In this document: piece after piece, positions 1 through 64,000 of the stretch
Layout of the letters: each line of letters starts with the position of its first letter
Position numbering within the stretch: position 1 is the first letter of the stretch
From: an uncultured Pseudacidovorax sp.
GTDB taxonomy: Bacteria; Pseudomonadota; Gammaproteobacteria; Burkholderiales; Burkholderiaceae_C
Length of the DNA: 64,000 bases
NCBI RefSeq assembly: GCF_913773995.1
Contig: NZ_CAJYES010000033.1
Coordinates: forward strand, 17,364 to 81,363
Direction: 5' to 3'
Program-made: the position numbers and the translations under genes
The notes under the pieces: generated by a model
What the model was told of the DNA's origin: nothing
Seen by the model: only the letters and a program-made list of their open reading frames with translations
The model's database searches: none

Positions 1-2
1 GC

Positions 3-617
3 GTGGTGGCCGAGGTGCCCAGCGTCATCGTGACCGGCCCGGCGCTCAAGGACAAATCGCTCAAGGACCTGCTGGCCATGGCCCGCGCCAAGCCGGACGA
101 AGTGCAGTACGCCTCGTCCGGCGTGGGCACGACGAGCCATGTGGGCGCGGCACTGATCGAGTCGATGACCGGCGTGCGCATGACGCATGTGCCGTACAAG
201 GGCGCCGCCCCCGCACTGCAGGACGTGATGGCCGACCGCGTGCCGCTGTCGGTGGACATCATCACCTCCTCCCTGCCGCTGGTGACCAGCGGCAAGCTCA
301 ATGCCGTGGCCGTGACCGGTGCCAAGCGCGCGCCCAAGCTGCCCAACGTGCCCACGGTGGCCGAGGCCGGCATCCCGGGCTACGAATTCGTTTCCTGGTA
401 CATGCTGCTGGCGCCGGCCAAGACGCCCAGGCCGGTGCTGGAGCAGGTCAATGCCGAGTTGCGCAAGCTGGCCGCCCTGCCCGAGTTCCGCACGCGCATC
501 GAGGACACTGGCGGCCAGGTCGTCACGACCACGCTGCCGCAGGCCAACGACTACCTCAACGCCGAGTTCACGCGCTGGGCCAAAGTCGTCAAAGACCGCA
601 ACATCAAAGCAGACTGA
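3..617 (+). CDS. Bug/TctC-family tripartite tricarboxylate transporter substrate-binding protein (5' end outside the window)
   Basis: Bug motifs YASSGVGTTSH, HVPYKGAAPALQDV and PNVPTVAEAGIPGY; C-terminus WAKVVKDRNIKAD. Its stop overlaps the next ATG. Confidence 0.9.
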   Translation: MVAEVPSVIVTGPALKDKSLKDLLAMARAKPDEVQYASSGVGTTSHVGAALIESMTGVRMTHVPYKGAAPALQDVMADRVPLSVDIITSSLPLVTSGKLNAVAVTGAKRAPKLPNVPTVAEAGIPGYEFVSWYMLLAPAKTPRPVLEQVNAELRKLAALPEFRTRIEDTGGQVVTTTLPQANDYLNAEFTRWAKVVKDRNIKAD

Positions 618-1546
618 TGAACCAGCCTCACCCCGCCCAGCCCCGCGACTTCATCGGCTACGCCAATCGCCCACCCGCCGTGGCCTGGCCGGGCGGGGCG
701 CGGGTGGCGGTCTCCTTCGTGCTGAACTTCGAGGAGGGCGCCGAGTTCTCGGTGGCCGATGGCGATGCACGCAACGAGTCGGTGTACGAGGTGATCGACC
801 CGCGCACCGGCTGGGATCCGTGCATCGACAGCCACTTCGAATACGGCACCCGCGCTGCCTGGTGGCGGATCGCCGAGCTGTTCGAGCGCCATCACGCGCC
901 GATGACGGTGAGCGCCTGCGGGCGCGCGGTGGAGCGCAGCCCCTGGCTGGCGCAGGATGCGGTGGCCCGCGGGCATGAGGTCTCGGCCCATGGCTGGCGC
1001 TGGGAGAGCCATGCCGGCATGGCGCCCGCCCAGGAGGCCGCCGCCATGGACGCCTGCCTGGGCGCCATCGAGGCGGCCTGCGGGCGGCGGCCGGTGGGCT
1101 GGCACACGCGCTCGGCCTGCACGCCGAATACGCGGGCGCTGCTGGCCGAGCGCGGCTTCCTCTACGACAGCGACGCCTATAACGACGATGTGCCCTTCTT
1201 CGTGCCGGTGGCCGGCCGGCCGCACCTGGTGCTGCCCTATGCCTTCGACACCAACGACATGCAGTTCCAGCACACGCAGCGCTTCGCCACCGCCGCGCAG
1301 TTCGCCGAGTACGTCTGCGATGCCTTCGACTGGCTGCACGACGAGGGCGCCACACGGCCACGCATGATGTCGGTGGGACTGCACCTGCGCATGATCGGGC
1401 GGCCAGCACGCATGAAGGCGCTGGCGCTGATCCTCGAACACCTGCAGCGCCGCGGCGGCGCCTGGATCGCCACGCGCGAGCAGATCGCCCGCCACTGGCT
1501 GGCCCACGCTCCCCGCCCCGGCTCGGTGGCCACCGCCGCCGGATGA
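617..1546 (+). CDS. Polysaccharide deacetylase family protein, PuuE allantoinase-like
   Basis: PuuE-like segments RDFIGY, WPGGARVAVSFVLNFEEG, EYGTR, HGWRW, YDSDAYNDDVP, NDMQF and SVGLHLRMIGRP. Confidence 0.85.
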   Translation: MNQPHPAQPRDFIGYANRPPAVAWPGGARVAVSFVLNFEEGAEFSVADGDARNESVYEVIDPRTGWDPCIDSHFEYGTRAAWWRIAELFERHHAPMTVSACGRAVERSPWLAQDAVARGHEVSAHGWRWESHAGMAPAQEAAAMDACLGAIEAACGRRPVGWHTRSACTPNTRALLAERGFLYDSDAYNDDVPFFVPVAGRPHLVLPYAFDTNDMQFQHTQRFATAAQFAEYVCDAFDWLHDEGATRPRMMSVGLHLRMIGRPARMKALALILEHLQRRGGAWIATREQIARHWLAHAPRPGSVATAAG

Positions 1547-1609
1547 CGGCGTCCGCCGACAGGGATCGCGCGGATGGGCGTCCCGAGGGCCTGCGCTAAA
1601 GTCATCCGG

Positions 1610-2320
1610 ATGCATCCGACGGAAGAGGCCATCCACCGCACCCTGGCGCAGACGCTGCTGGCCGGGCGGCTCGCGCCCGGCACCCAGCTGGTGGAAACGC
1701 GCCTGGCGCAGATCTTCGGCGTCTCGCGCGAGCGGGTGCGCAAGGTGCTGCACCGGCTGGGCCACGAGCGGCTGCTGGACCTGATGCCAAACCGCGGCTG
1801 CTTCGTCAGCAACCCCACACTGGCGCAGGCGCGCGAGATCTACGACGCCCGCCGCATCATTGAAGGCGGCATCGTCGGCAGTCTGGCCGGCACGCTGAGC
1901 CCCTCGCAGCTAGAGGCGCTGGCCGAACACGAGCGGCGCGAGCATGCCGCGCTGCATGCGGGCGACCGCGCGGCCTCGATCCGGCTGTCGGGCGAATACC
2001 ACCTGCTGCTGGCCGAGTTCACCGGCAGCCCCTTCGTGGTGCGTCAGTTGCAGGAGCTGGTCAGCCGCACCGCCATGCTGGTGGCCTTCTTCGAGCCGGC
2101 CAGCGCCTCGGGCTGCGGCTGCGAGGAGCACGAGGCCATCGCCCTGGCCCTGCGCCGCGGCGATGCGGCCGGCGCCATGAAGGCCATGCAGGTGCACCTG
2201 TCGCTGATCGAGACGCGGCTCAAGCCCCGCGCCGCGCCCGAAGCCGAAGTGGACGCCGAGCAGGCCATCGCGGAGGCCTGGGCCGACGCCCAGGCCGGCC
2301 TGGCCCAGCCGGCCGCCTGA
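1610..2320 (+). CDS. GntR/FCD-family transcriptional regulator
   Basis: wHTH LAPGTQLVETRLAQIFGVSRERVR followed by an FCD-like domain (SGEYH, EHEAI). ATG 1610 chosen over 1574. Confidence 0.9.
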   Translation: MHPTEEAIHRTLAQTLLAGRLAPGTQLVETRLAQIFGVSRERVRKVLHRLGHERLLDLMPNRGCFVSNPTLAQAREIYDARRIIEGGIVGSLAGTLSPSQLEALAEHERREHAALHAGDRAASIRLSGEYHLLLAEFTGSPFVVRQLQELVSRTAMLVAFFEPASASGCGCEEHEAIALALRRGDAAGAMKAMQVHLSLIETRLKPRAAPEAEVDAEQAIAEAWADAQAGLAQPAA

Positions 2321-2384
2321 CCCCCGCGGGCACGGGCGCTGCTTTCTTCGACCGGCACCGCTGTCACCTTCACCGGGCCCTGCC

Positions 2385-3083
2385 ATGACCCAGACCGCTC
2401 CCGCCCTGCCGCCACGCCCCCGGCTGCTGGTGCTCAATCCCAACCGCACGGCCGCCATGACCGACGCCGTGCTGCACGAGCTGCGCCGGCTGACGGTCGG
2501 CCAGGTGGAGCTGCGCGGCTTCACCTGCGACGACGGGCCGCCGGTGATCGCCACCCGCGAGAGCTTTGCCGCCGGCGCCGCCGCCGCCGCCCGGGCCTGG
2601 CCCGCAGTGGACGACGGCTGGGCCGATGCCGTGCTGCTGTCCTGCTACGGCGACCCGGGGCTGGCGGCGCTGCGGGCCGCCAGCCGCGTGCCGGTGCTGG
2701 GCATGGCCGAGTCCAGCATGCTGCAGGCGCTGGCCCGCGGGCGCCCCTTCCACATCGTCACTGCCGGCAAGGCCTGGGGGCCGATGCTGCATGAGCTGGC
2801 CGCGCGCCACTCCAGCGCCTGGCCGCTGCTGCACGGCATCACCACGCTGGACACCACCGGGCTGGCCGGCAGCCAGAACCCGGCCGCCTTCTCGGCGCTG
2901 GTCCAGCGGGCGCTGGACGATCTGGCCGGCGCGCACCCGGGCGGCATGGCTCCCGACTGCATGCTCGGCGGCGCCGGCTTTGCCGGCATGCGGCCCACCC
3001 TGCGCTACGGCGGGCTACTGGAGGACGGGTTGCAGGCCGCGCTGGCGCAGTGGCGGCCGCTGCCGGTCACTCCGGCTTCCTGA
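2385..3083 (+). CDS. Asp/Glu/hydantoin racemase family protein (allantoin racemase-like)
   Basis: LVLNPN..MT, SCYGDPG and PVLGMAE motifs; the second motif reads LGGAG. Confidence 0.8.
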   Translation: MTQTAPALPPRPRLLVLNPNRTAAMTDAVLHELRRLTVGQVELRGFTCDDGPPVIATRESFAAGAAAAARAWPAVDDGWADAVLLSCYGDPGLAALRAASRVPVLGMAESSMLQALARGRPFHIVTAGKAWGPMLHELAARHSSAWPLLHGITTLDTTGLAGSQNPAAFSALVQRALDDLAGAHPGGMAPDCMLGGAGFAGMRPTLRYGGLLEDGLQAALAQWRPLPVTPAS

Positions 3084-3185
3084 AGCGAAGCTCACCTTCC
3101 GCTACCGGCGGCTTTGCGCCGGTCCGGCAGGCCTCGGCGGCTTGGTGCGCCGGCATACACGGGCACAGCTTGGCCCGTGTCGACC

Positions 3186-3245
3186 GCACACAATTTGCGC
3201 TCGCTCCGAGCGAAACAATGCTCTGGAAGTTGGCGCAGCCGCTGC
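3186..3245 (+). promoter_or_regulatory. Candidate sigma54 (-24/-12) promoter with an upstream NtrC-like half-match
   Basis: TGGCGCAGCCGCTGC at 3231-3245 has GG-N10-GC spacing, about 30 nt before ATG 3276. GCAC-ACAATTT-GCGC at 3186-3200 resembles GCAC-N7-GTGC. Both matches are imperfect. Confidence 0.35.
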
Positions 3246-3275
3246 CCATACTGCGGTCATCTTGTGCAGCGCATC

Positions 3276-4478
3276 ATGACTTCCGCCTTCCTTTTCCCCT
3301 CTTCCGACCTGCGCCCGCAACTGGCCGTGCACCGTCTGGCCATGGCCCATCCCGGCGATCTGTCGGCCCTGGCCGCGCTCTTCGACGCCGGCACCGTGGG
3401 CGCCGACGAGGTGGTGGCGGTCATTGGCAAGACCGAGGGCAATGGCGGCGTGAACGACTTCACCCGTGGCTACTTCACCCAGTCGCTGATGCAGCTGCTG
3501 GCCGAGCGCACCGGGCGGCCGGCCGAGGCGATCTGGCGCGCGCTGCCCTGCGTGCTCTCCGGCGGCACCGAAGGCGTGCTGAGCCCGCATTACGTGGTCT
3601 TCTCGCGCCGTCTGGTGCCGGCGCATGCGGCGCGCGGCGCCAGCACCGACGCCCCGGTCGACGCCCCCGCCAACGCCCGGACGATCAATGCGGCCTCCGC
3701 CGCCCTTGCCATCGGCACCGCCTTCAGCCCCCCGATGGCCGCTCAGGACATCGGCCGCTGGACCCATGTGCGCACGGTCGCCCAGGCCGTGCGCGCCGCC
3801 ATGGACCAGGCCGGCATCGACCGGCCCGAGGACGTGGCCTTCGTCCAGCTCAAGTGCCCCTGCGTCACCTCGGCCCGGGCCCAGGCGGCCGCGGCGGCCG
3901 GCCACACCGTGCTTACGGCCGATCCGGGTCGCTCCATGGCCTTCGCCCGGGCGGCGGGCGCTTTCGGCGCCGCCATCGCGCTGGGCGAACTGCCCGACGA
4001 CCCGGTGCTGGAAGGTGCGCTGCTGCAGGACTTCGACCGCTTCTCGGCCCGCGCCAGCGTTTCCTCCGGCGTGGAGGTGGAGGCCAACGAGGTGATCGTG
4101 CTCGGCCACAGCACCCGCTGGCAGGGCCCGCTGCGCATGGGCTGCGCGCCGATGCGCGACGCGCTGGACATCGCCGCCGTCGGCGAGGCGCTGCGCCCGC
4201 TGGGTCTCTCCGCCACGCCGCAGTTGCCGGCCGAGCAGGCCATGCGCGTGGCGGCCGTCTTCGTCAAGTGCGAACCCGATCGCCGCGGCCAGGTGCGCGG
4301 CGTCCGCCACACCATGCTGGACGACACCGACATCAATGCCCAGCGCCACATCCGCGGCGCCGTGGGCGGGCTGGTGGCCGGCGTGCTGGGCGATGGGCGC
4401 CTCTTCGTCTCCGGCGGCGCGGAACACCAGGGTCCGGACGGCGGCGGCCTGGTGGCCGTGATCGCGGCGGTCGCCTGA
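3276..4478 (+). CDS. atzD: Ring-opening amidohydrolase, cyanuric acid hydrolase/barbiturase (AtzD/TrzD) family
   Basis: Family motifs GKTEGNG.VNDFTRG, LSGGTEGVLSPH, VQLKCP, SMAFAR, SSGVE, FVKCE, RHTMLDDTDI..QRHIR and VSGGAEHQGPDGGG. The symbol marks the family; the substrate is not proven. Confidence 0.93.
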   Translation: MTSAFLFPSSDLRPQLAVHRLAMAHPGDLSALAALFDAGTVGADEVVAVIGKTEGNGGVNDFTRGYFTQSLMQLLAERTGRPAEAIWRALPCVLSGGTEGVLSPHYVVFSRRLVPAHAARGASTDAPVDAPANARTINAASAALAIGTAFSPPMAAQDIGRWTHVRTVAQAVRAAMDQAGIDRPEDVAFVQLKCPCVTSARAQAAAAAGHTVLTADPGRSMAFARAAGAFGAAIALGELPDDPVLEGALLQDFDRFSARASVSSGVEVEANEVIVLGHSTRWQGPLRMGCAPMRDALDIAAVGEALRPLGLSATPQLPAEQAMRVAAVFVKCEPDRRGQVRGVRHTMLDDTDINAQRHIRGAVGGLVAGVLGDGRLFVSGGAEHQGPDGGGLVAVIAAVA

Positions 4479-4483
4479 CACGC

Positions 4484-5884
4484 ATGACCGCCATGCACGC
4501 CTGGCAGATGAGCGCCGAGGCCCTGTCGCAGGCCTATGCGCGGCGCACGCTGTCGCCGGTGGAGGCACTGCTGTCCGTGCTGAGCCGGGCGGAAGCGGTG
4601 CACCCCGTCATCAACGCCCTGGTGGTGCGCGATGACGCCGCAGCACTGGCGGCGGCCCAGGCCAGCGAGGCCCGCTGGCGACGGGGCGCGCCGCTGTCGC
4701 CGCTCGATGGCGTGCCGCTCACCGTCAAGGACAACCTCCCCGCGACCGGCCTGCCCTGCCGCTGGGGCAGCCGGCTCTTCGCCGACCACTGGCCGGCGCG
4801 CGACGAAAGCCCCGTGGCGCGGCTGCGCGCGGGCGGCATGGTGATTCTGGGCAAGACCAACGTGCCCGAGTTCACCCTGCAGGGCTACACCGACAACCCG
4901 CTCTTCGGCCCCACCGGCAACCCGTGGGCCCCGGCGCTCACGCCCGGCGGAAGCAGCGGCGGCGCCGTGGCGGCCGTGGCGGCAGGCATCGGCCCGCTGG
5001 CCCTGGGCACCGATGGCGGCGGCTCGGTCCGCCGGCCCTGCGGCTTCACCGGGCTGTATGGCCTCAAGCCGGGTCGCGGCATGGTGCCGCGTGTCGATGG
5101 CCTGCCCGTGCTGCTGCCGGGGCTGGAAGAAGCGGGCCCCATCGCCCGCGGCATGACCGACCTGCTGCTGGCGCTGCGCCTGCTCGCGCCCACGCTGACG
5201 CCGCTGTGTGAAGCCCCCGGTCCGCTGCGCATTGCGTACTGGCGCACCATCGGCGACAGCCCGGTCGATGCGGCCATCCTGGCGCGCAGCGATGCCGCGG
5301 CCGAGCGGCTGCAGGCCATGGGACACACCGTGGTCGTGCAGCCCTCGCTTCCCGAAGTCGAGGCCTTCAACTGCCAGGCCTGGCCGGTCATCGCCAGCAC
5401 CGGCATGGCCGCCGCGCTGCAGGAGCGCATCGACGGCCGCGAGGACGAGCTCACACCCGCCATGGCCGCGCTGTTTGCGCAGGGCCGCAGCCACAGCGCG
5501 GTCGAGCTGTTCCAGGCCCAGGCGCTGCAACGCGCGCTGGCGCGGGCCTTGCAGGGCCTGTTCGCTCAGCACGACCTGCTGCTCACCCCGGCCAGCGCGG
5601 CCTTGCCCTGGCCCGCCGACCAATCCCATCCCACCACCATCGCCGGCCAGCCGGTGGACGGCCGCGGCCATGCCGTGTTCACCGCCTTCGTCAACGGCGC
5701 CGGACTGCCCGCGCTGGCGCTGCCGGCCGGCCCGACGGAAGAAGGACTGCCGGTCGGCCTGCAACTGGTGGCCCCGCGCGGTGGCGACGCGCTGCTGTGC
5801 GCCGTCGGCGCGATGTGGGAACGCGATGCCGCGCCAGCCTGGTGCTGGCCGCCTGCCCTCGACAAGGAAGAGATGCCCTCATGA
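4484..5884 (+). CDS. Amidase-signature family amidase
   Basis: PLDGVPLTVKDN (Lys), GKTNVPEF, PGGSSGG and GTDGGGSVRRP (Ser-cisSer-Lys triad). Real start is ATG 4484, not 3050. Confidence 0.92.
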   Translation: MTAMHAWQMSAEALSQAYARRTLSPVEALLSVLSRAEAVHPVINALVVRDDAAALAAAQASEARWRRGAPLSPLDGVPLTVKDNLPATGLPCRWGSRLFADHWPARDESPVARLRAGGMVILGKTNVPEFTLQGYTDNPLFGPTGNPWAPALTPGGSSGGAVAAVAAGIGPLALGTDGGGSVRRPCGFTGLYGLKPGRGMVPRVDGLPVLLPGLEEAGPIARGMTDLLLALRLLAPTLTPLCEAPGPLRIAYWRTIGDSPVDAAILARSDAAAERLQAMGHTVVVQPSLPEVEAFNCQAWPVIASTGMAAALQERIDGREDELTPAMAALFAQGRSHSAVELFQAQALQRALARALQGLFAQHDLLLTPASAALPWPADQSHPTTIAGQPVDGRGHAVFTAFVNGAGLPALALPAGPTEEGLPVGLQLVAPRGGDALLCAVGAMWERDAAPAWCWPPALDKEEMPS

Positions 5885-7254
5885 AGATCGTGATCGTGGG
5901 CGCCGGCGTGGCCGGTGCCATCCTCGCCCGCCGACTGGCCCGCCTGCCCGGCGTGGAACTGCACTGCCTGGAGCGCGTCGGGCCCGACGACCATGCCGAG
6001 GCCGGCACCGGACTGAACGTGGGCCCGAACGCCATCAAGGCGCTGCGCCGCCTCGATGCCGCGCTCGCGGCCGAGGTGGAGGCCGCCAGCCTGCCCTGGA
6101 CCCGCTGGGACATCGCCCTGACCGACGGCACGCCGCTGATGGCGCTGCCCCTGTCGCAGGTGGCCGACAACCCGGGCATCCGCATCCGCTGGTCGGAGCT
6201 GTACCGCGTGCTGCGCCAGGGCGCGGGCGCAGCCTTCCGCTATGGCTGCACGCTCGAATCGGTGGGCGCCAGCGAGACGGCGCCGGGCAAGACCCGCGTG
6301 CGCTTCACGCAGCACGGCGCCACGCACGAGATCGACGGCATCGACCTGCTGGTGGGCACCGACGGCCGCTACTCCCGCGTGCGCGAGACCTTCTCCGGTG
6401 CGCCCGAGCCGCGACACATCGGCGTCGCCATCCTGCGCGTGCTGGTGCCCGACACCAGCGCCGGCCTGGTGGACGACTACGGCCAGTGGTTCAGCGGCTG
6501 CCACCGGCTGCTGGCCTTCCGCGTGCCGCCGGACCATGTCTACATCGCCGCCACCTACCCGGTGGCACCCGGCGCCCCGGTACAGGACGCGTGGAAGACC
6601 GAGGCCGTGATGCGAGCCACCTACCAGCCTGCCCAGGGCGAGGCCAGCCCCGCCGTGCGCTGGCTGCTGGACGCCATGTGCGCCCAGTTGCACGACGCGC
6701 ACTGGGCCCGCATGCAGGAGGCCGACGTGCGCTTCGCCGAGCCCGAGGTGGACGTGCTGTACCTGGGCGACAGTGCCCACGGCATGGCGCCCACGCTGGG
6801 CCAGGGCGCGACGCAGGCCATGGAAGACGCCTGCGCCGCCGCGCTGATCGTGGAGGACGCCTGGGCCCGCGGCCAGCGCACGCCGCGCGTCTGGCTCGAC
6901 CGCATCGCCGAGGCCCGCACCGAGCGCCTGCGCTTCGTGATGGACCTGTCGGTGCGCGCCACCGACACCATGCTCGACGGCGCCGACCCGGTGGCCGGCA
7001 CACGCTGGAAGACCCAGGCACCCTTCCAGGCCGAGCTGGCGGCGCTGTTCCGCGACGTGGCGCTGGGCGTGCCGGACGAGGCCCAATGCCAGTCAGCGAA
7101 TCACAGTCCGTTCGGGCTGAGCCTGTCGAAGCCGGGCGCAAGCCCTTCGACCCTTCGACCCTTCGACAAGCTCAGGACAGGCCAAGCTCAGGACAGGCCA
7201 AGCTCAGGGCGAACGGGTGATCCGACTGGCAGGGGGCCAAGGCCCACGGCCTGA
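5881..7254 (+). CDS. Group A FAD-dependent monooxygenase (salicylate/urate hydroxylase-like) with a repeat-derived C-terminal tail
   Basis: MKIVIVGAGVAG Rossmann motif, DG motif (GTDGRYSRVR) and GD motif (LGDSAHGMAPTLGQGATQAMED). The ATG overlaps the amidase stop. Confidence 0.88.
   Translation: MKIVIVGAGVAGAILARRLARLPGVELHCLERVGPDDHAEAGTGLNVGPNAIKALRRLDAALAAEVEAASLPWTRWDIALTDGTPLMALPLSQVADNPGIRIRWSELYRVLRQGAGAAFRYGCTLESVGASETAPGKTRVRFTQHGATHEIDGIDLLVGTDGRYSRVRETFSGAPEPRHIGVAILRVLVPDTSAGLVDDYGQWFSGCHRLLAFRVPPDHVYIAATYPVAPGAPVQDAWKTEAVMRATYQPAQGEASPAVRWLLDAMCAQLHDAHWARMQEADVRFAEPEVDVLYLGDSAHGMAPTLGQGATQAMEDACAAALIVEDAWARGQRTPRVWLDRIAEARTERLRFVMDLSVRATDTMLDGADPVAGTRWKTQAPFQAELAALFRDVALGVPDEAQCQSANHSPFGLSLSKPGASPSTLRPFDKLRTGQAQDRPSSGRTGDPTGRGPRPTA
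7108..7216. repeat. REP-like palindrome, expanded copy
   Basis: Left arm CCGTTCGGGCTGAGCCTGTCGAAGC. The right arm contains CCCTTCGA x3 and CAAGCTCAGGACAGGC x2 before CAAGCTCAGGGCGAACGG. Confidence 0.9.
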
Positions 7255-7286
7255 TTCCTGCTCGGCCTTCTGCAACGCACCACCCC

Positions 7287-7823
7287 ATGAACAACGCTCT
7301 CACCCACGGCCTCTTCCACCTGGCCATCAAGACCGCCGACCTGGCTGCCACGAGCGCCTTCTGGATCGGCGTGATCGGTCTGCGTGAAGTACCCCGGCCC
7401 GACTTCGGCTACCCCGGCGCCTGGCTCGCCTGCGGCCAGCCGGGCGGGCAGGCCATCATCCACGTCTATGCCGGCGGCCCGGCCCTGGGCGGCCAGGCCA
7501 GCGTGCCGCAGGGCACGGCCGCCATCGACCATGTGTCGCTGGCCTGCAGCGGCTACCACGCCTACATCGCGCGCTTCCGCGCCGCAGGGCTCGCCTGGCG
7601 CGAGTTCTTGGTGCCCGGCACCACGCTGTGGCAGCTCTTCGTCTACGACCCCAGCGGCGTGCAGCTGGAGTTGACCTTCGAGGGCGCCGTCGAAACCGGC
7701 GCGCCGCCCGACATGTCGCCCGGCCGCGTCTACCGCGCCGGCGAATCCTTCTTCGACACCGCCACCTATCCCACCCTTTCCCTGAACACACCCTCCGGAG
7801 AACCCGCCCATGCTTCGCACTGA
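7287..7823 (+). CDS. VOC (glyoxalase/dioxygenase superfamily) protein
   Basis: FHLAIKTADL, PGAWL, IIHV, IDHVSL and QLFVYDPSGVQLEL, with the His/His/His/Glu pattern of VOC proteins. Confidence 0.85.
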   Translation: MNNALTHGLFHLAIKTADLAATSAFWIGVIGLREVPRPDFGYPGAWLACGQPGGQAIIHVYAGGPALGGQASVPQGTAAIDHVSLACSGYHAYIARFRAAGLAWREFLVPGTTLWQLFVYDPSGVQLELTFEGAVETGAPPDMSPGRVYRAGESFFDTATYPTLSLNTPSGEPAHASH

Positions 7824-8796
7824 CTTCCTGCGGCTTGCCGCACGCGCCACCGCCGCATTGGCACTGGCCCTGCCCTTCGCGGGCGTCGCCCATGCGGCCG
7901 ACAAGATCAAGTTCGGCGTCTTCCCGTCCAGCGCCGCGCTGCCCTTCTACATCGCCCAGAACCGCGGCTGGTTCAAGGAGGCCGGTCTGGAGGTGGAAGA
8001 GGTGCCGATGACCAGCCATCCGCTCACGGTGCAGGCCATCGTCTCGGGCAACATCGACGGCGCCGCCAACCTGGTGACGCTGGAAGGCGCCAACATGGAG
8101 TCGCGCCGGCCCGGCACGCTCAAGTACATCTCGCTCAATGGCCAGAACAGCCAGCATGTGATCGAGCAGTTCGTGGTCAAGGCCTCCAGCCCGGCCAAGT
8201 CGCTCAAGGACTTCAAGAACGGGTTCAAGCTCTTCTCGGCGCCCGGCCCGGCCAACATCGGCGCGGCGCGCGCGGTGCTCAAGAAGGTGGGTCTGGTCGA
8301 AGGCAAGGACTTCACCATCCAGGAGCAGCAGATCGGCGTGCACGTCGGCGCGCTGCAGTCGGGCAACTTCGACGGCGGCTACACGCTGGAGCCCTCGGCC
8401 ACCATCATGGTGGCGCAGGGCGTGGGCCGGCGCGTGGAGACGGGCGTGATCGCCACCTACCTGCTGGGCCGCAAGGAGGCCTCGGCCTTCGCTGCCGGGG
8501 CCGTGCTGTCCGACAAGTTCATCGCCGAGCGGCCCGAGGTCGCCAAGCGCTTCGCCGCCGTGTGGGCGCGCGGCGTGAAGGCCGCGCAGACCGACACCAG
8601 CACCCGCGGCTACCTGATCCAGGGCATGAAGGTGCCGCCCGAGCTGGCCGCCACCGTGCCGCTGCCGCGCATCGTGATGACGGGCGACCTGTCGCCGGCC
8701 GACGTGGCCGACTTCCAGAAATTCCTGGACATCGGCACCGAGCTGGGCGTGATCAAGGACAGGATCGACGGCAAGGCCGTGGTCAAGGCGCTGTGA
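7810..8796 (+). CDS. NitT/TauT-family ABC transporter substrate-binding protein
   Basis: Signal peptide ending AHA-A; ALPFYIAQNRGWFKEAGLEVE (SsuA/NMT1-like); followed by ATPase and permease genes. Confidence 0.88.
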   Translation: MLRTDFLRLAARATAALALALPFAGVAHAADKIKFGVFPSSAALPFYIAQNRGWFKEAGLEVEEVPMTSHPLTVQAIVSGNIDGAANLVTLEGANMESRRPGTLKYISLNGQNSQHVIEQFVVKASSPAKSLKDFKNGFKLFSAPGPANIGAARAVLKKVGLVEGKDFTIQEQQIGVHVGALQSGNFDGGYTLEPSATIMVAQGVGRRVETGVIATYLLGRKEASAFAAGAVLSDKFIAERPEVAKRFAAVWARGVKAAQTDTSTRGYLIQGMKVPPELAATVPLPRIVMTGDLSPADVADFQKFLDIGTELGVIKDRIDGKAVVKAL

Positions 8797-9641
8797 TGCG
8801 GGCCATGGACGTCTCCCCGCCGCGCACTGCGCCCCCCACCGACGCCGACGCGACCAGCGCCGCCGCGGGCCACCGCTGGTTCGCGCCCGGCACGCACATC
8901 ACCATCCGCGGGCTGACCAAGCGCTTCGGCGATGCGGCGGTGTACGAGAACTTCGACCTCGACATCCCGCACGGCAGGATCACCTCGGTCTTCGGCCCCA
9001 ACGGCTGCGGCAAGAGCACGCTGATCAACATGATCGCGGGCATCCTGCCGCACGACGGCGGCCAGATCCTGTTCGAGGGCAAGACGGCGCGCGAGACGCG
9101 CATCGGCTACGTCTTCCAGAACTACCGCGAGGCGGTGTTCCCGTGGATGCGGGCCATCGACAACATCCGCTACCCGCTGCAGTACCTGGGCCTGTCGAAG
9201 GCCGAGCGCGAGGCGCGCATGGACCGGCTGATGGCCGAGTTCGACGTCAAGCTGGACCTGTCGCGCTACCCCTATCAGATGTCCGGCGGCCAGCAGCAGC
9301 TGGTGTCGATCATGCGGGCGCTGGTGGTGGAGCCGGAGGTGCTCTTCCTCGATGAGCCCTTCTCCGCGCTGGACTACGAGATGGTCATGTTTTTGCGCGA
9401 GCGGCTGCAGAGGGTGCTGGTGGGGCGCAAGGTGACGACGCTGCTCGTCTCCCACGACCTGGACGAGGCCGTGCTGCTGGCCGACCATGTGCTGCTGCTG
9501 ACCAAGCGGCCCACGCAGGTGGCCGACAACCTGCCCTTCGACGTGCCGCGCCCGCGCACGGCGGCCACCACCGTCTCGCCGGAGTTCATCGACGTGAAGA
9601 CGCGGGCGCTGGAGATCTTCCAACGCGAGGTGCGCAAATGA
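8796..9641 (+). CDS. NitT/TauT ABC transporter ATP-binding protein
   Basis: Walker [10 protein letters not shown], signature MSGGQQQ, Walker [13 protein letters not shown]-loop VSHD. ATG 8796 overlaps the upstream TGA. Confidence 0.93.
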
Positions 9642-10399
9642 AGACGCCGATCGCTGCACGCCTGCGGCCGCTGTGGGGCATGGCCCTGATCATCGCGCTG
9701 TGGGCCTTCGCCCATGCCACCAAGGCGGTGGACCCGGTGCTGCTGCCCTCGCCCGGCGAGGCGCTGCAGGCCTTCTGGAAGGGGCTCTCGGGCGGCACGC
9801 TGTGGGGCGACTTCGAGAAGACCATCGTGCGCACACTGGTCTCCTTCGTCATCGCGCTGGCGGTGGCCGTGCCGCTGGGCGTGATCCTGGGGGCCAACGA
9901 GAAGATCTACGAAGGCATCGAGTTCGCCATCGACTTCTTCCGCTCGACGCCGGCCTCGGCCATGTTCCCGCTCTTCCTGGTGCTGTTCGGCGTGGGCGAG
10001 AAGACCAAGATCGCCGTGGCCGCCTTCGGCGCGGCGCTGGCCATCCTGTTCAACGTGGCCTACGGCGTGATGAGCGCGCGCAAGCAGCGGCAGCTGGCCG
10101 CCCGCGTGATGGGCGCGCCGCGCTGGCGGGTGCTGACCGACGTGACGCTGCTCGAATCCATGCCGCAGGTCTTCGTGGGCATGCGCTCGGGTGTGTCCAT
10201 CGCGCTGGTGATCGTGATCGTGGCCGAGATGTTCATCGGCTCCACCGACGGCCTGGGCCAGCGCATCATGAATGCCCAGACCATCTTCGACATGCCCGAC
10301 ATGTACGCTTCGATCTTCGCGGCGGGCCTGCTGGGCTACGTGATGAACCTCATCTTCCTGGTGGCGGAGCGGCGCTTCGTGCACTGGGGCGGAAAGTAA
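9638..10399 (+). CDS. NitT/TauT ABC transporter permease
   Basis: LLPSP motif, multiple transmembrane segments, EAA-like loop [18 protein letters not shown], and VAEMF. Confidence 0.92.
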
Positions 10400-10410
10400 G
10401 AGACGACCCC

Positions 10411-10800
10411 ATGACTGTGTCCATGAACGAGATCAACCTGCCGGACGTGCTGGCCGAGGTGAACGCGGTGTTCGACGAGTACGAGCGCGCCCTGACGACC
10501 AACGACGTGCCGGTGCTCGATCAGCTGTTCTGGGACTCGGAACACACGCTGCGCTACGGCGCCACCGAGAACCTCTATGGCTACGCCGCGATCCAGGCCT
10601 TCCGCCAGGGCCGCCCGGCCAACAACCTGGAGCGCGAGATCACCGCCCGCTCGGTCACCACCTTCGGCCGCGATTTCGCCGTCGCCAACGTGGAGTTCCG
10701 CCGCACCGGCAGCACCCGCATCGGCCGCCAGAGCCAGACCTGGGTGCGCCTGCCCGAGGGCTGGAAGGTGGTGGCGGCCCATGTGAGCCTGATGGGCTGA
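10411..10800 (+). CDS. hpxZ: HpxZ/AtzH-family protein (DUF3225, NTF2-like)
   Basis: [43 protein letters not shown] and [10 protein letters not shown] are characteristic of the family. Confidence 0.92.
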
Positions 10801-10825
10801 TGGGCTGATGGGCTGATGGGCTGAT
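10789..10825. repeat. Tandem 8-mer (CTGATGGG) x4 plus a partial copy, spanning the hpxZ stop codon
   Basis: Read directly from the sequence: ctgatggg ctgatggg ctgatggg ctgatggg ctgat. Confidence 0.95.
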
Positions 10826-10835
10826 CGCCCCATCC

Positions 10836-10895
10836 CCGTTCGGGCTGAGCTTGTCGAAGCCTTGCGCAGCGCTTCGACAAGCTCAGCGCGAACGG
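10836..10895. repeat. REP-like palindrome between convergent genes (possible terminator-like hairpin)
   Basis: CCGTTCGGGCTGAGCTTGTCGAAGC ... GCTTCGACAAGCTCAGCGCGAACGG, near-perfect 25-bp inverted arms. Confidence 0.92.
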
Positions 10896-10914
10896 CTGTG
10901 ATGACGCCGAGCCA

Positions 10915-11631
10915 CTACTTTCCGCCCCCAGCCGCCATCGCCTTCTGCATCTCCGCCGCCATGCGACGCATGTCCTCGGGCGACATGGACTGCTGCATCT
11001 GGCCCATCATGCGCTGGATCTCGGCCTGCGTCGGCGCCCGGCCCGCGGCCGCGGCGGCGCCCATCGGCGCCGTCATGCGCTGCATGTCGACGACGTTCAT
11101 CTTCATGCCGCCGGGCAGCACCATGTCGCCGGGCCGCATGCCGGCGGGGCAGGCGCCCTTCCATTGCGCCTCCATCGTCATGTCGCTCTCGTCCTGTTTG
11201 GCTCGGGGCGGGGCATAGGTGGTGTGGGAGCTCACGCGGTAGCTGCTGTTCATGTCGCCGGTGACGACGGTCAGCCGCGTCATCGTGGTGTCGGGCAGCT
11301 TGCAGACCTCCTTGTGCGTCAGCACGCGGCCCACCTCGCTGCGCATGTCCTCCTGGCAGTTCGTGGGCTTGCGCGCCTCGGCCTGACGACTCGCACCCTG
11401 CTCCTGCAGCAGTCGGTCGGTGGCCGCATCGGCGCACTGCTGCAGGGTCATCGGCTGGCCCTTGGCGGAGGTTTCCACGCGCATCTCCCACAAGCCGTCC
11501 TTGCGGCGCGGGAAAGCTGGGCCGGCGAACACGGCGGCGGTCTCGGCGAGCAGCGCGAGGGCGATGGTGATGCGGGCGGTGCGGAAGGGACGGAAGGGAC
11601 GGAAGGGACGGAAGGGACGGAATGCGGACAT
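10915..11631 (-). CDS. DUF3617-family secreted protein
   Basis: Signal peptide, then RKDGLWEM..T, QQC..C, WKGAC Cys pattern, and a Met/Gln-rich helical tail. Confidence 0.8.
   Translation of the reverse strand: MSAFRPFRPFRPFRPFRTARITIALALLAETAAVFAGPAFPRRKDGLWEMRVETSAKGQPMTLQQCADAATDRLLQEQGASRQAEARKPTNCQEDMRSEVGRVLTHKEVCKLPDTTMTRLTVVTGDMNSSYRVSSHTTYAPPRAKQDESDMTMEAQWKGACPAGMRPGDMVLPGGMKMNVVDMQRMTAPMGAAAAAGRAPTQAEIQRMMGQMQQSMSPEDMRRMAAEMQKAMAAGGGK
11582..11622. repeat. Tandem 9-mer (CGGAAGGGA) x4 plus a partial copy, encoding (FRP)n in the DUF3617 signal n-region
   Basis: Read directly from the sequence; protein starts MSAFRPFRPFRPFRPFRTAR. Confidence 0.95.
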
Positions 11632-11759
11632 GACGGCTCCTCGGCGGGTGGGGGCGTTCCGCCTGCCGCGGTTGTAGTGGCCCGCGCCGCCGCTGCGAAT
11701 ATCGCGCGCGTACTAGGTCGAAGGTCGAGCCAGCCCGCCGAGCTCCGCCGTGATCCCGC

Positions 11760-12968
11760 TCAGAACGCCGTCCACTTCTGCGCGCTGGCTGCGCTCTCCA
11801 CCGCCTTCTCGATGAAGCGCACGCCGCGCGCGCCATCGGCCAGGGTGGGGTAGTCGGCCCGCAGCGGATCGGGCGCCACGCCCTGCTGCAGCGCGCGGAT
11901 GTGCGCGATCACGCCCAGGTAGACATTCGCGAAGGCCTCGATGAAGCCCTCCGGGTGGCCGGCCGGCAGCCGCGTGGCCAGGCGCGCAGAAGCGCCCAGC
12001 CACGGCGAGCCGCGCGTCAGCAGCCGCCGCGGGCCGTCCAGCGGTGAATGCACCAGCAACTCGGGCTGCTCCTGCCGCCAGTCCAGCGTGCCGGTGGTGC
12101 CGAAGACGCGCAGGCGCAGGTCGTTCTCGCAGCCCACCGCGATCTGCGAGGCCACGAGCACGCCACGCGCGCCGCCCTTGAAGCGCAGCAGCAGGCTGGC
12201 GTCGTCGTCCAGCCGACGGCCGGGCACCAGCGCCGACAGGTCGGCGCACAGGCTGTCCAGTTCCAGGCCGGTGACGGTGGCCACGAGGTTCTCGGCATGC
12301 GAGCCGATGTCGCCCAATGCACCGGCCGCACCGCTGCGTGCCGGGTCGGTGCGCCAGCCGGCCTGCTTGTTGTCGCCGCCTTCGAGGCGCGTGGCCAGCC
12401 AGCCCTGGTGGTAGTCGACCACCACCTTGCGCACCTCGCCGATGGCGCCAGCGGCCACCATATCGCGAGCCTCGCGCACCATGGGATAGCCGCTGTAGTT
12501 GTAGGTCACGCCGAAGACGCTGCCGCTGCGTGCCACCGTGCTCACGAGATCCTGCGCCTGCTCGCTGGTGTGGACCAGCGGCTTGTCGCACACCACATGG
12601 ATGCCGGCCTCGGCGAAGGCGCGTGCGACCTCGTGGTGCAGGTGGTTGGGCGTGACGATGGTGACGAAGTCGATGCGCTCGTCGGCGCTGCGGCGTAGCT
12701 CATCCTGAAGCAGCGACTGCCAGTCGGCATGGTTGCGCGCATCGGCCAGGCCCAGTTCGCGCCCCGAGGCGCGCGCGCGCTCGGGCGTGGAGGACAGGGC
12801 GCCAGCCACCAGCTCGGCCTGGCTGTCCAGCGCCAGGGCCTGGCGGTGCACGGCGCCGATGAAGGCGCCCTGGCCGCCGCCGACCATGGCATAGCGCAGC
12901 TTGCGGGTGGCCTGGGGCGCGTCTGCGCTGTCCATGGCTGTGGGCCGTGCCTCGGTGTGTTCGCTCAT
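11760..12968 (-). CDS. Gfo/Idh/MocA-family oxidoreductase
   Basis: [34 protein letters not shown] and [12 protein letters not shown] 12968 overlaps the upstream TGA. Confidence 0.92.
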
Positions 12969-13990
12969 GTGCCTGCCATGCCGCCCTGGGCGGCCTTGTC
13001 GAAGGCGGCATCGAAGGCACCGGCCGCGGGCGGAAAGTCCAGCCGGCGGCAGAAGGCGGCGCTTTCGGTGGCGCCATGCACGCGGTCCATGCGGCTGTCC
13101 TCCCACTCCACCGAGAGCGGGCCGGCATAGCCGATGTCGTTGAGCGCCACGATGATGGATTCGAAGTCCACCATACCGCGGCCCACACTGCGGAAGTCCC
13201 AGAAGCGGCGCGCGTCCCCGAAGCTGGTGTGGCCGCCGAAGACGCCCACGCTGCCATCGCCCCTGCCCCACCACACGTCCTTCATGTGGGCGTTGTAGAT
13301 GCGGTCGGCAAAGCCGCGGATGAAGCGCACGTAGTCCACGCCCTGGTAGGCCAGGTGGCTGGGGTCGTAGTTGAAGCCGAAGCGCCGGTGGCCGCCCACG
13401 GCGGCGACGGCCCGCTCGGCCGAGGCGATGTCGAAAGCGATCTCGGTGGGATGCACCTCGAGCGCGAAGTTCACGTCCTGCTGCTCGAAGGTGTCCAGGA
13501 TGGGCCCGAAGCGCCGCCCGAAGTCCGCGAAACCCGCATCCCAGTAGGCCTGCGTCGTCGGGGGGAAGGCATAGGTGGCGTGCCAGATCGACGAGCCGGT
13601 GAAGCCGGTGACGGTCTTGACGCCGAATTTCGCCGCGGCGCGCGCCGTGTCAGCCAGTTCGCGAGCGGCGCGCTGGCGCACGCCTTCCGGCTCGCCGTCG
13701 CCCCACACATGGGCGGGCAGGATGGCGCGGTGCCGCTCGTCGATGAGGTCGCACACCGCCTGGCCCACCAGGTGGTTGCCGATGGCCAGGCAGGTGAGGC
13801 CATGCTCGCGCAGCAGCGCCCACTTGTCGCGCACATAGGTGTCGGAGGCCAGGGCCTGCTGCACGTCGAAGTGGTCGCCCCAGCAGGCCAGCTCCAGGCC
13901 GTCATAGCCCATGCGCCGGGCCAGCGGCGCCAGTTCGGTCAGCGGCAGGTCGGCCCACTGGCCGGTGAAGAGGGTGATGGGGCGCGGCAT
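12965..13990 (-). CDS. Sugar phosphate isomerase/epimerase (xylose isomerase-like TIM barrel, AP_endonuc_2)
   Basis: [27 protein letters not shown] and LSVEWED metal-binding motifs. Confidence 0.9.
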
Positions 13991-14003
13991 GGACCGTCCT
14001 CCG

Positions 14004-14966
14004 TCAGAACGGGGAGTCGGGGTGGTAGAAGTCCTTGGCGTTGTCCTTCGTGATCAACACCGAAGGAATGATCGTGGTCGCCGGCAGCTTCTCGCCCTTC
14101 AGGCGCGCCTCGGCCGTGAGCTTGATCGCGTCGTAGATGAACTTGGGCGAGTAGCTCACGTCGGCCTGGATGCGCGGGTCCTTGTTGTCGAGGATGGTCT
14201 TGACCATGCCCTTGGCCCCGGCGCCGCCGAAGACGATCTTGATGTCGTTGCGCTTGGCCTGCTCGATGGCCTTGAGCACGCCCACGGCCATGTCGTCGTC
14301 GGCGGCCCAGATGGCGTCGATTTCCTTGAAGCGCGTGAGGTAGTCCTGCGTCACCTTGAAGGCATCGTCGCGGTTCCAGTTGGCGTACTTGGCGTCCAGC
14401 AGCTTGATGTCCGGGTAGTTCTTGAGCACGGCGTTGAAGGCATCCATGCGCTCGTTGTCCAGTGTGGTCGCGATGCCGCGCAGCGCCACCACGTTGCCCT
14501 TGCCGTTCAGCTTCTTGGCGATGTACTCGGCGGGGATCTTGCCGAAGGCGGTGTTGTCACCGGCCACGTAGGCGTCCTGCGCGCTGGTGTCGGTGAGGCC
14601 GCGGTCCACCACCGTGACGTAGGCGCCCTTGGCCTTGACCTGCGCCACCGGCTTGGTCAGCGCGGCCGACTCGAAGGGGAAGACGACCAGCGCGTTGATC
14701 TTGGTGACGGTGCTCAGATCCTGCAGCTGGTTGGCCTGCTCGGGCGCGTTGGCAGCCGTCTTGATGGTGATCTTCAGGTCCTTGTACTGCTTCTCCAGGT
14801 CCTTCTTGGCCTGGTTGGCCCAGTAGTTGATGCCGCCCATGAAGCTGTGGGTGGCGGCCGGGATGGACACGCCGAGGTTCACTTTCTCGGCGGCCAGCGC
14901 GGGCACGCTGGCGAAGGCGGCGGAGGCCACGGCGGTGAGCGCGAGGCGGCGGGTGACGAAGGTCAT
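14004..14966 (-). CDS. Sugar ABC transporter substrate-binding protein (RbsB-like)
   Basis: Signal peptide; [20 protein letters not shown] and [10 protein letters not shown]. Confidence 0.92.
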
Positions 14967-15014
14967 GGGGTTGTCTCCTGGGTTGGATGGAAGGTCACTG
15001 GCACACGAAAACAT

Positions 15015-15075
15015 CCGTTCGCGCCGAGCCTGTCGGAGCGCCGGCACCCGGCTTCGACAGGCTCAGCCCGAACGG
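15015..15075. repeat. REP-like palindrome, inverted relative to the 10836 copy
   Basis: CCGTTCGCGCCGAGCCTGTCGGAGC ... GCTTCGACAGGCTCAGCCCGAACGG, intergenic between the permease and binding-protein genes. Confidence 0.9.
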
Positions 15076-15116
15076 TGGGAGAGAGGCGCGCTGCCCGAAC
15101 GGCTGGGAGAAGGCGT

Positions 15117-16145
15117 TCATCGCCGCCCCCTCTGCAGAAAGGCCACCACGATGATCACGAAGCCCTGCACCGCCGCGTTGAGGTACACGCTGATGATGCT
15201 GGTGAGGTTGAGGATGTTGCTGATGACCGAGAGCAGGATCGCCCCCACCACCGTGCCGGCGATGCTGCCCGCGCCGCCCTTGAGCGCGGTGCCACCGACG
15301 ATCACGGCGGCGATGGCCTCCAGCTCCCAGAGCAGGCCGGTGGTGGGCGAGGCCGAGCCCAGACGCGGCACGTACAGCAGCGTGGCGATGCCCACGCACA
15401 CACCCAGCAGCATGTAGGTGAAGATCTTCACGCGGTCCACGTCCACGGCCGCATAGCGCGCCACCTGCTCGTTGGAGCCGATGGCCTGCACGTAGCGCCC
15501 ATAGGCCGTGCGGTTGAGGATCACGCCGCCCACCGCCGCCACCGCCACGAACACCCACACCGGCACTGGAATGCCCAGCAGGCTCGCGTAGTAGACCGGC
15601 GCGTACAGGTCCGACAGGTCGTTGTCGAGCGTGAGCGCCCCTCCGTCGGCGAAGTAGGTGAGGTAGGCGCGGAAGATGCCCAGCGTGCCCAGGGTGACGA
15701 TGAAGGGCTCGATGCGGCCCTTGGTGATGAGCAGCCCGTGCGCCAGGCCGAACATCGCGCCCAGCACCACCGCCAGGCCCGCGCCCAGTACCACGGCCAG
15801 CAGCGGCGAGCCGGTGGCCGGCCCCGCCCAGTTGATGAACATGATCACGCTGCCCGCGATCAGCGCCGCCATCGAGCCCACCGACAGGTCGATGCCGCCC
15901 GAGATGATCACGAAGCACATGCCCACCGCGATGATGCCGATGAAGGCCGTGCGCGTGAGCACGTTCATGGCGTTGTCCACGGTCGCGAAGTCGCTGTTGA
16001 GTGCGGCCCCCGCGATGCACAGCAGCACCAGGCCGATGATGGGGCCCAGGCCGTGCAGGCGTTCGGCCCAGCCCGGCCGGGCGGCGGCGCGGTGCTGTGC
16101 CCCTTCGGCCGCGGCGGTGGAGGAAGCGGTGTCAGGCGTCGACAT
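15117..16145 (-). CDS. Sugar ABC transporter permease (RbsC-like)
   Basis: [33 protein letters not shown] and [13 protein letters not shown]. Start may be 16163. Confidence 0.93.
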
Positions 16146-17664
16146 GGGTTGTTCCCGTGGCATGGGCGATAAGCTGTTCTTCGGTGAGGCCGTCGGCCGG
16201 CAGCGTGGCGACGATACGGCCCGCGCGCATGACGGCCACGCGGTGTGCGAGGCCGATGAGTTCCATCAGCTCAGACGAGATGACGATGACGGCCAGGCCT
16301 TCGCGCGCCAGGCGCTGCACGAGAAAGTAGATGTCGCGCTTGGCGCCCACGTCCACGCCGCGCGTGGGTTCGTCGAGCACCACCACCTTCGGATGCGGCT
16401 GCAGCACCTTGGCCAGCGCCAGCTTCTGCTGGTTGCCGCCGGAGAGCGACGAGGCGCGCACGTCCAGCGAGCCGGTGCGGATGCCGTAGTCCTTCACGGC
16501 GGTGTCGAGCGCGGCGCGCTCGGCATCGGGCCTCAGCCAGGGCCGCGCGTACTGGTCCAGCGCCATCAGCGTGAGGTTCTGCCGCAGGCCGAAGGCCACG
16601 TGCAGCCCCTTGCCCTTGCGGTCCTCGCTGAGGTAGGTGAGGCCGTGGCGGGCGGCGTCGCGCGGCGAGCGCAGCTGCACCGCGCGGCCCGCCAGCTCGA
16701 CCTGGCCGCGCCCCGGGCGCAGGCCCAGCAGGCCTTCGAAGAGCTCGGTGCGCCCGGCACCCACCAAGCCGGCGAAGCCGAGGATCTCGCCCGGCCGCAC
16801 CTCGAAGCTGGCCTGCTGCGCCCAGCCGGGCACCTCGAAGCCCTGCACGCGCAGCGCAGGTGCGCGGCCGGCCGGCACCGGCTCGCGCGGCGGATAGAGG
16901 TCGGCGATCTCACGGCCGACCATCAGGTTGGCCATCTGGTGGCGCGTGACCTCGGCCGTGGCCGCGCGCGTGACGAAGCGGCCGTCGCGCATCACGACAA
17001 CCTCGTCGGTCACGCGCTCCACTTCGTCCAGCTTGTGCGAGATGTAGACGATGGTCACGCCGTCGGCCCGCAGTTGCGCGATGAGGCGGAACAGGCGCTC
17101 CGTCTCGCCCGGCGTGAGCGTGGCGGTGGGCTCGTCCATGATCAGCAGCCGGGCGCGCCGCGCGATGGCCTTGGCGATCTCGACCAGCTGCTTCTCCGCC
17201 ACGATCAGGCGCCGCACCTTGGTGGCCGGATCGACCTGCAGGCCCACCTGGGCCAGCGCCGCAGCGGCCTCGGCCTGCATGGCGCGCTCGTCGAGGAACG
17301 GGCCCTTCTTCTTTTCGTGGCCCAGGAAGATGTTGTCGGCCACGCTCAGGTCTTCGGCCAGGTTGAATTCCTGGTGGATCAGCACGACGCCCAGCGCCTC
17401 GGCATCGCGCGAGCTGCGGAAGGCCTGCGGCTGGCCGTTGATGCGCAGCACGCCGCCGCTGGCGCTTTCGTAGCCGGCCAGGATCTTCATCAGCGTGGAC
17501 TTGCCGGCGCCGTTCTCGCCCAGCAGGCCGACCACCCGGCCCGGCGGCAGTGCGAAGCTCACGCCGTGCAGCACCTGAACCGGGCCGAAGGCCTTGGTGA
17601 TGCCGTCGAACTCGACGGCGACGCCGGGCGTCGCTGCCGTGGAGGGGGAGGTCATGGCCGCCAT
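16132..17664 (-). CDS. Sugar ABC transporter ATP-binding protein (two-domain, RbsA-like)
   Basis: [23 protein letters not shown] and [13 protein letters not shown]. Confidence 0.93.
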
Positions 17665-17677
17665 CGCGCGCTCCGGC

Positions 17678-18880
17678 TCAAGGTGCGACGCCGCGGGCGC
17701 GCAGCGTCTCATGCATGGCCAGCACGCCGGCGCCGGTCACGCCCGAATCGGCGCCCAGGGGCGTGTACTGGATCTCCAGGTGCCGCGTCGACAGGGCCAG
17801 CGAGCGTTGGTAGACGCTCTGCCGCACGGCCGCCAGGAACAGCGGACCGATCTGCGTGATGCCGCCGCCGATGAACACATGCGAGGGATTGAAGAAGTTC
17901 ACCACCGAGGCCAGCATCTGCCCGATCAGGCTGCCGGCGCGCTGGATGATGGCGTTGGCGGCCACGTCGCCTGCGCGGCTGGCGTGGCCCACGTCGATGG
18001 CTTCGATGCGGCCCTGGGTGCGCAGCACGGCCGCCAGCGCGGGCGACTCGCCGCGCTCCGCGGCCGCCTGCGCCATGCGCACGATGGCCGGACCGGCCGC
18101 CATGGCCTCGACGCAGCCCACGTTGCCGCAGTGGCAGCGCGGCCCCTGCTGGTCCACGCAGATGTGGCCCACGTCGCCGGCCGAGCCGGCCGCGCCGCGG
18201 TAGACCTCGCCGTGGCACACGATGCCGCAGCCGATGCCGGTGCCCACCTTGATCACCAGGAAGTTGGACAGCCCGCGCTGCAGCCGCCACAGCTCGCCCA
18301 GCGCCATCAGGTTGACGTCGTTGTCCACGAAGACAGGCGCCGCGTAGTCCTCGCGCAGGTAGTCGCGGATGGAGAAGCTGTCCCAGCCCGGCATCAGCGG
18401 CGGATTGACGAGCTGGCCGGCCTCGAAGTTGACCGGCCCGGGCACGCCCATGCCGATGCCCAGCACCCGCCGCGCGGGAATGCCGAGCGCCTGAAGCAAC
18501 TCGCGCAGGCGGTGGCGCACGCGGGCCAGCACCACGCCCGGGCCTTCGCGCACATCGATGGTCTCGGCGTGCCGCGCGAGCACCGTCAGGTCGGGCTGCA
18601 TCACGGCGACGTCGAGGCTGGTGGCCCCGATGTCCACCGCCAGCAGCACGCCCAGTTCCGCCGGCAGCTGCAACTGCTCGGGGCGGCGTCCGCCGGTCGA
18701 GGCGCGCGGACCGGCCTCGGCCAGCAGGCCCTGCTCGATCAGGCCGGCGATCAGCGTATTGGCGCGGCTGCGGGAGAAGCCCAGCCGCTCGGCCATGCCA
18801 TGGCGCGAGCCGCCCGCCGACCAGAAGAGGGTCGAGAGCAGATCCAGCTCTGCGGCAGAAAGGCCGTTCCAGGGCGCCAT
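17678..18880 (-). CDS. ROK-family transcriptional regulator (XylR/NagC-like)
   Basis: N-terminal HTH SRHGMAERLGFSR, FVDNDVN, GTGIGCG and Zn motif GHI..CHCGNVGCVEA. Confidence 0.92.
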   Translation of the reverse strand: MAPWNGLSAAELDLLSTLFWSAGGSRHGMAERLGFSRSRANTLIAGLIEQGLLAEAGPRASTGGRRPEQLQLPAELGVLLAVDIGATSLDVAVMQPDLTVLARHAETIDVREGPGVVLARVRHRLRELLQALGIPARRVLGIGMGVPGPVNFEAGQLVNPPLMPGWDSFSIRDYLREDYAAPVFVDNDVNLMALGELWRLQRGLSNFLVIKVGTGIGCGIVCHGEVYRGAAGSAGDVGHICVDQQGPRCHCGNVGCVEAMAAGPAIVRMAQAAAERGESPALAAVLRTQGRIEAIDVGHASRAGDVAANAIIQRAGSLIGQMLASVVNFFNPSHVFIGGGITQIGPLFLAAVRQSVYQRSLALSTRHLEIQYTPLGADSGVTGAGVLAMHETLRARGVAP

Positions 18881-19042
18881 GCGGCGTTGTCTCCGTGCTT
18901 TGTGTTGCCAATCTTGACCGAATGGCAAAGTGGCACGGATGCTAGGCGGCCGACTTTGGACAGACAAGGCCGAACTTTGGCCAGAAATCGGCAGAAGTGG
19001 CCGACGCACGTCTCTTGGCTTCATGCGTTGGCAAGCCAAAAG

Positions 19043-19070
19043 AAAAAAGCCAGTCAGCGAACTGACTGGC
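19043..19070 (-). terminator. Rho-independent terminator of the atp operon
   Basis: On the minus strand, GCCAGTCAG-TTCG-CTGACTGGC followed by TTTTTT, about 40 nt after the atpC stop. Confidence 0.9.
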
Positions 19071-19111
19071 TCTTCTGCGGAGGCAAAGGCGCGGCGGGAT
19101 GCCGCAAGGCC

Positions 19112-19531
19112 TTACTTCTTCTGGCGGTACTTGCGCAGCGCGGCCAGCTGGGCGGCCATCACGGCCAGCTCGGACTGGGCCATGGCGATGTCGATCTCGC
19201 TCTTGGCGTTCTTGAGGGCTTCCTCGGCGGCGCTCTTGGCAGCGGCGGCCTTCTCGTCGTCCAGGTCCTTGCCGCGGATGGCGGTGTCGGACAGCACGGT
19301 CACGCAGTCGGGCTGCACTTCGAGGATGCCACCGGCCACGAACACGAACTCCTCGCCACCGTCGGCCGTCTCGATGCGCACGGCACCAGGACGGATACGC
19401 GTGATCAGCGGCGTGTGGCGCGGGAAGATGCCGAGCTCACCGGCTTCGCCGGGCAGCGCGACGAACTTCGCCTCGCCCGAGAAGATGGACTCCTCGGCGC
19501 TGACGACGTCGACGTGAATGGTGTTTGCCAT
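19112..19531 (-). CDS. atpC: F0F1 ATP synthase subunit epsilon
   Basis: [31 protein letters not shown]; operon position. Confidence 0.97.
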
Positions 19532-19545
19532 GGATGGTGCGCCGA

Positions 19546-21889
<2,344 letters not shown>

Positions 21890-21909
21890 AGCGCTCTATG
21901 CCTCTCGAA

Positions 21910-23463
<1,554 letters not shown>

Positions 23464-23513
23464 GACTCTTTCCTTCTTTCAATCGGGTGTAAGGACGCGC
23501 GCCACCAGCCGGG

Positions 23514-24044
23514 TCAGGCGGTGAGCGCCGCCTTCATTTGTTCGAGACGGGCCTTGACCGAGGTGTCGAGCACTTCGTCGCCGACCACGGCGCGGATGCC
23601 GCCGATGAGCGACGGGTCCAGCTCCACGCGGGTGGTCAGCTTGCGGCCGAAGCGGCGCTCCAGTGCGGCCTGGACTTCGCCCAGAGCCGTGCCTTCGATC
23701 GGGAAGGCGCTGAAGAGCACGGCATCGGCAGCGCCGCTGGCGGCGTTCTGCAGGGCGCGGAACTGCGTCGCCACTTCCGGCAGAGCGGCCAGACGGCCGT
23801 TGTCGATCACGGCGTGCAGGAAGTTCTGGCCCTGCTGCGGCAGGCCGCCCGGCACCATCCCGGCGATCAGGTCGAACACCTGCTGCGAGGACACCTTGGG
23901 GCTGGCTGCGAATTGCTGCAGCGGCGCGCTGCCGGCCACCTGGGCCAGCGGCTCCAGCCATTCGGCCGTGGCCTGCGCGTTGCCGGCAGACGCCTTGTAC
24001 AGCGCTTCGGCGTAAGGACGGGCAATGGTGGCGAGTTCGGCCAT
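23514..24044 (-). CDS. atpH: F0F1 ATP synthase subunit delta
   Basis: [15 protein letters not shown] and [15 protein letters not shown]. Confidence 0.97.
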
Positions 24045-24054
24045 CGATTCGTCC

Positions 24055-24525
24055 TTACAGCTCGGTCTTCAGGCGATTGAGCAGGTCGGCATGCACGTTG
24101 GCATCGACTTCCTTGCGCAGGATCTGCTCGGCACCCTTGACGGCCAGCGTGGCGACCTGCTCGCGCAGGACTTCACGGGCACGCACGGACTGCTGCTCGG
24201 CCTCATCGCGCGCGGCGGCCACGATCTTGTTGGCCTCCTCGGTGGCACGGGCCTTGGCCTCTTCGATGATCTGCTGGGCGCGGCGCTCGGCATCGGCCAG
24301 GCGATTGCTGGTCTCGGTGCGCGAAGCCTGCAGCTCCTGCTCGACGCGTTGGTTGGCGGAAGCGAGTTCGGCCTTGGCCTTCTCGGCGGCCGCCAGGCCC
24401 GCAGCGATCTTTTGAGCCCGTTCATCCAGCGCCTTTGCGATCGGCGGCCACACGAACTTCATCGTGAACAGCACGAGCAGCAAAAAGACGACGGCCTGAA
24501 CGAACAGGGTTGCGTTGATGCTCAC
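24055..24525 (-). CDS. atpF: F0F1 ATP synthase subunit b
   Basis: [20 protein letters not shown] followed by a coiled coil; GTG start. Confidence 0.97.
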
Positions 24526-24562
24526 GACAACACCTTTCTACAGACGGTGTGGACGAAAAGGA

Positions 24563-24826
<264 letters not shown>

Positions 24827-24899
24827 TTAGATGAAAGGCAAGAGAGAGGGAAAAACGAAACGAGAGGAAAAGCGAGAGCGTGAGGGCCGCAGGGGCCGC

Positions 24900-25778
24900 T
24901 CAGTGGGCTTCGTGCGCCTGGCCCAGGTAGATGAGCGTCAGCATCATGAAGATGAAGGCCTGCAGCGTGATCACCAGGATGTGGAAGATCGCCCAGATGG
25001 TGCCGGCGATGATGTGCCCGATGGGCAGCAGCACGCCCGACAGCGAAGCCGCCATGGCGCCGCCCATCAGGGCGATCAGCATGAACACCAGTTCACCCGC
25101 ATACATGTTGCCGAACAGCCGCATGCCGTGCGAGATGGTCTTGGCCAGGTATTCGATGATCTGCATCAGCAGGTTGATGGGCCACAGCAGGGGGTGGGCC
25201 CCGAAGGGCGCCGAGATCAGCTCGTGGCCCCAGCCACCCAGACCCTTGATCTTGACGCTGTAGATCAGGCACAGCAGCAGCACCGAGGTCGACAGGCCCA
25301 GCGTGGTGGACAGGTCGGCGGTGGGCACCACACGCATGTAGGCATGGTGCGGGTCGTGACCCATGGCCGCGTAGGCCTTGGACCAGATCGCCGGCAGCAG
25401 GTCCACCGGCAGCATGTCCATGGCGTTGAGCAGGAAGATCCACACGAACACGGTCAGCGCCAGCGGGGCGATGAACTTGCGGCTCTTGGCGTTGTGGATG
25501 TTGGCCTTGGCCTGGTTGTCGACCATCTCGACCAGCATCTCGACGGCGGCCTGGAAGCGGCCGGGCACGCCGGCCGTGGCCTTGCGTGCGGCGAGCCACA
25601 GCACGAAGCAACCCAGCGCGCCGATCACCAGCGCATAGAGAACGGAGTCGAGGTTGATGACACCGAAGTCCACGATGGCCTTCTGGACCACGGGCTTGAG
25701 GCTCCAGTCCACCTGCCAGTGCTGCAGGTGGTGGACGATGTACTCACTCGCGGTCGGGGCGTGTCCTTCGGCGGCCAT
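24900..25778 (-). CDS. atpB: F0F1 ATP synthase subunit a
   Basis: YIVHHL, MRLFGNMYAGE and LQAFIFMMLT. Confidence 0.98.
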   Translation of the reverse strand: MAAEGHAPTASEYIVHHLQHWQVDWSLKPVVQKAIVDFGVINLDSVLYALVIGALGCFVLWLAARKATAGVPGRFQAAVEMLVEMVDNQAKANIHNAKSRKFIAPLALTVFVWIFLLNAMDMLPVDLLPAIWSKAYAAMGHDPHHAYMRVVPTADLSTTLGLSTSVLLLCLIYSVKIKGLGGWGHELISAPFGAHPLLWPINLLMQIIEYLAKTISHGMRLFGNMYAGELVFMLIALMGGAMAASLSGVLLPIGHIIAGTIWAIFHILVITLQAFIFMMLTLIYLGQAHEAH

Positions 25779-25804
25779 CTTTCAGCGTCTTTTCTCTTAA
25801 ACAG

Positions 25805-26293
25805 TCAAATACGGTTCGGTTTGCGGGGCCGCATGACCAGCGCGAGCCAGTACATCTTGAGCGCGACCACCGCGCCGGCCAGCAGAGCCAGCCAGTGAAT
25901 TCCCTCGACCAGCCACGGTGCCGCGGCAAGCAGAGCCACGGTCAGCGCGATCTTGATCAGTTCCCACACCATAAAACCCAGCATGGCAGCCGATTGCGAC
26001 ACGCCACCACGCATGCGACCCATGGCACGGGCGAACAGCGCAGCGGGCACAGCCACCGCCATGGCTCCGTAGAACGCGGACACCGCCGCCACCGGCCGCT
26101 GCGTCCAGCCCCAGGCCACCGCCGCCACGATCAACCCCGAGGCGATCTGGGCCCCGACCACCCACCAGGGGGAGAGTTCGGGATGGCGCTCGCGCAGCCG
26201 CTGGGCCTCTTCGGCGGTCAGCGGGGTGAAGCTGTCTTCGTCAGCTTCCGCGGGCTCGGTGTCGACCGTGGGGATCGGGGCCTTGGTTGTCAT
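25805..26293 (-). CDS. atpI: ATP synthase protein I
   Basis: First gene of the atp operon; four hydrophobic segments and WELIKI motif. Confidence 0.85.
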   Translation of the reverse strand: MTTKAPIPTVDTEPAEADEDSFTPLTAEEAQRLRERHPELSPWWVVGAQIASGLIVAAVAWGWTQRPVAAVSAFYGAMAVAVPAALFARAMGRMRGGVSQSAAMLGFMVWELIKIALTVALLAAAPWLVEGIHWLALLAGAVVALKMYWLALVMRPRKPNRI

Positions 26294-26348
26294 TCGAATG
26301 GCAGCCGTCGGTCCAAACGGTCAGGTTGGGAAATCTACAAAGCCACTC

Positions 26349-26354
26349 ATTATA
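26349..26354 (-). promoter_or_regulatory. Candidate sigma70 -10 box for the atp operon
   Basis: Perfect TATAAT on the minus strand in the AT-rich atpI/dat intergenic region; no clear -35 box. Confidence 0.4.
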
Positions 26355-26410
26355 GGTAGCAAAAACACGTAGAGGCCAGCCCAGAGTGGTGCGGCTTCGA
26401 TAATCGACCC

Positions 26411-27286
26411 ATGCCTAGTGCCACGCCCCTGCCCGAATCCCTGTGCCATCTCGATGGCGAATACCTGCCGCTGCGCGACGCCAAGGTGAGCGTCCTGGAC
26501 CGCGGCTTCATCTTCGGCGACGGCATCTACGAGGTGGTGCCGGTGTACGACGGCCGCCTGTTCTGCTTCGACGAACACATGGCGCGCATGGAGCGCTCGC
26601 TGGACGAATTGCGCATTCCCAACCCCCACGACCGTGGCGGCTGGCGCGCCATCGCCGAGCGGCTGATCGAATCGTCCGAGCAGTCGCCCTCGCAGTCGCT
26701 CTACATCCAGATCACCCGCGGCGTCGCCATCCGCGACCATGCGATGCCTGCGGGCCTCATTCCCACGGTCTTCGTGATGCTCAACCCGCTCAAGCCGGTG
26801 GCCGACAAGGCGCGGGCCGAGGGCGTGGCCTGCGTCACGGCCGAAGAGTTCCGCTGGCAGAAGGCCCACATCAAGAGCACCAGCCTGCTGGGCGCCGTGC
26901 TGGCGCGCCAGATCAGCGTGGAGGCCGGCGCCGCCGAGACGCTGATGTTCCGCGGCGAGCTGCTGAGCGAGGCCTCGTCGAGCAACGTCTGGGTGATCAA
27001 GGACGGCGCCGTCGCCGGCCCCGTGCCCGACCACCGCGTCCTGCGCGGCATCCGCTACGGGCTGCTGCAGCGGCTGTGCGAATCGCGCGGCATTCCCTTC
27101 GCGCTGCGCGACATCACCCGCGACGAAGTCTTCGCCGCCGACGAACTGCTGATCTCCTCCGCCACCAAGGAGATCGTGCCCGTCACCCGCCTGGACGGCC
27201 GCCCGGTTGGAAAGGGCGTGCCCGGCCCCATCTACCAAGCCTTGTATGCGGCCTACCAGGACGCCAAGCAGGAGCCCCAGCCATGA
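26411..27286 (+). CDS. dat: D-amino acid aminotransferase (class IV PLP enzyme)
   Basis: [23 protein letters not shown] (PLP Lys), EASSSNV and LRGI; position before ybeD-lipB-lipA. Confidence 0.85.
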
Positions 27287-27582
27287 CCGACACCCCCGCC
27301 ACCCCCGGCTCGACCGACCCGCGCAAGGATTCGCTGATCGAATACCCCTCGCGCTTTCCCATCAAGGTGATGGGTGCGAAGGTGGACGGCTTCGTCGGCG
27401 CCGTGACGCACATCGCCAAGCAGTTCGACCCCGAGTTCGACGCCGGCACCATCGAACTGCGCGACAGCCGCGCCGGCAACTACCTGGGCGTGACCATCAC
27501 CATCACCGCCACCAGCCGCGAGCAGCTGGACGAGCTGTACCGCACGCTGTCCTCGCACCCGATGGTCAAGGTCGTGCTGTGA
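27283..27582 (+). CDS. ybeD: DUF493 family protein YbeD
   Basis: [24 protein letters not shown] and HPMVKVVL. Confidence 0.93.
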
Positions 27583-28304
27583 GCGTGGCCGACGGCGAAG
27601 CCCCGGCCGCGGCAGAAGCCGTCCGCCCGCCCACGCCCACGCCCGAGTGGCTGGGCCGGGTGGACTACGCCGCCACCTTCGCCGCCATGCAGCGCTTTAC
27701 CGCCGAGCGCATGCCCGAAACGCCCGACCGTCTCTGGCTGTGCGAACACGACCCGGTCTTCACCCAGGGCCTCGCCGGCCGGCAGGACCATCTGCTGCTG
27801 CCGGGCGCCATCCCCGTCATCCAGACCGACCGCGGCGGCCAGGTCACCTACCACGGCCCGGGCCAGGTGGTGGCCTATCCGCTGCTGGACCTGAAGCGCG
27901 CCGGTTACTTCATCAAGGAATACGTCTACCGCATCGAGGAGTCGGTGATCGGCACGCTGGCCCACTTCGGCGTGACGGGCCATCGCGTGCCCACGGCGCC
28001 GGGCATCTACGTGCGGCTGGACGACCCTTTCTCGCATTCGGCTCTGACCGGCCCCATGCCGGGCGGCGACCCCTTCCGCGGCCTGGGCAAGATCGCCGCG
28101 CTGGGCCTGAAGGTCAGCCGGCATTGCACCTACCACGGCGTGGCACTGAACGTGGACATGGACCTGGAACCCTATTCGCGCATCAACCCTTGCGGCTACG
28201 CAGGGCTGCGCACGGTCGACCTTTCTACAATCGGCGTCCCCGTGGCCTGGGACGATGCCGCCCAGGTACTGAGCCGGAAGCTGCAGGCCTACCTCCTGCC
28301 CTGA
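27579..28304 (+). CDS. lipB: Lipoyl(octanoyl) transferase
   Basis: [38 protein letters not shown] and INPCG. GTG start overlaps the ybeD stop. Confidence 0.96.
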
Positions 28305-28335
28305 CACCCCCCGGCCCCTCCCAGAAAGCCTCCCA

Positions 28336-29346
28336 ATGAGCTCCACCGAAGTCGTCCGCGACGCCCAGAGCGCCGACACCTACAACCCGCTCGCGAAGCA
28401 GAAGGCCGCCGCCAAGCTCTCGCGCATCCCCGTCAAGGTCGAGCAGACGGGCGAGGTGCTCAAGAAGCCCGAGTGGATCCGCGTCAAGGCCGGCAGCCCA
28501 ACCACGCGCTTCTACGAAATCAAGCAGATCCTGCGCGAGTCCAACCTGCACACGGTCTGCGAAGAGGCCTCCTGCCCCAACATCGGCGAATGCTTCGGCA
28601 AGGGCACGGCCACCTTCATGATCATGGGCGACAAGTGCACCCGCCGCTGCCCCTTCTGCGACGTGGGCCACGGCCGGCCCGACCCGCTGGACAAGGACGA
28701 GCCGCTCAACCTGGCCAGGACCATCGCCAAGCTGCGCCTCAAGTACGTGGTGATCACCAGCGTCGACCGCGACGACCTGCGCGACGGCGGCAGCGGCCAC
28801 TTCGTGGAATGCATCCAGAAGACGCGCGAGCTCTCGCCCACGACGCAGATCGAGATCCTGGTGCCCGACTTCCGCGGCCGCGACGACCGCGCGCTGGAGA
28901 TCCTCAAGGCCGCGCCGCCGGACGTGATGAACCACAACCTGGAGACCATCCCGCGCCTGTACAAGGAAGCGCGACCGGGCTCCGACTACCAGTTCAGCCT
29001 GAACCTGCTCAAGAAGTTCAAGGCGCTGCATCCCAGCGTGCCGACCAAGAGCGGCATCATGGTCGGCCTGGGCGAGACCGACGAAGAGATCCTGCAGGTC
29101 ATGCGCGACATGCGTGCGCACGACATCGACATGCTGACCATCGGCCAGTACCTTGCGCCCAGCAACAGCCACCTGCCGGTGCGCCGCTACGTGCACCCGG
29201 ACACCTTCAAGATGTTCGAGGAAGAGGCCTACAAGATGGGCTTCAGCCATGCCGCCGTGGGTGCCATGGTGCGCAGCAGCTACCACGCCGACCAGCAGGC
29301 CGGCCATGTGCTGGCCGCCGGCGCCGAAGCCGCGCCTGCTGCCTGA
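28336..29346 (+). CDS. lipA: Lipoyl synthase
   Basis: [12 protein letters not shown], radical-SAM CTRRCPFC and VRSSY. Confidence 0.98.
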
Positions 29347-29365
29347 TCACCTGATCTCCTGATCG
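29342..29365. repeat. Imperfect tandem 8-mer CCTGATCN x3 at the lipA stop
   Basis: cctgatca cctgatct cctgatcg, read directly from the sequence. Confidence 0.75.
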
Positions 29366-29482
29366 CCCGAGTCCCGTGCGCAGGCGCGCGCGGGGCGCGA
29401 AGGCGACTCGGGCACGGCGCATGCGTGCATGGCACGCGTCTCGCGCCATCGCCGGCTACCCTCCTGGCTCGCCGGACCCGCC

Positions 29483-30439
29483 ATGCTTGCCATCCTCTCG
29501 ATCACCGTCCCTATCTACCTCGCCATCGCCGCCGGCTGGCTGGTCACACGCAGGGGGCTGTTCGCCCGCGGCGACATGCGGGTGCTGGGGCTGTTCGTGA
29601 TCCGGCTGGCCTTGCCGGCCCTGCTGTTCAGTGCGCTGGTGCAGCGGCCGACGGGCGATGTGCTCAACCTGCGCTACATGCTGCTGTATGCGCTCGGCTC
29701 GCTGCTCACGCTCTTCGTGGGCCGCTGGTGGGCGGCGCGGCAGGGCCCGGCGGGCAACCCCGTGCCGGCGCTCATGGCCATGGGCATGAGCTGCCCCAAC
29801 AGCGGCTTCGTCGGCTATCCCATCCTGTCGATGGTGATCGCGCAGACGGCCGGTCTGGTGCTGGGCCTGAACATGATCGTGGAGAACCTGCTGCTGGTGC
29901 CGCTGGCCATGGCGCTGGCCGATGCCGCCGACGGCCGCGGCGACTGGCGCCTCACGCTGCGGCGCACCGCGCACAGCCTGGCGCGCAATCCCATGATCTG
30001 GGCCATGGCCGCGGGGGTGGCCGTGGCGCTTACGGGGCTGCGCCTGCCGGCGCCGCTGCTGCGCACCATCGGCCTGTTCGCGCAGGCCAGCACGGCGCTG
30101 TCGCTGTTCGTGATCGGCGGCTCGCTGGTGGGGCTGGGCCTCGCCGGCATGCGCCGCCAGGTGCTGCGCATCGCGGCCGGCAAGCTGCTGCTGCATCCGG
30201 CCTTGATGCTGGCGGTGCTGCTGGCGGCCGAGGCGCTGGGCATGCCACCCATGGAGCCGGCGCTTCGCCTGGCGCTGGTGCTGTCGGCGGCTGCGCCCAT
30301 GCTGAGCATCTATCCGATCCTGGCCCAGCCGCATGGCCAGGATTCGCTGGCGGCCGCCTCGCTGCTGGCCACGACGGCACTGTCCTTCTTCACCATCAGC
30401 GCGCTGCTCGCGGTGCTGCCGCACCTGCTCGGCGCCTGA
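29483..30439 (+). CDS. AEC (auxin efflux carrier) family transporter
   Basis: FVIRLALPALLF, PNSGFVGYP, RNPMIWA and KLLLHP; about 10 transmembrane segments. Confidence 0.9.
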   Translation: MLAILSITVPIYLAIAAGWLVTRRGLFARGDMRVLGLFVIRLALPALLFSALVQRPTGDVLNLRYMLLYALGSLLTLFVGRWWAARQGPAGNPVPALMAMGMSCPNSGFVGYPILSMVIAQTAGLVLGLNMIVENLLLVPLAMALADAADGRGDWRLTLRRTAHSLARNPMIWAMAAGVAVALTGLRLPAPLLRTIGLFAQASTALSLFVIGGSLVGLGLAGMRRQVLRIAAGKLLLHPALMLAVLLAAEALGMPPMEPALRLALVLSAAAPMLSIYPILAQPHGQDSLAAASLLATTALSFFTISALLAVLPHLLGA

Positions 30440-30489
30440 GGCGGGACTGGCCCGGCGGGCTCTTGCGGCCCGGCACGCGAAGGCTGGCG

Positions 30490-31371
30490 TCAGGCGGGCG
30501 AGCGCCCCGTCTCGCAGTGGCAGGTCCACGTCAATGCGCGAACCTCGCCGGGTTGCAGCACCGGGTCCGCCTCGCCCAGCCGACCGGGAAGGGCCGTGAC
30601 AGGTTCCGCGCACACGTAGTCGCCGATCACGGGACGATGCAAGACCAGCGACGTGGCGCCCTCGCATCGCGTCACGATGACGCGTCGTCCGGCCACGGGG
30701 AGGCGCATCTCACCGGTCCAGCCGGTGAAGACGGCCGTCTCACCGGGTTGCCCCTCGAACACGGCCGCTTGCGGCGCCGCCTCGGCCCGGCCCTGCTCGT
30801 CCAGCGCATGGCGCGCCGCCGCGGCGAATTGCAGCGACGAAACGGCCTGGGCCGACGCAGCCGGGTGGTAGGGGTGCCATCCCAGGCCGGCGGGCATGGC
30901 GTGGTCGCCGTCGTTGCGCAAACGCAGCGTCACCTGCAGGCCCCGGTCGTCCAGCACGATGTCCTGTTGCGCCGTCCAGGGCCAGAGCCACCCCTCTTCG
31001 CCGGCCTCGTGCACCTGCTCAAGCTGTGCATGCCGGCTCGACACCTCACGCACCTGCCAGGGCCGCCGATGGGCCATGCCATGCAGCGCGAAACCCGAAG
31101 GACCAGGCTGCGGACGATGACGCGCCCCCGCAAACAGGAAGCCGTCGGGCGGCAGCCGGTTGGCAAAGGGCAGCATGGGGAAGGCGCCCGCCTTGGGCCA
31201 TTGGTGTCCGTCGAATTCGCTGCCGGTCCATTCGACCAGCAGCGGAACCGGACCCACGCCATCGTCCCACGTCAGCGACGCGACGCGCCCCCCGGCGGCC
31301 GGCACGACCACGGCCGTGTACGGACCGCAGCGCAGGACCAGCGGATCACCGCGGAGCAGTCGCCGGCCCAT
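30490..31371 (-). CDS. Aldose 1-epimerase (mutarotase) family protein
   Basis: MLPFANR, LHGMA, GLGWHPY and VCAEP. Confidence 0.85.
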   Translation of the reverse strand: MGRRLLRGDPLVLRCGPYTAVVVPAAGGRVASLTWDDGVGPVPLLVEWTGSEFDGHQWPKAGAFPMLPFANRLPPDGFLFAGARHRPQPGPSGFALHGMAHRRPWQVREVSSRHAQLEQVHEAGEEGWLWPWTAQQDIVLDDRGLQVTLRLRNDGDHAMPAGLGWHPYHPAASAQAVSSLQFAAAARHALDEQGRAEAAPQAAVFEGQPGETAVFTGWTGEMRLPVAGRRVIVTRCEGATSLVLHRPVIGDYVCAEPVTALPGRLGEADPVLQPGEVRALTWTCHCETGRSPA

Positions 31372-31385
31372 GGCTGCGTGGCTCT

Positions 31386-32357
31386 TCAGTCCAGCCGTGC
31401 GCCAGAGAGCTGAACCGCCTCGGCCCAGCGTGCCATCTGGTCGGTCACGAAAGCCGCGAATTCCTTCTGCGAAGTGCGCCTCACTTCGAAGCCGAGTGCG
31501 CCCAGCTGCTCCTTCACCTCGGGCATGTCCAGCACCGCGTTGACCTCGTCGTGCAGACGGGCCACCAGCTCGGGCGGCGTCTTCGCCGGCGCGTGGATGC
31601 CGTTCCAGCCGGCGGTGCCAGCATCCGCCAGCTTCATCTCTACCAGCGTCGGCACCTGCGGCAGGAAGCTCGAACGGCTCGCCGTGGTCACCGCCAACGC
31701 GCGCAGCTTGCCGGCCTTGATGTGCGGCGCGGCCTCCGGAAAGCCGGACATCATCGCGGGCACCTGGCCGCCCAACAGGTCGTTGAGCGCAACCGCGCCG
31801 CCCTTGTAAGGGATGTGGTTGATGCTGAGGCCAGCCTTCTTCTTGAGCAATTCCAGCGCCAGGTGCTGGGCCGAGCCGTTGCCGGGCGTGGCCACGGCCA
31901 GCGGCTTGGCCGGATCCTGCGCCAACTTGATGAATTCCTGCATGGTCTGCGCCGGCGTGGACGGATGCACCACCAGCACGGTCGGCGTGTTGGCGATCTG
32001 CGCCACCGGCGCGAAGTCCTTCACCGTGTCGAAGGGCAGCGTGCGGTACAGGCTGGGGTTGACCGAGAAGGGCCCCGAGGACAGCAGCAGCGTGTAGCCG
32101 TCCGGCGCGGCCTTGGCCACGTCGGCCGTGCCGATGTTGCCCGAGGCGCCTGCCTTGTTGTCCACGATGACCGGCTGCTTGAGCCGCTCGCCCAGGTGGC
32201 GCGCGACCAGGCGCGCGGCGGCATCGGAGGAGCCACCCGCGGGCCAGGGCACCACCAGGCGGATCGGCTTCTCGGGCCAGGCGGCATGCGCCTGGAGACT
32301 GGGCGCGCCCAGCGCCAGCAGGGCCGCCAGGGCGGCAAGGAATCGTCGGGTGGTCAT
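31386..32357 (-). CDS. Bug/TctC-family substrate-binding protein
   Basis: WPEKPIRLVVPWPAGGSSD, DNKAGASGNIG and HIPYKGG. Confidence 0.95.
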   Translation of the reverse strand: MTTRRFLAALAALLALGAPSLQAHAAWPEKPIRLVVPWPAGGSSDAAARLVARHLGERLKQPVIVDNKAGASGNIGTADVAKAAPDGYTLLLSSGPFSVNPSLYRTLPFDTVKDFAPVAQIANTPTVLVVHPSTPAQTMQEFIKLAQDPAKPLAVATPGNGSAQHLALELLKKKAGLSINHIPYKGGAVALNDLLGGQVPAMMSGFPEAAPHIKAGKLRALAVTTASRSSFLPQVPTLVEMKLADAGTAGWNGIHAPAKTPPELVARLHDEVNAVLDMPEVKEQLGALGFEVRRTSQKEFAAFVTDQMARWAEAVQLSGARLD

Positions 32358-32389
32358 GGCTTGTCTCCGTCGTCGTGTTGTCGTGTCGT

Positions 32390-33904
32390 TCAGGCGTTCA
32401 GGCCCAGCCGCTCGAAGTACTCGGCGGGTGCGTCGTTCTGCTTCATCAGGCGCACGATCTCGCCGCAGAGGCGGTCATGGATCTGCGCATCGGTGATCGG
32501 GTGCGCCTGGCCCGGATCGGTGGCCAGGTCGAACATCACCGTCACCGTGTCGTTCTGCGCGGCTGGCCCGTGCAGCCGGTAGTTGGGAGATTTGGGCGTG
32601 GCCGGCACGCGCAGCACCGGTGTGCCCTTGGTGAAGGGCAAGGGCGGCGCCAGCTGCGCTTCGGCCAGTTCCTCCACCGCGAACATCTCCTTCATGTGCA
32701 TCGGCATCAGCGTGTACTGGTTCAGGCCGGCACGGTGCATCTCGGGCGGATAGAGGAAGAGCGTGTAGCGGCCATCGGTGACGTTCACCGCGCTGCCGAA
32801 CACGCCGTAGATCGCCGCCGTGCGCACCGTGCATTCGCGCGCCAGCAGCGGCATCAGCGAGACGCCGGTCACCTCCGGCGGCGGCGTCATGCCGTGCATC
32901 TCCAGCAGGGTCGGCATGAGGTCGACCGTCTGCGTGAGCCCCTGCCGCCGCGTGCCGGCCTGACCGCGGAAGTCCGGGTGATGGACGAACAGCGGAATGT
33001 GCGCCACCTCGTCGTAGCAGGGCATCACGTTCTTCGACCACCAGGAGTGCTCGCCCAGCAGGAAGCCATGGTCAGTGGTCACGACCAGGGCCGTGTCGTC
33101 CCACATGTGGTGGGCGTCCATGTAGTCGAGCAGGCGGCCGAGCTCGTGGTCGCACAGTGCCACGATGGCTGCGTAGTTGGCGCGCAGCTCATCGCACTCC
33201 TCGATGGTCTCGCTCACGCGCTTGTAGGGCGGGAAGTCGAAGATCGGCCCCTTGTAGGCGGTGGGATAGTCCTTGCGGAACTCTTCGGGCGCATGGAAGG
33301 GCTCGTGCGGGTCGAAGGTCTCCAGGTGCAGCAGCCAGTCGGCCGCCTCGCGGTTGCCGTCGAGGAACTCGAAGCCGGCGTCGAAGCAGCGCACCGACGG
33401 GAAGTCGCCGTAGGCGCGGATCGACTCGCGATTGATCATGTGCGCCGAATGCTTGTGGCGTCGCTCCTGCGTGAACTGCTTGGGGTGGTACATCTCGCGG
33501 AAGCGCTCCCAGGGCGGCTGCACCATGGCTTTCCAGGGGTCGCGTTCCTGGCCGCGGATGAACTCGTAGGTGTCGTAGCGGTTGTGGTACGTGGCGCCGC
33601 CATCGCCCCAGTAGTGGTAGTGGTCCGACACCAGGTGCGAGTACACGCCCTGCTTGTGCATCAGCGCCGCGAAGGAGTTGTCGAAAGGCTCCAGCGGGCC
33701 CCAGCCCCGGTGCAGGAAGTTCAGCCGGCCCGTGTGCATGTCGCGCCGCGCCGGCATGCAGGGCAGGCTGCCCACGTAGTGGTTGTCGAAGGTGACGCAG
33801 CGCTCGGCCAGGCGGCGGAAGTCGGGCGTCTTGATCGTGCTGCCGCCGTAGCACTCCAGGCTGCGGCGGTTGAGCGAATCGAAGAGGAGAAAGATGGTCT
33901 TCAT
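32390..33904 (-). CDS. Cys-type sulfatase (cytoplasmic)
   Basis: FDSLNR, CMPARRDMHTG (CxPxR), DPHEPF and TTDHGFLLGEH; no signal peptide. Confidence 0.92.
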   Translation of the reverse strand: MKTIFLLFDSLNRRSLECYGGSTIKTPDFRRLAERCVTFDNHYVGSLPCMPARRDMHTGRLNFLHRGWGPLEPFDNSFAALMHKQGVYSHLVSDHYHYWGDGGATYHNRYDTYEFIRGQERDPWKAMVQPPWERFREMYHPKQFTQERRHKHSAHMINRESIRAYGDFPSVRCFDAGFEFLDGNREAADWLLHLETFDPHEPFHAPEEFRKDYPTAYKGPIFDFPPYKRVSETIEECDELRANYAAIVALCDHELGRLLDYMDAHHMWDDTALVVTTDHGFLLGEHSWWSKNVMPCYDEVAHIPLFVHHPDFRGQAGTRRQGLTQTVDLMPTLLEMHGMTPPPEVTGVSLMPLLARECTVRTAAIYGVFGSAVNVTDGRYTLFLYPPEMHRAGLNQYTLMPMHMKEMFAVEELAEAQLAPPLPFTKGTPVLRVPATPKSPNYRLHGPAAQNDTVTVMFDLATDPGQAHPITDAQIHDRLCGEIVRLMKQNDAPAEYFERLGLNA

Positions 33905-33978
33905 GGCGGTTGCACGCCATACTAGGTGCGCCTCGTGCATGCATCCAATCGAATCTGCGTGGCCATTTATTGATTCCC

Positions 33979-34989
33979 GTGATCCATCCCAACCCCCGCC
34001 ATCTGCGTGCCTTCGCGGCACTCGCCGACACCGGCTCCTTCAGCCTGGCCGCCGAGGCGGTGCACCTGGGCCAGCCGGCGCTGAGCCAGGCCATCGCCAA
34101 GCTCGAATCCACGGTGGGCGTGCGGCTCATCGAGCGGACGACGCGGGCAGTGCGGCTCACGCCGGCCGGCGAGGAGTTCCTGGTCGAGGCCCGTCGCGTG
34201 CTGGAGGCCTATGAGCGGCTGATGCTGCGCGGCAGCGAATGGGCGCATCTGCGGCGTGGCCGCATCGAGCTGCTGACGGTGCCTTCGATGGCGCATCGGC
34301 TACTGCCGGCGCTGGTGCGCGAGTTCACGGCCCAGCACCCAGGCGTGAGCATCGACTTCCACGACCATGCCGACCCGGTGCTGCGCCAGCGCCTGGACCG
34401 TGGCGAGGGCGACCTGGCCATCCTGAGCCAGCGCGGGCCGGTGGCCACGCCGGCGCTGCTGCCCTTCCTGCGTGACCGCTTTCGTGTGGTGCTGCCACGC
34501 CAGCATCCGCTGGCCGCGCAGGAGGTGATCGAGGCGTCGCAGCTCGCGGGTGAACGATTGATCCTGCTTCGGCGCGGCGCGCTGTTCCGCTCCTACATGG
34601 ACGCCGTGATCAGCGGTCTGGCGCTGACGCAGGAGCCGATGGAGGTGGAGCAGTCCGCCACGCTCACGGGCCTGGTGGAGGCAGGACTGGGCGTGTCGCT
34701 GCTGCCCTCGCTGTCGTGCCCCAGTCCGGCCCTGCGCTCGGTGGTGAGCCGGCCGCTCGCACGGCCGGAGGTGTCGCGCATCATCGCCTTCGCGCTGCCG
34801 CCCGACCGCGAGCCCATGCCGCCCGTGCAGGCCTTCGTGGCCAGCACCTTCGATTACCTGGCAGCCAACGTGGACAAGCTGCCAAAGGGCTGCGAGCTGC
34901 TGCGCGCCAGCACGCAGCGCATCCGCAAGTTCCTGGCCGCGCGGCCGGCGGTGCCCAGCGTGCGCGCGGCCCACCGGCTCAAGGCGTGA
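33979..34989 (+). CDS. LysR-family regulator, divergent from the sulfatase
   Basis: TGSFSLAAEAVHLGQPALSQAIAKLE..RTTRAVRLTPAG; GTG start inferred. Confidence 0.92.
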   Translation: MIHPNPRHLRAFAALADTGSFSLAAEAVHLGQPALSQAIAKLESTVGVRLIERTTRAVRLTPAGEEFLVEARRVLEAYERLMLRGSEWAHLRRGRIELLTVPSMAHRLLPALVREFTAQHPGVSIDFHDHADPVLRQRLDRGEGDLAILSQRGPVATPALLPFLRDRFRVVLPRQHPLAAQEVIEASQLAGERLILLRRGALFRSYMDAVISGLALTQEPMEVEQSATLTGLVEAGLGVSLLPSLSCPSPALRSVVSRPLARPEVSRIIAFALPPDREPMPPVQAFVASTFDYLAANVDKLPKGCELLRASTQRIRKFLAARPAVPSVRAAHRLKA

Positions 34990-37075
34990 CGTCGAGCGTG
35001 ACCGGCACCGAGGTCGCGCTGCCGGCCTGATTGAACACGGTCACGGTGTAGGTGCCGGCGTCGGCCGTGCTCACCGGCGGCAGGCGCAGTGCGGCCGTGG
35101 TCGATTCGTTGTAGCCGTTGGGCGAGACGATCACCTGGCCGTTGCGCTGCCACTGGTAGCCCAGCCCCACGCCCTCGGCCTGCACCACGAAGCCCACCGC
35201 GGTGCCCGCCGCCACACGGATCGACCGGGGCTGCGCCGTGATGCGCGGCGCCGGCACGGCCGTGGCGGAGGTCGACAGCAGCATCTCGGCCTGCGCCAGC
35301 ACCGCCGGCTGGCCCGCCTTGACGGCGCTGTACTGGCTGTTGACCAGGCCGCCTCGGCTGCCCACCGCCACGCCGTAACCGCCGTTGGTGGCGCTGCTGC
35401 TCAAGGTCAGCGTCACGCGGCCGCCGCCCTTGAAAGGCTCCGGCAGATTGAGCGGCACCTTCTCGGGCGCCCAGGCGACCGTCCGCGGATCGATCTGCCA
35501 TTCGTGGCTGCGGCCGTCGGGCAACAGCAGCCGCGCCACCAGCGGCGCGTTCACGTTCGGCTCCTGGATGATGGCCGAGGCAGCCGCTGAAGCCGACTTG
35601 TCCGGCGTACGCTGGAACACCGAAGGCAGCACGGCGGCCAGCGTGTCTCCGGGCGCTATGTCCCAGGACTGGGACATCGACTTCGTGCTGTCGATGCCCA
35701 GGTTGGCCTGCCAGGCCCGCGCCGGCGTGCTGGCGACGGCCTTGGCGAGCGGGAAGCGCTGCGTCGGCGCCGTGCTGAGCGGCTGGATGCGCCCGTCGGC
35801 ATCGAACTGCAGCGGCACCGTGTACCAGCCCGACAACGCCAGGTTGTTGTCGCCCGGCTGGTTCACGCCGGTGCCCGGCGCACCGGTGGGGCTGGAGCGG
35901 TAGTGCGTGCCCGGCAGCAGGATGTTCGTGCCACCGCGCAGGTCCGGCAGCACGAAGGGCGCCTTCATCTGCGCGTAGCCCGAGTCCGAGGAGAGCAGCA
36001 CGGGCTGCAGCGGCGTGGTGGCGGAATCGTCCGCCGGGCTCAGCCAGGGGCCGTGCGGATCGCGGGCGCGCAGGTAGTACAGCCGCGAGGCCAGGCAGTT
36101 GCCGCAGCTGTTGGTGCCCGTGAGGTACCACCAGCCGTTGCGGTAGGCGAGGCCGATGCCGCCGCCGATGACGTTGCCGGCGACGGTGATGTCGGTGTGG
36201 TCCAGCGTGCCCGTCTTCTCGTCGTTGAGCAGCATGGTGTTGAGCACCCCATGCGAGGTCGCCATGTACGACTTGCCGTCCGGCCCCGTGGCCAATGCGA
36301 AGTCGACCGGCCCGGCATCGCCCGAAGCGATGGTGGGCTCGAAAGGCGTGCCCCAGGGGCCATAGGGGGTGGACGACTGCGCCACATAGCGCTTGCCCGT
36401 ACGGCCCGACTGCGTGAGGCCGGCCTGCCCGTTGAGGAACCACATGTTGTAGAGCCGTGTCTTGGGCGAATACACCACGCGCGGCTTCTTCACGTAGTAG
36501 TGCTCGCCCGTCTGCGGATCCTGGATGTACTGGTGGCCGCCCACCAGCTTCCAGTTCATCAGGTCCGAGGACGTATAGACCGTGAGACCGCAGTAGCGGT
36601 AGGTGGAGTTGGGCTGCGTGGGGATCAGCGGGCAGGTGTTCACGCCCGGCGCGTAGTTGAAGGCGCCGCAGCTGAAGGAGGGCCCGTAGAGGTAGTACTG
36701 GCCTTCGAAATACTGCAGATCCACCTCGTCCACGGCCTGGATGGCATTGCCGTCCGTATCCATGCCGATGGCGATGGGGCCGTAGGAGACCGTCTGTGCG
36801 GGCGAGGTCGGCAGCCCGTTGTCGCCGGCCAGCGGATCGTCGGCGATGAAGTTGGTGAGCACGGCCTCGGTGGCCAGGGCCGGTGCCACCGGCGCTGGCG
36901 CCGGGGCAGAGGTTGCCGGCGGGCTGGGCGCAGGCGCCGCCGGTGCGGGCGCAAAGCCCACGGTCGAGCCGCCTCCACCGCCACAACTGACCAGCAGAAG
37001 CAGGCCTGCCAGCTGGGGAATTCGCGCCATGCGCCACGTCGAGGGCGTGCGCGGGCTTGTCATGTCTGCCTTCAT
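34979..37075 (-). CDS. Lipoprotein with a GH43-like five-bladed beta-propeller and C-terminal Ig-like domain
   Basis: Lipobox LLVS-C plus Pro/Ala linker; DTDGNAIQA, YYLYG, YTSSDLMNW, PRVVYS and PLQFDADGRI; Ig motifs ITAQPRS, YQWQRNG and DAGTYTVTV. GGAGA RBS before ATG 37075. Confidence 0.75.
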   Translation of the reverse strand: MKADMTSPRTPSTWRMARIPQLAGLLLLVSCGGGGGSTVGFAPAPAAPAPSPPATSAPAPAPVAPALATEAVLTNFIADDPLAGDNGLPTSPAQTVSYGPIAIGMDTDGNAIQAVDEVDLQYFEGQYYLYGPSFSCGAFNYAPGVNTCPLIPTQPNSTYRYCGLTVYTSSDLMNWKLVGGHQYIQDPQTGEHYYVKKPRVVYSPKTRLYNMWFLNGQAGLTQSGRTGKRYVAQSSTPYGPWGTPFEPTIASGDAGPVDFALATGPDGKSYMATSHGVLNTMLLNDEKTGTLDHTDITVAGNVIGGGIGLAYRNGWWYLTGTNSCGNCLASRLYYLRARDPHGPWLSPADDSATTPLQPVLLSSDSGYAQMKAPFVLPDLRGGTNILLPGTHYRSSPTGAPGTGVNQPGDNNLALSGWYTVPLQFDADGRIQPLSTAPTQRFPLAKAVASTPARAWQANLGIDSTKSMSQSWDIAPGDTLAAVLPSVFQRTPDKSASAAASAIIQEPNVNAPLVARLLLPDGRSHEWQIDPRTVAWAPEKVPLNLPEPFKGGGRVTLTLSSSATNGGYGVAVGSRGGLVNSQYSAVKAGQPAVLAQAEMLLSTSATAVPAPRITAQPRSIRVAAGTAVGFVVQAEGVGLGYQWQRNGQVIVSPNGYNESTTAALRLPPVSTADAGTYTVTVFNQAGSATSVPVTLDVTP

Positions 37076-37309
37076 CGGGTTGTCTCCACGTACGTGTGCA
37101 TTGCGCATGAACGAGCGCAGCGGCGCGAAGCGTACGGAGGCCCAGGCAGGCTGTGAATTCGATTCTTGCGTGGCACTTATCAGTCGCGTCGATAGGCCCG
37201 ATCAAGATTCCTCCGACTTTGCCCCCGACCATTCGTCCACGCCGGTCTCCTGCCGGCGTCCATGGTCCCAGCCGACGGCTGGCCATGGCTCGAAAGGAAC
37301 GGAGCAAGA

Positions 37310-38458
37310 ATGAAGAACACCCTCGTCGCCCTGGCCTGCGGCGCGCTCGCCGGGGCCGCCTCGGCCCAATCGTCTGTCACACTCTTCGGCACCATCGACA
37401 CGGGCGTGACCTACCAGTCGGCCACGGCCACCGATGCCACCACCGGCCTCACCACGCGCCAGAGCCGCACCAGCCTGGGCAACTCGGGCTACGGCAACAG
37501 CAGCCTGGGTCTGCGGGGCGTGGAAGACCTCGGCGGCGGGCTGGCGGCCAGCTTCTGGCTGGAGGCCCCACTTTCCAGCGATGACGGCGCCAGCAGCCTG
37601 GCGTTCACGCGGCGCTCGACGGTGAGCCTGTCGGGCCATTTCGGCGAGCTCCGCCTGGGCCGCGATCGCACCGCCAACTCGCTCAACGACACGATCTTCG
37701 ACCCCTTCGGTGGCAACGGCTCGGGCGCCAACGTCATCGGCGCGGTGAGCGCGGCCGACACCGGCCTGGCGACCCACTACCTGCGCGCCAGCAACATGGT
37801 GGGCTACTTCCTGCCGGCCACGCTGGGCGGCTTCTACGGCAACGTGCAGTACGCGGCGCACGAGAACGTGGACACCAGCACCAGCCTCACCGGCACCAGC
37901 GACGCCGGCCGCTACACCGGTGCGCGCTTCGGCTATGCCAACGGGCCGCTGGACATCGCCCTGGCCTCCGGCCAGACCACCGTGACCGACAGCGGCAGCC
38001 TCACCCGCACCGTGCGCCGCAGCAACCTCGGCGCCACCTACGACTTCGGGCCGGTCAAGCTCTTCGGCGAACTCTCCAACGTGCGCGACCGATCCGACAC
38101 GCTGCAGACCTCGCTGGCGAACAACTACGACGGCTATCTGATCGGCGCCAGCATGCCGGTAGGTGCGGGCCTGATCCGCGCCTCCTACGGCCAGGTGCGC
38201 TACGACGAAGGCTCGCTCGCGCCGCTCTACGGCGAGGCGCCGCGCTCGCGCAAGCTGGCGCTGGGCTACGTGCACAACCTGTCCAAGCGCACGTCGCTGT
38301 ATGCCACCGTGGCACGCATCAGCAACCGCAACGACAGCGCCTACACCGGCAGCCTGTCGGCCGCGGCCACCACCGGTTACGGCTCGGTGGGCGTGGGCTA
38401 CAGCGGCCTGCCGAAGTCGTCCACGGGCTACGACTTCGGCATCCGCCACAACTTCTGA
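37310..38458 (+). CDS. Gram-negative trimeric porin (Omp32/OmpC type)
   Basis: AQSSVTLFGTID, GLRGVEDLGGGL, GELRLGRD, YVHNLSKRTSLY and C-terminal GIRHNF. Confidence 0.95.
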   Translation: MKNTLVALACGALAGAASAQSSVTLFGTIDTGVTYQSATATDATTGLTTRQSRTSLGNSGYGNSSLGLRGVEDLGGGLAASFWLEAPLSSDDGASSLAFTRRSTVSLSGHFGELRLGRDRTANSLNDTIFDPFGGNGSGANVIGAVSAADTGLATHYLRASNMVGYFLPATLGGFYGNVQYAAHENVDTSTSLTGTSDAGRYTGARFGYANGPLDIALASGQTTVTDSGSLTRTVRRSNLGATYDFGPVKLFGELSNVRDRSDTLQTSLANNYDGYLIGASMPVGAGLIRASYGQVRYDEGSLAPLYGEAPRSRKLALGYVHNLSKRTSLYATVARISNRNDSAYTGSLSAAATTGYGSVGVGYSGLPKSSTGYDFGIRHNF

Positions 38459-38471
38459 GGCACAGACTGCC

Positions 38472-39026
38472 ATGAGAGCCGGAGCCCGCACCGACGCCGC
38501 CGCCTGGCGGCCCGAATCCCATCCGTCCCCAGGCACCGCCCTGCCGGCCCGGGACACGGCCCATCCGCAGGCCGACCTGCGTGCCGTGCTGGCGGCCCTG
38601 GCGGTCGGCCCCCGCCTCGCGCCGGCCGTGCACGCCGAATGGCGACTTCCCGCGCATGCACTGTGGGTGGCAATGGCGCCGGATCCGCTCGCGCAGACGC
38701 TCCGGCGCCTGCTGGAGCTCGCGGCCGAACTGCTGACCCCGATCGGCGGCGTGGTGCGCATCCATGCGCGCGCCGAGGGCACGACGGCCGCCGTCTCGGT
38801 GGTGGACGAGCCGGCCGGGGCGCAGCCACCCGCCCTGGCCCGCCGCGTGCACGGCCTTTCGCTGGCCGCGGACCCGCACCAGGATGCCTCGCTGCGGGCA
38901 TTGGCCCTGTGTGCGCAAGCCATCGACGGACACCATGGCCGACTCTACGCAGCGCCTTCGACATGGGGAGCCATGGGGGCCACGATGCGACTGCCGCTGA
39001 TCCGGCTCGCGGGGGGGCTGGCGTGA
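38472..39026 (+). CDS. Hypothetical protein, degenerate stand-alone HATPase_c-like domain
   Basis: Aligns by eye with the HATPase domain of the kinase downstream, but the N- and G-box residues are lost. Confidence 0.55.
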   Translation: MRAGARTDAAAWRPESHPSPGTALPARDTAHPQADLRAVLAALAVGPRLAPAVHAEWRLPAHALWVAMAPDPLAQTLRRLLELAAELLTPIGGVVRIHARAEGTTAAVSVVDEPAGAQPPALARRVHGLSLAADPHQDASLRALALCAQAIDGHHGRLYAAPSTWGAMGATMRLPLIRLAGGLA

Positions 39027-39262
39027 TCGGCCGGTCGACGCCGCCGAGCCGTGGTCGCCGCGCCATGGGCCCCGTCACGGCCATCGTCGGCGTTATCGGC
39101 GGCGCATGGCTCAGCTGGACGCCCTGCGACGGCGACGCGCGCCCGAGTCACCAGGATTTGTTTACCCTCGGCCCCATCGTCCAGCACGCCCTGCCGCCTG
39201 CGGAGCTGCCCTGGCCCTTTCCGCCGCCGGCCCGGCCGGCGGCCGTCCAATGCCACGCCTGA
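39023..39262 (+). CDS. Possible small membrane-anchored protein bridging the pseudo-HATPase and the kinase
   Basis: GTG overlaps the upstream TGA (GTGA); one hydrophobic stretch; stop overlaps the kinase start. An alternative ATG lies at 39065. Confidence 0.3.
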   Translation: MIGRSTPPSRGRRAMGPVTAIVGVIGGAWLSWTPCDGDARPSHQDLFTLGPIVQHALPPAELPWPFPPPARPAAVQCHA

Positions 39263-40800
39263 CGCTCACCCGCAAACTCTTCCTGGCCCTGGCCACCCTG
39301 CTGCTCACGCTGCTGGTGGCCTTTGCCATTTCGTCCATGCTCTCGCTGCGCAGCGGCTTGGGACCCTACGTAGCCGAGATCGAGATCCGCCGACTGAGCT
39401 GGCTGGCCGAGCGACTGCAGCAGCACTACGTGGCCAACGGCAACTGGTCGCGCCTGCGCGGCAACGAGGAAGCCTGGGTCCGCCTCCAGCGCGGCGAGGT
39501 GGATCCGGCCTCGCTGGCCCCGCGCGAGCGCGAGCCCGGCGGCTTCTGGGGGGGTCGCGGGCGCGGCGGCTGGAGCCTGCCCTTCGCGGAAGGTCGCGAG
39601 CCGCCCTCGCCGCTGGAGCCGGGCGAGCGTTTTGCACCGCCCTGGTTCTTTCCACGCATCGGCGAGGGCGGTCCGCCGGACCTGATCTTCAAGCGCCTGG
39701 GCGTCGTCGACAACGGCGGCAAGCTGGTGGTGGGCGCGCGGGTGGACCCGGCCACGGCCGCGCACCTGCCCATCCGCAGCGGCACGGTCATCATCGGCCA
39801 GCTGCTGCTGGCGCCCATGCAGGGGCTGGAACACGAGGCCGACCGCGCCTTCCTGGCCCGGCATTCGGGCTTCATTGCGCTGGCCGGTGTCGTCGGCCTG
39901 GTGGCGGCCCTGCTGATCGCCGGCATGGTCGGCCGCCGCTGGCTGGCGCCCATCGACGACCTCACCCAGGCGGCGCGCGCCGTGGCGCGCGGCCGCCTGG
40001 GCACGCGCGTGCGCGTGGAAGGCCAGGACGAACTGGCCCTGCTCGGCCGCACCTTCAACACCATGGCCGACCGGCTGGACAAGGCCGAGTCGGGCCGGCG
40101 GGCGTGGCTGGCCGACGTGGCCCACGAGCTGCGCACGCCGCTGGCCGCCATGCGGGCGGAGATCGAGGCCATCCAGGACGGCGTGCGCAGCTTCGACGAC
40201 CGCACCGCCCTGCGCCTGCACCGCCAGGTGATGCGCCTGACGCAGCTGGTGGACGACCTGCGCCACAGCATGGACAGCCACGGCACCACGCTGCACGAGC
40301 ATGCCCCAGCCTATCCGCTCACGCTGCTGCAGGAGGCACTGACGGCCACGCGCGACCGCTTTGTGCAGGCCGGCATCGCGGTCGATGCCGACAGCGTGCG
40401 CCGCCTGGCCGAGGAGCGCGCGCCGCGTGTGCTGGGTGAGGCCCGCAAGCTCAGCCAGGTGTGGGTCAATCTGCTGGAGAACACGCTCGCCTACACCGAC
40501 GCGGGTGGGCGCCTCGCCATCGAGGCCCGCATCGACCGGGTGGACGGCGCGCCGGCGCTGGTCGTGCAGCTGGACGACAGCGCCCCCGGCGTGACCGAGG
40601 ACGAGCTGCCGCGCCTGTTCGACCGCCTGTTCCGCGCCGAGGCCTCGCGCAACCGCGCACTGGGCGGCTCGGGCCTGGGCCTGGCGATCTGCCGCGCCAT
40701 CGTCGATGCGCACGGTGGCGACATCGAGGCCGAGGCCTCGCCGCTGGGCGGGCTGCGCATCACCGTCTCCCTTCCCCTTTCGGACACCGAACCCACATGA
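39250..40800 (+). CDS. Sensor histidine kinase, BaeS-like (TM-periplasmic-TM-HAMP-HisKA-HATPase)
   Basis: HAMP GQDELALLGRTFNTMA, H-box VAHELRTPL, NLLEN and GSGLGLAIC. Confidence 0.95.
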   Translation: MPRLTLTRKLFLALATLLLTLLVAFAISSMLSLRSGLGPYVAEIEIRRLSWLAERLQQHYVANGNWSRLRGNEEAWVRLQRGEVDPASLAPREREPGGFWGGRGRGGWSLPFAEGREPPSPLEPGERFAPPWFFPRIGEGGPPDLIFKRLGVVDNGGKLVVGARVDPATAAHLPIRSGTVIIGQLLLAPMQGLEHEADRAFLARHSGFIALAGVVGLVAALLIAGMVGRRWLAPIDDLTQAARAVARGRLGTRVRVEGQDELALLGRTFNTMADRLDKAESGRRAWLADVAHELRTPLAAMRAEIEAIQDGVRSFDDRTALRLHRQVMRLTQLVDDLRHSMDSHGTTLHEHAPAYPLTLLQEALTATRDRFVQAGIAVDADSVRRLAEERAPRVLGEARKLSQVWVNLLENTLAYTDAGGRLAIEARIDRVDGAPALVVQLDDSAPGVTEDELPRLFDRLFRAEASRNRALGGSGLGLAICRAIVDAHGGDIEAEASPLGGLRITVSLPLSDTEPT

Positions 40801-41495
40801 CCCGCATCCTCATCGTCGAAGACGAAACCGACATCGCCGACGTGCTGCGCGACTACCTGCGCCGCGAAGGCCATCAGACCGACCATGTGGCCGACGGCCG
40901 CGAGGCCCTGCGCCACATGCTGGAGACGCCGCCCGACCTCACGCTGCTGGACATCATGCTGCCGGGCCTGGACGGCCTCACGGTGCTGCAGCAGGCGCGG
41001 GTGCACACGCAGCATCCGGTGATCATGCTCACGGCCCGCACGGAAGAAGTGGACCGCCTGCTGGGCCTGGCCCATGGCGCCGACGACTATGTCTGCAAGC
41101 CCTTCTCGCCGCGCGAGGTGGTGGCCCGCGTGGCGGCGGTGCTGCGCCGCACGCATGCCCCGCAGGAAGTGGCGGCCGCCGCGCACGGCATGGAGCTGGA
41201 CGAGAGCTGCTGGCATGCCTCGCTGGGAGGCCAGTCACTCAACCTGACGCGGCGCGAGTTCTCGCTGCTGCGCGTGCTGGCCAGGCAGCCGGGCCGCATC
41301 TTCTCGCGCGCGCGCCTGCTGGAGCTGGCCTATGAAGACGATGTCGACGTCACCGAGCGCGCCATCGACAGCCATGTGAAGAACCTGCGCCGCAAGCTGT
41401 CGCAGGCCGCGCCCGAGCATGAATGGATCCGCTCGGTGTACGGCGTCGGCTTCTCCTTCGAGGCGCCGCCGGCCTCGCCGACGCCACGGGGCTGA
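40797..41495 (+). CDS. OmpR-family response regulator, BaeR-like
   Basis: ILIVEDE, LLDIMLPG, GADDYVCKPFSPREV and RAIDSHVKNLRRKL. Confidence 0.95.
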   Translation: MTRILIVEDETDIADVLRDYLRREGHQTDHVADGREALRHMLETPPDLTLLDIMLPGLDGLTVLQQARVHTQHPVIMLTARTEEVDRLLGLAHGADDYVCKPFSPREVVARVAAVLRRTHAPQEVAAAAHGMELDESCWHASLGGQSLNLTRREFSLLRVLARQPGRIFSRARLLELAYEDDVDVTERAIDSHVKNLRRKLSQAAPEHEWIRSVYGVGFSFEAPPASPTPRG

Positions 41496-41553
41496 ACGCT
41501 TCTGCGGTGGCGGGGAGGCCGTGCCCCTCGCATCTGGGACACTCCGGGCCCCG

Positions 41554-44919
<3,366 letters not shown>

Positions 44920-45021
44920 GGCGCAGTCTGGCGGGCAAGCAGGCGACAGCTCGCGCGAAGCAGCGCCGCTATGCTGGCCGGCAGAACGGCCGCAGCCGGC
45001 CGCGCCCTCAGGAGACGCTTC

Positions 45022-46578
45022 ATGAACGCCCAGCAATTCGTGGCCGAGCACGCCTTCGGCACCGTGTCCGACCTCATCCGCGCGCATGCCCGCGAACGGC
45101 CCGGCCGCCCCGCCCTGGCCGACACGCACGGCCGGCTCGACTACGCCGCGCTCGACGCCCGCATGGACCGCATCGCCGCCGCCCTGCAGCGCGATGGACT
45201 GGGGGTGGGCGATGCCATCGCCATCTGCGCCAATGCTTCGGTGGACTACGCCTGCGTCTTCCTCGGCGCGCTGCGTGCCGGCGTGGCGGTGGCGCCGCTT
45301 GCCCCCGGTAGCGCGCCCGACAGCCTGGCGCGCATGGTGCGCGATGCGGATGCCCGCCGGGTGTTCGTCGATGCCGTCGGCGACGCGGCCATGGGTGGCG
45401 CGGGCGAGCCGGCCGCGGCGCGCATCGCACTGCAGGGCGAGATGGCCGGCGCGCGGCCGCTGGCCGACTGGCTCACGCCCGAAGGCGCCACGCCGCAGCC
45501 GGCCGAGGTGCAACCCGCCACGCCCTTCAACATCATCTATTCCTCGGGCACCACCGGCGAGCCCAAGGGCATCGTGCAGGGCCACGGCATGCGCTGGGCG
45601 CACATCCAGCGCGGCGCCGTCTACGGTTACGGCCCGGAGTCGGTCACGCTGCTGTCCACACCGCTGTACTCCAACACCACGCTGGTGGTGTTCTTCCCCA
45701 CGCTGGCCTTCGGCGGCTGCGTGTGGCTGATGCCCAAGTTCGATGCCGGCCAGTACCTGCAGCTGGCCGAACGCGAAGGCGTGACGCACACGATGCTGGT
45801 GCCGGTGCAGTACCAGCGGCTGATGGCGCACCCGGACTTCGACCGGCACGACCTCTCGCGCTTCCAGTCCAAGTTCTGCACCAGCGCGCCCTTCCGCGCC
45901 GAACTCAAGGCCGACGTGCTGGCGCGCTGGCCGGGCGGGCTGATCGAGTTCTACGGCATGACCGAAGGCGGCGGCACCTGCATCCTGGAAGCCCATGCCC
46001 ATCCCGACAAGCTGCACACCGTCGGCTGCGCCGCGCCGGGCAGCGACATCCGCCTCATCGACGAAGAGGGCCGCGAGGTGCCCGCGGGCGAGGCCGGCGA
46101 AGTGGTGGGCCACTCGGCCGGCATGATGGTCGGCTATCACAAGCAACCCGCCAAGACGCGCGAGGCCGAATGGTTCGCACCCGACGGCAAGCGCTTCATC
46201 CGCACAGGCGACGTAGGCCGCTTCGACGCCGACGGCTTCCTCACGCTGTTCGATCGCAAGAAGGACATGGTCATCAGCGGCGGCTTCAACCTCTACCCCA
46301 GCGACCTGGAAGCCGTGCTGCGCCGCCACCCGGCCGTGGCCGACTGCTCGGTGATCGGCATCCCGTCGGAGCAGTGGGGCGAGACGCCGGTGGCCTACGT
46401 GGTGCACAAGCCGGGCGACACCACCGCGCCCGAAACCATCCGCGAATGGGCCAACGAGCAGCTCGGCAAGACCCAGCGTCTGGCGGGCCTGCGCTTCATC
46501 GACGAGCTGCCACGCAGCGCGATCGGAAAGGTGCTCAAGCGCGAGCTGCGGGATCGCTGGGCCGCCGAGCGCGGCTGA
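45022..46578 (+). CDS. Class I adenylate-forming enzyme (acyl-CoA synthetase/AMP-ligase)
   Basis: YSSGTTGEPKG, EFYGMTEG, RTGDVG, DRKKDMVISGG and SAIGKVLK; GGAG RBS. Confidence 0.93.
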   Translation: MNAQQFVAEHAFGTVSDLIRAHARERPGRPALADTHGRLDYAALDARMDRIAAALQRDGLGVGDAIAICANASVDYACVFLGALRAGVAVAPLAPGSAPDSLARMVRDADARRVFVDAVGDAAMGGAGEPAAARIALQGEMAGARPLADWLTPEGATPQPAEVQPATPFNIIYSSGTTGEPKGIVQGHGMRWAHIQRGAVYGYGPESVTLLSTPLYSNTTLVVFFPTLAFGGCVWLMPKFDAGQYLQLAEREGVTHTMLVPVQYQRLMAHPDFDRHDLSRFQSKFCTSAPFRAELKADVLARWPGGLIEFYGMTEGGGTCILEAHAHPDKLHTVGCAAPGSDIRLIDEEGREVPAGEAGEVVGHSAGMMVGYHKQPAKTREAEWFAPDGKRFIRTGDVGRFDADGFLTLFDRKKDMVISGGFNLYPSDLEAVLRRHPAVADCSVIGIPSEQWGETPVAYVVHKPGDTTAPETIREWANEQLGKTQRLAGLRFIDELPRSAIGKVLKRELRDRWAAERG

Positions 46579-46644
46579 GCGGGGCAAGTCCACCGCGTCC
46601 TCCGCCGGTCACCCCAAGCGCCCAGGGCCCCGGACAATCGCCTC

Positions 46645-47466
46645 ATGACTGCCGCTTCCGCCCCGACACCCGCCGCCCTCTCGCTGCGCGACTACGGCCC
46701 ATCGCGTGGCAGCCATGCGCACGACCATTTCCAGGTGCTGGTGGCGCTGCAGGGGGTGCTCTCACTGGATGTGGAAGGCCGGGGACGGCGTCTGGCCGCG
46801 GGCCAGGGTTTCGTCGTGGCGCCGGGCGATCGCCACGACTTCGAGGCCGAGGCCGGCGCCAGCCGCTGCCTGGTGCTGGACACCCGCGACGCGGCCTGGA
46901 CGACGCATGCAGGCCGCGCGGCGCAGGGCCCGCATGCGGCGGCGCTGGCCAGCTTTCTGGGGCTGTGCCTGTCGCAGCCCCAACCGCCCGCGCTGGCGCT
47001 GGCCCAGGCGCCGCTGCTGTTGTGCGAGGCCTGGTCGGTGCCCGCCTCTTCGACCGCCCCAGCTTTTGCAACGGCTGCGGCAGAGGGCACAGGAACGACG
47101 GTGCCTCGGGGGTTCATGCACCCTGGCAGCGGCACACCGACGGGAGCACTCGACCGAGGCCTGCCGCGCGGCCGGCCCATCGACTGGGCGGCGCTTTCCA
47201 GTTGGGTGGCGGCCCATTGGCACCGGCCGCTCGGTGTCGAAGACCTGGCCGCACGCGCCTTCCTCAGCCCGAGCCAGTTCGCCCAGCGCTGCCGCGACGA
47301 GCGCGGCTTGAGCCCGCTGGCCTGGCTGCGCGCACTGCGCCTGGCCGAAGCGCGCCGCCTGCGGGCGAGCGGCCTGGCAGTGGCCGAGACGGCGCGGCGC
47401 ACCGGCTACCGCTCACCTTCGGCGCTCACAGCGGCGCTGCGCCGCGAAGGCGGCTGGAGCGCCTGA
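46645..47466 (+). CDS. AraC-family regulator with an N-terminal cupin
   Basis: SHAHDHFQVL cupin; C-terminal HTH LAARAFLSPSQF..ETARRTGYRSPSAL. Confidence 0.88.
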   Translation: MTAASAPTPAALSLRDYGPSRGSHAHDHFQVLVALQGVLSLDVEGRGRRLAAGQGFVVAPGDRHDFEAEAGASRCLVLDTRDAAWTTHAGRAAQGPHAAALASFLGLCLSQPQPPALALAQAPLLLCEAWSVPASSTAPAFATAAAEGTGTTVPRGFMHPGSGTPTGALDRGLPRGRPIDWAALSSWVAAHWHRPLGVEDLAARAFLSPSQFAQRCRDERGLSPLAWLRALRLAEARRLRASGLAVAETARRTGYRSPSALTAALRREGGWSA

Positions 47467-47670
47467 GGGGCGCCTTCCCCCAGCGCCAGCGCGCTGGCGC
47501 CATGCCAGCGACCCGCATTTGATCCGGGCCAAGCAGCGCGCGCCGTCTTAAGACTGCCTAAATGCCCGGGCGGGACCATCGCGCCCGCACCGGCCGATGC
47601 CGCCTCGCCCTCCGCGAGCCGCAAGGGCCGCCCGGCCCGCCAGGGCCTCATTCCACGATTGCGCTCTCCC

Positions 47671-48222
47671 ATGACCACCGCCACATCGCCCCGCCCGCGC
47701 TACACACCTTCCGCCATCGCCCTGCACTGGGGCATGGCGCTGCTCATCGTCGCGGTCTACGGCTGCATGCTGGGCTCCGATAACTTCCCGCGCGGCAGCG
47801 ACACCTACCTCTTGCTGCGCGGGCTGCACTACAGCCTGGGCCTGCTGGTGCTGCCGCTGGCCTGCCTGCGCCTGGCGCTGGTGGCCCGGCAGTCGCGCCC
47901 GGCCATCGTGCCGGCGCCGGCCGCCTGGCAGGAGCAACTGGCGCGATGGATGAAGTTCGCGCTCTACGGCCTGATGCTGGCGATGCCGCTGCTGGGCTGG
48001 CTCGCGCTGGCCGCCAAGGGCACGCCGGTGGCCTTCTTCGGTCTGCCCCTGCCCTCGCCGCTGCCGCCGGCCCCCAACCTGGCGCACCTGATCAAGGAAG
48101 TGCACGAGGCCGGCGCCAGCGTGGGCTATGCGCTGGTGGGCGCGCACACCGCCGCGGCGCTGATGCACCACCATGTGCTGCACGACAACACCCTGCGCCG
48201 CATGCTGCCGGGGCGGGCCTGA
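47671..48222 (+). CDS. Cytochrome b561 (CybB/YceJ-like)
   Basis: Heme His motifs IALHW, LHYSLG, VHE and HTAAALMHH; RRMLP C-terminus. Confidence 0.9.
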   Translation: MTTATSPRPRYTPSAIALHWGMALLIVAVYGCMLGSDNFPRGSDTYLLLRGLHYSLGLLVLPLACLRLALVARQSRPAIVPAPAAWQEQLARWMKFALYGLMLAMPLLGWLALAAKGTPVAFFGLPLPSPLPPAPNLAHLIKEVHEAGASVGYALVGAHTAAALMHHHVLHDNTLRRMLPGRA

Positions 48223-48352
48223 CAGGGTGTGAACGCGGGCGCGGCTTTCGTCCTCGCGCGGCCCGCCGGACGAGCCCGCCCTCCTTGCCAGATCGCAGCC
48301 TCGCGACGAGAGACCGGCGGTGCGCGACGACGCGGCCGCCTAAGCTTGGCGG

Positions 48353-49204
48353 ATGCGCCTTCTCTCCGCCTCCACCCTGCACGCCCTGGCCGCCATCGCG
48401 CTGTGGGCCTCGCTCGCCGCACTGGGCACCGCACTCGCGCATGTGCCACCCTTCCTGCTCACCGGCGCCGCACTGATCATCGGCAGCCTGCCGAGCTGGC
48501 CGCTGGTGCTGCGCGACCGCCGCGCCTGGGCCGTGCCGCCGCGCACGCTGGCGCTGGGCATCTACGGGCTCTTCGGCTTCCACTTCCTGTTGTTCATCGC
48601 GCTGCGCCATGCGCCGCCGGTGGAGGCCAACCTGGTCAACTACCTCTGGCCGCTGGGCATGGTGGTGCTGGCGCCGGTGCTGCTGCCCGGCACGGCGCTC
48701 AGACCCCTGCATGTGGTGGCCGCACTGCTGGGCTTTGCGGGCGCGGCGGTGGCGATCCTGAGCGCCCGCGGCACGGGAAGCGCCGGCGGTTTCGCCTGGG
48801 GCTTCGTGCCGGCGCTGGGCTCGGCCTTCATCTGGGCCAGCTACTCGCTGTGGACGAAGCGGGTGCCGGCCTTTCCCACCTCGGCCATCGGCGCCTTCGG
48901 GCTGGTGTCGGGGCTGCTGGCGCTGCTCTGCCATGCACTGCTGGAGCCGGCGGCCAGCCTGTCGGTCCGCGACTGGGCGCTGGTGGCGCTGTGCGGGCTG
49001 GGTCCGCTGGGCGCGGCCTTCTTCTTCTGGGACCGGGCGCTCAAGACGGGTGATGCCCGGCAGATCGGCATCCTGAGCTACCTGACGCCGCTGTTGTCGA
49101 CCACCCTGCTGCTGGTGGTGACCGGCCGCCCCCTGACCGGCGGCATCGCGCTGGCGGCCGCGATGATCGTGTCGGCGGCGGTGATGGGCTCGCGGGCGCG
49201 CTGA
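48353..49204 (+). CDS. EamA/DMT-family transporter
   Basis: About 10 transmembrane segments; EANLVNYLWP and IGILSYLTPLLST. Confidence 0.9.
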   Translation: MRLLSASTLHALAAIALWASLAALGTALAHVPPFLLTGAALIIGSLPSWPLVLRDRRAWAVPPRTLALGIYGLFGFHFLLFIALRHAPPVEANLVNYLWPLGMVVLAPVLLPGTALRPLHVVAALLGFAGAAVAILSARGTGSAGGFAWGFVPALGSAFIWASYSLWTKRVPAFPTSAIGAFGLVSGLLALLCHALLEPAASLSVRDWALVALCGLGPLGAAFFFWDRALKTGDARQIGILSYLTPLLSTTLLLVVTGRPLTGGIALAAAMIVSAAVMGSRAR

Positions 49205-49343
49205 TCGGCGTCGCCCCCGCCCGACGACACCCACGGCACCGCAGCACCCGCGGCGCACGCGCGGGCCCTCCGCGTGAACAATGTCGCGGGTGACGCTGCA
49301 ACAGCGTGTCCGGCGCGCGGCGGAGTGGCGAAGAGCGCTTCGT

Positions 49344-49358
49344 TGGCACTGAATTCGC
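49344..49358 (+). promoter_or_regulatory. Candidate sigma54 promoter upstream of zwf
   Basis: TGGCACTGAATTCGC: TGGCAC plus GG-N10-GC spacing, one mismatch to TTGC, about 100 nt before the ATG. Confidence 0.4.
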
Positions 49359-49461
49359 TATGGCCGGTGGCACGAGGCAGGCGCCCGGCGCGTGCTCCGT
49401 GAAGAACAATCCATCACCCCCGCTGTCACACCGCACACTGCAAGAAGAGAGGACATCGTTC

Positions 49462-50925
49462 ATGGCCAAGATCCAACCCGGCGTGGGCCCACGCTTTCCC
49501 CAGGTGGTGGTGCTCGTCGGCGCCACCGGCGACCTGGCGCGGCGCAAGCTGCTGCCCGGGCTTTTCCACCTGTGCAGTGCCGGCTTCATTCCCGCCTGGC
49601 GCATCGTCGGCTGCTCGCTGGACGACCTGGACGCCGAGGGCTTCCGCCGCTTCGCCCGCGCCGCGCTGGACGAGTTCGGCAGCCGCAAGGTCGACCAGGC
49701 GGCCTGGGAGGCCTTCGCCGCCACGCTCGACTACGTGCCGCTGTCGGCCGGTGCACCGGCGCTGGCCGAGGCCGTGGCCCGGGCCGAGGCCGAGCTGGGC
49801 ACCGAGTCCCGCCGCCTGCATTACCTCAGCGTGCCGCCCAAGGCCGCGCTGCCCGTGGTGCGCACCCTCGGCGAGGCCGGCCTGGTCGAGCGCGCCCGCA
49901 TCGTCATGGAAAAGCCCTTCGGCACCGACCTGGCCAGCGCCCGCGACCTGAACGCGAAGCTGCACGAGGTGTTCGAAGAGGAGCAGATCTTCCGCATCGA
50001 CCACTTCCTGGGCAAAGAGGCGGCGCAGAACATCCTGGCCTTCCGCTTCGCCAACGGCCTGTTCGAGCCGATCTGGAACCGCACCTTCATCGACCACGTG
50101 CAGATCGACGTGCCCGAGACGCTGGGCCTGGGCAAGCGCAGTGCCTTCTACGAGCAGACCGGCGCCTACAAGGACATGGTCGTCACGCACCTGTTCCAGA
50201 TCCTGGGCTTCGTGGCCATGGAGCCGCCCACCTCGCTGGAGCCGGCGCCCATCAGCGAGGAGAAGAACAAGGTCTTCCGCAGCATGCTGCCGATTCCGCC
50301 GCAGGACGTGGTGCGCGGCCAGTACGCCGGCTACCGGCAGGAGGAAGGCGTGGACCCGGACTCGGACACCGAGACCTTCGTCGCCCTCAAGTGCCACATC
50401 GACAACTGGCGCTGGGCCGGCGTGCCCTTCTACCTGCGCACCGGCAAGCGGATGGCCGAGGGGCAGCGGGTGATCTCCATCGCCTTCCGCGAGCCGCCCA
50501 AGAGCATGTTCCCGGCCGGCAGCGGCGTGGGCTCGCAGGGGCCCGACCACCTCACCTTCGACCTGGCGGACGCGTCGAAGATGTCGCTGTCCTTCTACGG
50601 CAAGCGCCCGGGGCCCGGCATGCGGCTGGACAAGCTGAGCCTGCAGTTCGCGATGAATGACACCGGCTACGTGCACGAGGTGCTGGAGGCCTACGAGCGG
50701 CTGATCCTCGACGCCATGCGCGGCGACCGCACGCTGTTCACCACCGCCGAGGGCATCGAGCGGCTGTGGGAGGTGTCGCAGCCGCTGCTGGAGGCACCGC
50801 CGCCGGTGCGGCTCTACCAGCCCGGCTCATGGGGGCCGAAGCCGGTGCACCAGCTGATCGCACCGCATGCGTGGCGCCTCCCTTTCGAGCGGGCGTGGCG
50901 GCCGACGAGCCAGGGTCAGGGCTGA
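49462..50925 (+). CDS. zwf: Glucose-6-phosphate 1-dehydrogenase
   Basis: GATGDLARRKL, EKPFG, RIDHFLGKE, NWRWAGVPFYLRTGK and AYERL. Confidence 0.96.
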   Translation: MAKIQPGVGPRFPQVVVLVGATGDLARRKLLPGLFHLCSAGFIPAWRIVGCSLDDLDAEGFRRFARAALDEFGSRKVDQAAWEAFAATLDYVPLSAGAPALAEAVARAEAELGTESRRLHYLSVPPKAALPVVRTLGEAGLVERARIVMEKPFGTDLASARDLNAKLHEVFEEEQIFRIDHFLGKEAAQNILAFRFANGLFEPIWNRTFIDHVQIDVPETLGLGKRSAFYEQTGAYKDMVVTHLFQILGFVAMEPPTSLEPAPISEEKNKVFRSMLPIPPQDVVRGQYAGYRQEEGVDPDSDTETFVALKCHIDNWRWAGVPFYLRTGKRMAEGQRVISIAFREPPKSMFPAGSGVGSQGPDHLTFDLADASKMSLSFYGKRPGPGMRLDKLSLQFAMNDTGYVHEVLEAYERLILDAMRGDRTLFTTAEGIERLWEVSQPLLEAPPPVRLYQPGSWGPKPVHQLIAPHAWRLPFERAWRPTSQGQG

Positions 50926-50961
50926 GCCCCTGACCCGTCCGCCGCGCCTTGTGCTTTCAGC

Positions 50962-51807
50962 TCACCCCAACCACAGCACGAAGGCCGAGGCCACGAGGCA
51001 ATAGGCACCGAAGAGGTACCAGCGCCCCGACTCCAGCCAGGACGACAGCCAGCGCAGCGCCGCGAGCCCGGCCAGGAAGCTGAGCACCATGCCGAAGGCG
51101 CTGGGTGCGAGCACCGGTCCGAGATCGTGCACCGCGACCGCAGGGCCGGTGGCCGAAGCCGTGAGCAGCCGGTGCACCTCCTTGACGATCACGGCGGGGG
51201 TCAGCACGACGGCCAGGGCGAAGCTGAATTCCTCGGCCTTGCGCCGTTCGATGCCCACCGCCATGGCGGTCGAGATGGTGGCGCCCGAGCGAGAGAAGCC
51301 CCGGAAGGGCAGGCACAGCCCCTGCACGGCGCCGATGAGCAGGGCCGAGGGACCGCCGACGCGCCGGCTGGTCCGCTCGGGGATGAAGGAGGCCGCGATG
51401 ATCAGCACGCCCGCTGCGGCCAGCGCGGCGGCCATGAGGCGCGAGTTGCCGAACAGGTGTTCGATCTCGAACTGCGGGTCGGAGGCCAGCACCCAGTGCT
51501 TGATCGCGAACTGAAGCCCGAGGCCCACGACGCCCGTGCAAACCGTGGCCAGCACCACGCCCGTCGCGCTCTGCTTGAACGCGCTCCACGAGCTGAAGTA
51601 CGCCTTATTCCAGCTGCGCCAGAAATAGACGATCACCGCGAACATCGTGCCGGTGTGGAGCATGACCAGCAGCAGCGTCATCTCGGGCGTGGTCGGATCG
51701 AGGCCCATCAGCTTCTCGGCGGTGATCACATGGGCGGAGCTGGAAACGGGGAGCAGTTCGGCGGCACCCTGGATAAGGGCCAGGATGGCGACTTGGAGCG
51801 CGGTCAT
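50962..51807 (-). CDS. uppP: Undecaprenyl-diphosphate phosphatase (BacA/UppP family)
   Basis: IQGAAELLPVSSSAH, LHTGT, GFSRSGAT and EEFSFAL. Confidence 0.9.
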   Translation of the reverse strand: MTALQVAILALIQGAAELLPVSSSAHVITAEKLMGLDPTTPEMTLLLVMLHTGTMFAVIVYFWRSWNKAYFSSWSAFKQSATGVVLATVCTGVVGLGLQFAIKHWVLASDPQFEIEHLFGNSRLMAAALAAAGVLIIAASFIPERTSRRVGGPSALLIGAVQGLCLPFRGFSRSGATISTAMAVGIERRKAEEFSFALAVVLTPAVIVKEVHRLLTASATGPAVAVHDLGPVLAPSAFGMVLSFLAGLAALRWLSSWLESGRWYLFGAYCLVASAFVLWLG

Positions 51808-51953
51808 GAGGAGAGCGGAAGGATGTTCTGGAATGCGAGCGCATGGCCGCCGACCTGGCCATCGGCAAGGCGATGGGCGGGCGTCTGTGCGGGATGAGCG
51901 CCGGATTCTCGGAACACAAGCTGACGGCCACGCGACCGGCTCGGCACCCGGAC

Positions 51954-52469
51954 TCAATCCGCGGTCTTCGTGGCCATCGGTTCGTCGGCGACATCGACGC
52001 CCAGCCGGCCCGCTGCGGAACGCATCGGGCCCACCGCCGGCGCCAGCGTGCCCGCCCGGCCCAGCCCAAATGCCGGCATGTTGACGTAGACGTTTTCGTA
52101 CATGCCTGGACGCACCACGTAGCTCTCGTGCCAGATGCCGACACTGCCGTCGGTGCCGACCGCGCGGTTGAACTGCTGCCAGGCCGGCAGGTGGGCCGCG
52201 TCGCGCGCCCTGGCATAGGCCAGCAGTGCGTCCATGCTGCGCCAGTACTGCACCAGCACCAGCGTGCGCGAGAACCACATCTCGTGGCTGAGCAGGCCCA
52301 GCTCGGGCTGCGCGTAGAGCTCGCGCAGCATGCGCGGCATGGCGCGGGCGATGGGCAGCCATTTGTGCACCGCCCACGGCCGATTGAAACGGGCGCCGAT
52401 GAGGAAGACGGCGAACTCCCCGTCCAGTCGGGCCGTCATGCGTTCGCGATGAAGCATGGCAGGCATCAT
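51954..52469 (-). CDS. DUF4188-family protein (putative heme monooxygenase/dehydratase-like)
   Basis: FAVFLIGARFN, VQYWRSMDALLAYAR, HLPAW and VGIWHESY. Confidence 0.8.
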   Translation of the reverse strand: MMPAMLHRERMTARLDGEFAVFLIGARFNRPWAVHKWLPIARAMPRMLRELYAQPELGLLSHEMWFSRTLVLVQYWRSMDALLAYARARDAAHLPAWQQFNRAVGTDGSVGIWHESYVVRPGMYENVYVNMPAFGLGRAGTLAPAVGPMRSAAGRLGVDVADEPMATKTAD

Positions 52470-52783
52470 GGCTTGCGTGGGGGTTCGGGCTCCCACTGCG
52501 GCAACAGGCCGGGCACCCGCCAATCCTGCGGCCGGATCGACGTTACCGCGAGTGCCCCACCCACCGCCCCAAGGACGGAACTCGCCCAGGCGAACAGCTG
52601 CATGGATGTGGCTGCAGACAACGCATCGAACAGACCCGGCACGGCAAGCGCGGAGCTCGCACCGGTCAACCCGAGACTCAGACGGAACCAGTTGTTGGCC
52701 GCGCCCGCTCTGCGGCTGTGCCATGCGAAGGCGAATGTAGTGACGCCACAGGCGACGGACACCCAAAGATGGAACGTGGTCAT
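52466..52783 (-). CDS. Small hypothetical membrane protein (105 aa)
   Basis: GGGAGA RBS, three hydrophobic segments; stop overlaps the DUF4188 ATG (ATGA). Confidence 0.5.
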   Translation of the reverse strand: MTTFHLWVSVACGVTTFAFAWHSRRAGAANNWFRLSLGLTGASSALAVPGLFDALSAATSMQLFAWASSVLGAVGGALAVTSIRPQDWRVPGLLPQWEPEPPRKP

Positions 52784-53047
52784 GGAATCTCCCTTCATGC
52801 TTGTGACCGGGGACATTGCCACAAGGTGCCGCCTGCGACAACCACGGTCCCCCTGCATTGAATGCTGCTCAAGCAGGGGCGACTGCACATGACCTCAGGG
52901 ATGCGCTTCCCGCACACGCGCCGTGCGCCTCTACGGACTTGGGCGGTCTGCGGCGGGGCCACTGCTCGCAACAGCCCGGCGCTTTGCGCCTCGCAACGCA
53001 TCCCGATTCGCAGCGGCCTGTTGCCGCGCGATTCGTGAAGAGCGTCC

Positions 53048-54097
53048 CTAAGCCACCTTCAGCACCAGCTTGCCGAAGTTCCCCCCCGAGAACAGCTTGG
53101 CCAGCGCCTCCGGGAAGTTCTCCAGCCCGTCGACCACGTCCTCGCGACTCTTCATGCGACCGTCCTTGAGGTAGCCCGCCAGCTCGGCGATGGCCTCGGG
53201 GTAGCGGTCGGCGTAGTCGAACACCACCATGCCTTCCATGCGCGCGCGGCTGACCAGCAGGCTGAGGTAGTTGCGCGGACCGGCGGTGGGCGCGCTGTTG
53301 GCGTTGTTGTACTGGCTGATGGCGCCGCAGATGACGATGCGGGCCTTGGGCGCCAGCTTGGCCAGCACGGTGTCGAGGATGTCGCCGCCGACGTTGTCGA
53401 AGTACACGTCCACGCCGCGCGGCGCATGCTGCTTGAGGCCTTCGCGCACGGCCTGCGGGCTGGCCTTGTAGTCGATGCAGGCGTCGAAGCCCAGCTCCTT
53501 GACCACCCAGTCGCACTTCGCCGGGCCGCCAGCGATGCCGACGGTGCGGCAGCCCTTGATCTTGGCCAGCTGGCCGACCGTCTGGCCCACGGCCCCTGCG
53601 GCGCCCGAGACGACGACCGTGTCGCCAGCCTTGGCCAGGCCCACGTCCAGCAGCCCGAAGTAGGCCGTCATGCCTGGCATGCCCAGCACGTTGAGCCACT
53701 GGCCCGGCGTGCCGGCGGCGAGGTCGATGCGGCGGACGTCGCCGCGCTGGATCTGCGCGTGGCCGAAGGCGGCGAAGTCCTGGATGCCGAGCAGGCCGGA
53801 CACGGCGTCGCCTTCGGCGAAGCCGGGATTGCGCGAGGCCACGACGCGGCCGATGCCGCCGGCGCGCATCACCTCGCCGATGCCCACGGGCGGGATGTAG
53901 CTGCGGCCCTCGTTCATCCAGCCGCGCATGGCGGGGTCGAGCGAGAGCAGTTCGGTGCGCACCAGCACGCCGCCCTCCTCCACCGTGGGAATGGGCGCGT
54001 CGGCGACGAAGTCGAAGTCCTCGCGCGTGGCGGCGCCCTGCGGGCGGCGGGCCAGTCGGAACTGGCGGTTGGCTGTGGCAGCGGGGGTGGCGGTCAT
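53048..54097 (-). CDS. NADP-dependent zinc-independent MDR oxidoreductase (CurA/PTGR-like)
   Basis: LSLDPAMRGWM, GMPGMTAYFG, SGAAGAVG, YFDNVGG and GNFGKLV. Confidence 0.93.
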   Translation of the reverse strand: MTATPAATANRQFRLARRPQGAATREDFDFVADAPIPTVEEGGVLVRTELLSLDPAMRGWMNEGRSYIPPVGIGEVMRAGGIGRVVASRNPGFAEGDAVSGLLGIQDFAAFGHAQIQRGDVRRIDLAAGTPGQWLNVLGMPGMTAYFGLLDVGLAKAGDTVVVSGAAGAVGQTVGQLAKIKGCRTVGIAGGPAKCDWVVKELGFDACIDYKASPQAVREGLKQHAPRGVDVYFDNVGGDILDTVLAKLAPKARIVICGAISQYNNANSAPTAGPRNYLSLLVSRARMEGMVVFDYADRYPEAIAELAGYLKDGRMKSREDVVDGLENFPEALAKLFSGGNFGKLVLKVA

Positions 54098-54308
54098 TCG
54101 GGTGTCTCCTGGTGCGATGTCGTCGGGGCCGTGCGGACGGTCGCGGGCATGCTAGCCAGGGGCCGGGCGGCGGCTGGTTGCGCAGGCGACAGCACCGGCA
54201 GGCCTGCGCACCGCGCGCCGATACGCGACGCGTCACACGGCAGGACACACCGCCGCGACGGGGCACAAGTGGCGCCACGGCGAGCGCCCTCGCCCTCGTG
54301 TCAGCGGA

Positions 54309-55712
54309 TCAGCGCAGCAGCGCCGTCACCGCCAGGCCCGGCTTCGCCAGCCGCAGGTCCAGCCGGCCGCCGTGGGCCTGCGCGACCAGCCGGCACAGGT
54401 ACATGCCCAGGCCCACGCCTCCGCCTCCGGCACCGCGCGCCCGCGCGCTGTCGGGGCGATAGAACGGTTCGGCCAGGCGTTCGAGCTGGTCCTCGGGCAC
54501 GCCGGGGCCGAAGTCACGCACCTCGATGCAGACGCCGTCGGGCTCATCCGGCGCCGTGGGTGCGCGGTGCAGCGACAGGCGCGGCGGCTGCGGCCCGGCG
54601 CCGTGGTGCAGCGCATTGGCCAGCAGGTTGCGCAGCAGCAGCCGCACGCGGGCCCGGTCCAGCGACAGCGCCGGCAGATCGGCAGCCGCCTCCACCTGCA
54701 CGGCCTCGGCCATCGGCAGGCCGCGCGAGACCAGCTCCTGCATCACCTCGCGCGCCAGGGCCAGCAGGTCGACCGGCTCGCGCTGCAGGGCCGCGTGCGG
54801 GCTGGACAGGCGCTCGCCTTCGAGCAGGTCGCTGATGAGGTCGCGCATCTCGTTGAGGTCGCGCAGCAGGGCCGCCCGCTCGGCAGCGCCTTCGGGCGTC
54901 TCGGGCAACAGTTCGGCATTGAGGCGGGCGCGGGTCAGCGGGGACCGCAGCTCGTGGCTCACGGCCAGGAGCAGCGCGCGCTTGGCGTCGAGCATGCGCT
55001 TGATGTCCTCGGCCACGGTGTTGATGTGCTGGGCCAGCTCCCCCAGCTCGTCGCGGCGCCGCAGCGGAATGGGCCGCGAGAAATCGCCCCGGCCAAAGCG
55101 CTCGGCGCCAGCCCGGATGTCCTCCAGCGGCCGCAGCAGCTTGTGCACCACGCCGTAGGCCAGCAGGATCAGGCCGATCACCAGCGCAACCATCACCCCG
55201 TCGAAGCCGTCGTTGGCCTGCTGCATCAGCCGCGGGCTCCAGCCGAAGGTGATGCGGTGGCCGTCGGCGGTGCGGCGCACGTACCAGGGGTCCTCGCCCG
55301 TCGCGGTCGGCACGCGCGGGGTGAGCCAGTCGCGCCGGCGATGGCGCTCGTCGTCGGGATCGGAGGCCCAGTTGACCACCGGCCCGCTGATGCGCAGCGA
55401 GATGGGCAGCCGCGCGGCCAGCTCGCGCGCCTTCTCGACGCTGGGCGGGCTGCCGATCTCGTCGACCACGCGCCCCATGTAGTCGCTGAGCAGCGGCTGG
55501 GCCACCGCGCGCCAGCCCGTGCTGCCGAAGGCCGCGCGGAGGCCGCCCAGGAAGACGGCCGTCATGGCCAGTGCGAGCACCACGAAGAGCGTCACCAGCC
55601 GCAGGCGCAGGGAATGGCTCCAGCGCTGGCGCCAGCGACGTCGGCGCTGGAGGCGGCGGGGGAGCAGCCGGTCGCAGGCGGGATCGGCCTGGGTGTCGCG
55701 CGGCGGCGTCAT
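54309..55712 (-). CDS. HAMP sensor histidine kinase
   Basis: Two transmembrane segments, RRDELGELA, VSHELRSPL, NLLAN, DFGPG and GVGLGM. Confidence 0.93.
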   Translation of the reverse strand: MTPPRDTQADPACDRLLPRRLQRRRRWRQRWSHSLRLRLVTLFVVLALAMTAVFLGGLRAAFGSTGWRAVAQPLLSDYMGRVVDEIGSPPSVEKARELAARLPISLRISGPVVNWASDPDDERHRRRDWLTPRVPTATGEDPWYVRRTADGHRITFGWSPRLMQQANDGFDGVMVALVIGLILLAYGVVHKLLRPLEDIRAGAERFGRGDFSRPIPLRRRDELGELAQHINTVAEDIKRMLDAKRALLLAVSHELRSPLTRARLNAELLPETPEGAAERAALLRDLNEMRDLISDLLEGERLSSPHAALQREPVDLLALAREVMQELVSRGLPMAEAVQVEAAADLPALSLDRARVRLLLRNLLANALHHGAGPQPPRLSLHRAPTAPDEPDGVCIEVRDFGPGVPEDQLERLAEPFYRPDSARARGAGGGGVGLGMYLCRLVAQAHGGRLDLRLAKPGLAVTALLR

Positions 55713-56515
55713 GAAGGGGCGCCAGGTCGGCGTGCCGAGGCGGCTTGTGCGCCGTTCTGCCCTTCGACGGGCTCAGGGCGAACGGGGTCGGAGGCTGGGG
55801 TGGACCTCGGCTGTTCGTCCACGCGGCCGACGGCGAGGGTGTAGCCCGCGTTGCGCAGCGTCTTGATGCAGTCCAGCGGCTCCAGCTTGCGACGCAGGCG
55901 GCTGACGACGATGTCCACCGCGCGGGTGAACAGCTCGGCCTCGTGGCCGCGCAGCCGGTTGAGGATGTCGTCGCGGCTGAAGACCTTGCCGGGCTCGGAG
56001 GCGAGCAGGGCCAGCAGTTCGAATTCGGTACCGGTCAGCTCCAGCCGCTCGCCATGGCGGACGACCTCGCGGCGGTCGAGGTCGATGGCCAGGCCGTCGA
56101 AGTCATGCCGCTGTGCGGAGGCCGGCGCCACGGCGGGCCGCACACGCTGCCGGCGCAGGATGGTCTGCACGCGCGCGACCAGCTCCCGCGGCTCGAAGGG
56201 CTTGGGCAGGTAGTCGTCGGCGCCCAGCTCCAGGCCGACCACGCGGTCCATCACGTCGCCGCGGGCGGTGAGCATGACGATGGGGATGTCGCTGTCGGCC
56301 CGGATCTGCCGGCACAGGGCGAAGCCGTCCATCTCCGGCAGCATGACGTCGAGGATGGCGGCGTCGTAGGGGTGGGCTCGCAGCTTGGCAAGTCCCTCGC
56401 TGGGCCGAAGCGCGCAGTCGAGCGTGCAGCCGAAGCGGGCGAAGTAGCTCGCGAGCGGCGGCCCGAGGTGCACGTCGTCGTCGATCAGCAGGATGCGGGG
56501 CGCGTCGGTGGACAT
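55709..56515 (-). CDS. OmpR-family response regulator with an extended C-terminus
   Basis: ILLIDDD, ILDVMLP, GADDYLPKPFEPREL and RAVDIVVSRLRRKL. Confidence 0.93.
   Translation of the reverse strand: MSTDAPRILLIDDDVHLGPPLASYFARFGCTLDCALRPSEGLAKLRAHPYDAAILDVMLPEMDGFALCRQIRADSDIPIVMLTARGDVMDRVVGLELGADDYLPKPFEPRELVARVQTILRRQRVRPAVAPASAQRHDFDGLAIDLDRREVVRHGERLELTGTEFELLALLASEPGKVFSRDDILNRLRGHEAELFTRAVDIVVSRLRRKLEPLDCIKTLRNAGYTLAVGRVDEQPRSTPASDPVRPEPVEGQNGAQAASARRPGAPS
55760..55785. repeat. Single arm of the REP-like palindrome, inside the response regulator tail
   Basis: CCCTTCGACGGGCTCAGGGCGAACGG closely matches the right arm at 7159-7216 and 10871-10895. Confidence 0.85.
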
Positions 56516-56576
56516 GGCGGAATTGTGCCCAGGGGCGTGGCGCGCAGCCCCGCTGCGGGCGTTGCGCTGGCGCCCA

Positions 56577-57170
56577 TCACCAGGGGTCGCGGGGGCCAAG
56601 ACGGCCCAGATGCGTGTGGCCGAACGCACGGCCGTACTTGAGCCCGTAGCCGAGCATCCGGTCGAGGCCGATGTGCGCCAGCCAGATCGCCGCCAACGGC
56701 CAGAACAGCGGCGCCTGGGCGGGCAGTGCCAGGCCGGCCGCCGCCAGCAGCACCGGGCCGATGAGGCTGTGGGCCGCGTTGTAGGCGCGCGCACCGAGGG
56801 CCGGGCCGGCCAGGTAGCCCAGCATCGCCAGGTCGGGCAGCAGCAGGAGCGCGGCAAAGCGACCCCACTGGGCGGGCGCCAGCTGGGCATAGGCGAGCAT
56901 GGCGAAGACCAGCAGCGCAGCGCCCTCGGCACGCAGCAGCAGGCGCACGCCGCCTTGCACCGCGCCGGCCTGCGCAGGCGGCGCGGGCCGATGCCATGAG
57001 CCGCTGCGGCCGGCCATCGCATCGTGCCCATCGACGACACAAGCACCTGCACCCACCGCGGCGCCCGCGCCGACACGCAGCGCCGAGCCCGCCCGTTCAC
57101 CCGAGCTAAGAGGATGGCCGGCTTCCGCCGAGGGCCAGTCCGTCTTGCGGGGCAGCAATGCCTCAGCCAT
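56577..57170 (-). CDS. DUF4260-family membrane protein (start uncertain)
   Basis: LLRAEG, LPDLAMLGYLAG, YNAAHS, HIGLDRMLGYGLKY and HTHLG. Confidence 0.8.
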   Translation of the reverse strand: MAEALLPRKTDWPSAEAGHPLSSGERAGSALRVGAGAAVGAGACVVDGHDAMAGRSGSWHRPAPPAQAGAVQGGVRLLLRAEGAALLVFAMLAYAQLAPAQWGRFAALLLLPDLAMLGYLAGPALGARAYNAAHSLIGPVLLAAAGLALPAQAPLFWPLAAIWLAHIGLDRMLGYGLKYGRAFGHTHLGRLGPRDPW

Positions 57171-57633
57171 GGCGTGACCAGCGGCCGCCCCGCCGCTCGA
57201 TGAAGTCGCGCACCTGCTGTTGTTGGGCCGGGCGCAGGTGGTCGTAGAAGTCGGCCAGCGCGGCGATCACCTCGGGGCTGCCGCTGCGCACCGCGGCGGT
57301 CTTCTCCTCGACGAGGCGCGTCGCCGCCGCCTGGTCGAAGGTGGGGCCGGCGAACAGCGCGCGCCAGGGCGCACGCGGGTCGGTGGCGTCGCCGCGCATG
57401 GCCTGGCGCTGGCTCTGCAGTTTGGCCGCCAGGGTGTCGAGGCGCTGGCGCTGATCGGCGTCCAGGTCCAGCTTGCGGCCGATGCGCTCGACCATGTGGG
57501 CGCGCATGGCGCCGCTGTCGGTCCCGGCCTCGTGCCAGCCGTGTCGGCCGGCGCAGGCGGTGAGCGAACCCAGCAGCAGCGTGCCGCCGAGGAGGGCCAG
57601 CAGGCCCCGGGCGATGCGAGGACGGAACTTCAT
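57163..57633 (-). CDS. Spy/CpxP-family periplasmic lipoprotein
   Basis: Lipobox LTAC; KLDLDADQRQRL and FYDHLRPAQQQQV (LTXXQ-like repeats). Confidence 0.8.
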   Translation of the reverse strand: MKFRPRIARGLLALLGGTLLLGSLTACAGRHGWHEAGTDSGAMRAHMVERIGRKLDLDADQRQRLDTLAAKLQSQRQAMRGDATDPRAPWRALFAGPTFDQAAATRLVEEKTAAVRSGSPEVIAALADFYDHLRPAQQQQVRDFIERRGGRWSRHG

Positions 57634-57676
57634 GATGAGGGCTCCTGGAGTGGCTCGGACAGGTGCGGCAGGGCGC

Positions 57677-58039
57677 TCAGAGGCGCGAACCGGCGGCCGA
57701 TTGGGCGCGCACGTCGACCGGGTTGGGCAGCGTGGAGATCACGGTGCTGTTCACGCGCGAGCCCGAGCTCACGTTCTGGTCCGGCGCGGCGGCGGTGCGG
57801 ATGGCCTCGGCCACCACGCGGGCACGCGGCTGCGAGACGGCCACGGTTTCGGGGCCGCGCGAGCCGCGGGTGACGTTCTGGTCGGGGGCGGCAGCCGTGG
57901 CGCGCGCCTCGGCGCGGACGGCGTCGCGGCTCATCGCGGAGACGGGCGCGGTCACGCCCTCGTAGGTTTCGGCATGGGCCGCCGTGCCCAGCAGGGCGAA
58001 GGCAGAGACGGCGAGGAAGGCAGCGCGGACGTTGGTCAT
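57677..58039 (-). CDS. Small secreted protein with two internal repeats (DUF4148-like)
   Basis: Signal peptide AHA-E; repeats TAAAPDQNVTRGSR and TAAAPDQNVSSGSR. Confidence 0.65.
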   Translation of the reverse strand: MTNVRAAFLAVSAFALLGTAAHAETYEGVTAPVSAMSRDAVRAEARATAAAPDQNVTRGSRGPETVAVSQPRARVVAEAIRTAAAPDQNVSSGSRVNSTVISTLPNPVDVRAQSAAGSRL

Positions 58040-58140
58040 GAGAGGTCTTTCGAAGAGGTTGTTGAAAGAGCCTTCATGGTGCCGGGCGGTCCGCGCCCGG
58101 TCTTTTCACGGCCGTCGCGCCGTGTTTCGTTTCTTTTCTT

Positions 58141-59922
58141 TCAGCGGCCCAGCAGCTCGGCGGGATCGTCGCTGTCGACCACCTGGCGCGCCCAGTGGGC
58201 CAGCTTGCCGGCATCGGCGCGCAGCACCTCCTGCTTGACGGTCAGGATCTGCGAGGGATGCATCGAGAAGCTGCGCAGGCCCAGGCCCAGCAGCAAGCGC
58301 GTGAACTGCACGTCGCCCGCCATCTCGCCGCACACGCTCACGCCCTTGCCCAGGCGGCGCGCCTCGGCGATGGTCTGCGCCACCAGGCGCAGCACCGCCG
58401 GGTGGCAGGCGTCGTAGAGATGCGCCACGCTTTCGTCGGCCCGGTCGATGGCCAGCGTGTACTGGATCAGGTCGTTGGTGCCGATGGACAGGAAGTCGAA
58501 GTGCTTCAGGAAGATCGACAGCGACAGCGCCGCCGCCGGCACCTCGATCATGGCGCCCAGGCGCACCGGGCCGGCCTCGTCGCCGCGCGCCTTGAGCTCG
58601 GCACGGGCCTTGTCGATGAAGACCAGCGTCTGCCGGATCTCGCTGGCATGGGCCAGCATGGGGATCAGCAGGTTCACCGGCCCATGGGCCGCGGCGCGCA
58701 GGATGGCGCGCAACTGCGCCAGGAACATGGCCGGCTCCGACAGGCTCCAGCGGATGGCACGCAGGCCCAGCGCCGGGTTGAGGTATTCCTGCCGGGCGGC
58801 CTTGCCGTCCAGCGGCTTGTCGGCGCCGATGTCGACGGTGCGGATGGTGACGGGCATGCCCTGCATGCCCTCGACCGCGCGCCGGTAGGCCTCGTACTGC
58901 TCTTCCTCGTCGGGCAGACGGCTGAGGTGGCGCGCCTCGCGGCCCATGAAAAGGAACTCGCTGCGAAACAGGCCCACGCCCTGCGCACCGGCCTTGACGG
59001 CGGCGGCGGCGTCCTCGGGCATCTCGATATTGGCGAGCAGTTCGATGCGCTCGCCGTCGAGCGTCACCGCCGGGCGATGGCGCAGCCGCCACAGCCGCTC
59101 GCGCTCCAGCTCGCCCTGGCGCTGCTTGAAGCCGTATTCGGCCAGGATGATGGGCGAAGGGTCGACGATCACCACGCCGGCGTCGCCGTCGATGATGACC
59201 CAGTCGTCCTGCCGCACCAGCTGGCTGGCCACGCGCGCGCCCACCACGGCCGGGATGTCCATGCTGCGCGCCACGATGGCCGTGTGCGAGGTGCGCCCCC
59301 CGACGTCGGTGACGAAGCCGGCGAACACGCTCTTCTTGAACTGCACCATGTCGGCCGGCGACAGGTCGTGCGCGATGAGCACCAGCGGGGCGTCGAAGCC
59401 GTCGGCCTCGTCGTCGCCGGCGATCGGTGTCTTGCGCGGCGGCGGCGGCGGCGGGGCCAGCACGGCGGCCGTGCCCTTCATCTGGCGCAGGATGCGCTCG
59501 ACCACCTGCTCGAGGTCGGCCTTGCGCTCGCGCAGGTACTCGTCCTCCATCTCGTCGAACTGGCGCGCCACGACCTCGAGCTGGCTGGTGAGCGCCCATT
59601 CGGCGTTGTAGAGCCGGTCGACGATCCAGTGGCGCACGCCCTCGGACAGGGCCTCGTCCTGCAGCAGCATGAGGTGCACTTCGAGCAGGCCCGCCAGCTC
59701 GTGCGGCGCCTCGTCGCGCTTCATCTGTGACACGCTGGCGCGCAGGCGCTCCAGCTCTTCGGCCACCGCGTCGCGTGCCGCTCGCACGCGATCGAGTTCC
59801 GTCTCGATTTCCTGCGGCTGGATGAAGTAGTGCGCCACATCCAGCCGGCTCGACACCACCAGCACCGCCCGCCCGATGGCAATGCCCCGGGCGACGTTGA
59901 GACCGTGGATGGAGATGGTCAT
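58141..59922 (-). CDS. ptsI: PEP-protein phosphotransferase (PTS enzyme I)
   Basis: GGRTSHTAIVAR (phospho-His), GLFRSEF, SIGTNDLIQY and VCGEMAG. Confidence 0.97.
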   Translation of the reverse strand: MTISIHGLNVARGIAIGRAVLVVSSRLDVAHYFIQPQEIETELDRVRAARDAVAEELERLRASVSQMKRDEAPHELAGLLEVHLMLLQDEALSEGVRHWIVDRLYNAEWALTSQLEVVARQFDEMEDEYLRERKADLEQVVERILRQMKGTAAVLAPPPPPPRKTPIAGDDEADGFDAPLVLIAHDLSPADMVQFKKSVFAGFVTDVGGRTSHTAIVARSMDIPAVVGARVASQLVRQDDWVIIDGDAGVVIVDPSPIILAEYGFKQRQGELERERLWRLRHRPAVTLDGERIELLANIEMPEDAAAAVKAGAQGVGLFRSEFLFMGREARHLSRLPDEEEQYEAYRRAVEGMQGMPVTIRTVDIGADKPLDGKAARQEYLNPALGLRAIRWSLSEPAMFLAQLRAILRAAAHGPVNLLIPMLAHASEIRQTLVFIDKARAELKARGDEAGPVRLGAMIEVPAAALSLSIFLKHFDFLSIGTNDLIQYTLAIDRADESVAHLYDACHPAVLRLVAQTIAEARRLGKGVSVCGEMAGDVQFTRLLLGLGLRSFSMHPSQILTVKQEVLRADAGKLAHWARQVVDSDDPAELLGR

Positions 59923-60001
59923 GGCTGCGGCAAGCCCCTTTGGGAGGCCGCCTTACCCGCCACGGAGCAGCGCGAGCAGCCTGGGGGCATCGGCCGCGCG
60001 C

Positions 60002-60080
60002 TGGGCCGCCCCAAGCGCGGCCAGCCCCCTCGGGGGGTGGCGTTACACGCCGCGCAGCGGCGTGATAAGCCTGGGGGCCA
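60002..60080. repeat. Palindromic intergenic element (second repeat family) between ptsH and ptsI
   Basis: GGGCCGCCCCAAG..GCCCCCTCGGGGGG..CACGCCGC-GCA-GCGGCGTG..GCCTGGGGGC. Internal hairpins are seen directly; family membership is recalled from Comamonadaceae genomes. Confidence 0.5.
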
Positions 60081-60085
60081 CATCC

Positions 60086-60355
60086 TCACTCGCCCTCGCC
60101 GAACTTGTCGTTCATCAGGGCGACGATGGCGTTCATCGCCTCCTGCTCCTGCGGCCCATCGGTCTCCAGCTCAACCGTGGCCCCCAGCCCCGCGGCCAGC
60201 ATCATCACGCCCATGATGCTCTTGGCATTGACGCGTCGCTCGCCGCGCGCGATCCACACCTCGCACGGAAAGCTGCCCGCCAGCTTGGTGAGCTTGGCGG
60301 AGGCGCGCGCATGAAGGCCCAGCTTATTGCTGATGGTCACGGATGTCTTGATCAC
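60086..60355 (-). CDS. ptsH: Phosphocarrier protein HPr
   Basis: GLHARAS (His15) and NAKSIMG (Ser46); GTG start. Confidence 0.96.
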   Translation of the reverse strand: MIKTSVTISNKLGLHARASAKLTKLAGSFPCEVWIARGERRVNAKSIMGVMMLAAGLGATVELETDGPQEQEAMNAIVALMNDKFGEGE

Positions 60356-60785
60356 TGTATTTACGTCTCACCTGGTTGAGGGGGGCGGCCACGGCCACCT
60401 GCATGACGCCGGCCGTGCCGCCGGCGATGGCCCGCTGCACCTGCGCGTCGAGCGGCTCGTGACGGTAGGTCACGGCCCGCAGCAGCATGGGCAGGTTCAC
60501 GCCTGCCACCAGCCGCGAGCGCACGCCGTCCACCAGCTGCTGCGCCACGTTGCAGGGCGTGGCGCCGAACACGTCGGCCAGCACCAGCACATTCGAGCGC
60601 GAACCACCCCGGTGGAACTGCTGCTCCAGCAGGATGCGTGCCGCGCCCAGCGACTCCTCGGGCGACACATTGGGTTGGACGTCGAGCGCGGCCAGTGCGC
60701 CTTCGCAATCGGGGAAGACGTGCAGGGCGCACTGGCGCAAGGCATGAGCCAGGGGCGCGTGGGCGACGATGAGGATGCTGTTCAT
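60324..60785 (-). CDS. PTS EIIA component, mannose family
   Basis: ILIVAHAPLA, VLADVFGATPCN and GVNLPMLL. Confidence 0.92.
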   Translation of the reverse strand: MNSILIVAHAPLAHALRQCALHVFPDCEGALAALDVQPNVSPEESLGAARILLEQQFHRGGSRSNVLVLADVFGATPCNVAQQLVDGVRSRLVAGVNLPMLLRAVTYRHEPLDAQVQRAIAGGTAGVMQVAVAAPLNQVRRKYSDQDIRDHQQ

Positions 60786-60868
60786 GCAGGCGGCAGGCGG
60801 CGAGGGCATCGATTATGGGCCGAGGGCCCGGGGCACCGGCATGGCGGTTGCCCGGCGGTCCGTGCGCG

Positions 60869-61411
60869 TCAGCGCAGGCGCAGGCCTTCCCAGAAGGTCT
60901 CCAGCGCCTGCGGGTCCGAAGGACGTCCGAGCACGGTCGCCTGGTAGAGGGTGTAGCGGCCGGCAGCATCCACCTGGGCGAACCAGCGCATGTGGGAGTG
61001 CGGCGGTCCGGCGGCACCGGTCTCACCTTCGGCGACGAGGTCGATGGCCGGTGGGATCTCGGCGGCGCGTGGCACACGGGTGGGCGATTCCTGCACCTGG
61101 CCGCGTGCGCGCCAGGGCGCCCGGGCGGCCGTGCGCCAGGCCTCCAGGCGACGTAGCGCTTCGGCAGGGGAGCTGCCGCCGTCCATCCGCGCCACGGCGA
61201 AGGTGGCGTCTCCAGCGGCGCAGCCGGCCATGTCCAGACCCACGGCCTGACCCGCCAGGTCGACGTCGCGCTGGGCGCGGTCCGGCTTGCAAGGCAGCAG
61301 CACCAGCAGGCCGTCGCCCAGCGGCACGTCACGCCAGTTGAACACCGGATTGCAGGCGGCCAGCAATGCCAGCGCAGCCATGTACACGGAACTAGAATTC
61401 CGACGCCTCAT
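60869..61411 (-). CDS. Conserved hypothetical lipoprotein
   Basis: Lipobox LAAC-NPVFNWR; LLPCKP and YQATVLG..ETF. Start is 61411 or 61381. Confidence 0.65.
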   Translation of the reverse strand: MRRRNSSSVYMAALALLAACNPVFNWRDVPLGDGLLVLLPCKPDRAQRDVDLAGQAVGLDMAGCAAGDATFAVARMDGGSSPAEALRRLEAWRTAARAPWRARGQVQESPTRVPRAAEIPPAIDLVAEGETGAAGPPHSHMRWFAQVDAAGRYTLYQATVLGRPSDPQALETFWEGLRLR

Positions 61412-61508
61412 CGAAGGATGCCCCCATGAAAACCGCTTTCCCTGCCGATCGCCGCGCGAGGTCCATGACCCGCCTTGAGGCCTTGTCGATGCGAGGAGCA
61501 GCCTGACC

Positions 61509-62006
61509 ATGAAAAAAGCACTGTATGCGCTCGCGCTGGCGGCCGTGGCGGCGGTGGGCACCGCGGTCTACCTTCAGGCCGGTACCAGCCCGGCACCCAG
61601 CTCCAAGTTCGTGTTGCTGGACGGCTCCACCCAGTCGACGGCCGATTTCAAGGGCAAGGTGACGCTGGTCAACTTCTGGGCCACGAGCTGCACCACCTGC
61701 GTGGCCGAGATGCCCCGCGTCATCGCCACCTACGAGAAGTACAAGGGCCAAGGCTATGACACCGTCGCCGTGGCCATGGACTACGACCCGCCGAGCTACG
61801 TGGTGAACTTCGCGCAGACGCGCAACCTGCCCTTCAAGGTGGCCATAGACAACACTGGCGCCATCGCGCAGGCCTGGGGCGACGTCAAACTCACGCCCAC
61901 CACCTATCTGGTCAACAAGCGCGGCGAGATCGTCAAACGCTATGTGGGTGAACCCGACTTCGCCGAGTTGCACCAGCTGATCGAGAAGCTGCTGGCACAG
62001 GCCTGA
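61509..62006 (+). CDS. TlpA/ResA-like thioredoxin-fold disulfide reductase
   Basis: LVNFWATSCTTCVAEMP and TPTTYLVNK. Confidence 0.93.
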   Translation: MKKALYALALAAVAAVGTAVYLQAGTSPAPSSKFVLLDGSTQSTADFKGKVTLVNFWATSCTTCVAEMPRVIATYEKYKGQGYDTVAVAMDYDPPSYVVNFAQTRNLPFKVAIDNTGAIAQAWGDVKLTPTTYLVNKRGEIVKRYVGEPDFAELHQLIEKLLAQA

Positions 62007-62028
62007 AGGCGTAGCAGCGTCCAAGAAC

Positions 62029-62054
62029 AAAGGCGTCCCGAGAGACGCCTTTTT
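62029..62054. terminator. Bidirectional Rho-independent terminator between the tlpA-like and cytochrome c' genes
   Basis: AAAGGCGTC-CCGAGA-GACGCCTTTTT. Confidence 0.8.
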
Positions 62055-62137
62055 GCTGTCCGCACGAAGTCACGAGACGCAACGGCGGCAGACGGCGGTG
62101 CGGAGTCCGGCGACACGCGCCGGCCCCGGCGCCGCGC

Positions 62138-62581
62138 TCACTCGCGGAAGGAATCGTGGCAGGCCTTGCACGAGGCACCTGCCGGCCCGATGGCGGCCTT
62201 GATCGCGTCCAGATTGCCCGTCTTGGCGGCGGCGGCCAGCTTGGCCACTTCGCCTTCGGCCTTGCTGGCTGCGGCCTTGAACTTGTCTTGCTCCTTCCAG
62301 ATGGCAGGGCTGGCCTTGCCACCTTCGGTGCCGGGACCGAAGCCGGCCCAGGGGAGCTTGATCAGCTCGGCGGCGCGCGCCGCGCTGGCCTCGGCCACCT
62401 TGGCGTCGAAGTCGGCGCGGCCGCTGGCCATGTCGGCCACGCGCTTGAAGTTCTGCTGCATTTCCTTCAGCGTGGCCTGGCGGTACTTGATGGCGTCCTG
62501 CGGTGTCGCAAAGGTGGGCTGGGCCGCCGCAGCGGTGGCCAGAAGGGCCAGCACGGCCGCGGAAAGGAGAGATCGAATCAT
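62138..62581 (-). CDS. Cytochrome c' (class II four-helix cytochrome c)
   Basis: Signal peptide, AIKYRQ, IWKEQDKF and C-terminal CKACH. Confidence 0.93.
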   Translation of the reverse strand: MIRSLLSAAVLALLATAAAAQPTFATPQDAIKYRQATLKEMQQNFKRVADMASGRADFDAKVAEASAARAAELIKLPWAGFGPGTEGGKASPAIWKEQDKFKAAASKAEGEVAKLAAAAKTGNLDAIKAAIGPAGASCKACHDSFRE

Positions 62582-62767
62582 CGAAGGGTCCTTGTTGTAG
62601 GGTGGCCGCCGCGGCCGGTGCCTGGCGGTGCGCGCGAGTTTAGGGCCCGACTCGCAGGGCGCGGATGAATGGCCATCGGGCATGCGGCATATCCGGTTGG
62701 CGGATCGCTTTTGTTAATCTGGCGGGCCTTCGGCCGATCCGGCCGCGGCGCTCCAACTCCCCGATCC

Positions 62768-63460
62768 ATGGCTTCCACTGCTGCACCTGCCGTTTCCGTC
62801 ACCCGCGTCCGCGTGTGGGATCTGCCCACCCGGCTGTTCCACTGGGCGCTGGCCTTCTGCGTGGTCGCGTTGGTGGTGACGGCCAAGACCGGTGCCATGG
62901 ACTGGCACTTCCGCCTGGGCTACACAACGCTGGCCCTGTTGCTGTTCCGCCTCCTCTGGGGCTTCGCCGGTGGCTACTGGTCGCGCTTTGCGTCCTTTCT
63001 CCGAGGGCCGGTCGCAGTGATGGCCTATGTTCGCGGCCGCGCAACTGAGCACGAGCGCATTGGACACAACCCGCTGGGCTCGCTGTCGGTGCTCGGCATG
63101 CTGCTGGTGCTGCTCCTGCAGGTATTCACCGGACTGATGAGCGATGACGCCATCAGCTTCACCGGCCCCCTGGCGTCGCGCGTGCCGGGCGCTTGGTCCG
63201 CTTGGGCCACCGACTGGCACAAGGACGCGGGGCAATGGCTGGTGATTGCGCTGGTCGCCTTGCATGTGTTGGCCCTGGTGTTCTACGCGGTGGTGAAGCG
63301 GGAGCGACTCGTGCCCGCCATGGTGACCGGAGACAAGGCGCTGGCGGTGGCGCAGGGCGTGCCTCAGAGCCGCGACGACGCCGCGCGGCGCCTGCTGGGG
63401 CTGGTGCTCTTCGCGCTGTGCGCCGCAGTGGCCGCCTGGGTGTCGAGGCTGCAGGGCTGA
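62768..63460 (+). CDS. Cytochrome b/b6-domain membrane protein
   Basis: VWDLPTRLFHW, WHFRLG, GHNPLG, WH..G and HV..MVTG. Confidence 0.9.
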   Translation: MASTAAPAVSVTRVRVWDLPTRLFHWALAFCVVALVVTAKTGAMDWHFRLGYTTLALLLFRLLWGFAGGYWSRFASFLRGPVAVMAYVRGRATEHERIGHNPLGSLSVLGMLLVLLLQVFTGLMSDDAISFTGPLASRVPGAWSAWATDWHKDAGQWLVIALVALHVLALVFYAVVKRERLVPAMVTGDKALAVAQGVPQSRDDAARRLLGLVLFALCAAVAAWVSRLQG

Positions 63461-63462
63461 GC

Positions 63463-63987
63463 ATGGCGATGACCCCGGCGGATCTTCGCTTGAGCGATGT
63501 CCACGACGCCGCCCAACTCCAGGCGGCCCAAGCCCTGTTCCGCGAGTACGCGGCCTCGTTGCAGATCGACCTGGGCTTCCAGGATTTCGAGGAGGAGCTT
63601 GCCGCGCTTCCTGGCGACTACGTCGCCCCGCGCGGCGCGCTGCTGCTGGCCTGGGCTCCGCCGGCGCCGGTGGCGGCCCAGGACGCGCCGCCGCGCCTCG
63701 CCGGCTGCTGTGCATTGCGTCCGATGGACACGGCCGACTATCCCAATGCTGCCGAGATGAAGCGCCTGTACGTGCGCCCGGCCTTCCGCGGTCTGGGCCT
63801 CGGCCGACGGCTCGCCGAAGCCGCCCTGGATGCGGCCCGACAGGCGGGCTATTCCTGCGTCCTCCTCGACACGCTGGACGACATGGAATCCGCCCGCGCG
63901 CTCTATGTGGACCTGGGCTTCGTGGACATTCCGCCCTACTACCACAACCCCATTGCAGGCGCGCACTACCTCAAGGCCGACCTCTGA
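63463..63987 (+). CDS. GNAT-family N-acetyltransferase
   Basis: AEMKRLYVRPAFRGLGLGRRL, LDTL and ARALYVDLGF. Confidence 0.92.
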   Translation: MAMTPADLRLSDVHDAAQLQAAQALFREYAASLQIDLGFQDFEEELAALPGDYVAPRGALLLAWAPPAPVAAQDAPPRLAGCCALRPMDTADYPNAAEMKRLYVRPAFRGLGLGRRLAEAALDAARQAGYSCVLLDTLDDMESARALYVDLGFVDIPPYYHNPIAGAHYLKADL

Positions 63988-64000
63988 GCGCCTGTCTCAT

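Follow-up and report, generated by a model that had tools for sequence, protein, structure and literature searches.

Many bacteria share a gene core in which a clade-X AtzD-family ring opener is combined with an oxygenase, an importer and a small metalloenzyme; it probably encodes a hitherto undescribed route for obtaining nitrogen from a cyclic relative of cyanuric or barbituric acid. In the literature, no paper was found that describes this core. In the window, i.e. the whole stretch of 64,000 nucleotides of Pseudacidovorax DNA analysed here, the cluster is made up of two units, Unit A (3-3083) and Unit B (3186-10895), the latter holding the core. We read Unit B as a conserved nitrogen-scavenging operon for the oxygen-dependent opening of an imported cyanurate- or barbiturate-like six-membered cyclic ureide, and Unit A as a later insertion, a reading to which we give an even chance of being correct.

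Pfam and NCBIfam profiles, given in window coordinates, placed all genes of the cluster on the plus strand, most of them translationally coupled. Unit A comprises TctC, a PuuE-like hydrolase, GntR and a racemase-like gene, and Unit B the clade-X ring opener, an amidase, a group A FAD monooxygenase (FMO), a VOC protein, a NitT/TauT ABC importer and AtzH. Overlaps of 1-14 bp were found at the TctC/PuuE-like, amidase/FMO, VOC/binding protein, binding protein/ATPase and ATPase/permease junctions; AtzD and the amidase are separated by 5 bp, the permease and AtzH by 11 bp, and the wider intergenic gaps measure 27, 64, 192 (ahead of AtzD) and 32 bp. Gene starts match independent gene calls on metagenome contigs. 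These profiles and junctions confirm the eleven genes named in a preliminary description as present, co-oriented and mostly overlapping or close. The single cluster proposed there holds for the co-orientation but not for the unity, as Unit A is missing from every other clade-X locus compared and is a Pseudacidovorax-specific insertion between the LysR gene and the conserved operator upstream of atzD.

The ring opener, AtzD_X (3276-4478), belongs to the AtzD/barbiturase family of ring-opening amidohydrolases (PF09663, 435 bits) and scores 459 bits with NF052395, the NCBI equivalog model for cyanuric acid hydrolase (CAH), above its cut-off of 360. Three Ser, three Lys and three Arg, i.e. all nine residues that define CAH catalysis, are retained together with the SGGAEHQG loop, and the domain-B Arg that is missing in barbiturases is kept (PMC4051656). 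In the structures (PMC6557486, PMC4051656), the active site of AtzD closes around one planar six-membered trione, and the contact residues for this trione are all conserved in AtzD_X; a bicyclic substrate is therefore unlikely. AtzD_X is 41% identical to AtzD of pADP-1, and in the tree clade X is set apart as a deep, well supported group (SH-aLRT 100, stem 1.17), distinct from the structurally characterised CAHs and from barbiturases, with clade-specific second-shell substitutions adjoining the active-site motifs. The intact catalytic residues and loop and the NF052395 score would fit a variant form of an ordinary cyanuric acid operon, with AtzD_X as a true CAH. The amidase (or AtzEG/BiuH encoded elsewhere) and AtzH would then process 1-carboxybiuret or biuret, the ABC system would import cyanurate under an AtzR-like regulator, and FMO and VOC would play accessory parts, such as the removal of barbiturate, a potent inhibitor of CAH, or the handling of a co-substrate. 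Judged from the sequences, we consider such an operon less likely than our own reading but a serious competitor to it, and the long stem of clade X and its substitutions beside the active-site motifs argue against it.

The FMO gene (5881-7254; FAD_binding_3, PF01494) has NicC as its best solved-structure relative (57 bits). In a C-terminal alignment the conserved part stops near 7057, and the reading frame then runs through an expanded REP-like palindrome (7108-7216), recognised by comparison with the simple copy at 10836-10895. That copy is a REP-like hairpin, a perfect inverted repeat (CCGTTCGGGCTGAGCTTGTCGAAGC...GCTTCGACAAGCTCAGCGCGAACGG), and closes the operon. For the VOC-superfamily metalloprotein (7287-7823; PF00903 marginal), an AF2 model with a pLDDT of 83.6 gave Foldseek matches to glyoxalase I, FosA and MMCE folds; residues H11, H59, H82 and E128 are invariant.

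FMO lies within 10 kb of 11 of the 15 clade-X AtzD genes, compared to none of the 65 other AtzD genes (Fisher 1e-10), and an AtzD-family gene is present in all 12 genomes with an FMO orthologue and in 14 of 15 with a VOC orthologue, at a base rate of 26 in 401 Burkholderiales (genome-level p ~1e-16 to 1e-18); many of the loci come from MAGs and the lineages are not independent, so that the Fisher values overstate the significance. The cluster genes are associated far beyond chance. As the preliminary description had envisaged, the AtzD-type gene, FMO, VOC and ABC importer co-occur, here across Beta- and Alphaproteobacteria; HpxZ, which it had also included, is limited to some lineages. The order of the core genes is kept from Comamonadaceae to Rhodospirillales, Hyphomicrobiales and Rhodobacterales. 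Three arrangements of the pairing occur: atzD-amidase-FMO (Comamonadaceae), atzD-FMO (Bradyrhizobium, Devosia, Celeribacter) and FMO-atzD (the Burkholderiales family f61, with the two genes 24-50 bp apart). The 192-bp gap and the separate regulators imply at least two transcription units, which would be in keeping with a chance juxtaposition of unrelated genes without a shared pathway. Given the translational coupling of adjacent genes, we find this hardly credible, and for Unit B it is refuted by the conserved order, the adjacency and the genome-level association.

At an Opitutales locus, a gene for a Rieske-domain protein lies directly upstream of AtzD_X, followed by the amidase and an NCS2 xanthine-permease-like transporter; another class of redox protein thus occupies the FMO position. 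The degradation of cyanurate does not require an oxygenase, yet clade X is tightly coupled to an FMO or a Rieske-domain protein, as canonical CAHs never are; this speaks against an ordinary cyanuric acid operon. VOC is not confined to loci with FMO or clade X: in genome G280, genes for an AtzR-like LysR and for a BMP-type (atzT-like) ABC system lie next to a VOC-AtzH pair. VOC may therefore serve cyanurate and ureide metabolism in general, and the arrangement favours a cyanurate operon.

Alternatively, FMO could be HpxO-like and act on urate, substituted urate or xanthine in a side route of purine oxidation. The steps of HIU hydrolase, OHCU decarboxylase, allantoinase and allantoin racemase would fall to the ring opener, VOC and the PuuE-like and racemase-like proteins, and the amidase and HpxZ would complete oxalurate-type products. 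In genus g21, PuuE-like (53% identical to that of Unit A and adjoining VOC) and racemase-like genes are indeed found together with VOC, FMO and an AtzE-like amidase, in a cluster that also holds a TRZ/ATZ-type deaminase and two HIUase paralogues, the latter only where FMO is present, and that is transcribed divergently from M20 and PuuE genes. In Bradyrhizobium, Celeribacter and family f61 the module has genes for XDH-family molybdenum hydroxylases beside it, which counts for our own reading as well. Locus L030 carries an NCS2 xanthine-permease-like transporter, and HpxZ scores above its equivalog cut-off. We nevertheless regard a purine route as improbable: FMO was rejected as HpxO, with 77 bits against a cut-off of 500, HIUase, PuuE and an M20 enzyme are already encoded on contig C190, the conserved contact residues of AtzD_X make a bicyclic substrate unlikely, and no other clade-X locus holds the PuuE-like and racemase-like genes. 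Their earlier description as cluster members finds a parallel in the VOC/FMO neighbourhood of g21 and none at the other clade-X loci.

The amidase-signature amidase (4484-5884; PF01425, 305 bits) was rejected as AtzE: it scored 185 bits with the AtzE model against a cut-off of 461, shares 30% identity with AtzE and lacks an AtzG partner. Orthologues are present at 9 of 11 FMO-linked clade-X loci, but the Variovorax paradoxus locus has none, and the amidase is therefore dispensable. The importer consists of an NMT1/THI5-type (NitT/TauT family) periplasmic binding protein (7810-8796; PF09084, PF13379), an ATPase (8796-9641; 75-95% identical in L020-L025, V. paradoxus orthologue PF00005) and a permease (9638-10399; 78-99% identical in the same loci, V. 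paradoxus orthologue PF00528), Comamonadaceae orthologues of the latter two being 75-91% identical. The nearest paralogue of the binding protein is that of the AtzF-ABC-AtzG-AtzE cluster on contig C177. The last gene encodes an AtzH/HpxZ decarboxylating amidohydrolase homologue (10411-10800; NF033625, 205 bits with a cut-off of 135; PF11533, 204 bits), 63% identical to the characterised AtzH of pADP-1. It is the sole match in the whole genome, and AtzG-AtzE on C177 lack an adjacent AtzH; both points favour the cyanurate operon, as does the identity to AtzH of pADP-1, which we count for our own reading too.

Unit B is under the control of an AtzR-like LysR, encoded on the contig of the window (C33:15770-16768), some 0.6-1.6 kb before the window begins. 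Its 41% identity to AtzR and the homologous LysR genes at canonical CAH loci likewise count for a cyanurate function, whereas the identity to AtzR together with the operator described next is also in favour of our own reading. Upstream of atzD, a conserved operator-like palindrome on the plus strand (3186-3221, GCACACAATTTGCGCTCGCTCCGAGCGAAACAATGC), a putative operator, recurs at L020-L023 and L025 with matching changes in both half-sites; in these relatives, it lies directly between LysR and atzD.

Unit A begins with a TctC/Bug-type periplasmic binding protein, of which the window holds the 3' part (3-617; PF03401, 144 bits); the gene starts upstream, at C33:16856, and its stop overlaps the start of the PuuE-like gene. 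The latter (617-1546) encodes a cyclic-amide hydrolase with a polysaccharide deacetylase fold, which by its sequence is paralogous and not orthologous to allantoinase PuuE (TIGR03212, 316 bits, cut-off 424.6); the PuuE-type copy beside HIUase on C190 is 44% identical and a further paralogue on C181 54%. The GntR/FCD regulator (1574-2320, possibly starting at 1610; PF00392, PF07729) forms a trio with TctC and the PuuE-like gene, orthologues of which are kept together, at 63-71% identity, in four further genomes of Burkholderiales (L130-L133). The Asp/Glu/hydantoin-racemase-fold protein (2385-3083; PF01177, 103 bits) lacks the second catalytic cysteine, with motifs SCYGDPG and LGGAG, whereas its C190 paralogue has ACFGDPG and LGCAG. 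Inserted later and equipped with a GntR regulator and a TctC binding protein of its own, Unit A would probably handle a related five-membered (hydantoin-type) carboxylate, the ring of which the PuuE-like enzyme would open; the one-cysteine protein may catalyse an isomerisation or decarboxylation and not a true racemisation.

For Unit B, we infer every chemical step and the substrate as follows. The NitT/TauT system would import a cyclic ureide, and oxygen-dependent hydroxylation by FMO would be obligatorily coupled to hydrolytic ring opening by AtzD_X. The amidase would deamidate the ureido fragment, AtzH would decarboxylate it, and the products would feed into the allophanate, biuret and urea enzymes of C177; VOC would act on a metal-chelating intermediate (isomerisation, decarboxylation or cleavage). 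As an oxygenase is required, the entering substrate is probably not cyanuric acid itself and would have to bear an oxidisable ring carbon. Two candidates stand out: a C5-bearing pyrimidinetrione (barbiturate, 5-alkylbarbiturate or dialurate type), the hydroxylated form of which AtzD_X would open, and a C6-substituted 1,3,5-triazine-2,4-dione (oxonate or 5-azauracil type), which would be oxidised to cyanurate as the compound that AtzD_X opens. Electron-rich carbons are the usual target of group A FMOs, so the triazine variant would need unusual chemistry. The N-heterocycle route suggested previously (imported, oxygenated, ring-opened, deamidated) thus remains the best reading of the co-occurrence, except that the deamidating enzyme is dispensable. 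The intact CAH residues, the AtzR-like regulator, AtzH inside the operon and the frequent BiuH and AtzF in clade-X genomes speak against an oxygenase-coupled route.

Neither AtzF, AtzE, AtzG nor BiuH was found in the window, in agreement with the preliminary description for AtzG, AtzF and BiuH; the sole match on C33 is the amidase itself. None of their genes lies just upstream of the cluster, yet they occur elsewhere in this genome, and BiuH (bona fide) and AtzF in 8 and 10 of 14 other clade-X genomes, respectively, so that an ordinary cyanurate function of the ring opener has to be reckoned with. In three of the genomes bearing these enzymes (Pseudorhodoferax, a Variovorax MAG, Hydrogenophaga), the clade-X gene is the sole member of the AtzD family, which fits a cyanurate-to-biuret route. 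Against this, neither BiuH nor AtzF was found in Devosia, Celeribacter, a Ferrovibrio and a Variovorax MAG that carry the module. A canonical-type AtzD is kept in 7 of the 14 other clade-X genomes and in the present one, and in Devosia and Celeribacter it shares one operon with clade-X AtzD, which argues against simple redundancy and against a cyanurate operon. Finally, the cluster is distinct from the canonical cyanurate pathway, as had been proposed: AtzF, an AtzG-like gene, AtzE and BiuH are carried by C177, and the second AtzD, on C201, is nearer to AtzD of pADP-1 than AtzD_X is (58% versus 41%).

Every gene that the preliminary description had listed was borne out by Pfam and NCBIfam models, and all genes of the cluster lie on the + strand. 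At its 5' end, a partial gene for a TctC/Bug binding protein (3-617, PF03401) is followed by genes for a PuuE-like hydrolase of the deacetylase fold (617-1546), a GntR/FCD regulator (1574-2320, PF00392 and PF07729) and an Asp/Glu-racemase-fold protein (2385-3083, PF01177). Then come the genes for the AtzD-family ring opener, here called AtzD_X (3276-4478), an amidase-signature amidase (4484-5884), a group A FAD monooxygenase (FMO, 5881-7254), a VOC protein (7287-7823), an NMT1-type binding protein (7810-8796, PF09084), an ABC ATPase (8796-9641) and an ABC permease (9638-10399), the last two assigned by orthology, and AtzH/HpxZ (10411-10800). The gene lengths matched independent calls from metagenome contigs. 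Between atzD and atzH, neighbouring genes overlap or lie at most 11 bp apart, with the exception of 32 bp 3' of the FMO gene; a gap of 192 bp lies 5' of atzD, and a perfect REP-like hairpin at 10836-10895 forms the end of the operon. The window covers positions 17364-81363 of contig C33. The host genome has 5.37 Mb and ~70% G+C, and its closest relative, Pseudacidovorax sp. 1753, shows 93-99% protein identity over the cluster. A promoter and terminator scan of the window DNA, of ~70% G+C, yielded nothing useful.

Some features of the cluster's 3' part were observed in passing. Over 7057-7254 the FMO reading frame continues for ~65 codons beyond the conserved C-terminus (LFRDVALG) and crosses an expanded REP-like palindrome; FMO orthologues stop at ~403 aa, and in L020, the nearest relative, the tail is different, with 418 aa. 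The 8-bp unit GATGGGCT occurs four times in tandem at 10791-10822. The last two codons of HpxZ and its stop lie inside the first GATGGGCT copy, so that a change in copy number would leave the protein unaltered. Located 3' of the operon, an open reading frame on the - strand (10915-11631) encodes a product that starts with MSAFRPFRPFRPFRPFRTA and has an N-terminal tandem PFR repeat; the Variovorax paradoxus gene at the equivalent position encodes a DUF3617 protein (PF12276).

AtzD_X is a member of the AtzD/TrzD/barbiturase family (435 bits to PF09663, cut-off 25; 366 bits to TIGR02714, cut-off 153). Its motifs are GKTEG, DFTRG and SGGTEG in domain A, QLKCP, FARAAG and SSGVE in domain B, and VKCEP, QRHIRG and SGGAEHQGP in domain C. 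With the catalytic and substrate-binding roles of residues taken from earlier work on the family (PMC6557486, PMC4051656), the three Ser, the three Lys, the three Arg, including that of domain B, and the SGGAEHQGP loop were all found to be kept in clade X, the deep clade of the family that holds AtzD_X. The three Ser-Lys dyads, each with its Arg, and the C-terminal EHQGP metal loop are conserved over the 15 clade-X rows. In barbiturases the domain-B Arg is replaced by Gln or Asn (PMC4051656). AtzD_X lacks this barbiturase signature, with an Arg in FARAAG together with SGGTEG and SGGAEHQG, and the actinobacterial rows, with 581 bits to PDB 5HWE, read SNG, WSGGTDG and SVSAAHQG. The cyanuric acid hydrolase (CAH) equivalog model NF052395 gave 459 bits for a cut-off of 360, a profile match by which CAH activity is predicted. 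Beside the motifs, clade X differs from CAHs by M to L before SGGTEG, KCPLL to KxPCV, YSRGAS to xARAAG, TSAG to SSG, AKAEAS to VKCEPDRRG and TRHARA to QRHIRG; several of the states specific to clade X are common to barbiturases.

In a maximum-likelihood tree of 88 family members from a quick search, from which pADP-1 AtzD and TrzD were left out, clade X comprised 15 members (SH-aLRT 100) on a stem of 1.17 substitutions per site, and all 11 FMO-adjacent genes fell inside it. AtzD_X does not group with the structurally characterised CAHs (Moorella 6BUM and 5T13) or with the Bradyrhizobium CAHs, which share the other half of the tree with a further copy on contig C201 of the window's own genome, second copies from Devosia and Celeribacter, and the barbiturases. 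The characterised CAHs pADP-1 AtzD and TrzD matched AtzD_X with 258 and 177 bits, against ~300 bits for the Moorella and 5T13 enzymes. CAH activity is thus found across sequence distances no smaller than those seen here, and a separate clade is on its own no evidence of a new substrate. Plasmid-borne atzD genes share no more than 46% identity with AtzD_X; a search of plasmids returned no clade-X atzD, all matches being below 60% identity, and no match for FMO. Sequence clusters formed at 90% identity show the clade to be large: over 120 of them match AtzD_X with at least 63% identity, many being from Variovorax, Pigmentiphaga and Hydrogenophaga.

The co-occurrence of AtzD, FMO and VOC, proposed in the preliminary description as a check, turned out to be tight and repeated in many genomes. 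An FMO gene was found within 10 kb of 11 of the 15 clade-X genes versus 0 of 65 other AtzD genes, and a VOC gene within the same distance of 8 of the 15 and again 0 of the 65 others. In an even sample of 401 Burkholderiales genomes, 26 of which carry the AtzD family, FMO orthologues (at least 42% identical, E <1e-60) were present in 12, all AtzD-positive, and VOC orthologues (at least 55% identical) in 15, of which 14 were AtzD-positive. Fisher tests of this genome-level association gave p ~1e-16 to 1e-18, values that overstate the significance since the lineages are non-independent. Association of clade X with FMO and VOC by chance is excluded. Seven genomes of one Burkholderiales family (f61) have the FMO gene 24-50 bp from a clade-X-type atzD, upstream in six and downstream in one (G357). 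An Opitutales MAG (L030:8189-13936) carries, directly 5' of AtzD_X, a gene for a 583-aa Rieske-domain protein, followed after atzD by an amidase and an NCS2 xanthine-permease-like transporter; the position of FMO is thus taken by a redox protein of a different class. It consists of an N-terminal Rieske domain and ~480 residues without a Pfam or PDB match. Genes for molybdenum hydroxylases of the XDH family adjoin the module in Bradyrhizobium, Celeribacter and f61.

Two further arrangements were noted outside clade X. Three Rokubacteria loci (L039, L050, L074) have an XDH-family large subunit 3-5 kb 5' of AtzD homologues; it shares 52% identity with its counterpart next to AtzD_X, FMO and VOC in Bradyrhizobium, and these AtzD homologues form a separate clade, sister to barbiturases in the tree. 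A genome of the window genome's family (G280, L169:4453-11160) has VOC (79%) and AtzH (76%) at the end of an operon that includes an AtzR-like LysR gene and a BMP-type (atzT-like) ABC system and is flanked by two chemoreceptor genes; the sole AtzD of this genome is canonical and lies with BiuH on another contig.

For the comparison of gene order, 80 loci with relatives of the AtzD protein were collected and each was scored against all window proteins, the relatives' genes being predicted by a purpose-built codon model validated on the window; many of these loci derive from MAGs. The order AtzD, amidase, FMO, VOC, binding protein, ATPase, permease is kept in Pseudorhodoferax, Polaromonas, Variovorax and Hydrogenophaga, and the set is present in rearranged form in two Ferrovibrio genomes. 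Partial sets occur in Bradyrhizobium (AtzD-FMO-VOC) and in Devosia and Celeribacter (AtzD-FMO-ABC-second AtzD-amidase), and in a Variovorax MAG the genes for AtzD_X and amidase stand together with those for a TRAP transporter. The operon of a complete V. paradoxus genome reads LysR-AtzD-FMO-VOC-binding protein-ATPase-permease-AtzH; the amidase is thus dispensable, as it is missing from this operon. Among the operon-bearing lineages compared, HpxZ/AtzH was found only in Pseudacidovorax, Pseudorhodoferax, Hydrogenophaga and V. paradoxus.

In most loci with the clade-X module a gene for a 301-aa LysR protein stands directly 5', the V. paradoxus product having PF00126 and PF03466. In the window's own genome the LysR gene lies at 15770-16768 of contig C33, and the TctC, PuuE-like, GntR and racemase-like genes intervene between it and atzD. 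This four-gene block (Unit A, 3-3083) is missing at all other clade-X loci. The single cluster of the preliminary description therefore stands as to its genes, all of which are present, and not as to its unity: Unit A is an insertion, distinct from the operon of AtzD_X to AtzH (Unit B, 3186-10895). A 36-bp palindromic, operator-like block at 3186-3221 is conserved 5' of atzD in the window and five relatives, with matching changes in the half-sites. Since Unit A lies between the LysR gene and this palindrome, the insertion landed between the gene of the regulator and its operator. A sigma-54 promoter was considered for the conserved block and rejected, because its TTGC element is not kept in L025, one of the five relatives, in which the palindrome is kept.

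Although it is an insertion, Unit A is not unrelated to Unit B. Four other genomes of Burkholderiales have orthologues of the TctC-PuuE-like-GntR trio (61-74% identical) by themselves. In a Burkholderiales genus (g21), an island (L177:2600-18600) holds, in order, two HIUase genes, uracil phosphoribosyltransferase (UPRTase), NicO, a 72-aa AtzG-like ORF, an AtzE-like amidase, VOC (57%), FMO (47%), a TRZ/ATZ aminohydrolase, a PuuE-like protein (53%), a racemase-like protein (35%) and TctCBA, and is divergent from genes for an M20 hydrolase, PuuE and an AMDase-family protein (PF17645). Members of g21 without FMO are also without the aminohydrolase and the second HIUase. From the content of this island, the partner of the VOC and FMO homologues would be a ring hydrolase of either the Toblerone or the PuuE fold.

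The other proteins were compared with the families to which they might belong. The amidase scored 185 and 183 bits against the AtzE models NF006631 and TIGR02715 (cut-offs 461 and 426) and is 30% identical to pADP-1 AtzE, a value that is 62% for C177_16425, a protein encoded on contig C177 of the same genome. There is no AtzG beside the amidase, as the 5-bp gap to atzD and the 4-bp overlap with the FMO gene leave no room for a small ORF; the sole AtzG-like ORF found, of 67 aa, lies 5' of AtzE on C177. The last protein of the operon belongs to the AtzH/HpxZ family (DUF3225, PF11533; 205 bits to NF033625, cut-off 135) and is 63% identical to pADP-1 AtzH (PDB 6BJT). FMO is a group A (PHBH-type) enzyme, with PF01494 (FAD_binding_3) above cut-off and the GxGxxG, DG and GD fingerprints seen in its translation as VGAGVAG, LVGTDGRYS and LGDSAHGMAPTLGQGA, and its nearest solved structure is NicC. 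For the VOC protein, PF00903 was marginal (20.9 for a cut-off of 20.6). It is placed in the glyoxalase/bleomycin/dioxygenase superfamily, marked by paired beta-alpha-beta-beta-beta modules and a metal site, by an AF2 model (pLDDT 83.6) with a Foldseek probability of 1.0 to glyoxalase I and FosA folds, and by the invariant residues H11, H59, H82 and E128; Foldseek returned only the generic glyoxalase I, FosA and MMCE folds. Searched by sequence, solved structures gave no match for VOC and only weak, SsuA-like matches for the binding protein.

Apart from HpxZ, the identities that would place the cluster in purine catabolism did not hold. The PuuE-like protein falls short of the PuuE equivalog cut-off (316 bits to TIGR03212, cut-off 424.6), and FMO reaches 77 bits with the HpxO model NF033623, for which the cut-off is 500. 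The racemase-like protein keeps the first (SCYGDPG) of what we take to be the two catalytic Cys positions and has Gly at the second (LGGAG), which makes a classical two-base racemase unlikely and departs from the two-Cys pattern of allantoin/hydantoin racemases. Contig C190 carries a racemase paralogue with both Cys and a PuuE-type paralogue next to HIUase. A urate-type route is a less likely explanation.

Canonical atzE, atzG, atzF or biuH genes just upstream, which the preliminary description had named as the sign of an ordinary cyanurate pathway, are ruled out: the 17 kb located 5' on C33 hold LysR, DNA ligase, metallo-hydrolase-like and unrelated genes, and the canonical genes were found on C177. 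There, a 14-kb stretch (C177:11284-25232; loci L008, L010/L016, L012 and L013) contains AtzF, a NitT/TauT ABC system, the AtzG-like ORF, AtzE, a BMP-type ABC system, a 354-aa protein, BiuH (above cut-off) and another BiuH-like gene, perhaps of the TrtA type. No AtzH adjoins this AtzE, and HpxZ of the window is the only AtzH homologue in the genome. An arrangement of this type was described for Comamonadaceae by Esquirol et al. (PMC6219798). Identity to pADP-1 AtzD is 41% for AtzD_X and 58% for the C201 copy, and identity to AtzR 41% for the LysR protein upstream of the window cluster and 52% for that on C201; AtzF has no counterpart in the window, and the C177 protein is 51% identical to it. 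Among the 14 other clade-X genomes, seven have a canonical-type AtzD, eight BiuH (above cut-off) and ten AtzF; neither BiuH nor AtzF is present in a Ferrovibrio, a Variovorax MAG, Devosia or Celeribacter.

The C201 copy of AtzD was seen to lie in a distinct cluster (C201:39383-53199; L004:4384-18200) with the AtzR-like LysR gene, an isochorismatase-family (RutB/BiuH-like) protein, two NMT1 binding proteins, an SDR, a dihydropyrimidinase/allantoinase-like hydrolase, an ABC system, a TRZ/ATZ amidohydrolase and DUF3830. At least eight further genomes of Burkholderiales have these genes in the same arrangement, which looks uncharacterised.

The main rival explanation takes Unit B for a plain cyanurate operon with FMO and VOC as accessory proteins. 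The intact catalytic set agrees with it; cyanurate hydrolysis needs no oxygen, and the adjacent oxygenase has been selected, from which we infer that a ring carbon of the imported compound can be oxidised. We consider the plain operon rather unlikely. The pathway chemistry of an oxygenase-primed route, as read from sequence, could take two forms. In the first, the nucleophilic C5 of a pyrimidinetrione would be hydroxylated before ring opening by AtzD_X, a form that agrees with the chemistry of group A FMOs, with XDH and UPRTase as neighbours and with non-redundancy to the canonical AtzD. In the second, a C6-substituted triazinedione (oxonate, 5-azauracil) would be oxidised to cyanurate and then opened by a true CAH; this form has in its favour an intact CAH site, an AtzR-like regulator, AtzH and the co-occurrence of BiuH and AtzF. 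To our knowledge, the AtzD/barbiturase family has only two activities, cyanuric acid hydrolase and barbiturase. We tentatively propose, as one possibility among several, that clade X represents a third specificity of this Toblerone-fold family, for an oxygenase-primed ring (e.g. a 5-hydroxylated barbiturate or 5-alkylbarbiturate from uracil or thymine), which together with FMO or a Rieske oxygenase, VOC and AtzH might make up a new aerobic pathway of pyrimidine/aza-pyrimidine mineralisation, widespread in soil and water Proteobacteria, with the PuuE-like protein and the one-Cys racemase-fold protein as a possible branch for a five-membered-ring product.

What CAH does in nature has long been a puzzle, since cyanuric acid is not known as a natural product (PMC4051656). 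The coupling of clade X to an oxygenase and VOC suggests either that cyanurate has a natural precursor or that the fold accepts a third substrate, and it may shed light on what becomes of oxidised nucleobases and of by-products of urea fertilisers in soil. Clade X includes the genetically tractable V. paradoxus, and genes of its clusters are now annotated as "cyanuric acid amidohydrolase" and "glyoxalase". In the open-access full-text literature, no cluster of AtzD with a monooxygenase was found described.

Among known systems, the window operon resembles atzR/atzDGEHF of pADP-1 (NC_004956.1) in its LysR protein (41%), AtzD-family opener (41%), downstream amidase, AtzH (63%) and ABC importer, and in a role in nitrogen scavenging, which is predicted for the window operon. 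It differs in a ring opener of another deep clade, an amidase that is not AtzE and lacks AtzG, the absence of AtzF from the operon, the embedded FMO and VOC, and an importer of the NitT/TauT instead of the BMP type; closer AtzD, AtzE and AtzF homologues lie on other contigs of the genome. The atzD-biuH route of the Rhizobium leguminosarum 3841 type is matched by BiuH and allophanate hydrolase in the window genome and most clade-X genomes, so that biuret could be consumed. BiuH is not adjacent in the window genome, where it lies on C177 beside AtzF, AtzG and AtzE, and the Rhizobium atzD, 43-45% identical, is without FMO or VOC.

An oxidative pyrimidine pathway of uracil/thymine dehydrogenase, barbiturase and ureidomalonase was reportedly described in Rhodococcus erythropolis by Soong et al. 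in 2001/2002. It shares with the window a Toblerone-fold opener and an amidase-signature enzyme, and the XDH-family genes that adjoin the clade-X module in several lineages and the UPRTase gene of the g21 cluster add to the likeness. AtzD_X, however, is without the barbiturase signature and scores lower against 5HWE than against CAH structures, and the pathway is not known to include a flavin monooxygenase or VOC. The Klebsiella hpx cluster comprises HpxO, an HpxB/PuuE-type allantoinase, the HpxA racemase and HpxWXYZ, and the cluster for C-8 oxidation of caffeine comprises Cdh, TmuM, TmuH and TmuD. Compared with hpx, the window has a Toblerone-fold enzyme in the place of HIU hydrolase and a racemase-like protein without one catalytic Cys, and HpxZ alone of its proteins reaches the orthologue cut-off. 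The logic is alike in ring hydroxylation by an FMO, hydrolytic ring opening, a PuuE-type hydrolase with a racemase-fold protein, and finishing of the HpxZ type.

What the first reader, a model, noticed from the sequence alone, without database searches (positions are those of the whole stretch)
5881..7823. Flavin monooxygenase plus VOC metalloprotein embedded in a hydrolytic cluster
Seen: a group A FAD monooxygenase coupled to the amidase by an ATGA overlap, followed by a VOC protein with a His/His/His/Glu set. Known: cyanurate degradation needs no oxygenase; group A enzymes hydroxylate activated aromatic or heteroaromatic rings (HpxO on urate), and some VOC proteins cleave rings (extradiol dioxygenases, toxoflavin lyase). 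Inference: the real substrate is an unsaturated or fused heterocycle that must be oxidised before AtzD-type ring opening.
Basis: inference. Interest (0 to 1): 0.55.

Follow-up and report, generated by a model that had tools for sequence, protein, structure and literature searches.

The report
Oxygenase-dependent pyrimidine ring breakdown module
These two genes belong to a conserved, unstudied bacterial gene set that most likely adds an oxygen to an oxidised pyrimidine (barbiturate type) and then opens the ring with a distinct relative of cyanuric acid hydrolase, which would be a route of nucleobase breakdown I could not find described.

Summary
Observation confirmed: group A flavin monooxygenase (FMO, ATGA overlap with the amidase) and a VOC protein with invariant His11/His59/His82/Glu128. 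They are not strangers in a hydrolytic cluster but its core. In 47 of 48 FMO loci with enough flank the neighbour is one clade of AtzD-like enzyme that keeps the cyanurate Arg triad but changes the three entry-gate residues (Cys>Gly, Tyr>Asn/Gly, Thr>Gln). No biuret or allophanate genes lie nearby. In 17 of 28 long loci the operon starts with a molybdenum hydroxylase whose nearest kin (47-50%, NF040766) co-occurs with barbiturase in 41 of 42 actinobacterial genomes, i.e. a likely uracil/thymine dehydrogenase. Best reading: uracil/thymine -> (5-methyl)barbiturate -> FMO C5 hydroxylation -> AtzD-like ring opening -> amidase. Substrate is inferred, not shown, and this genome lacks that Mo enzyme. 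The ring-cleaving role proposed for the VOC is weakly supported: it also follows canonical cyanurate hydrolase plus AtzH without any oxygenase. The scan earlier noted a sister FMO-PuuE-AllA module and the actinobacterial dehydrogenase candidate on other DNA, not this module.

The parts
3276..4478 (+). AtzD/barbiturase-family (Toblerone) ring hydrolase of a separate clade ('Gln320 clade'); start codon uncertain
   Evidence: PF09663 E 3e-130; clade with SH-aLRT 100; signature G46, L82, R194, C296, Q320, I323, R324, GG
4484..5884 (+). Amidase-signature amidase, not AtzE or AtzF
   Evidence: PF01425; best NCBIfam PRK06169 334 bits, AtzE 185, allophanate hydrolase 178, none over cut-off; Lys and both Ser motifs present
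5881..7254 (+). Group A FAD monooxygenase of an uncharacterised family; ~400 aa core
   Evidence: 1521 homologues, none with a tested function among names shown
7108..7216 (.). REP-like palindromic repeat inside the FMO 3' end, which lengthens the ORF
   Evidence: inverted arms; 43 exact copies of the 24-mer in the genome; absent in two congeners
7287..7823 (+). Single-domain VOC metalloprotein with His/His/His/Glu site
7810..10399 (+). NitT/TauT-type ABC importer (NMT1/THI5-like binding protein, ATPase, permease)
   Evidence: follows the VOC in most betaproteobacterial loci
10405..10800 (+). HpxZ/AtzH-like protein
   Evidence: NF033625 204 bits, cut-off 135; in 14 of 77 FMO loci
617..3083 (+). 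PuuE-like hydrolase, GntR regulator and hydantoin-racemase-like gene; with the Bug gene, a block inserted between the module's LysR (just upstream of the window) and the atzD-like gene in this genus only
   Evidence: the PuuE-like protein is of the subfamily found beside FMO/VOC in another family (53-54%), not the canonical allantoinase type (42-45%)

Best explanation
The operon is the lower part of an oxygenase-dependent variant of oxidative pyrimidine catabolism. (1, inferred) A Mo hydroxylase oxidises uracil/thymine to barbiturate/5-methylbarbiturate; hosts such as this one that lack the enzyme import the oxidised ring through the NMT1-type ABC transporter. (2, inferred) The FMO uses NAD(P)H and O2 to hydroxylate the nucleophilic C5, as HpxO does at C5 of urate, giving 5-hydroxy-5-methylbarbiturate or dialurate (which air-oxidises to alloxan). 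This turns an enolate that only inhibits cyanurate hydrolases into a trione-like ring. (3, inferred) The Gln320 AtzD-like enzyme, with a cyanurate-type Arg triad and a remodelled entry gate, opens it to a tartronyl/mesoxalyl ureide or N-carboxy amide. (4, inferred) The amidase releases nitrogen; VOC and AtzH are accessory enzymes for unstable ring-opened ureides or carbamates; PuuE-like hydrolase and racemase, where present, recover hydantoins formed by re-cyclisation. Shown here: gene identity, conservation, clade structure and co-occurrence only.
For: FMO with Gln320 hydrolase in 47/48 loci, VOC directly after in 60/71. coxSML-atzD-like-FMO-VOC operon in 17/28 long loci. Its large subunit scores 940 and 901 bits to NF040766 (next family 644) and is sister to actinobacterial members at 46-50% identity. 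NF040766 co-occurs with PF09663 in 41/42 genomes versus 8/132 without it, 16 of 21 same-contig pairs within 40 kb, and the 29 loci read carry the barbiturase signature; the Embleya cluster adds a RutG-like permease. The clade shares G46, C296, I323 with barbiturase. Entry-gate residues Cys45/Tyr188/Thr326 of TrzD (PMC5366886) are all changed. Barbiturate inhibits CAH (PMC4051656). Pyrimidine neighbours in single loci: dihydropyrimidinase, upp, cytosine-deaminase-like.
Against: No assay. This genome (99.99% complete) and five other module carriers have no NF040766-like enzyme (best 436-581 bits). 47-50% identity does not fix a Mo hydroxylase's substrate, and NF040766 as uracil dehydrogenase is itself inferred from context. 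Other hosts carry unrelated CoxL types beside the module. No described pathway hydroxylates barbiturate. Dialurate/alloxan are redox-cycling, which would be costly (own knowledge). Some neighbours are purine genes.
Confidence: 0.5

Rival explanations
1. Same architecture (Mo hydroxylase, FMO, Toblerone hydrolase, amidase) but a different monocyclic azine: a modified or damaged pyrimidine (5-hydroxy-, 5-hydroxymethyl- or 5-carboxy-uracil, thiamine-derived pyrimidine), or a di/trihydroxypyridine. The FMO may act by decarboxylative hydroxylation like NicC.
For: Best sequence and fold matches are NicC and salicylate hydroxylases; THI5-like binding protein; deaminases upstream in some loci; Mo enzyme only ~48% identical to the barbiturase-linked group; hosts without it still keep the module.
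Against: Identity to NicC is only ~22-25% and NicC His47 is Asn here; three retained Arg argue for three carbonyls.
Confidence: 0.25
2. A fused purine or pteridine (urate analogue, 8-oxoguanine, lumazine) is hydroxylated HpxO-style, the VOC opens or contracts one ring, and the AtzD-like enzyme opens the remaining ring toward oxalurate.
For: HpxO is among the closest folds; HpxZ, PuuE-like, racemase and AllA-like genes recur with this FMO family; a 55% VOC relative sits among deaminases and creatininase; some loci lie in purine islands.
Against: HpxO model score 77 versus cut-off 500; no HIUase or OHCU decarboxylase in the core loci; the Mo enzyme is far from xanthine dehydrogenases; the VOC occurs without oxygenase and the FMO without VOC.
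Confidence: 0.13
3. The Gln320 enzyme is a proteobacterial barbiturase that opens barbiturate directly; the FMO serves a side branch (for example only the thymine-derived ring) or acts after ring opening.
For: Shared G46/C296/I323 with barbiturase; Mo enzyme directly upstream of the hydrolase gene.
Against: Barbiturase signature N195/H321/K325/V345/A346 is absent; group A FMOs need an activated ring or enolate (own knowledge); FMO linkage is nearly invariant.
Confidence: 0.08
4. An ordinary cyanuric acid operon with hitch-hiking oxygenase and VOC genes.
For: Passes NCBIfam NF052395 (459 > 360); keeps all catalytic dyads and Arg residues; the VOC also occurs in true CAH operons.
Against: A true barbiturase passes the same model (486); no BiuH/AtzE/AtzF in 77 loci, while this genome has a canonical Thr320 hydrolase and BiuH/AtzE/AtzF elsewhere; separate clade.
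Confidence: 0.04

Closest known systems
Oxidative pyrimidine pathway of Rhodococcus: uracil/thymine dehydrogenase, barbiturase (PDB 5HWE), ureidomalonase (PMC3758960, PMC7662398)
   Same: Mo hydroxylase of the sister group upstream of a Toblerone-fold ring hydrolase and an amide hydrolase
   Different: Adds an FMO and a VOC; hydrolase lacks the barbiturase signature; found in proteobacteria; no carbamate kinase or FdrA block
Cyanuric acid hydrolases AtzD/TrzD with AtzEGH/AtzF or BiuH (PMC3758960, PMC6219798, PMC5366886)
   Same: Three Ser-Lys dyads, three Arg, Gly-Gly, metal loop; AtzH neighbour; the same VOC family follows some true CAH genes
   Different: 42-46% identity, own clade, entry gate changed, no biuret/allophanate genes, constant oxygenase partner
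HpxO urate hydroxylase (3RP6) and NicC 6-hydroxynicotinate 3-monooxygenase (5EOW)
   Same: Group A fold and fingerprints; likely electrophilic hydroxylation of an activated N-heterocycle
   Different: 20-25% identity, far below family cut-offs; different operon partners
Glyoxalase I / FosA-type single-domain VOC proteins (1F9Z, 2QQZ); single-domain VOC dioxygenases (L-DOPA dioxygenase 6ON1, ChaP 6A52)
   Same: Paired beta-alpha-beta-beta-beta fold, four-ligand metal site
   Different: His replaces one GlxI glutamate; <=24% identity; no solved relative with this context

Membership tests
Group A flavoprotein monooxygenase | Single chain with GxGxxG, DG and GD fingerprints and PHBH-like fold | tested here: met
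   Motifs invariant in 26 homologues; fold matches NicC/HpxO/TrlE, pLDDT 90
Group A flavoprotein monooxygenase | FAD binding and NAD(P)H/O2-dependent hydroxylation | not testable with these tools
   needs purified enzyme
HpxO urate hydroxylase (NF033623) | HMM score over 500 bits | tested here: not met
   77 bits
NicC / salicylate hydroxylase | Family cut-off; NicC His47 | tested here: not met
   TIGR03219 49 bits versus 446; Asn at the His47 position
VOC superfamily metalloenzyme | VOC fold with conserved metal ligands at the GlxI positions | tested here: met
Ring-cleaving VOC dioxygenase (extradiol, toxoflavin lyase) | Two-domain extradiol architecture or close kinship to a characterised dioxygenase; linkage to an oxygenase | tested here: inconclusive
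   Single domain; small VOC dioxygenases score Z 10-11.8, tied with non-oxygenases; linkage not obligatory
Cyanuric acid hydrolase (neighbour gene) | Signature Arg195/Thr321/Arg325/Gly345/Gly346 (PMC3758960) | tested here: not met
   Gln at the Thr position in 64 of 64 readable rows; other four met
Cyanuric acid hydrolase (neighbour gene) | Linkage to biuret/carboxybiuret/allophanate hydrolases | tested here: not met
   0 of 77 loci
Barbiturase (neighbour gene) | Signature Asn195/His321/Lys325/Val345/Ser-Ala346 | tested here: not met
Oxidative pyrimidine pathway | Uracil/thymine-oxidising Mo hydroxylase upstream | tested here: inconclusive
   Sister-group enzyme in 17/28 long relative loci; not found in this genome; activity untested

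The most novel reading that the evidence does not exclude
A second, oxygen-consuming form of oxidative pyrimidine catabolism: a new barbiturate/5-methylbarbiturate 5-monooxygenase makes a trione for a new class of Toblerone hydrolase, and a VOC metalloenzyme catalyses an undescribed step on the reactive product (dialurate/alloxan, ureide or carbamate). It would also point to the gene for uracil/thymine dehydrogenase, now labelled aerobic CO dehydrogenase.
Probability: 0.4. Interest if true: 0.75.

Novelty: new variant of a known kind. Interest (0 to 1): 0.6.

Why it matters
It gives three uncharacterised enzyme groups (an FMO family, a Toblerone clade with its own signature, a VOC family) concrete, cheap substrate tests. 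The AtzD/barbiturase family has only two established substrates in the papers I could read, so a third class bears on where triazine-degrading enzymes came from. It would add a route to the short list of pyrimidine degradation pathways. It also flags misannotation: these hydrolases pass the cyanuric acid hydrolase HMM, and the linked Mo enzymes are called CO dehydrogenases, which inflates counts of both traits in metagenomes.

Tried and rejected
Four key papers were not held (Seffernick 2012, Seffernick and Wackett 2016, Peat 2017, Aukema 2020), so prior mention of this clade cannot be excluded; nine full-text searches found no description of the module. No FMO homologue on plasmids. First AtzD tree with very divergent rows was unresolved; rebuilt without four rows; the position of barbiturase in it is unreliable (long branch). 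The FMO tree does not separate AtzD-linked from PuuE-linked members with a reliable root. Atlas feature search gave only generic VOC clusters. Fold searches name no function for the VOC. VOC and AtzH were not found within 1.5 kb of 29 actinobacterial barbiturases, so earlier notes of such a pair were not reproduced. Metagenome records could not be extended. Nonomuraea has the NF040766 enzyme but no barbiturase was seen in ~40 kb around it. Rejected: PuuE/racemase as core parts (0 of 28 long loci); the 457-aa length as meaningful (REP read-through); cyanurate made from oxonate by the FMO (would need biuret genes). No complex prediction was run. Two unpublished genomes (G1627, G1598) were left out of all counts.
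Full report
Observation. The window holds the run PuuE-like, GntR, racemase-like, AtzD-like, amidase, FMO, VOC, ABC importer, HpxZ/AtzH, all on the + strand. The FMO (5881-7254) starts in the amidase stop as ATGA, and the VOC (7287-7823) follows after 32 nt. The FMO has the three group A fingerprints and the fold of NicC, TrlE and HpxO, but only 20-25% identity to any of them and no family cut-off is reached. Its last ~55 residues are read-through into a REP-like repeat with 43 copies in the genome. The VOC residues H11, H59, H82, E128 sit at the glyoxalase I metal positions and are invariant in 26 homologues. The host is close to Pseudacidovorax (96-99% protein identity).

The two genes are the core, not passengers. 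The FMO defines a tight family (about 25 full-length representatives at 50% identity). Among 77 non-duplicate metagenome loci picked only by FMO similarity (best 80 of 272, so 54% identity or more), the atzD-like gene is adjacent in 46 of 48 loci with 1.7 kb upstream, plus one more with the amidase between; the VOC follows directly in 60 of 71; the amidase is in 35 and AtzH in 14; BiuH, AtzE and AtzF in none; PuuE and racemase in none of 28 long loci. In other genera the LysR lies directly before the atzD-like gene; in Pseudacidovorax a Bug-PuuE-GntR-racemase block is inserted there. The module is uncommon: 6 of 401 family genomes, 2 of 400 class genomes, 1 of 401 alphaproteobacterial genomes searched. 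These loci are related, so the counts are not independent events.

The hydrolase is neither CAH nor barbiturase. FMO-linked AtzD-like proteins form one clade (26 rows, SH-aLRT 100; four very divergent rows left out). They keep the three Ser-Lys dyads, three Arg and Gly-Gly of cyanuric acid hydrolase but have Gln at Thr320/321, one of five specificity positions of PMC3758960. The three residues proposed to gate substrate entry in TrzD (Cys45, Tyr188, Thr326; PMC5366886) are Gly, Asn/Gly and Gln. Gly46, Cys296 and Ile323 are shared with barbiturase. The NCBIfam CAH model is passed, but so it is by a true barbiturase. This genome has a canonical Thr320 enzyme and BiuH/AtzE/AtzF on other contigs, and other genomes also carry both types.

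The upstream enzyme points to pyrimidines. In 17 of 28 loci with 5 kb upstream the operon reads coxM-coxS-coxL-atzD-like-FMO-VOC(-amidase). The large subunit scores 940 bits to NF040766 ('aerobic CO dehydrogenase group 5', cut-off 950), against 644 for the next family, and groups with actinobacterial members at 46-50% identity. One of these, in Embleya, lies with a RutG-like permease, carbamate kinase and a true barbiturase (E 6e-178 to 5HWE). Across 174 actinobacterial genomes (two unpublished ones left out) 41 of 42 with NF040766 have a PF09663 gene against 8 of 132 without; 16 of 21 same-contig pairs are within 40 kb; the 29 loci read have the barbiturase signature. Since barbiturase needs barbiturate made by oxidation of uracil (PMC3758960, PMC7662398), NF040766 is the natural candidate for uracil/thymine dehydrogenase (inference; an earlier scan report, e1-4216951, reached the same view and was seen only afterwards). 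Single loci add dihydropyrimidinase, uracil phosphoribosyltransferase and a cytosine-deaminase-like gene. Against this: the window's genome and five other carriers have no such enzyme, and some hosts have unrelated CoxL types next to the module.

Mechanism (inferred). From general chemistry (own knowledge): barbiturate is an enolate with a nucleophilic C5, a fit for a C4a-hydroperoxyflavin enzyme, and HpxO attacks the matching C5 of urate. Barbiturate binds but inhibits CAH (PMC4051656), whose substrate is the triketo form (PMC3758960). C5 hydroxylation of 5-methylbarbiturate locks a trione with a bulky polar C5, matching a kept Arg triad and a widened gate; barbiturate would give dialurate and then alloxan. 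Ring opening yields a tartronyl or mesoxalyl ureide or an N-carboxy amide for the amidase and AtzH, which is proposed to decarboxylate such products (PMC6219798). Mesoxalyl- and pyruvyl-ureas cyclise to chiral 5-hydroxyhydantoins, which would explain why PuuE-like hydrolases, racemases and AllA-like lyases recur with this FMO family: the window's PuuE-like protein is of the same subfamily as those beside FMO-VOC in another family (53-54%) and not the canonical allantoinase type.

The VOC. It is a single-domain protein closest in fold to uncharacterised glyoxalase-like proteins and GlxI; small VOC dioxygenases score within the same Z range, so oxygen chemistry is not excluded. Context argues for a role after ring opening: 77-81% identical homologues follow canonical CAH plus AtzH without any oxygenase (Comamonas sp. 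CAH-2 and a metagenome contig) or pair with AtzH alone in a genome with no FMO, and several FMO operons lack it. The common factor is ring-opened ureides or carbamates.

Comparison and novelty. It works like the Rhodococcus oxidative pathway with an inserted HpxO-like step, but the FMO is not HpxO or NicC and the hydrolase fails both published signatures. I found no paper on the module in nine searches, but four central family papers could not be read. Verdict: real, conserved, apparently undescribed catabolic module; substrate class moderately supported, exact steps untested. New variant of a known kind; interest 0.6.

Noticed in passing
NCBIfam NF040766; L122, L123, G1591 and 40 more actinobacterial genomes: The family named 'aerobic CO dehydrogenase group 5' tracks barbiturase almost perfectly and is probably uracil/thymine dehydrogenase.
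   Followed up: yes
NCBIfam NF052395: The cyanuric acid amidohydrolase equivalog also passes a true barbiturase (486 bits) and the Gln320 clade (459), so it over-calls CAH.
   Followed up: yes
L009:10001-10513 and L179:8001-8510: Canonical cyanurate operons (Comamonas sp. CAH-2; a metagenome contig) end in atzH plus this VOC, which was not found on pADP-1-type plasmids in the plasmid search.
   Followed up: partly
L095:4256-6787, L130:7315-8337, L132:18465-19535: A very divergent AtzD-like group lacking the catalytic Ser232 equivalent lies with a flavoprotein, PuuE-like and AllA-like genes, near a second FMO paralogue.
   Followed up: partly
L126:4995-7524: A CAH-signature hydrolase with an NCS2 permease is carried on many enterobacterial plasmids from clinical and water samples.
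   Followed up: no
L127:833-8995: Acidithiobacillus group IV AtzD-like gene sits with a xanthine-dehydrogenase-type enzyme, ureidoglycolate lyase, AtzE and HpxZ: another oxidative Toblerone cluster.
   Followed up: no
L131:4812-6474, L133:134-1796, L097:16801-18233: Nitrile hydratase-like genes lie next to the module in three genomes.
   Followed up: no
window 7108-7216 and near 16100: REP-like palindromes; one extends the FMO reading frame, with variable length among congeners.
   Followed up: partly
window 10915-11631: DUF3617-like protein with a short repeated N-terminal peptide follows the cluster on the opposite strand, also in Variovorax.
   Followed up: no
window 11760-19039: Sugar ABC transporter with ROK regulator, sugar-phosphate isomerase-like and Gfo/Idh/MocA genes, followed by the ATP synthase operon; looks ordinary.
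   Followed up: no
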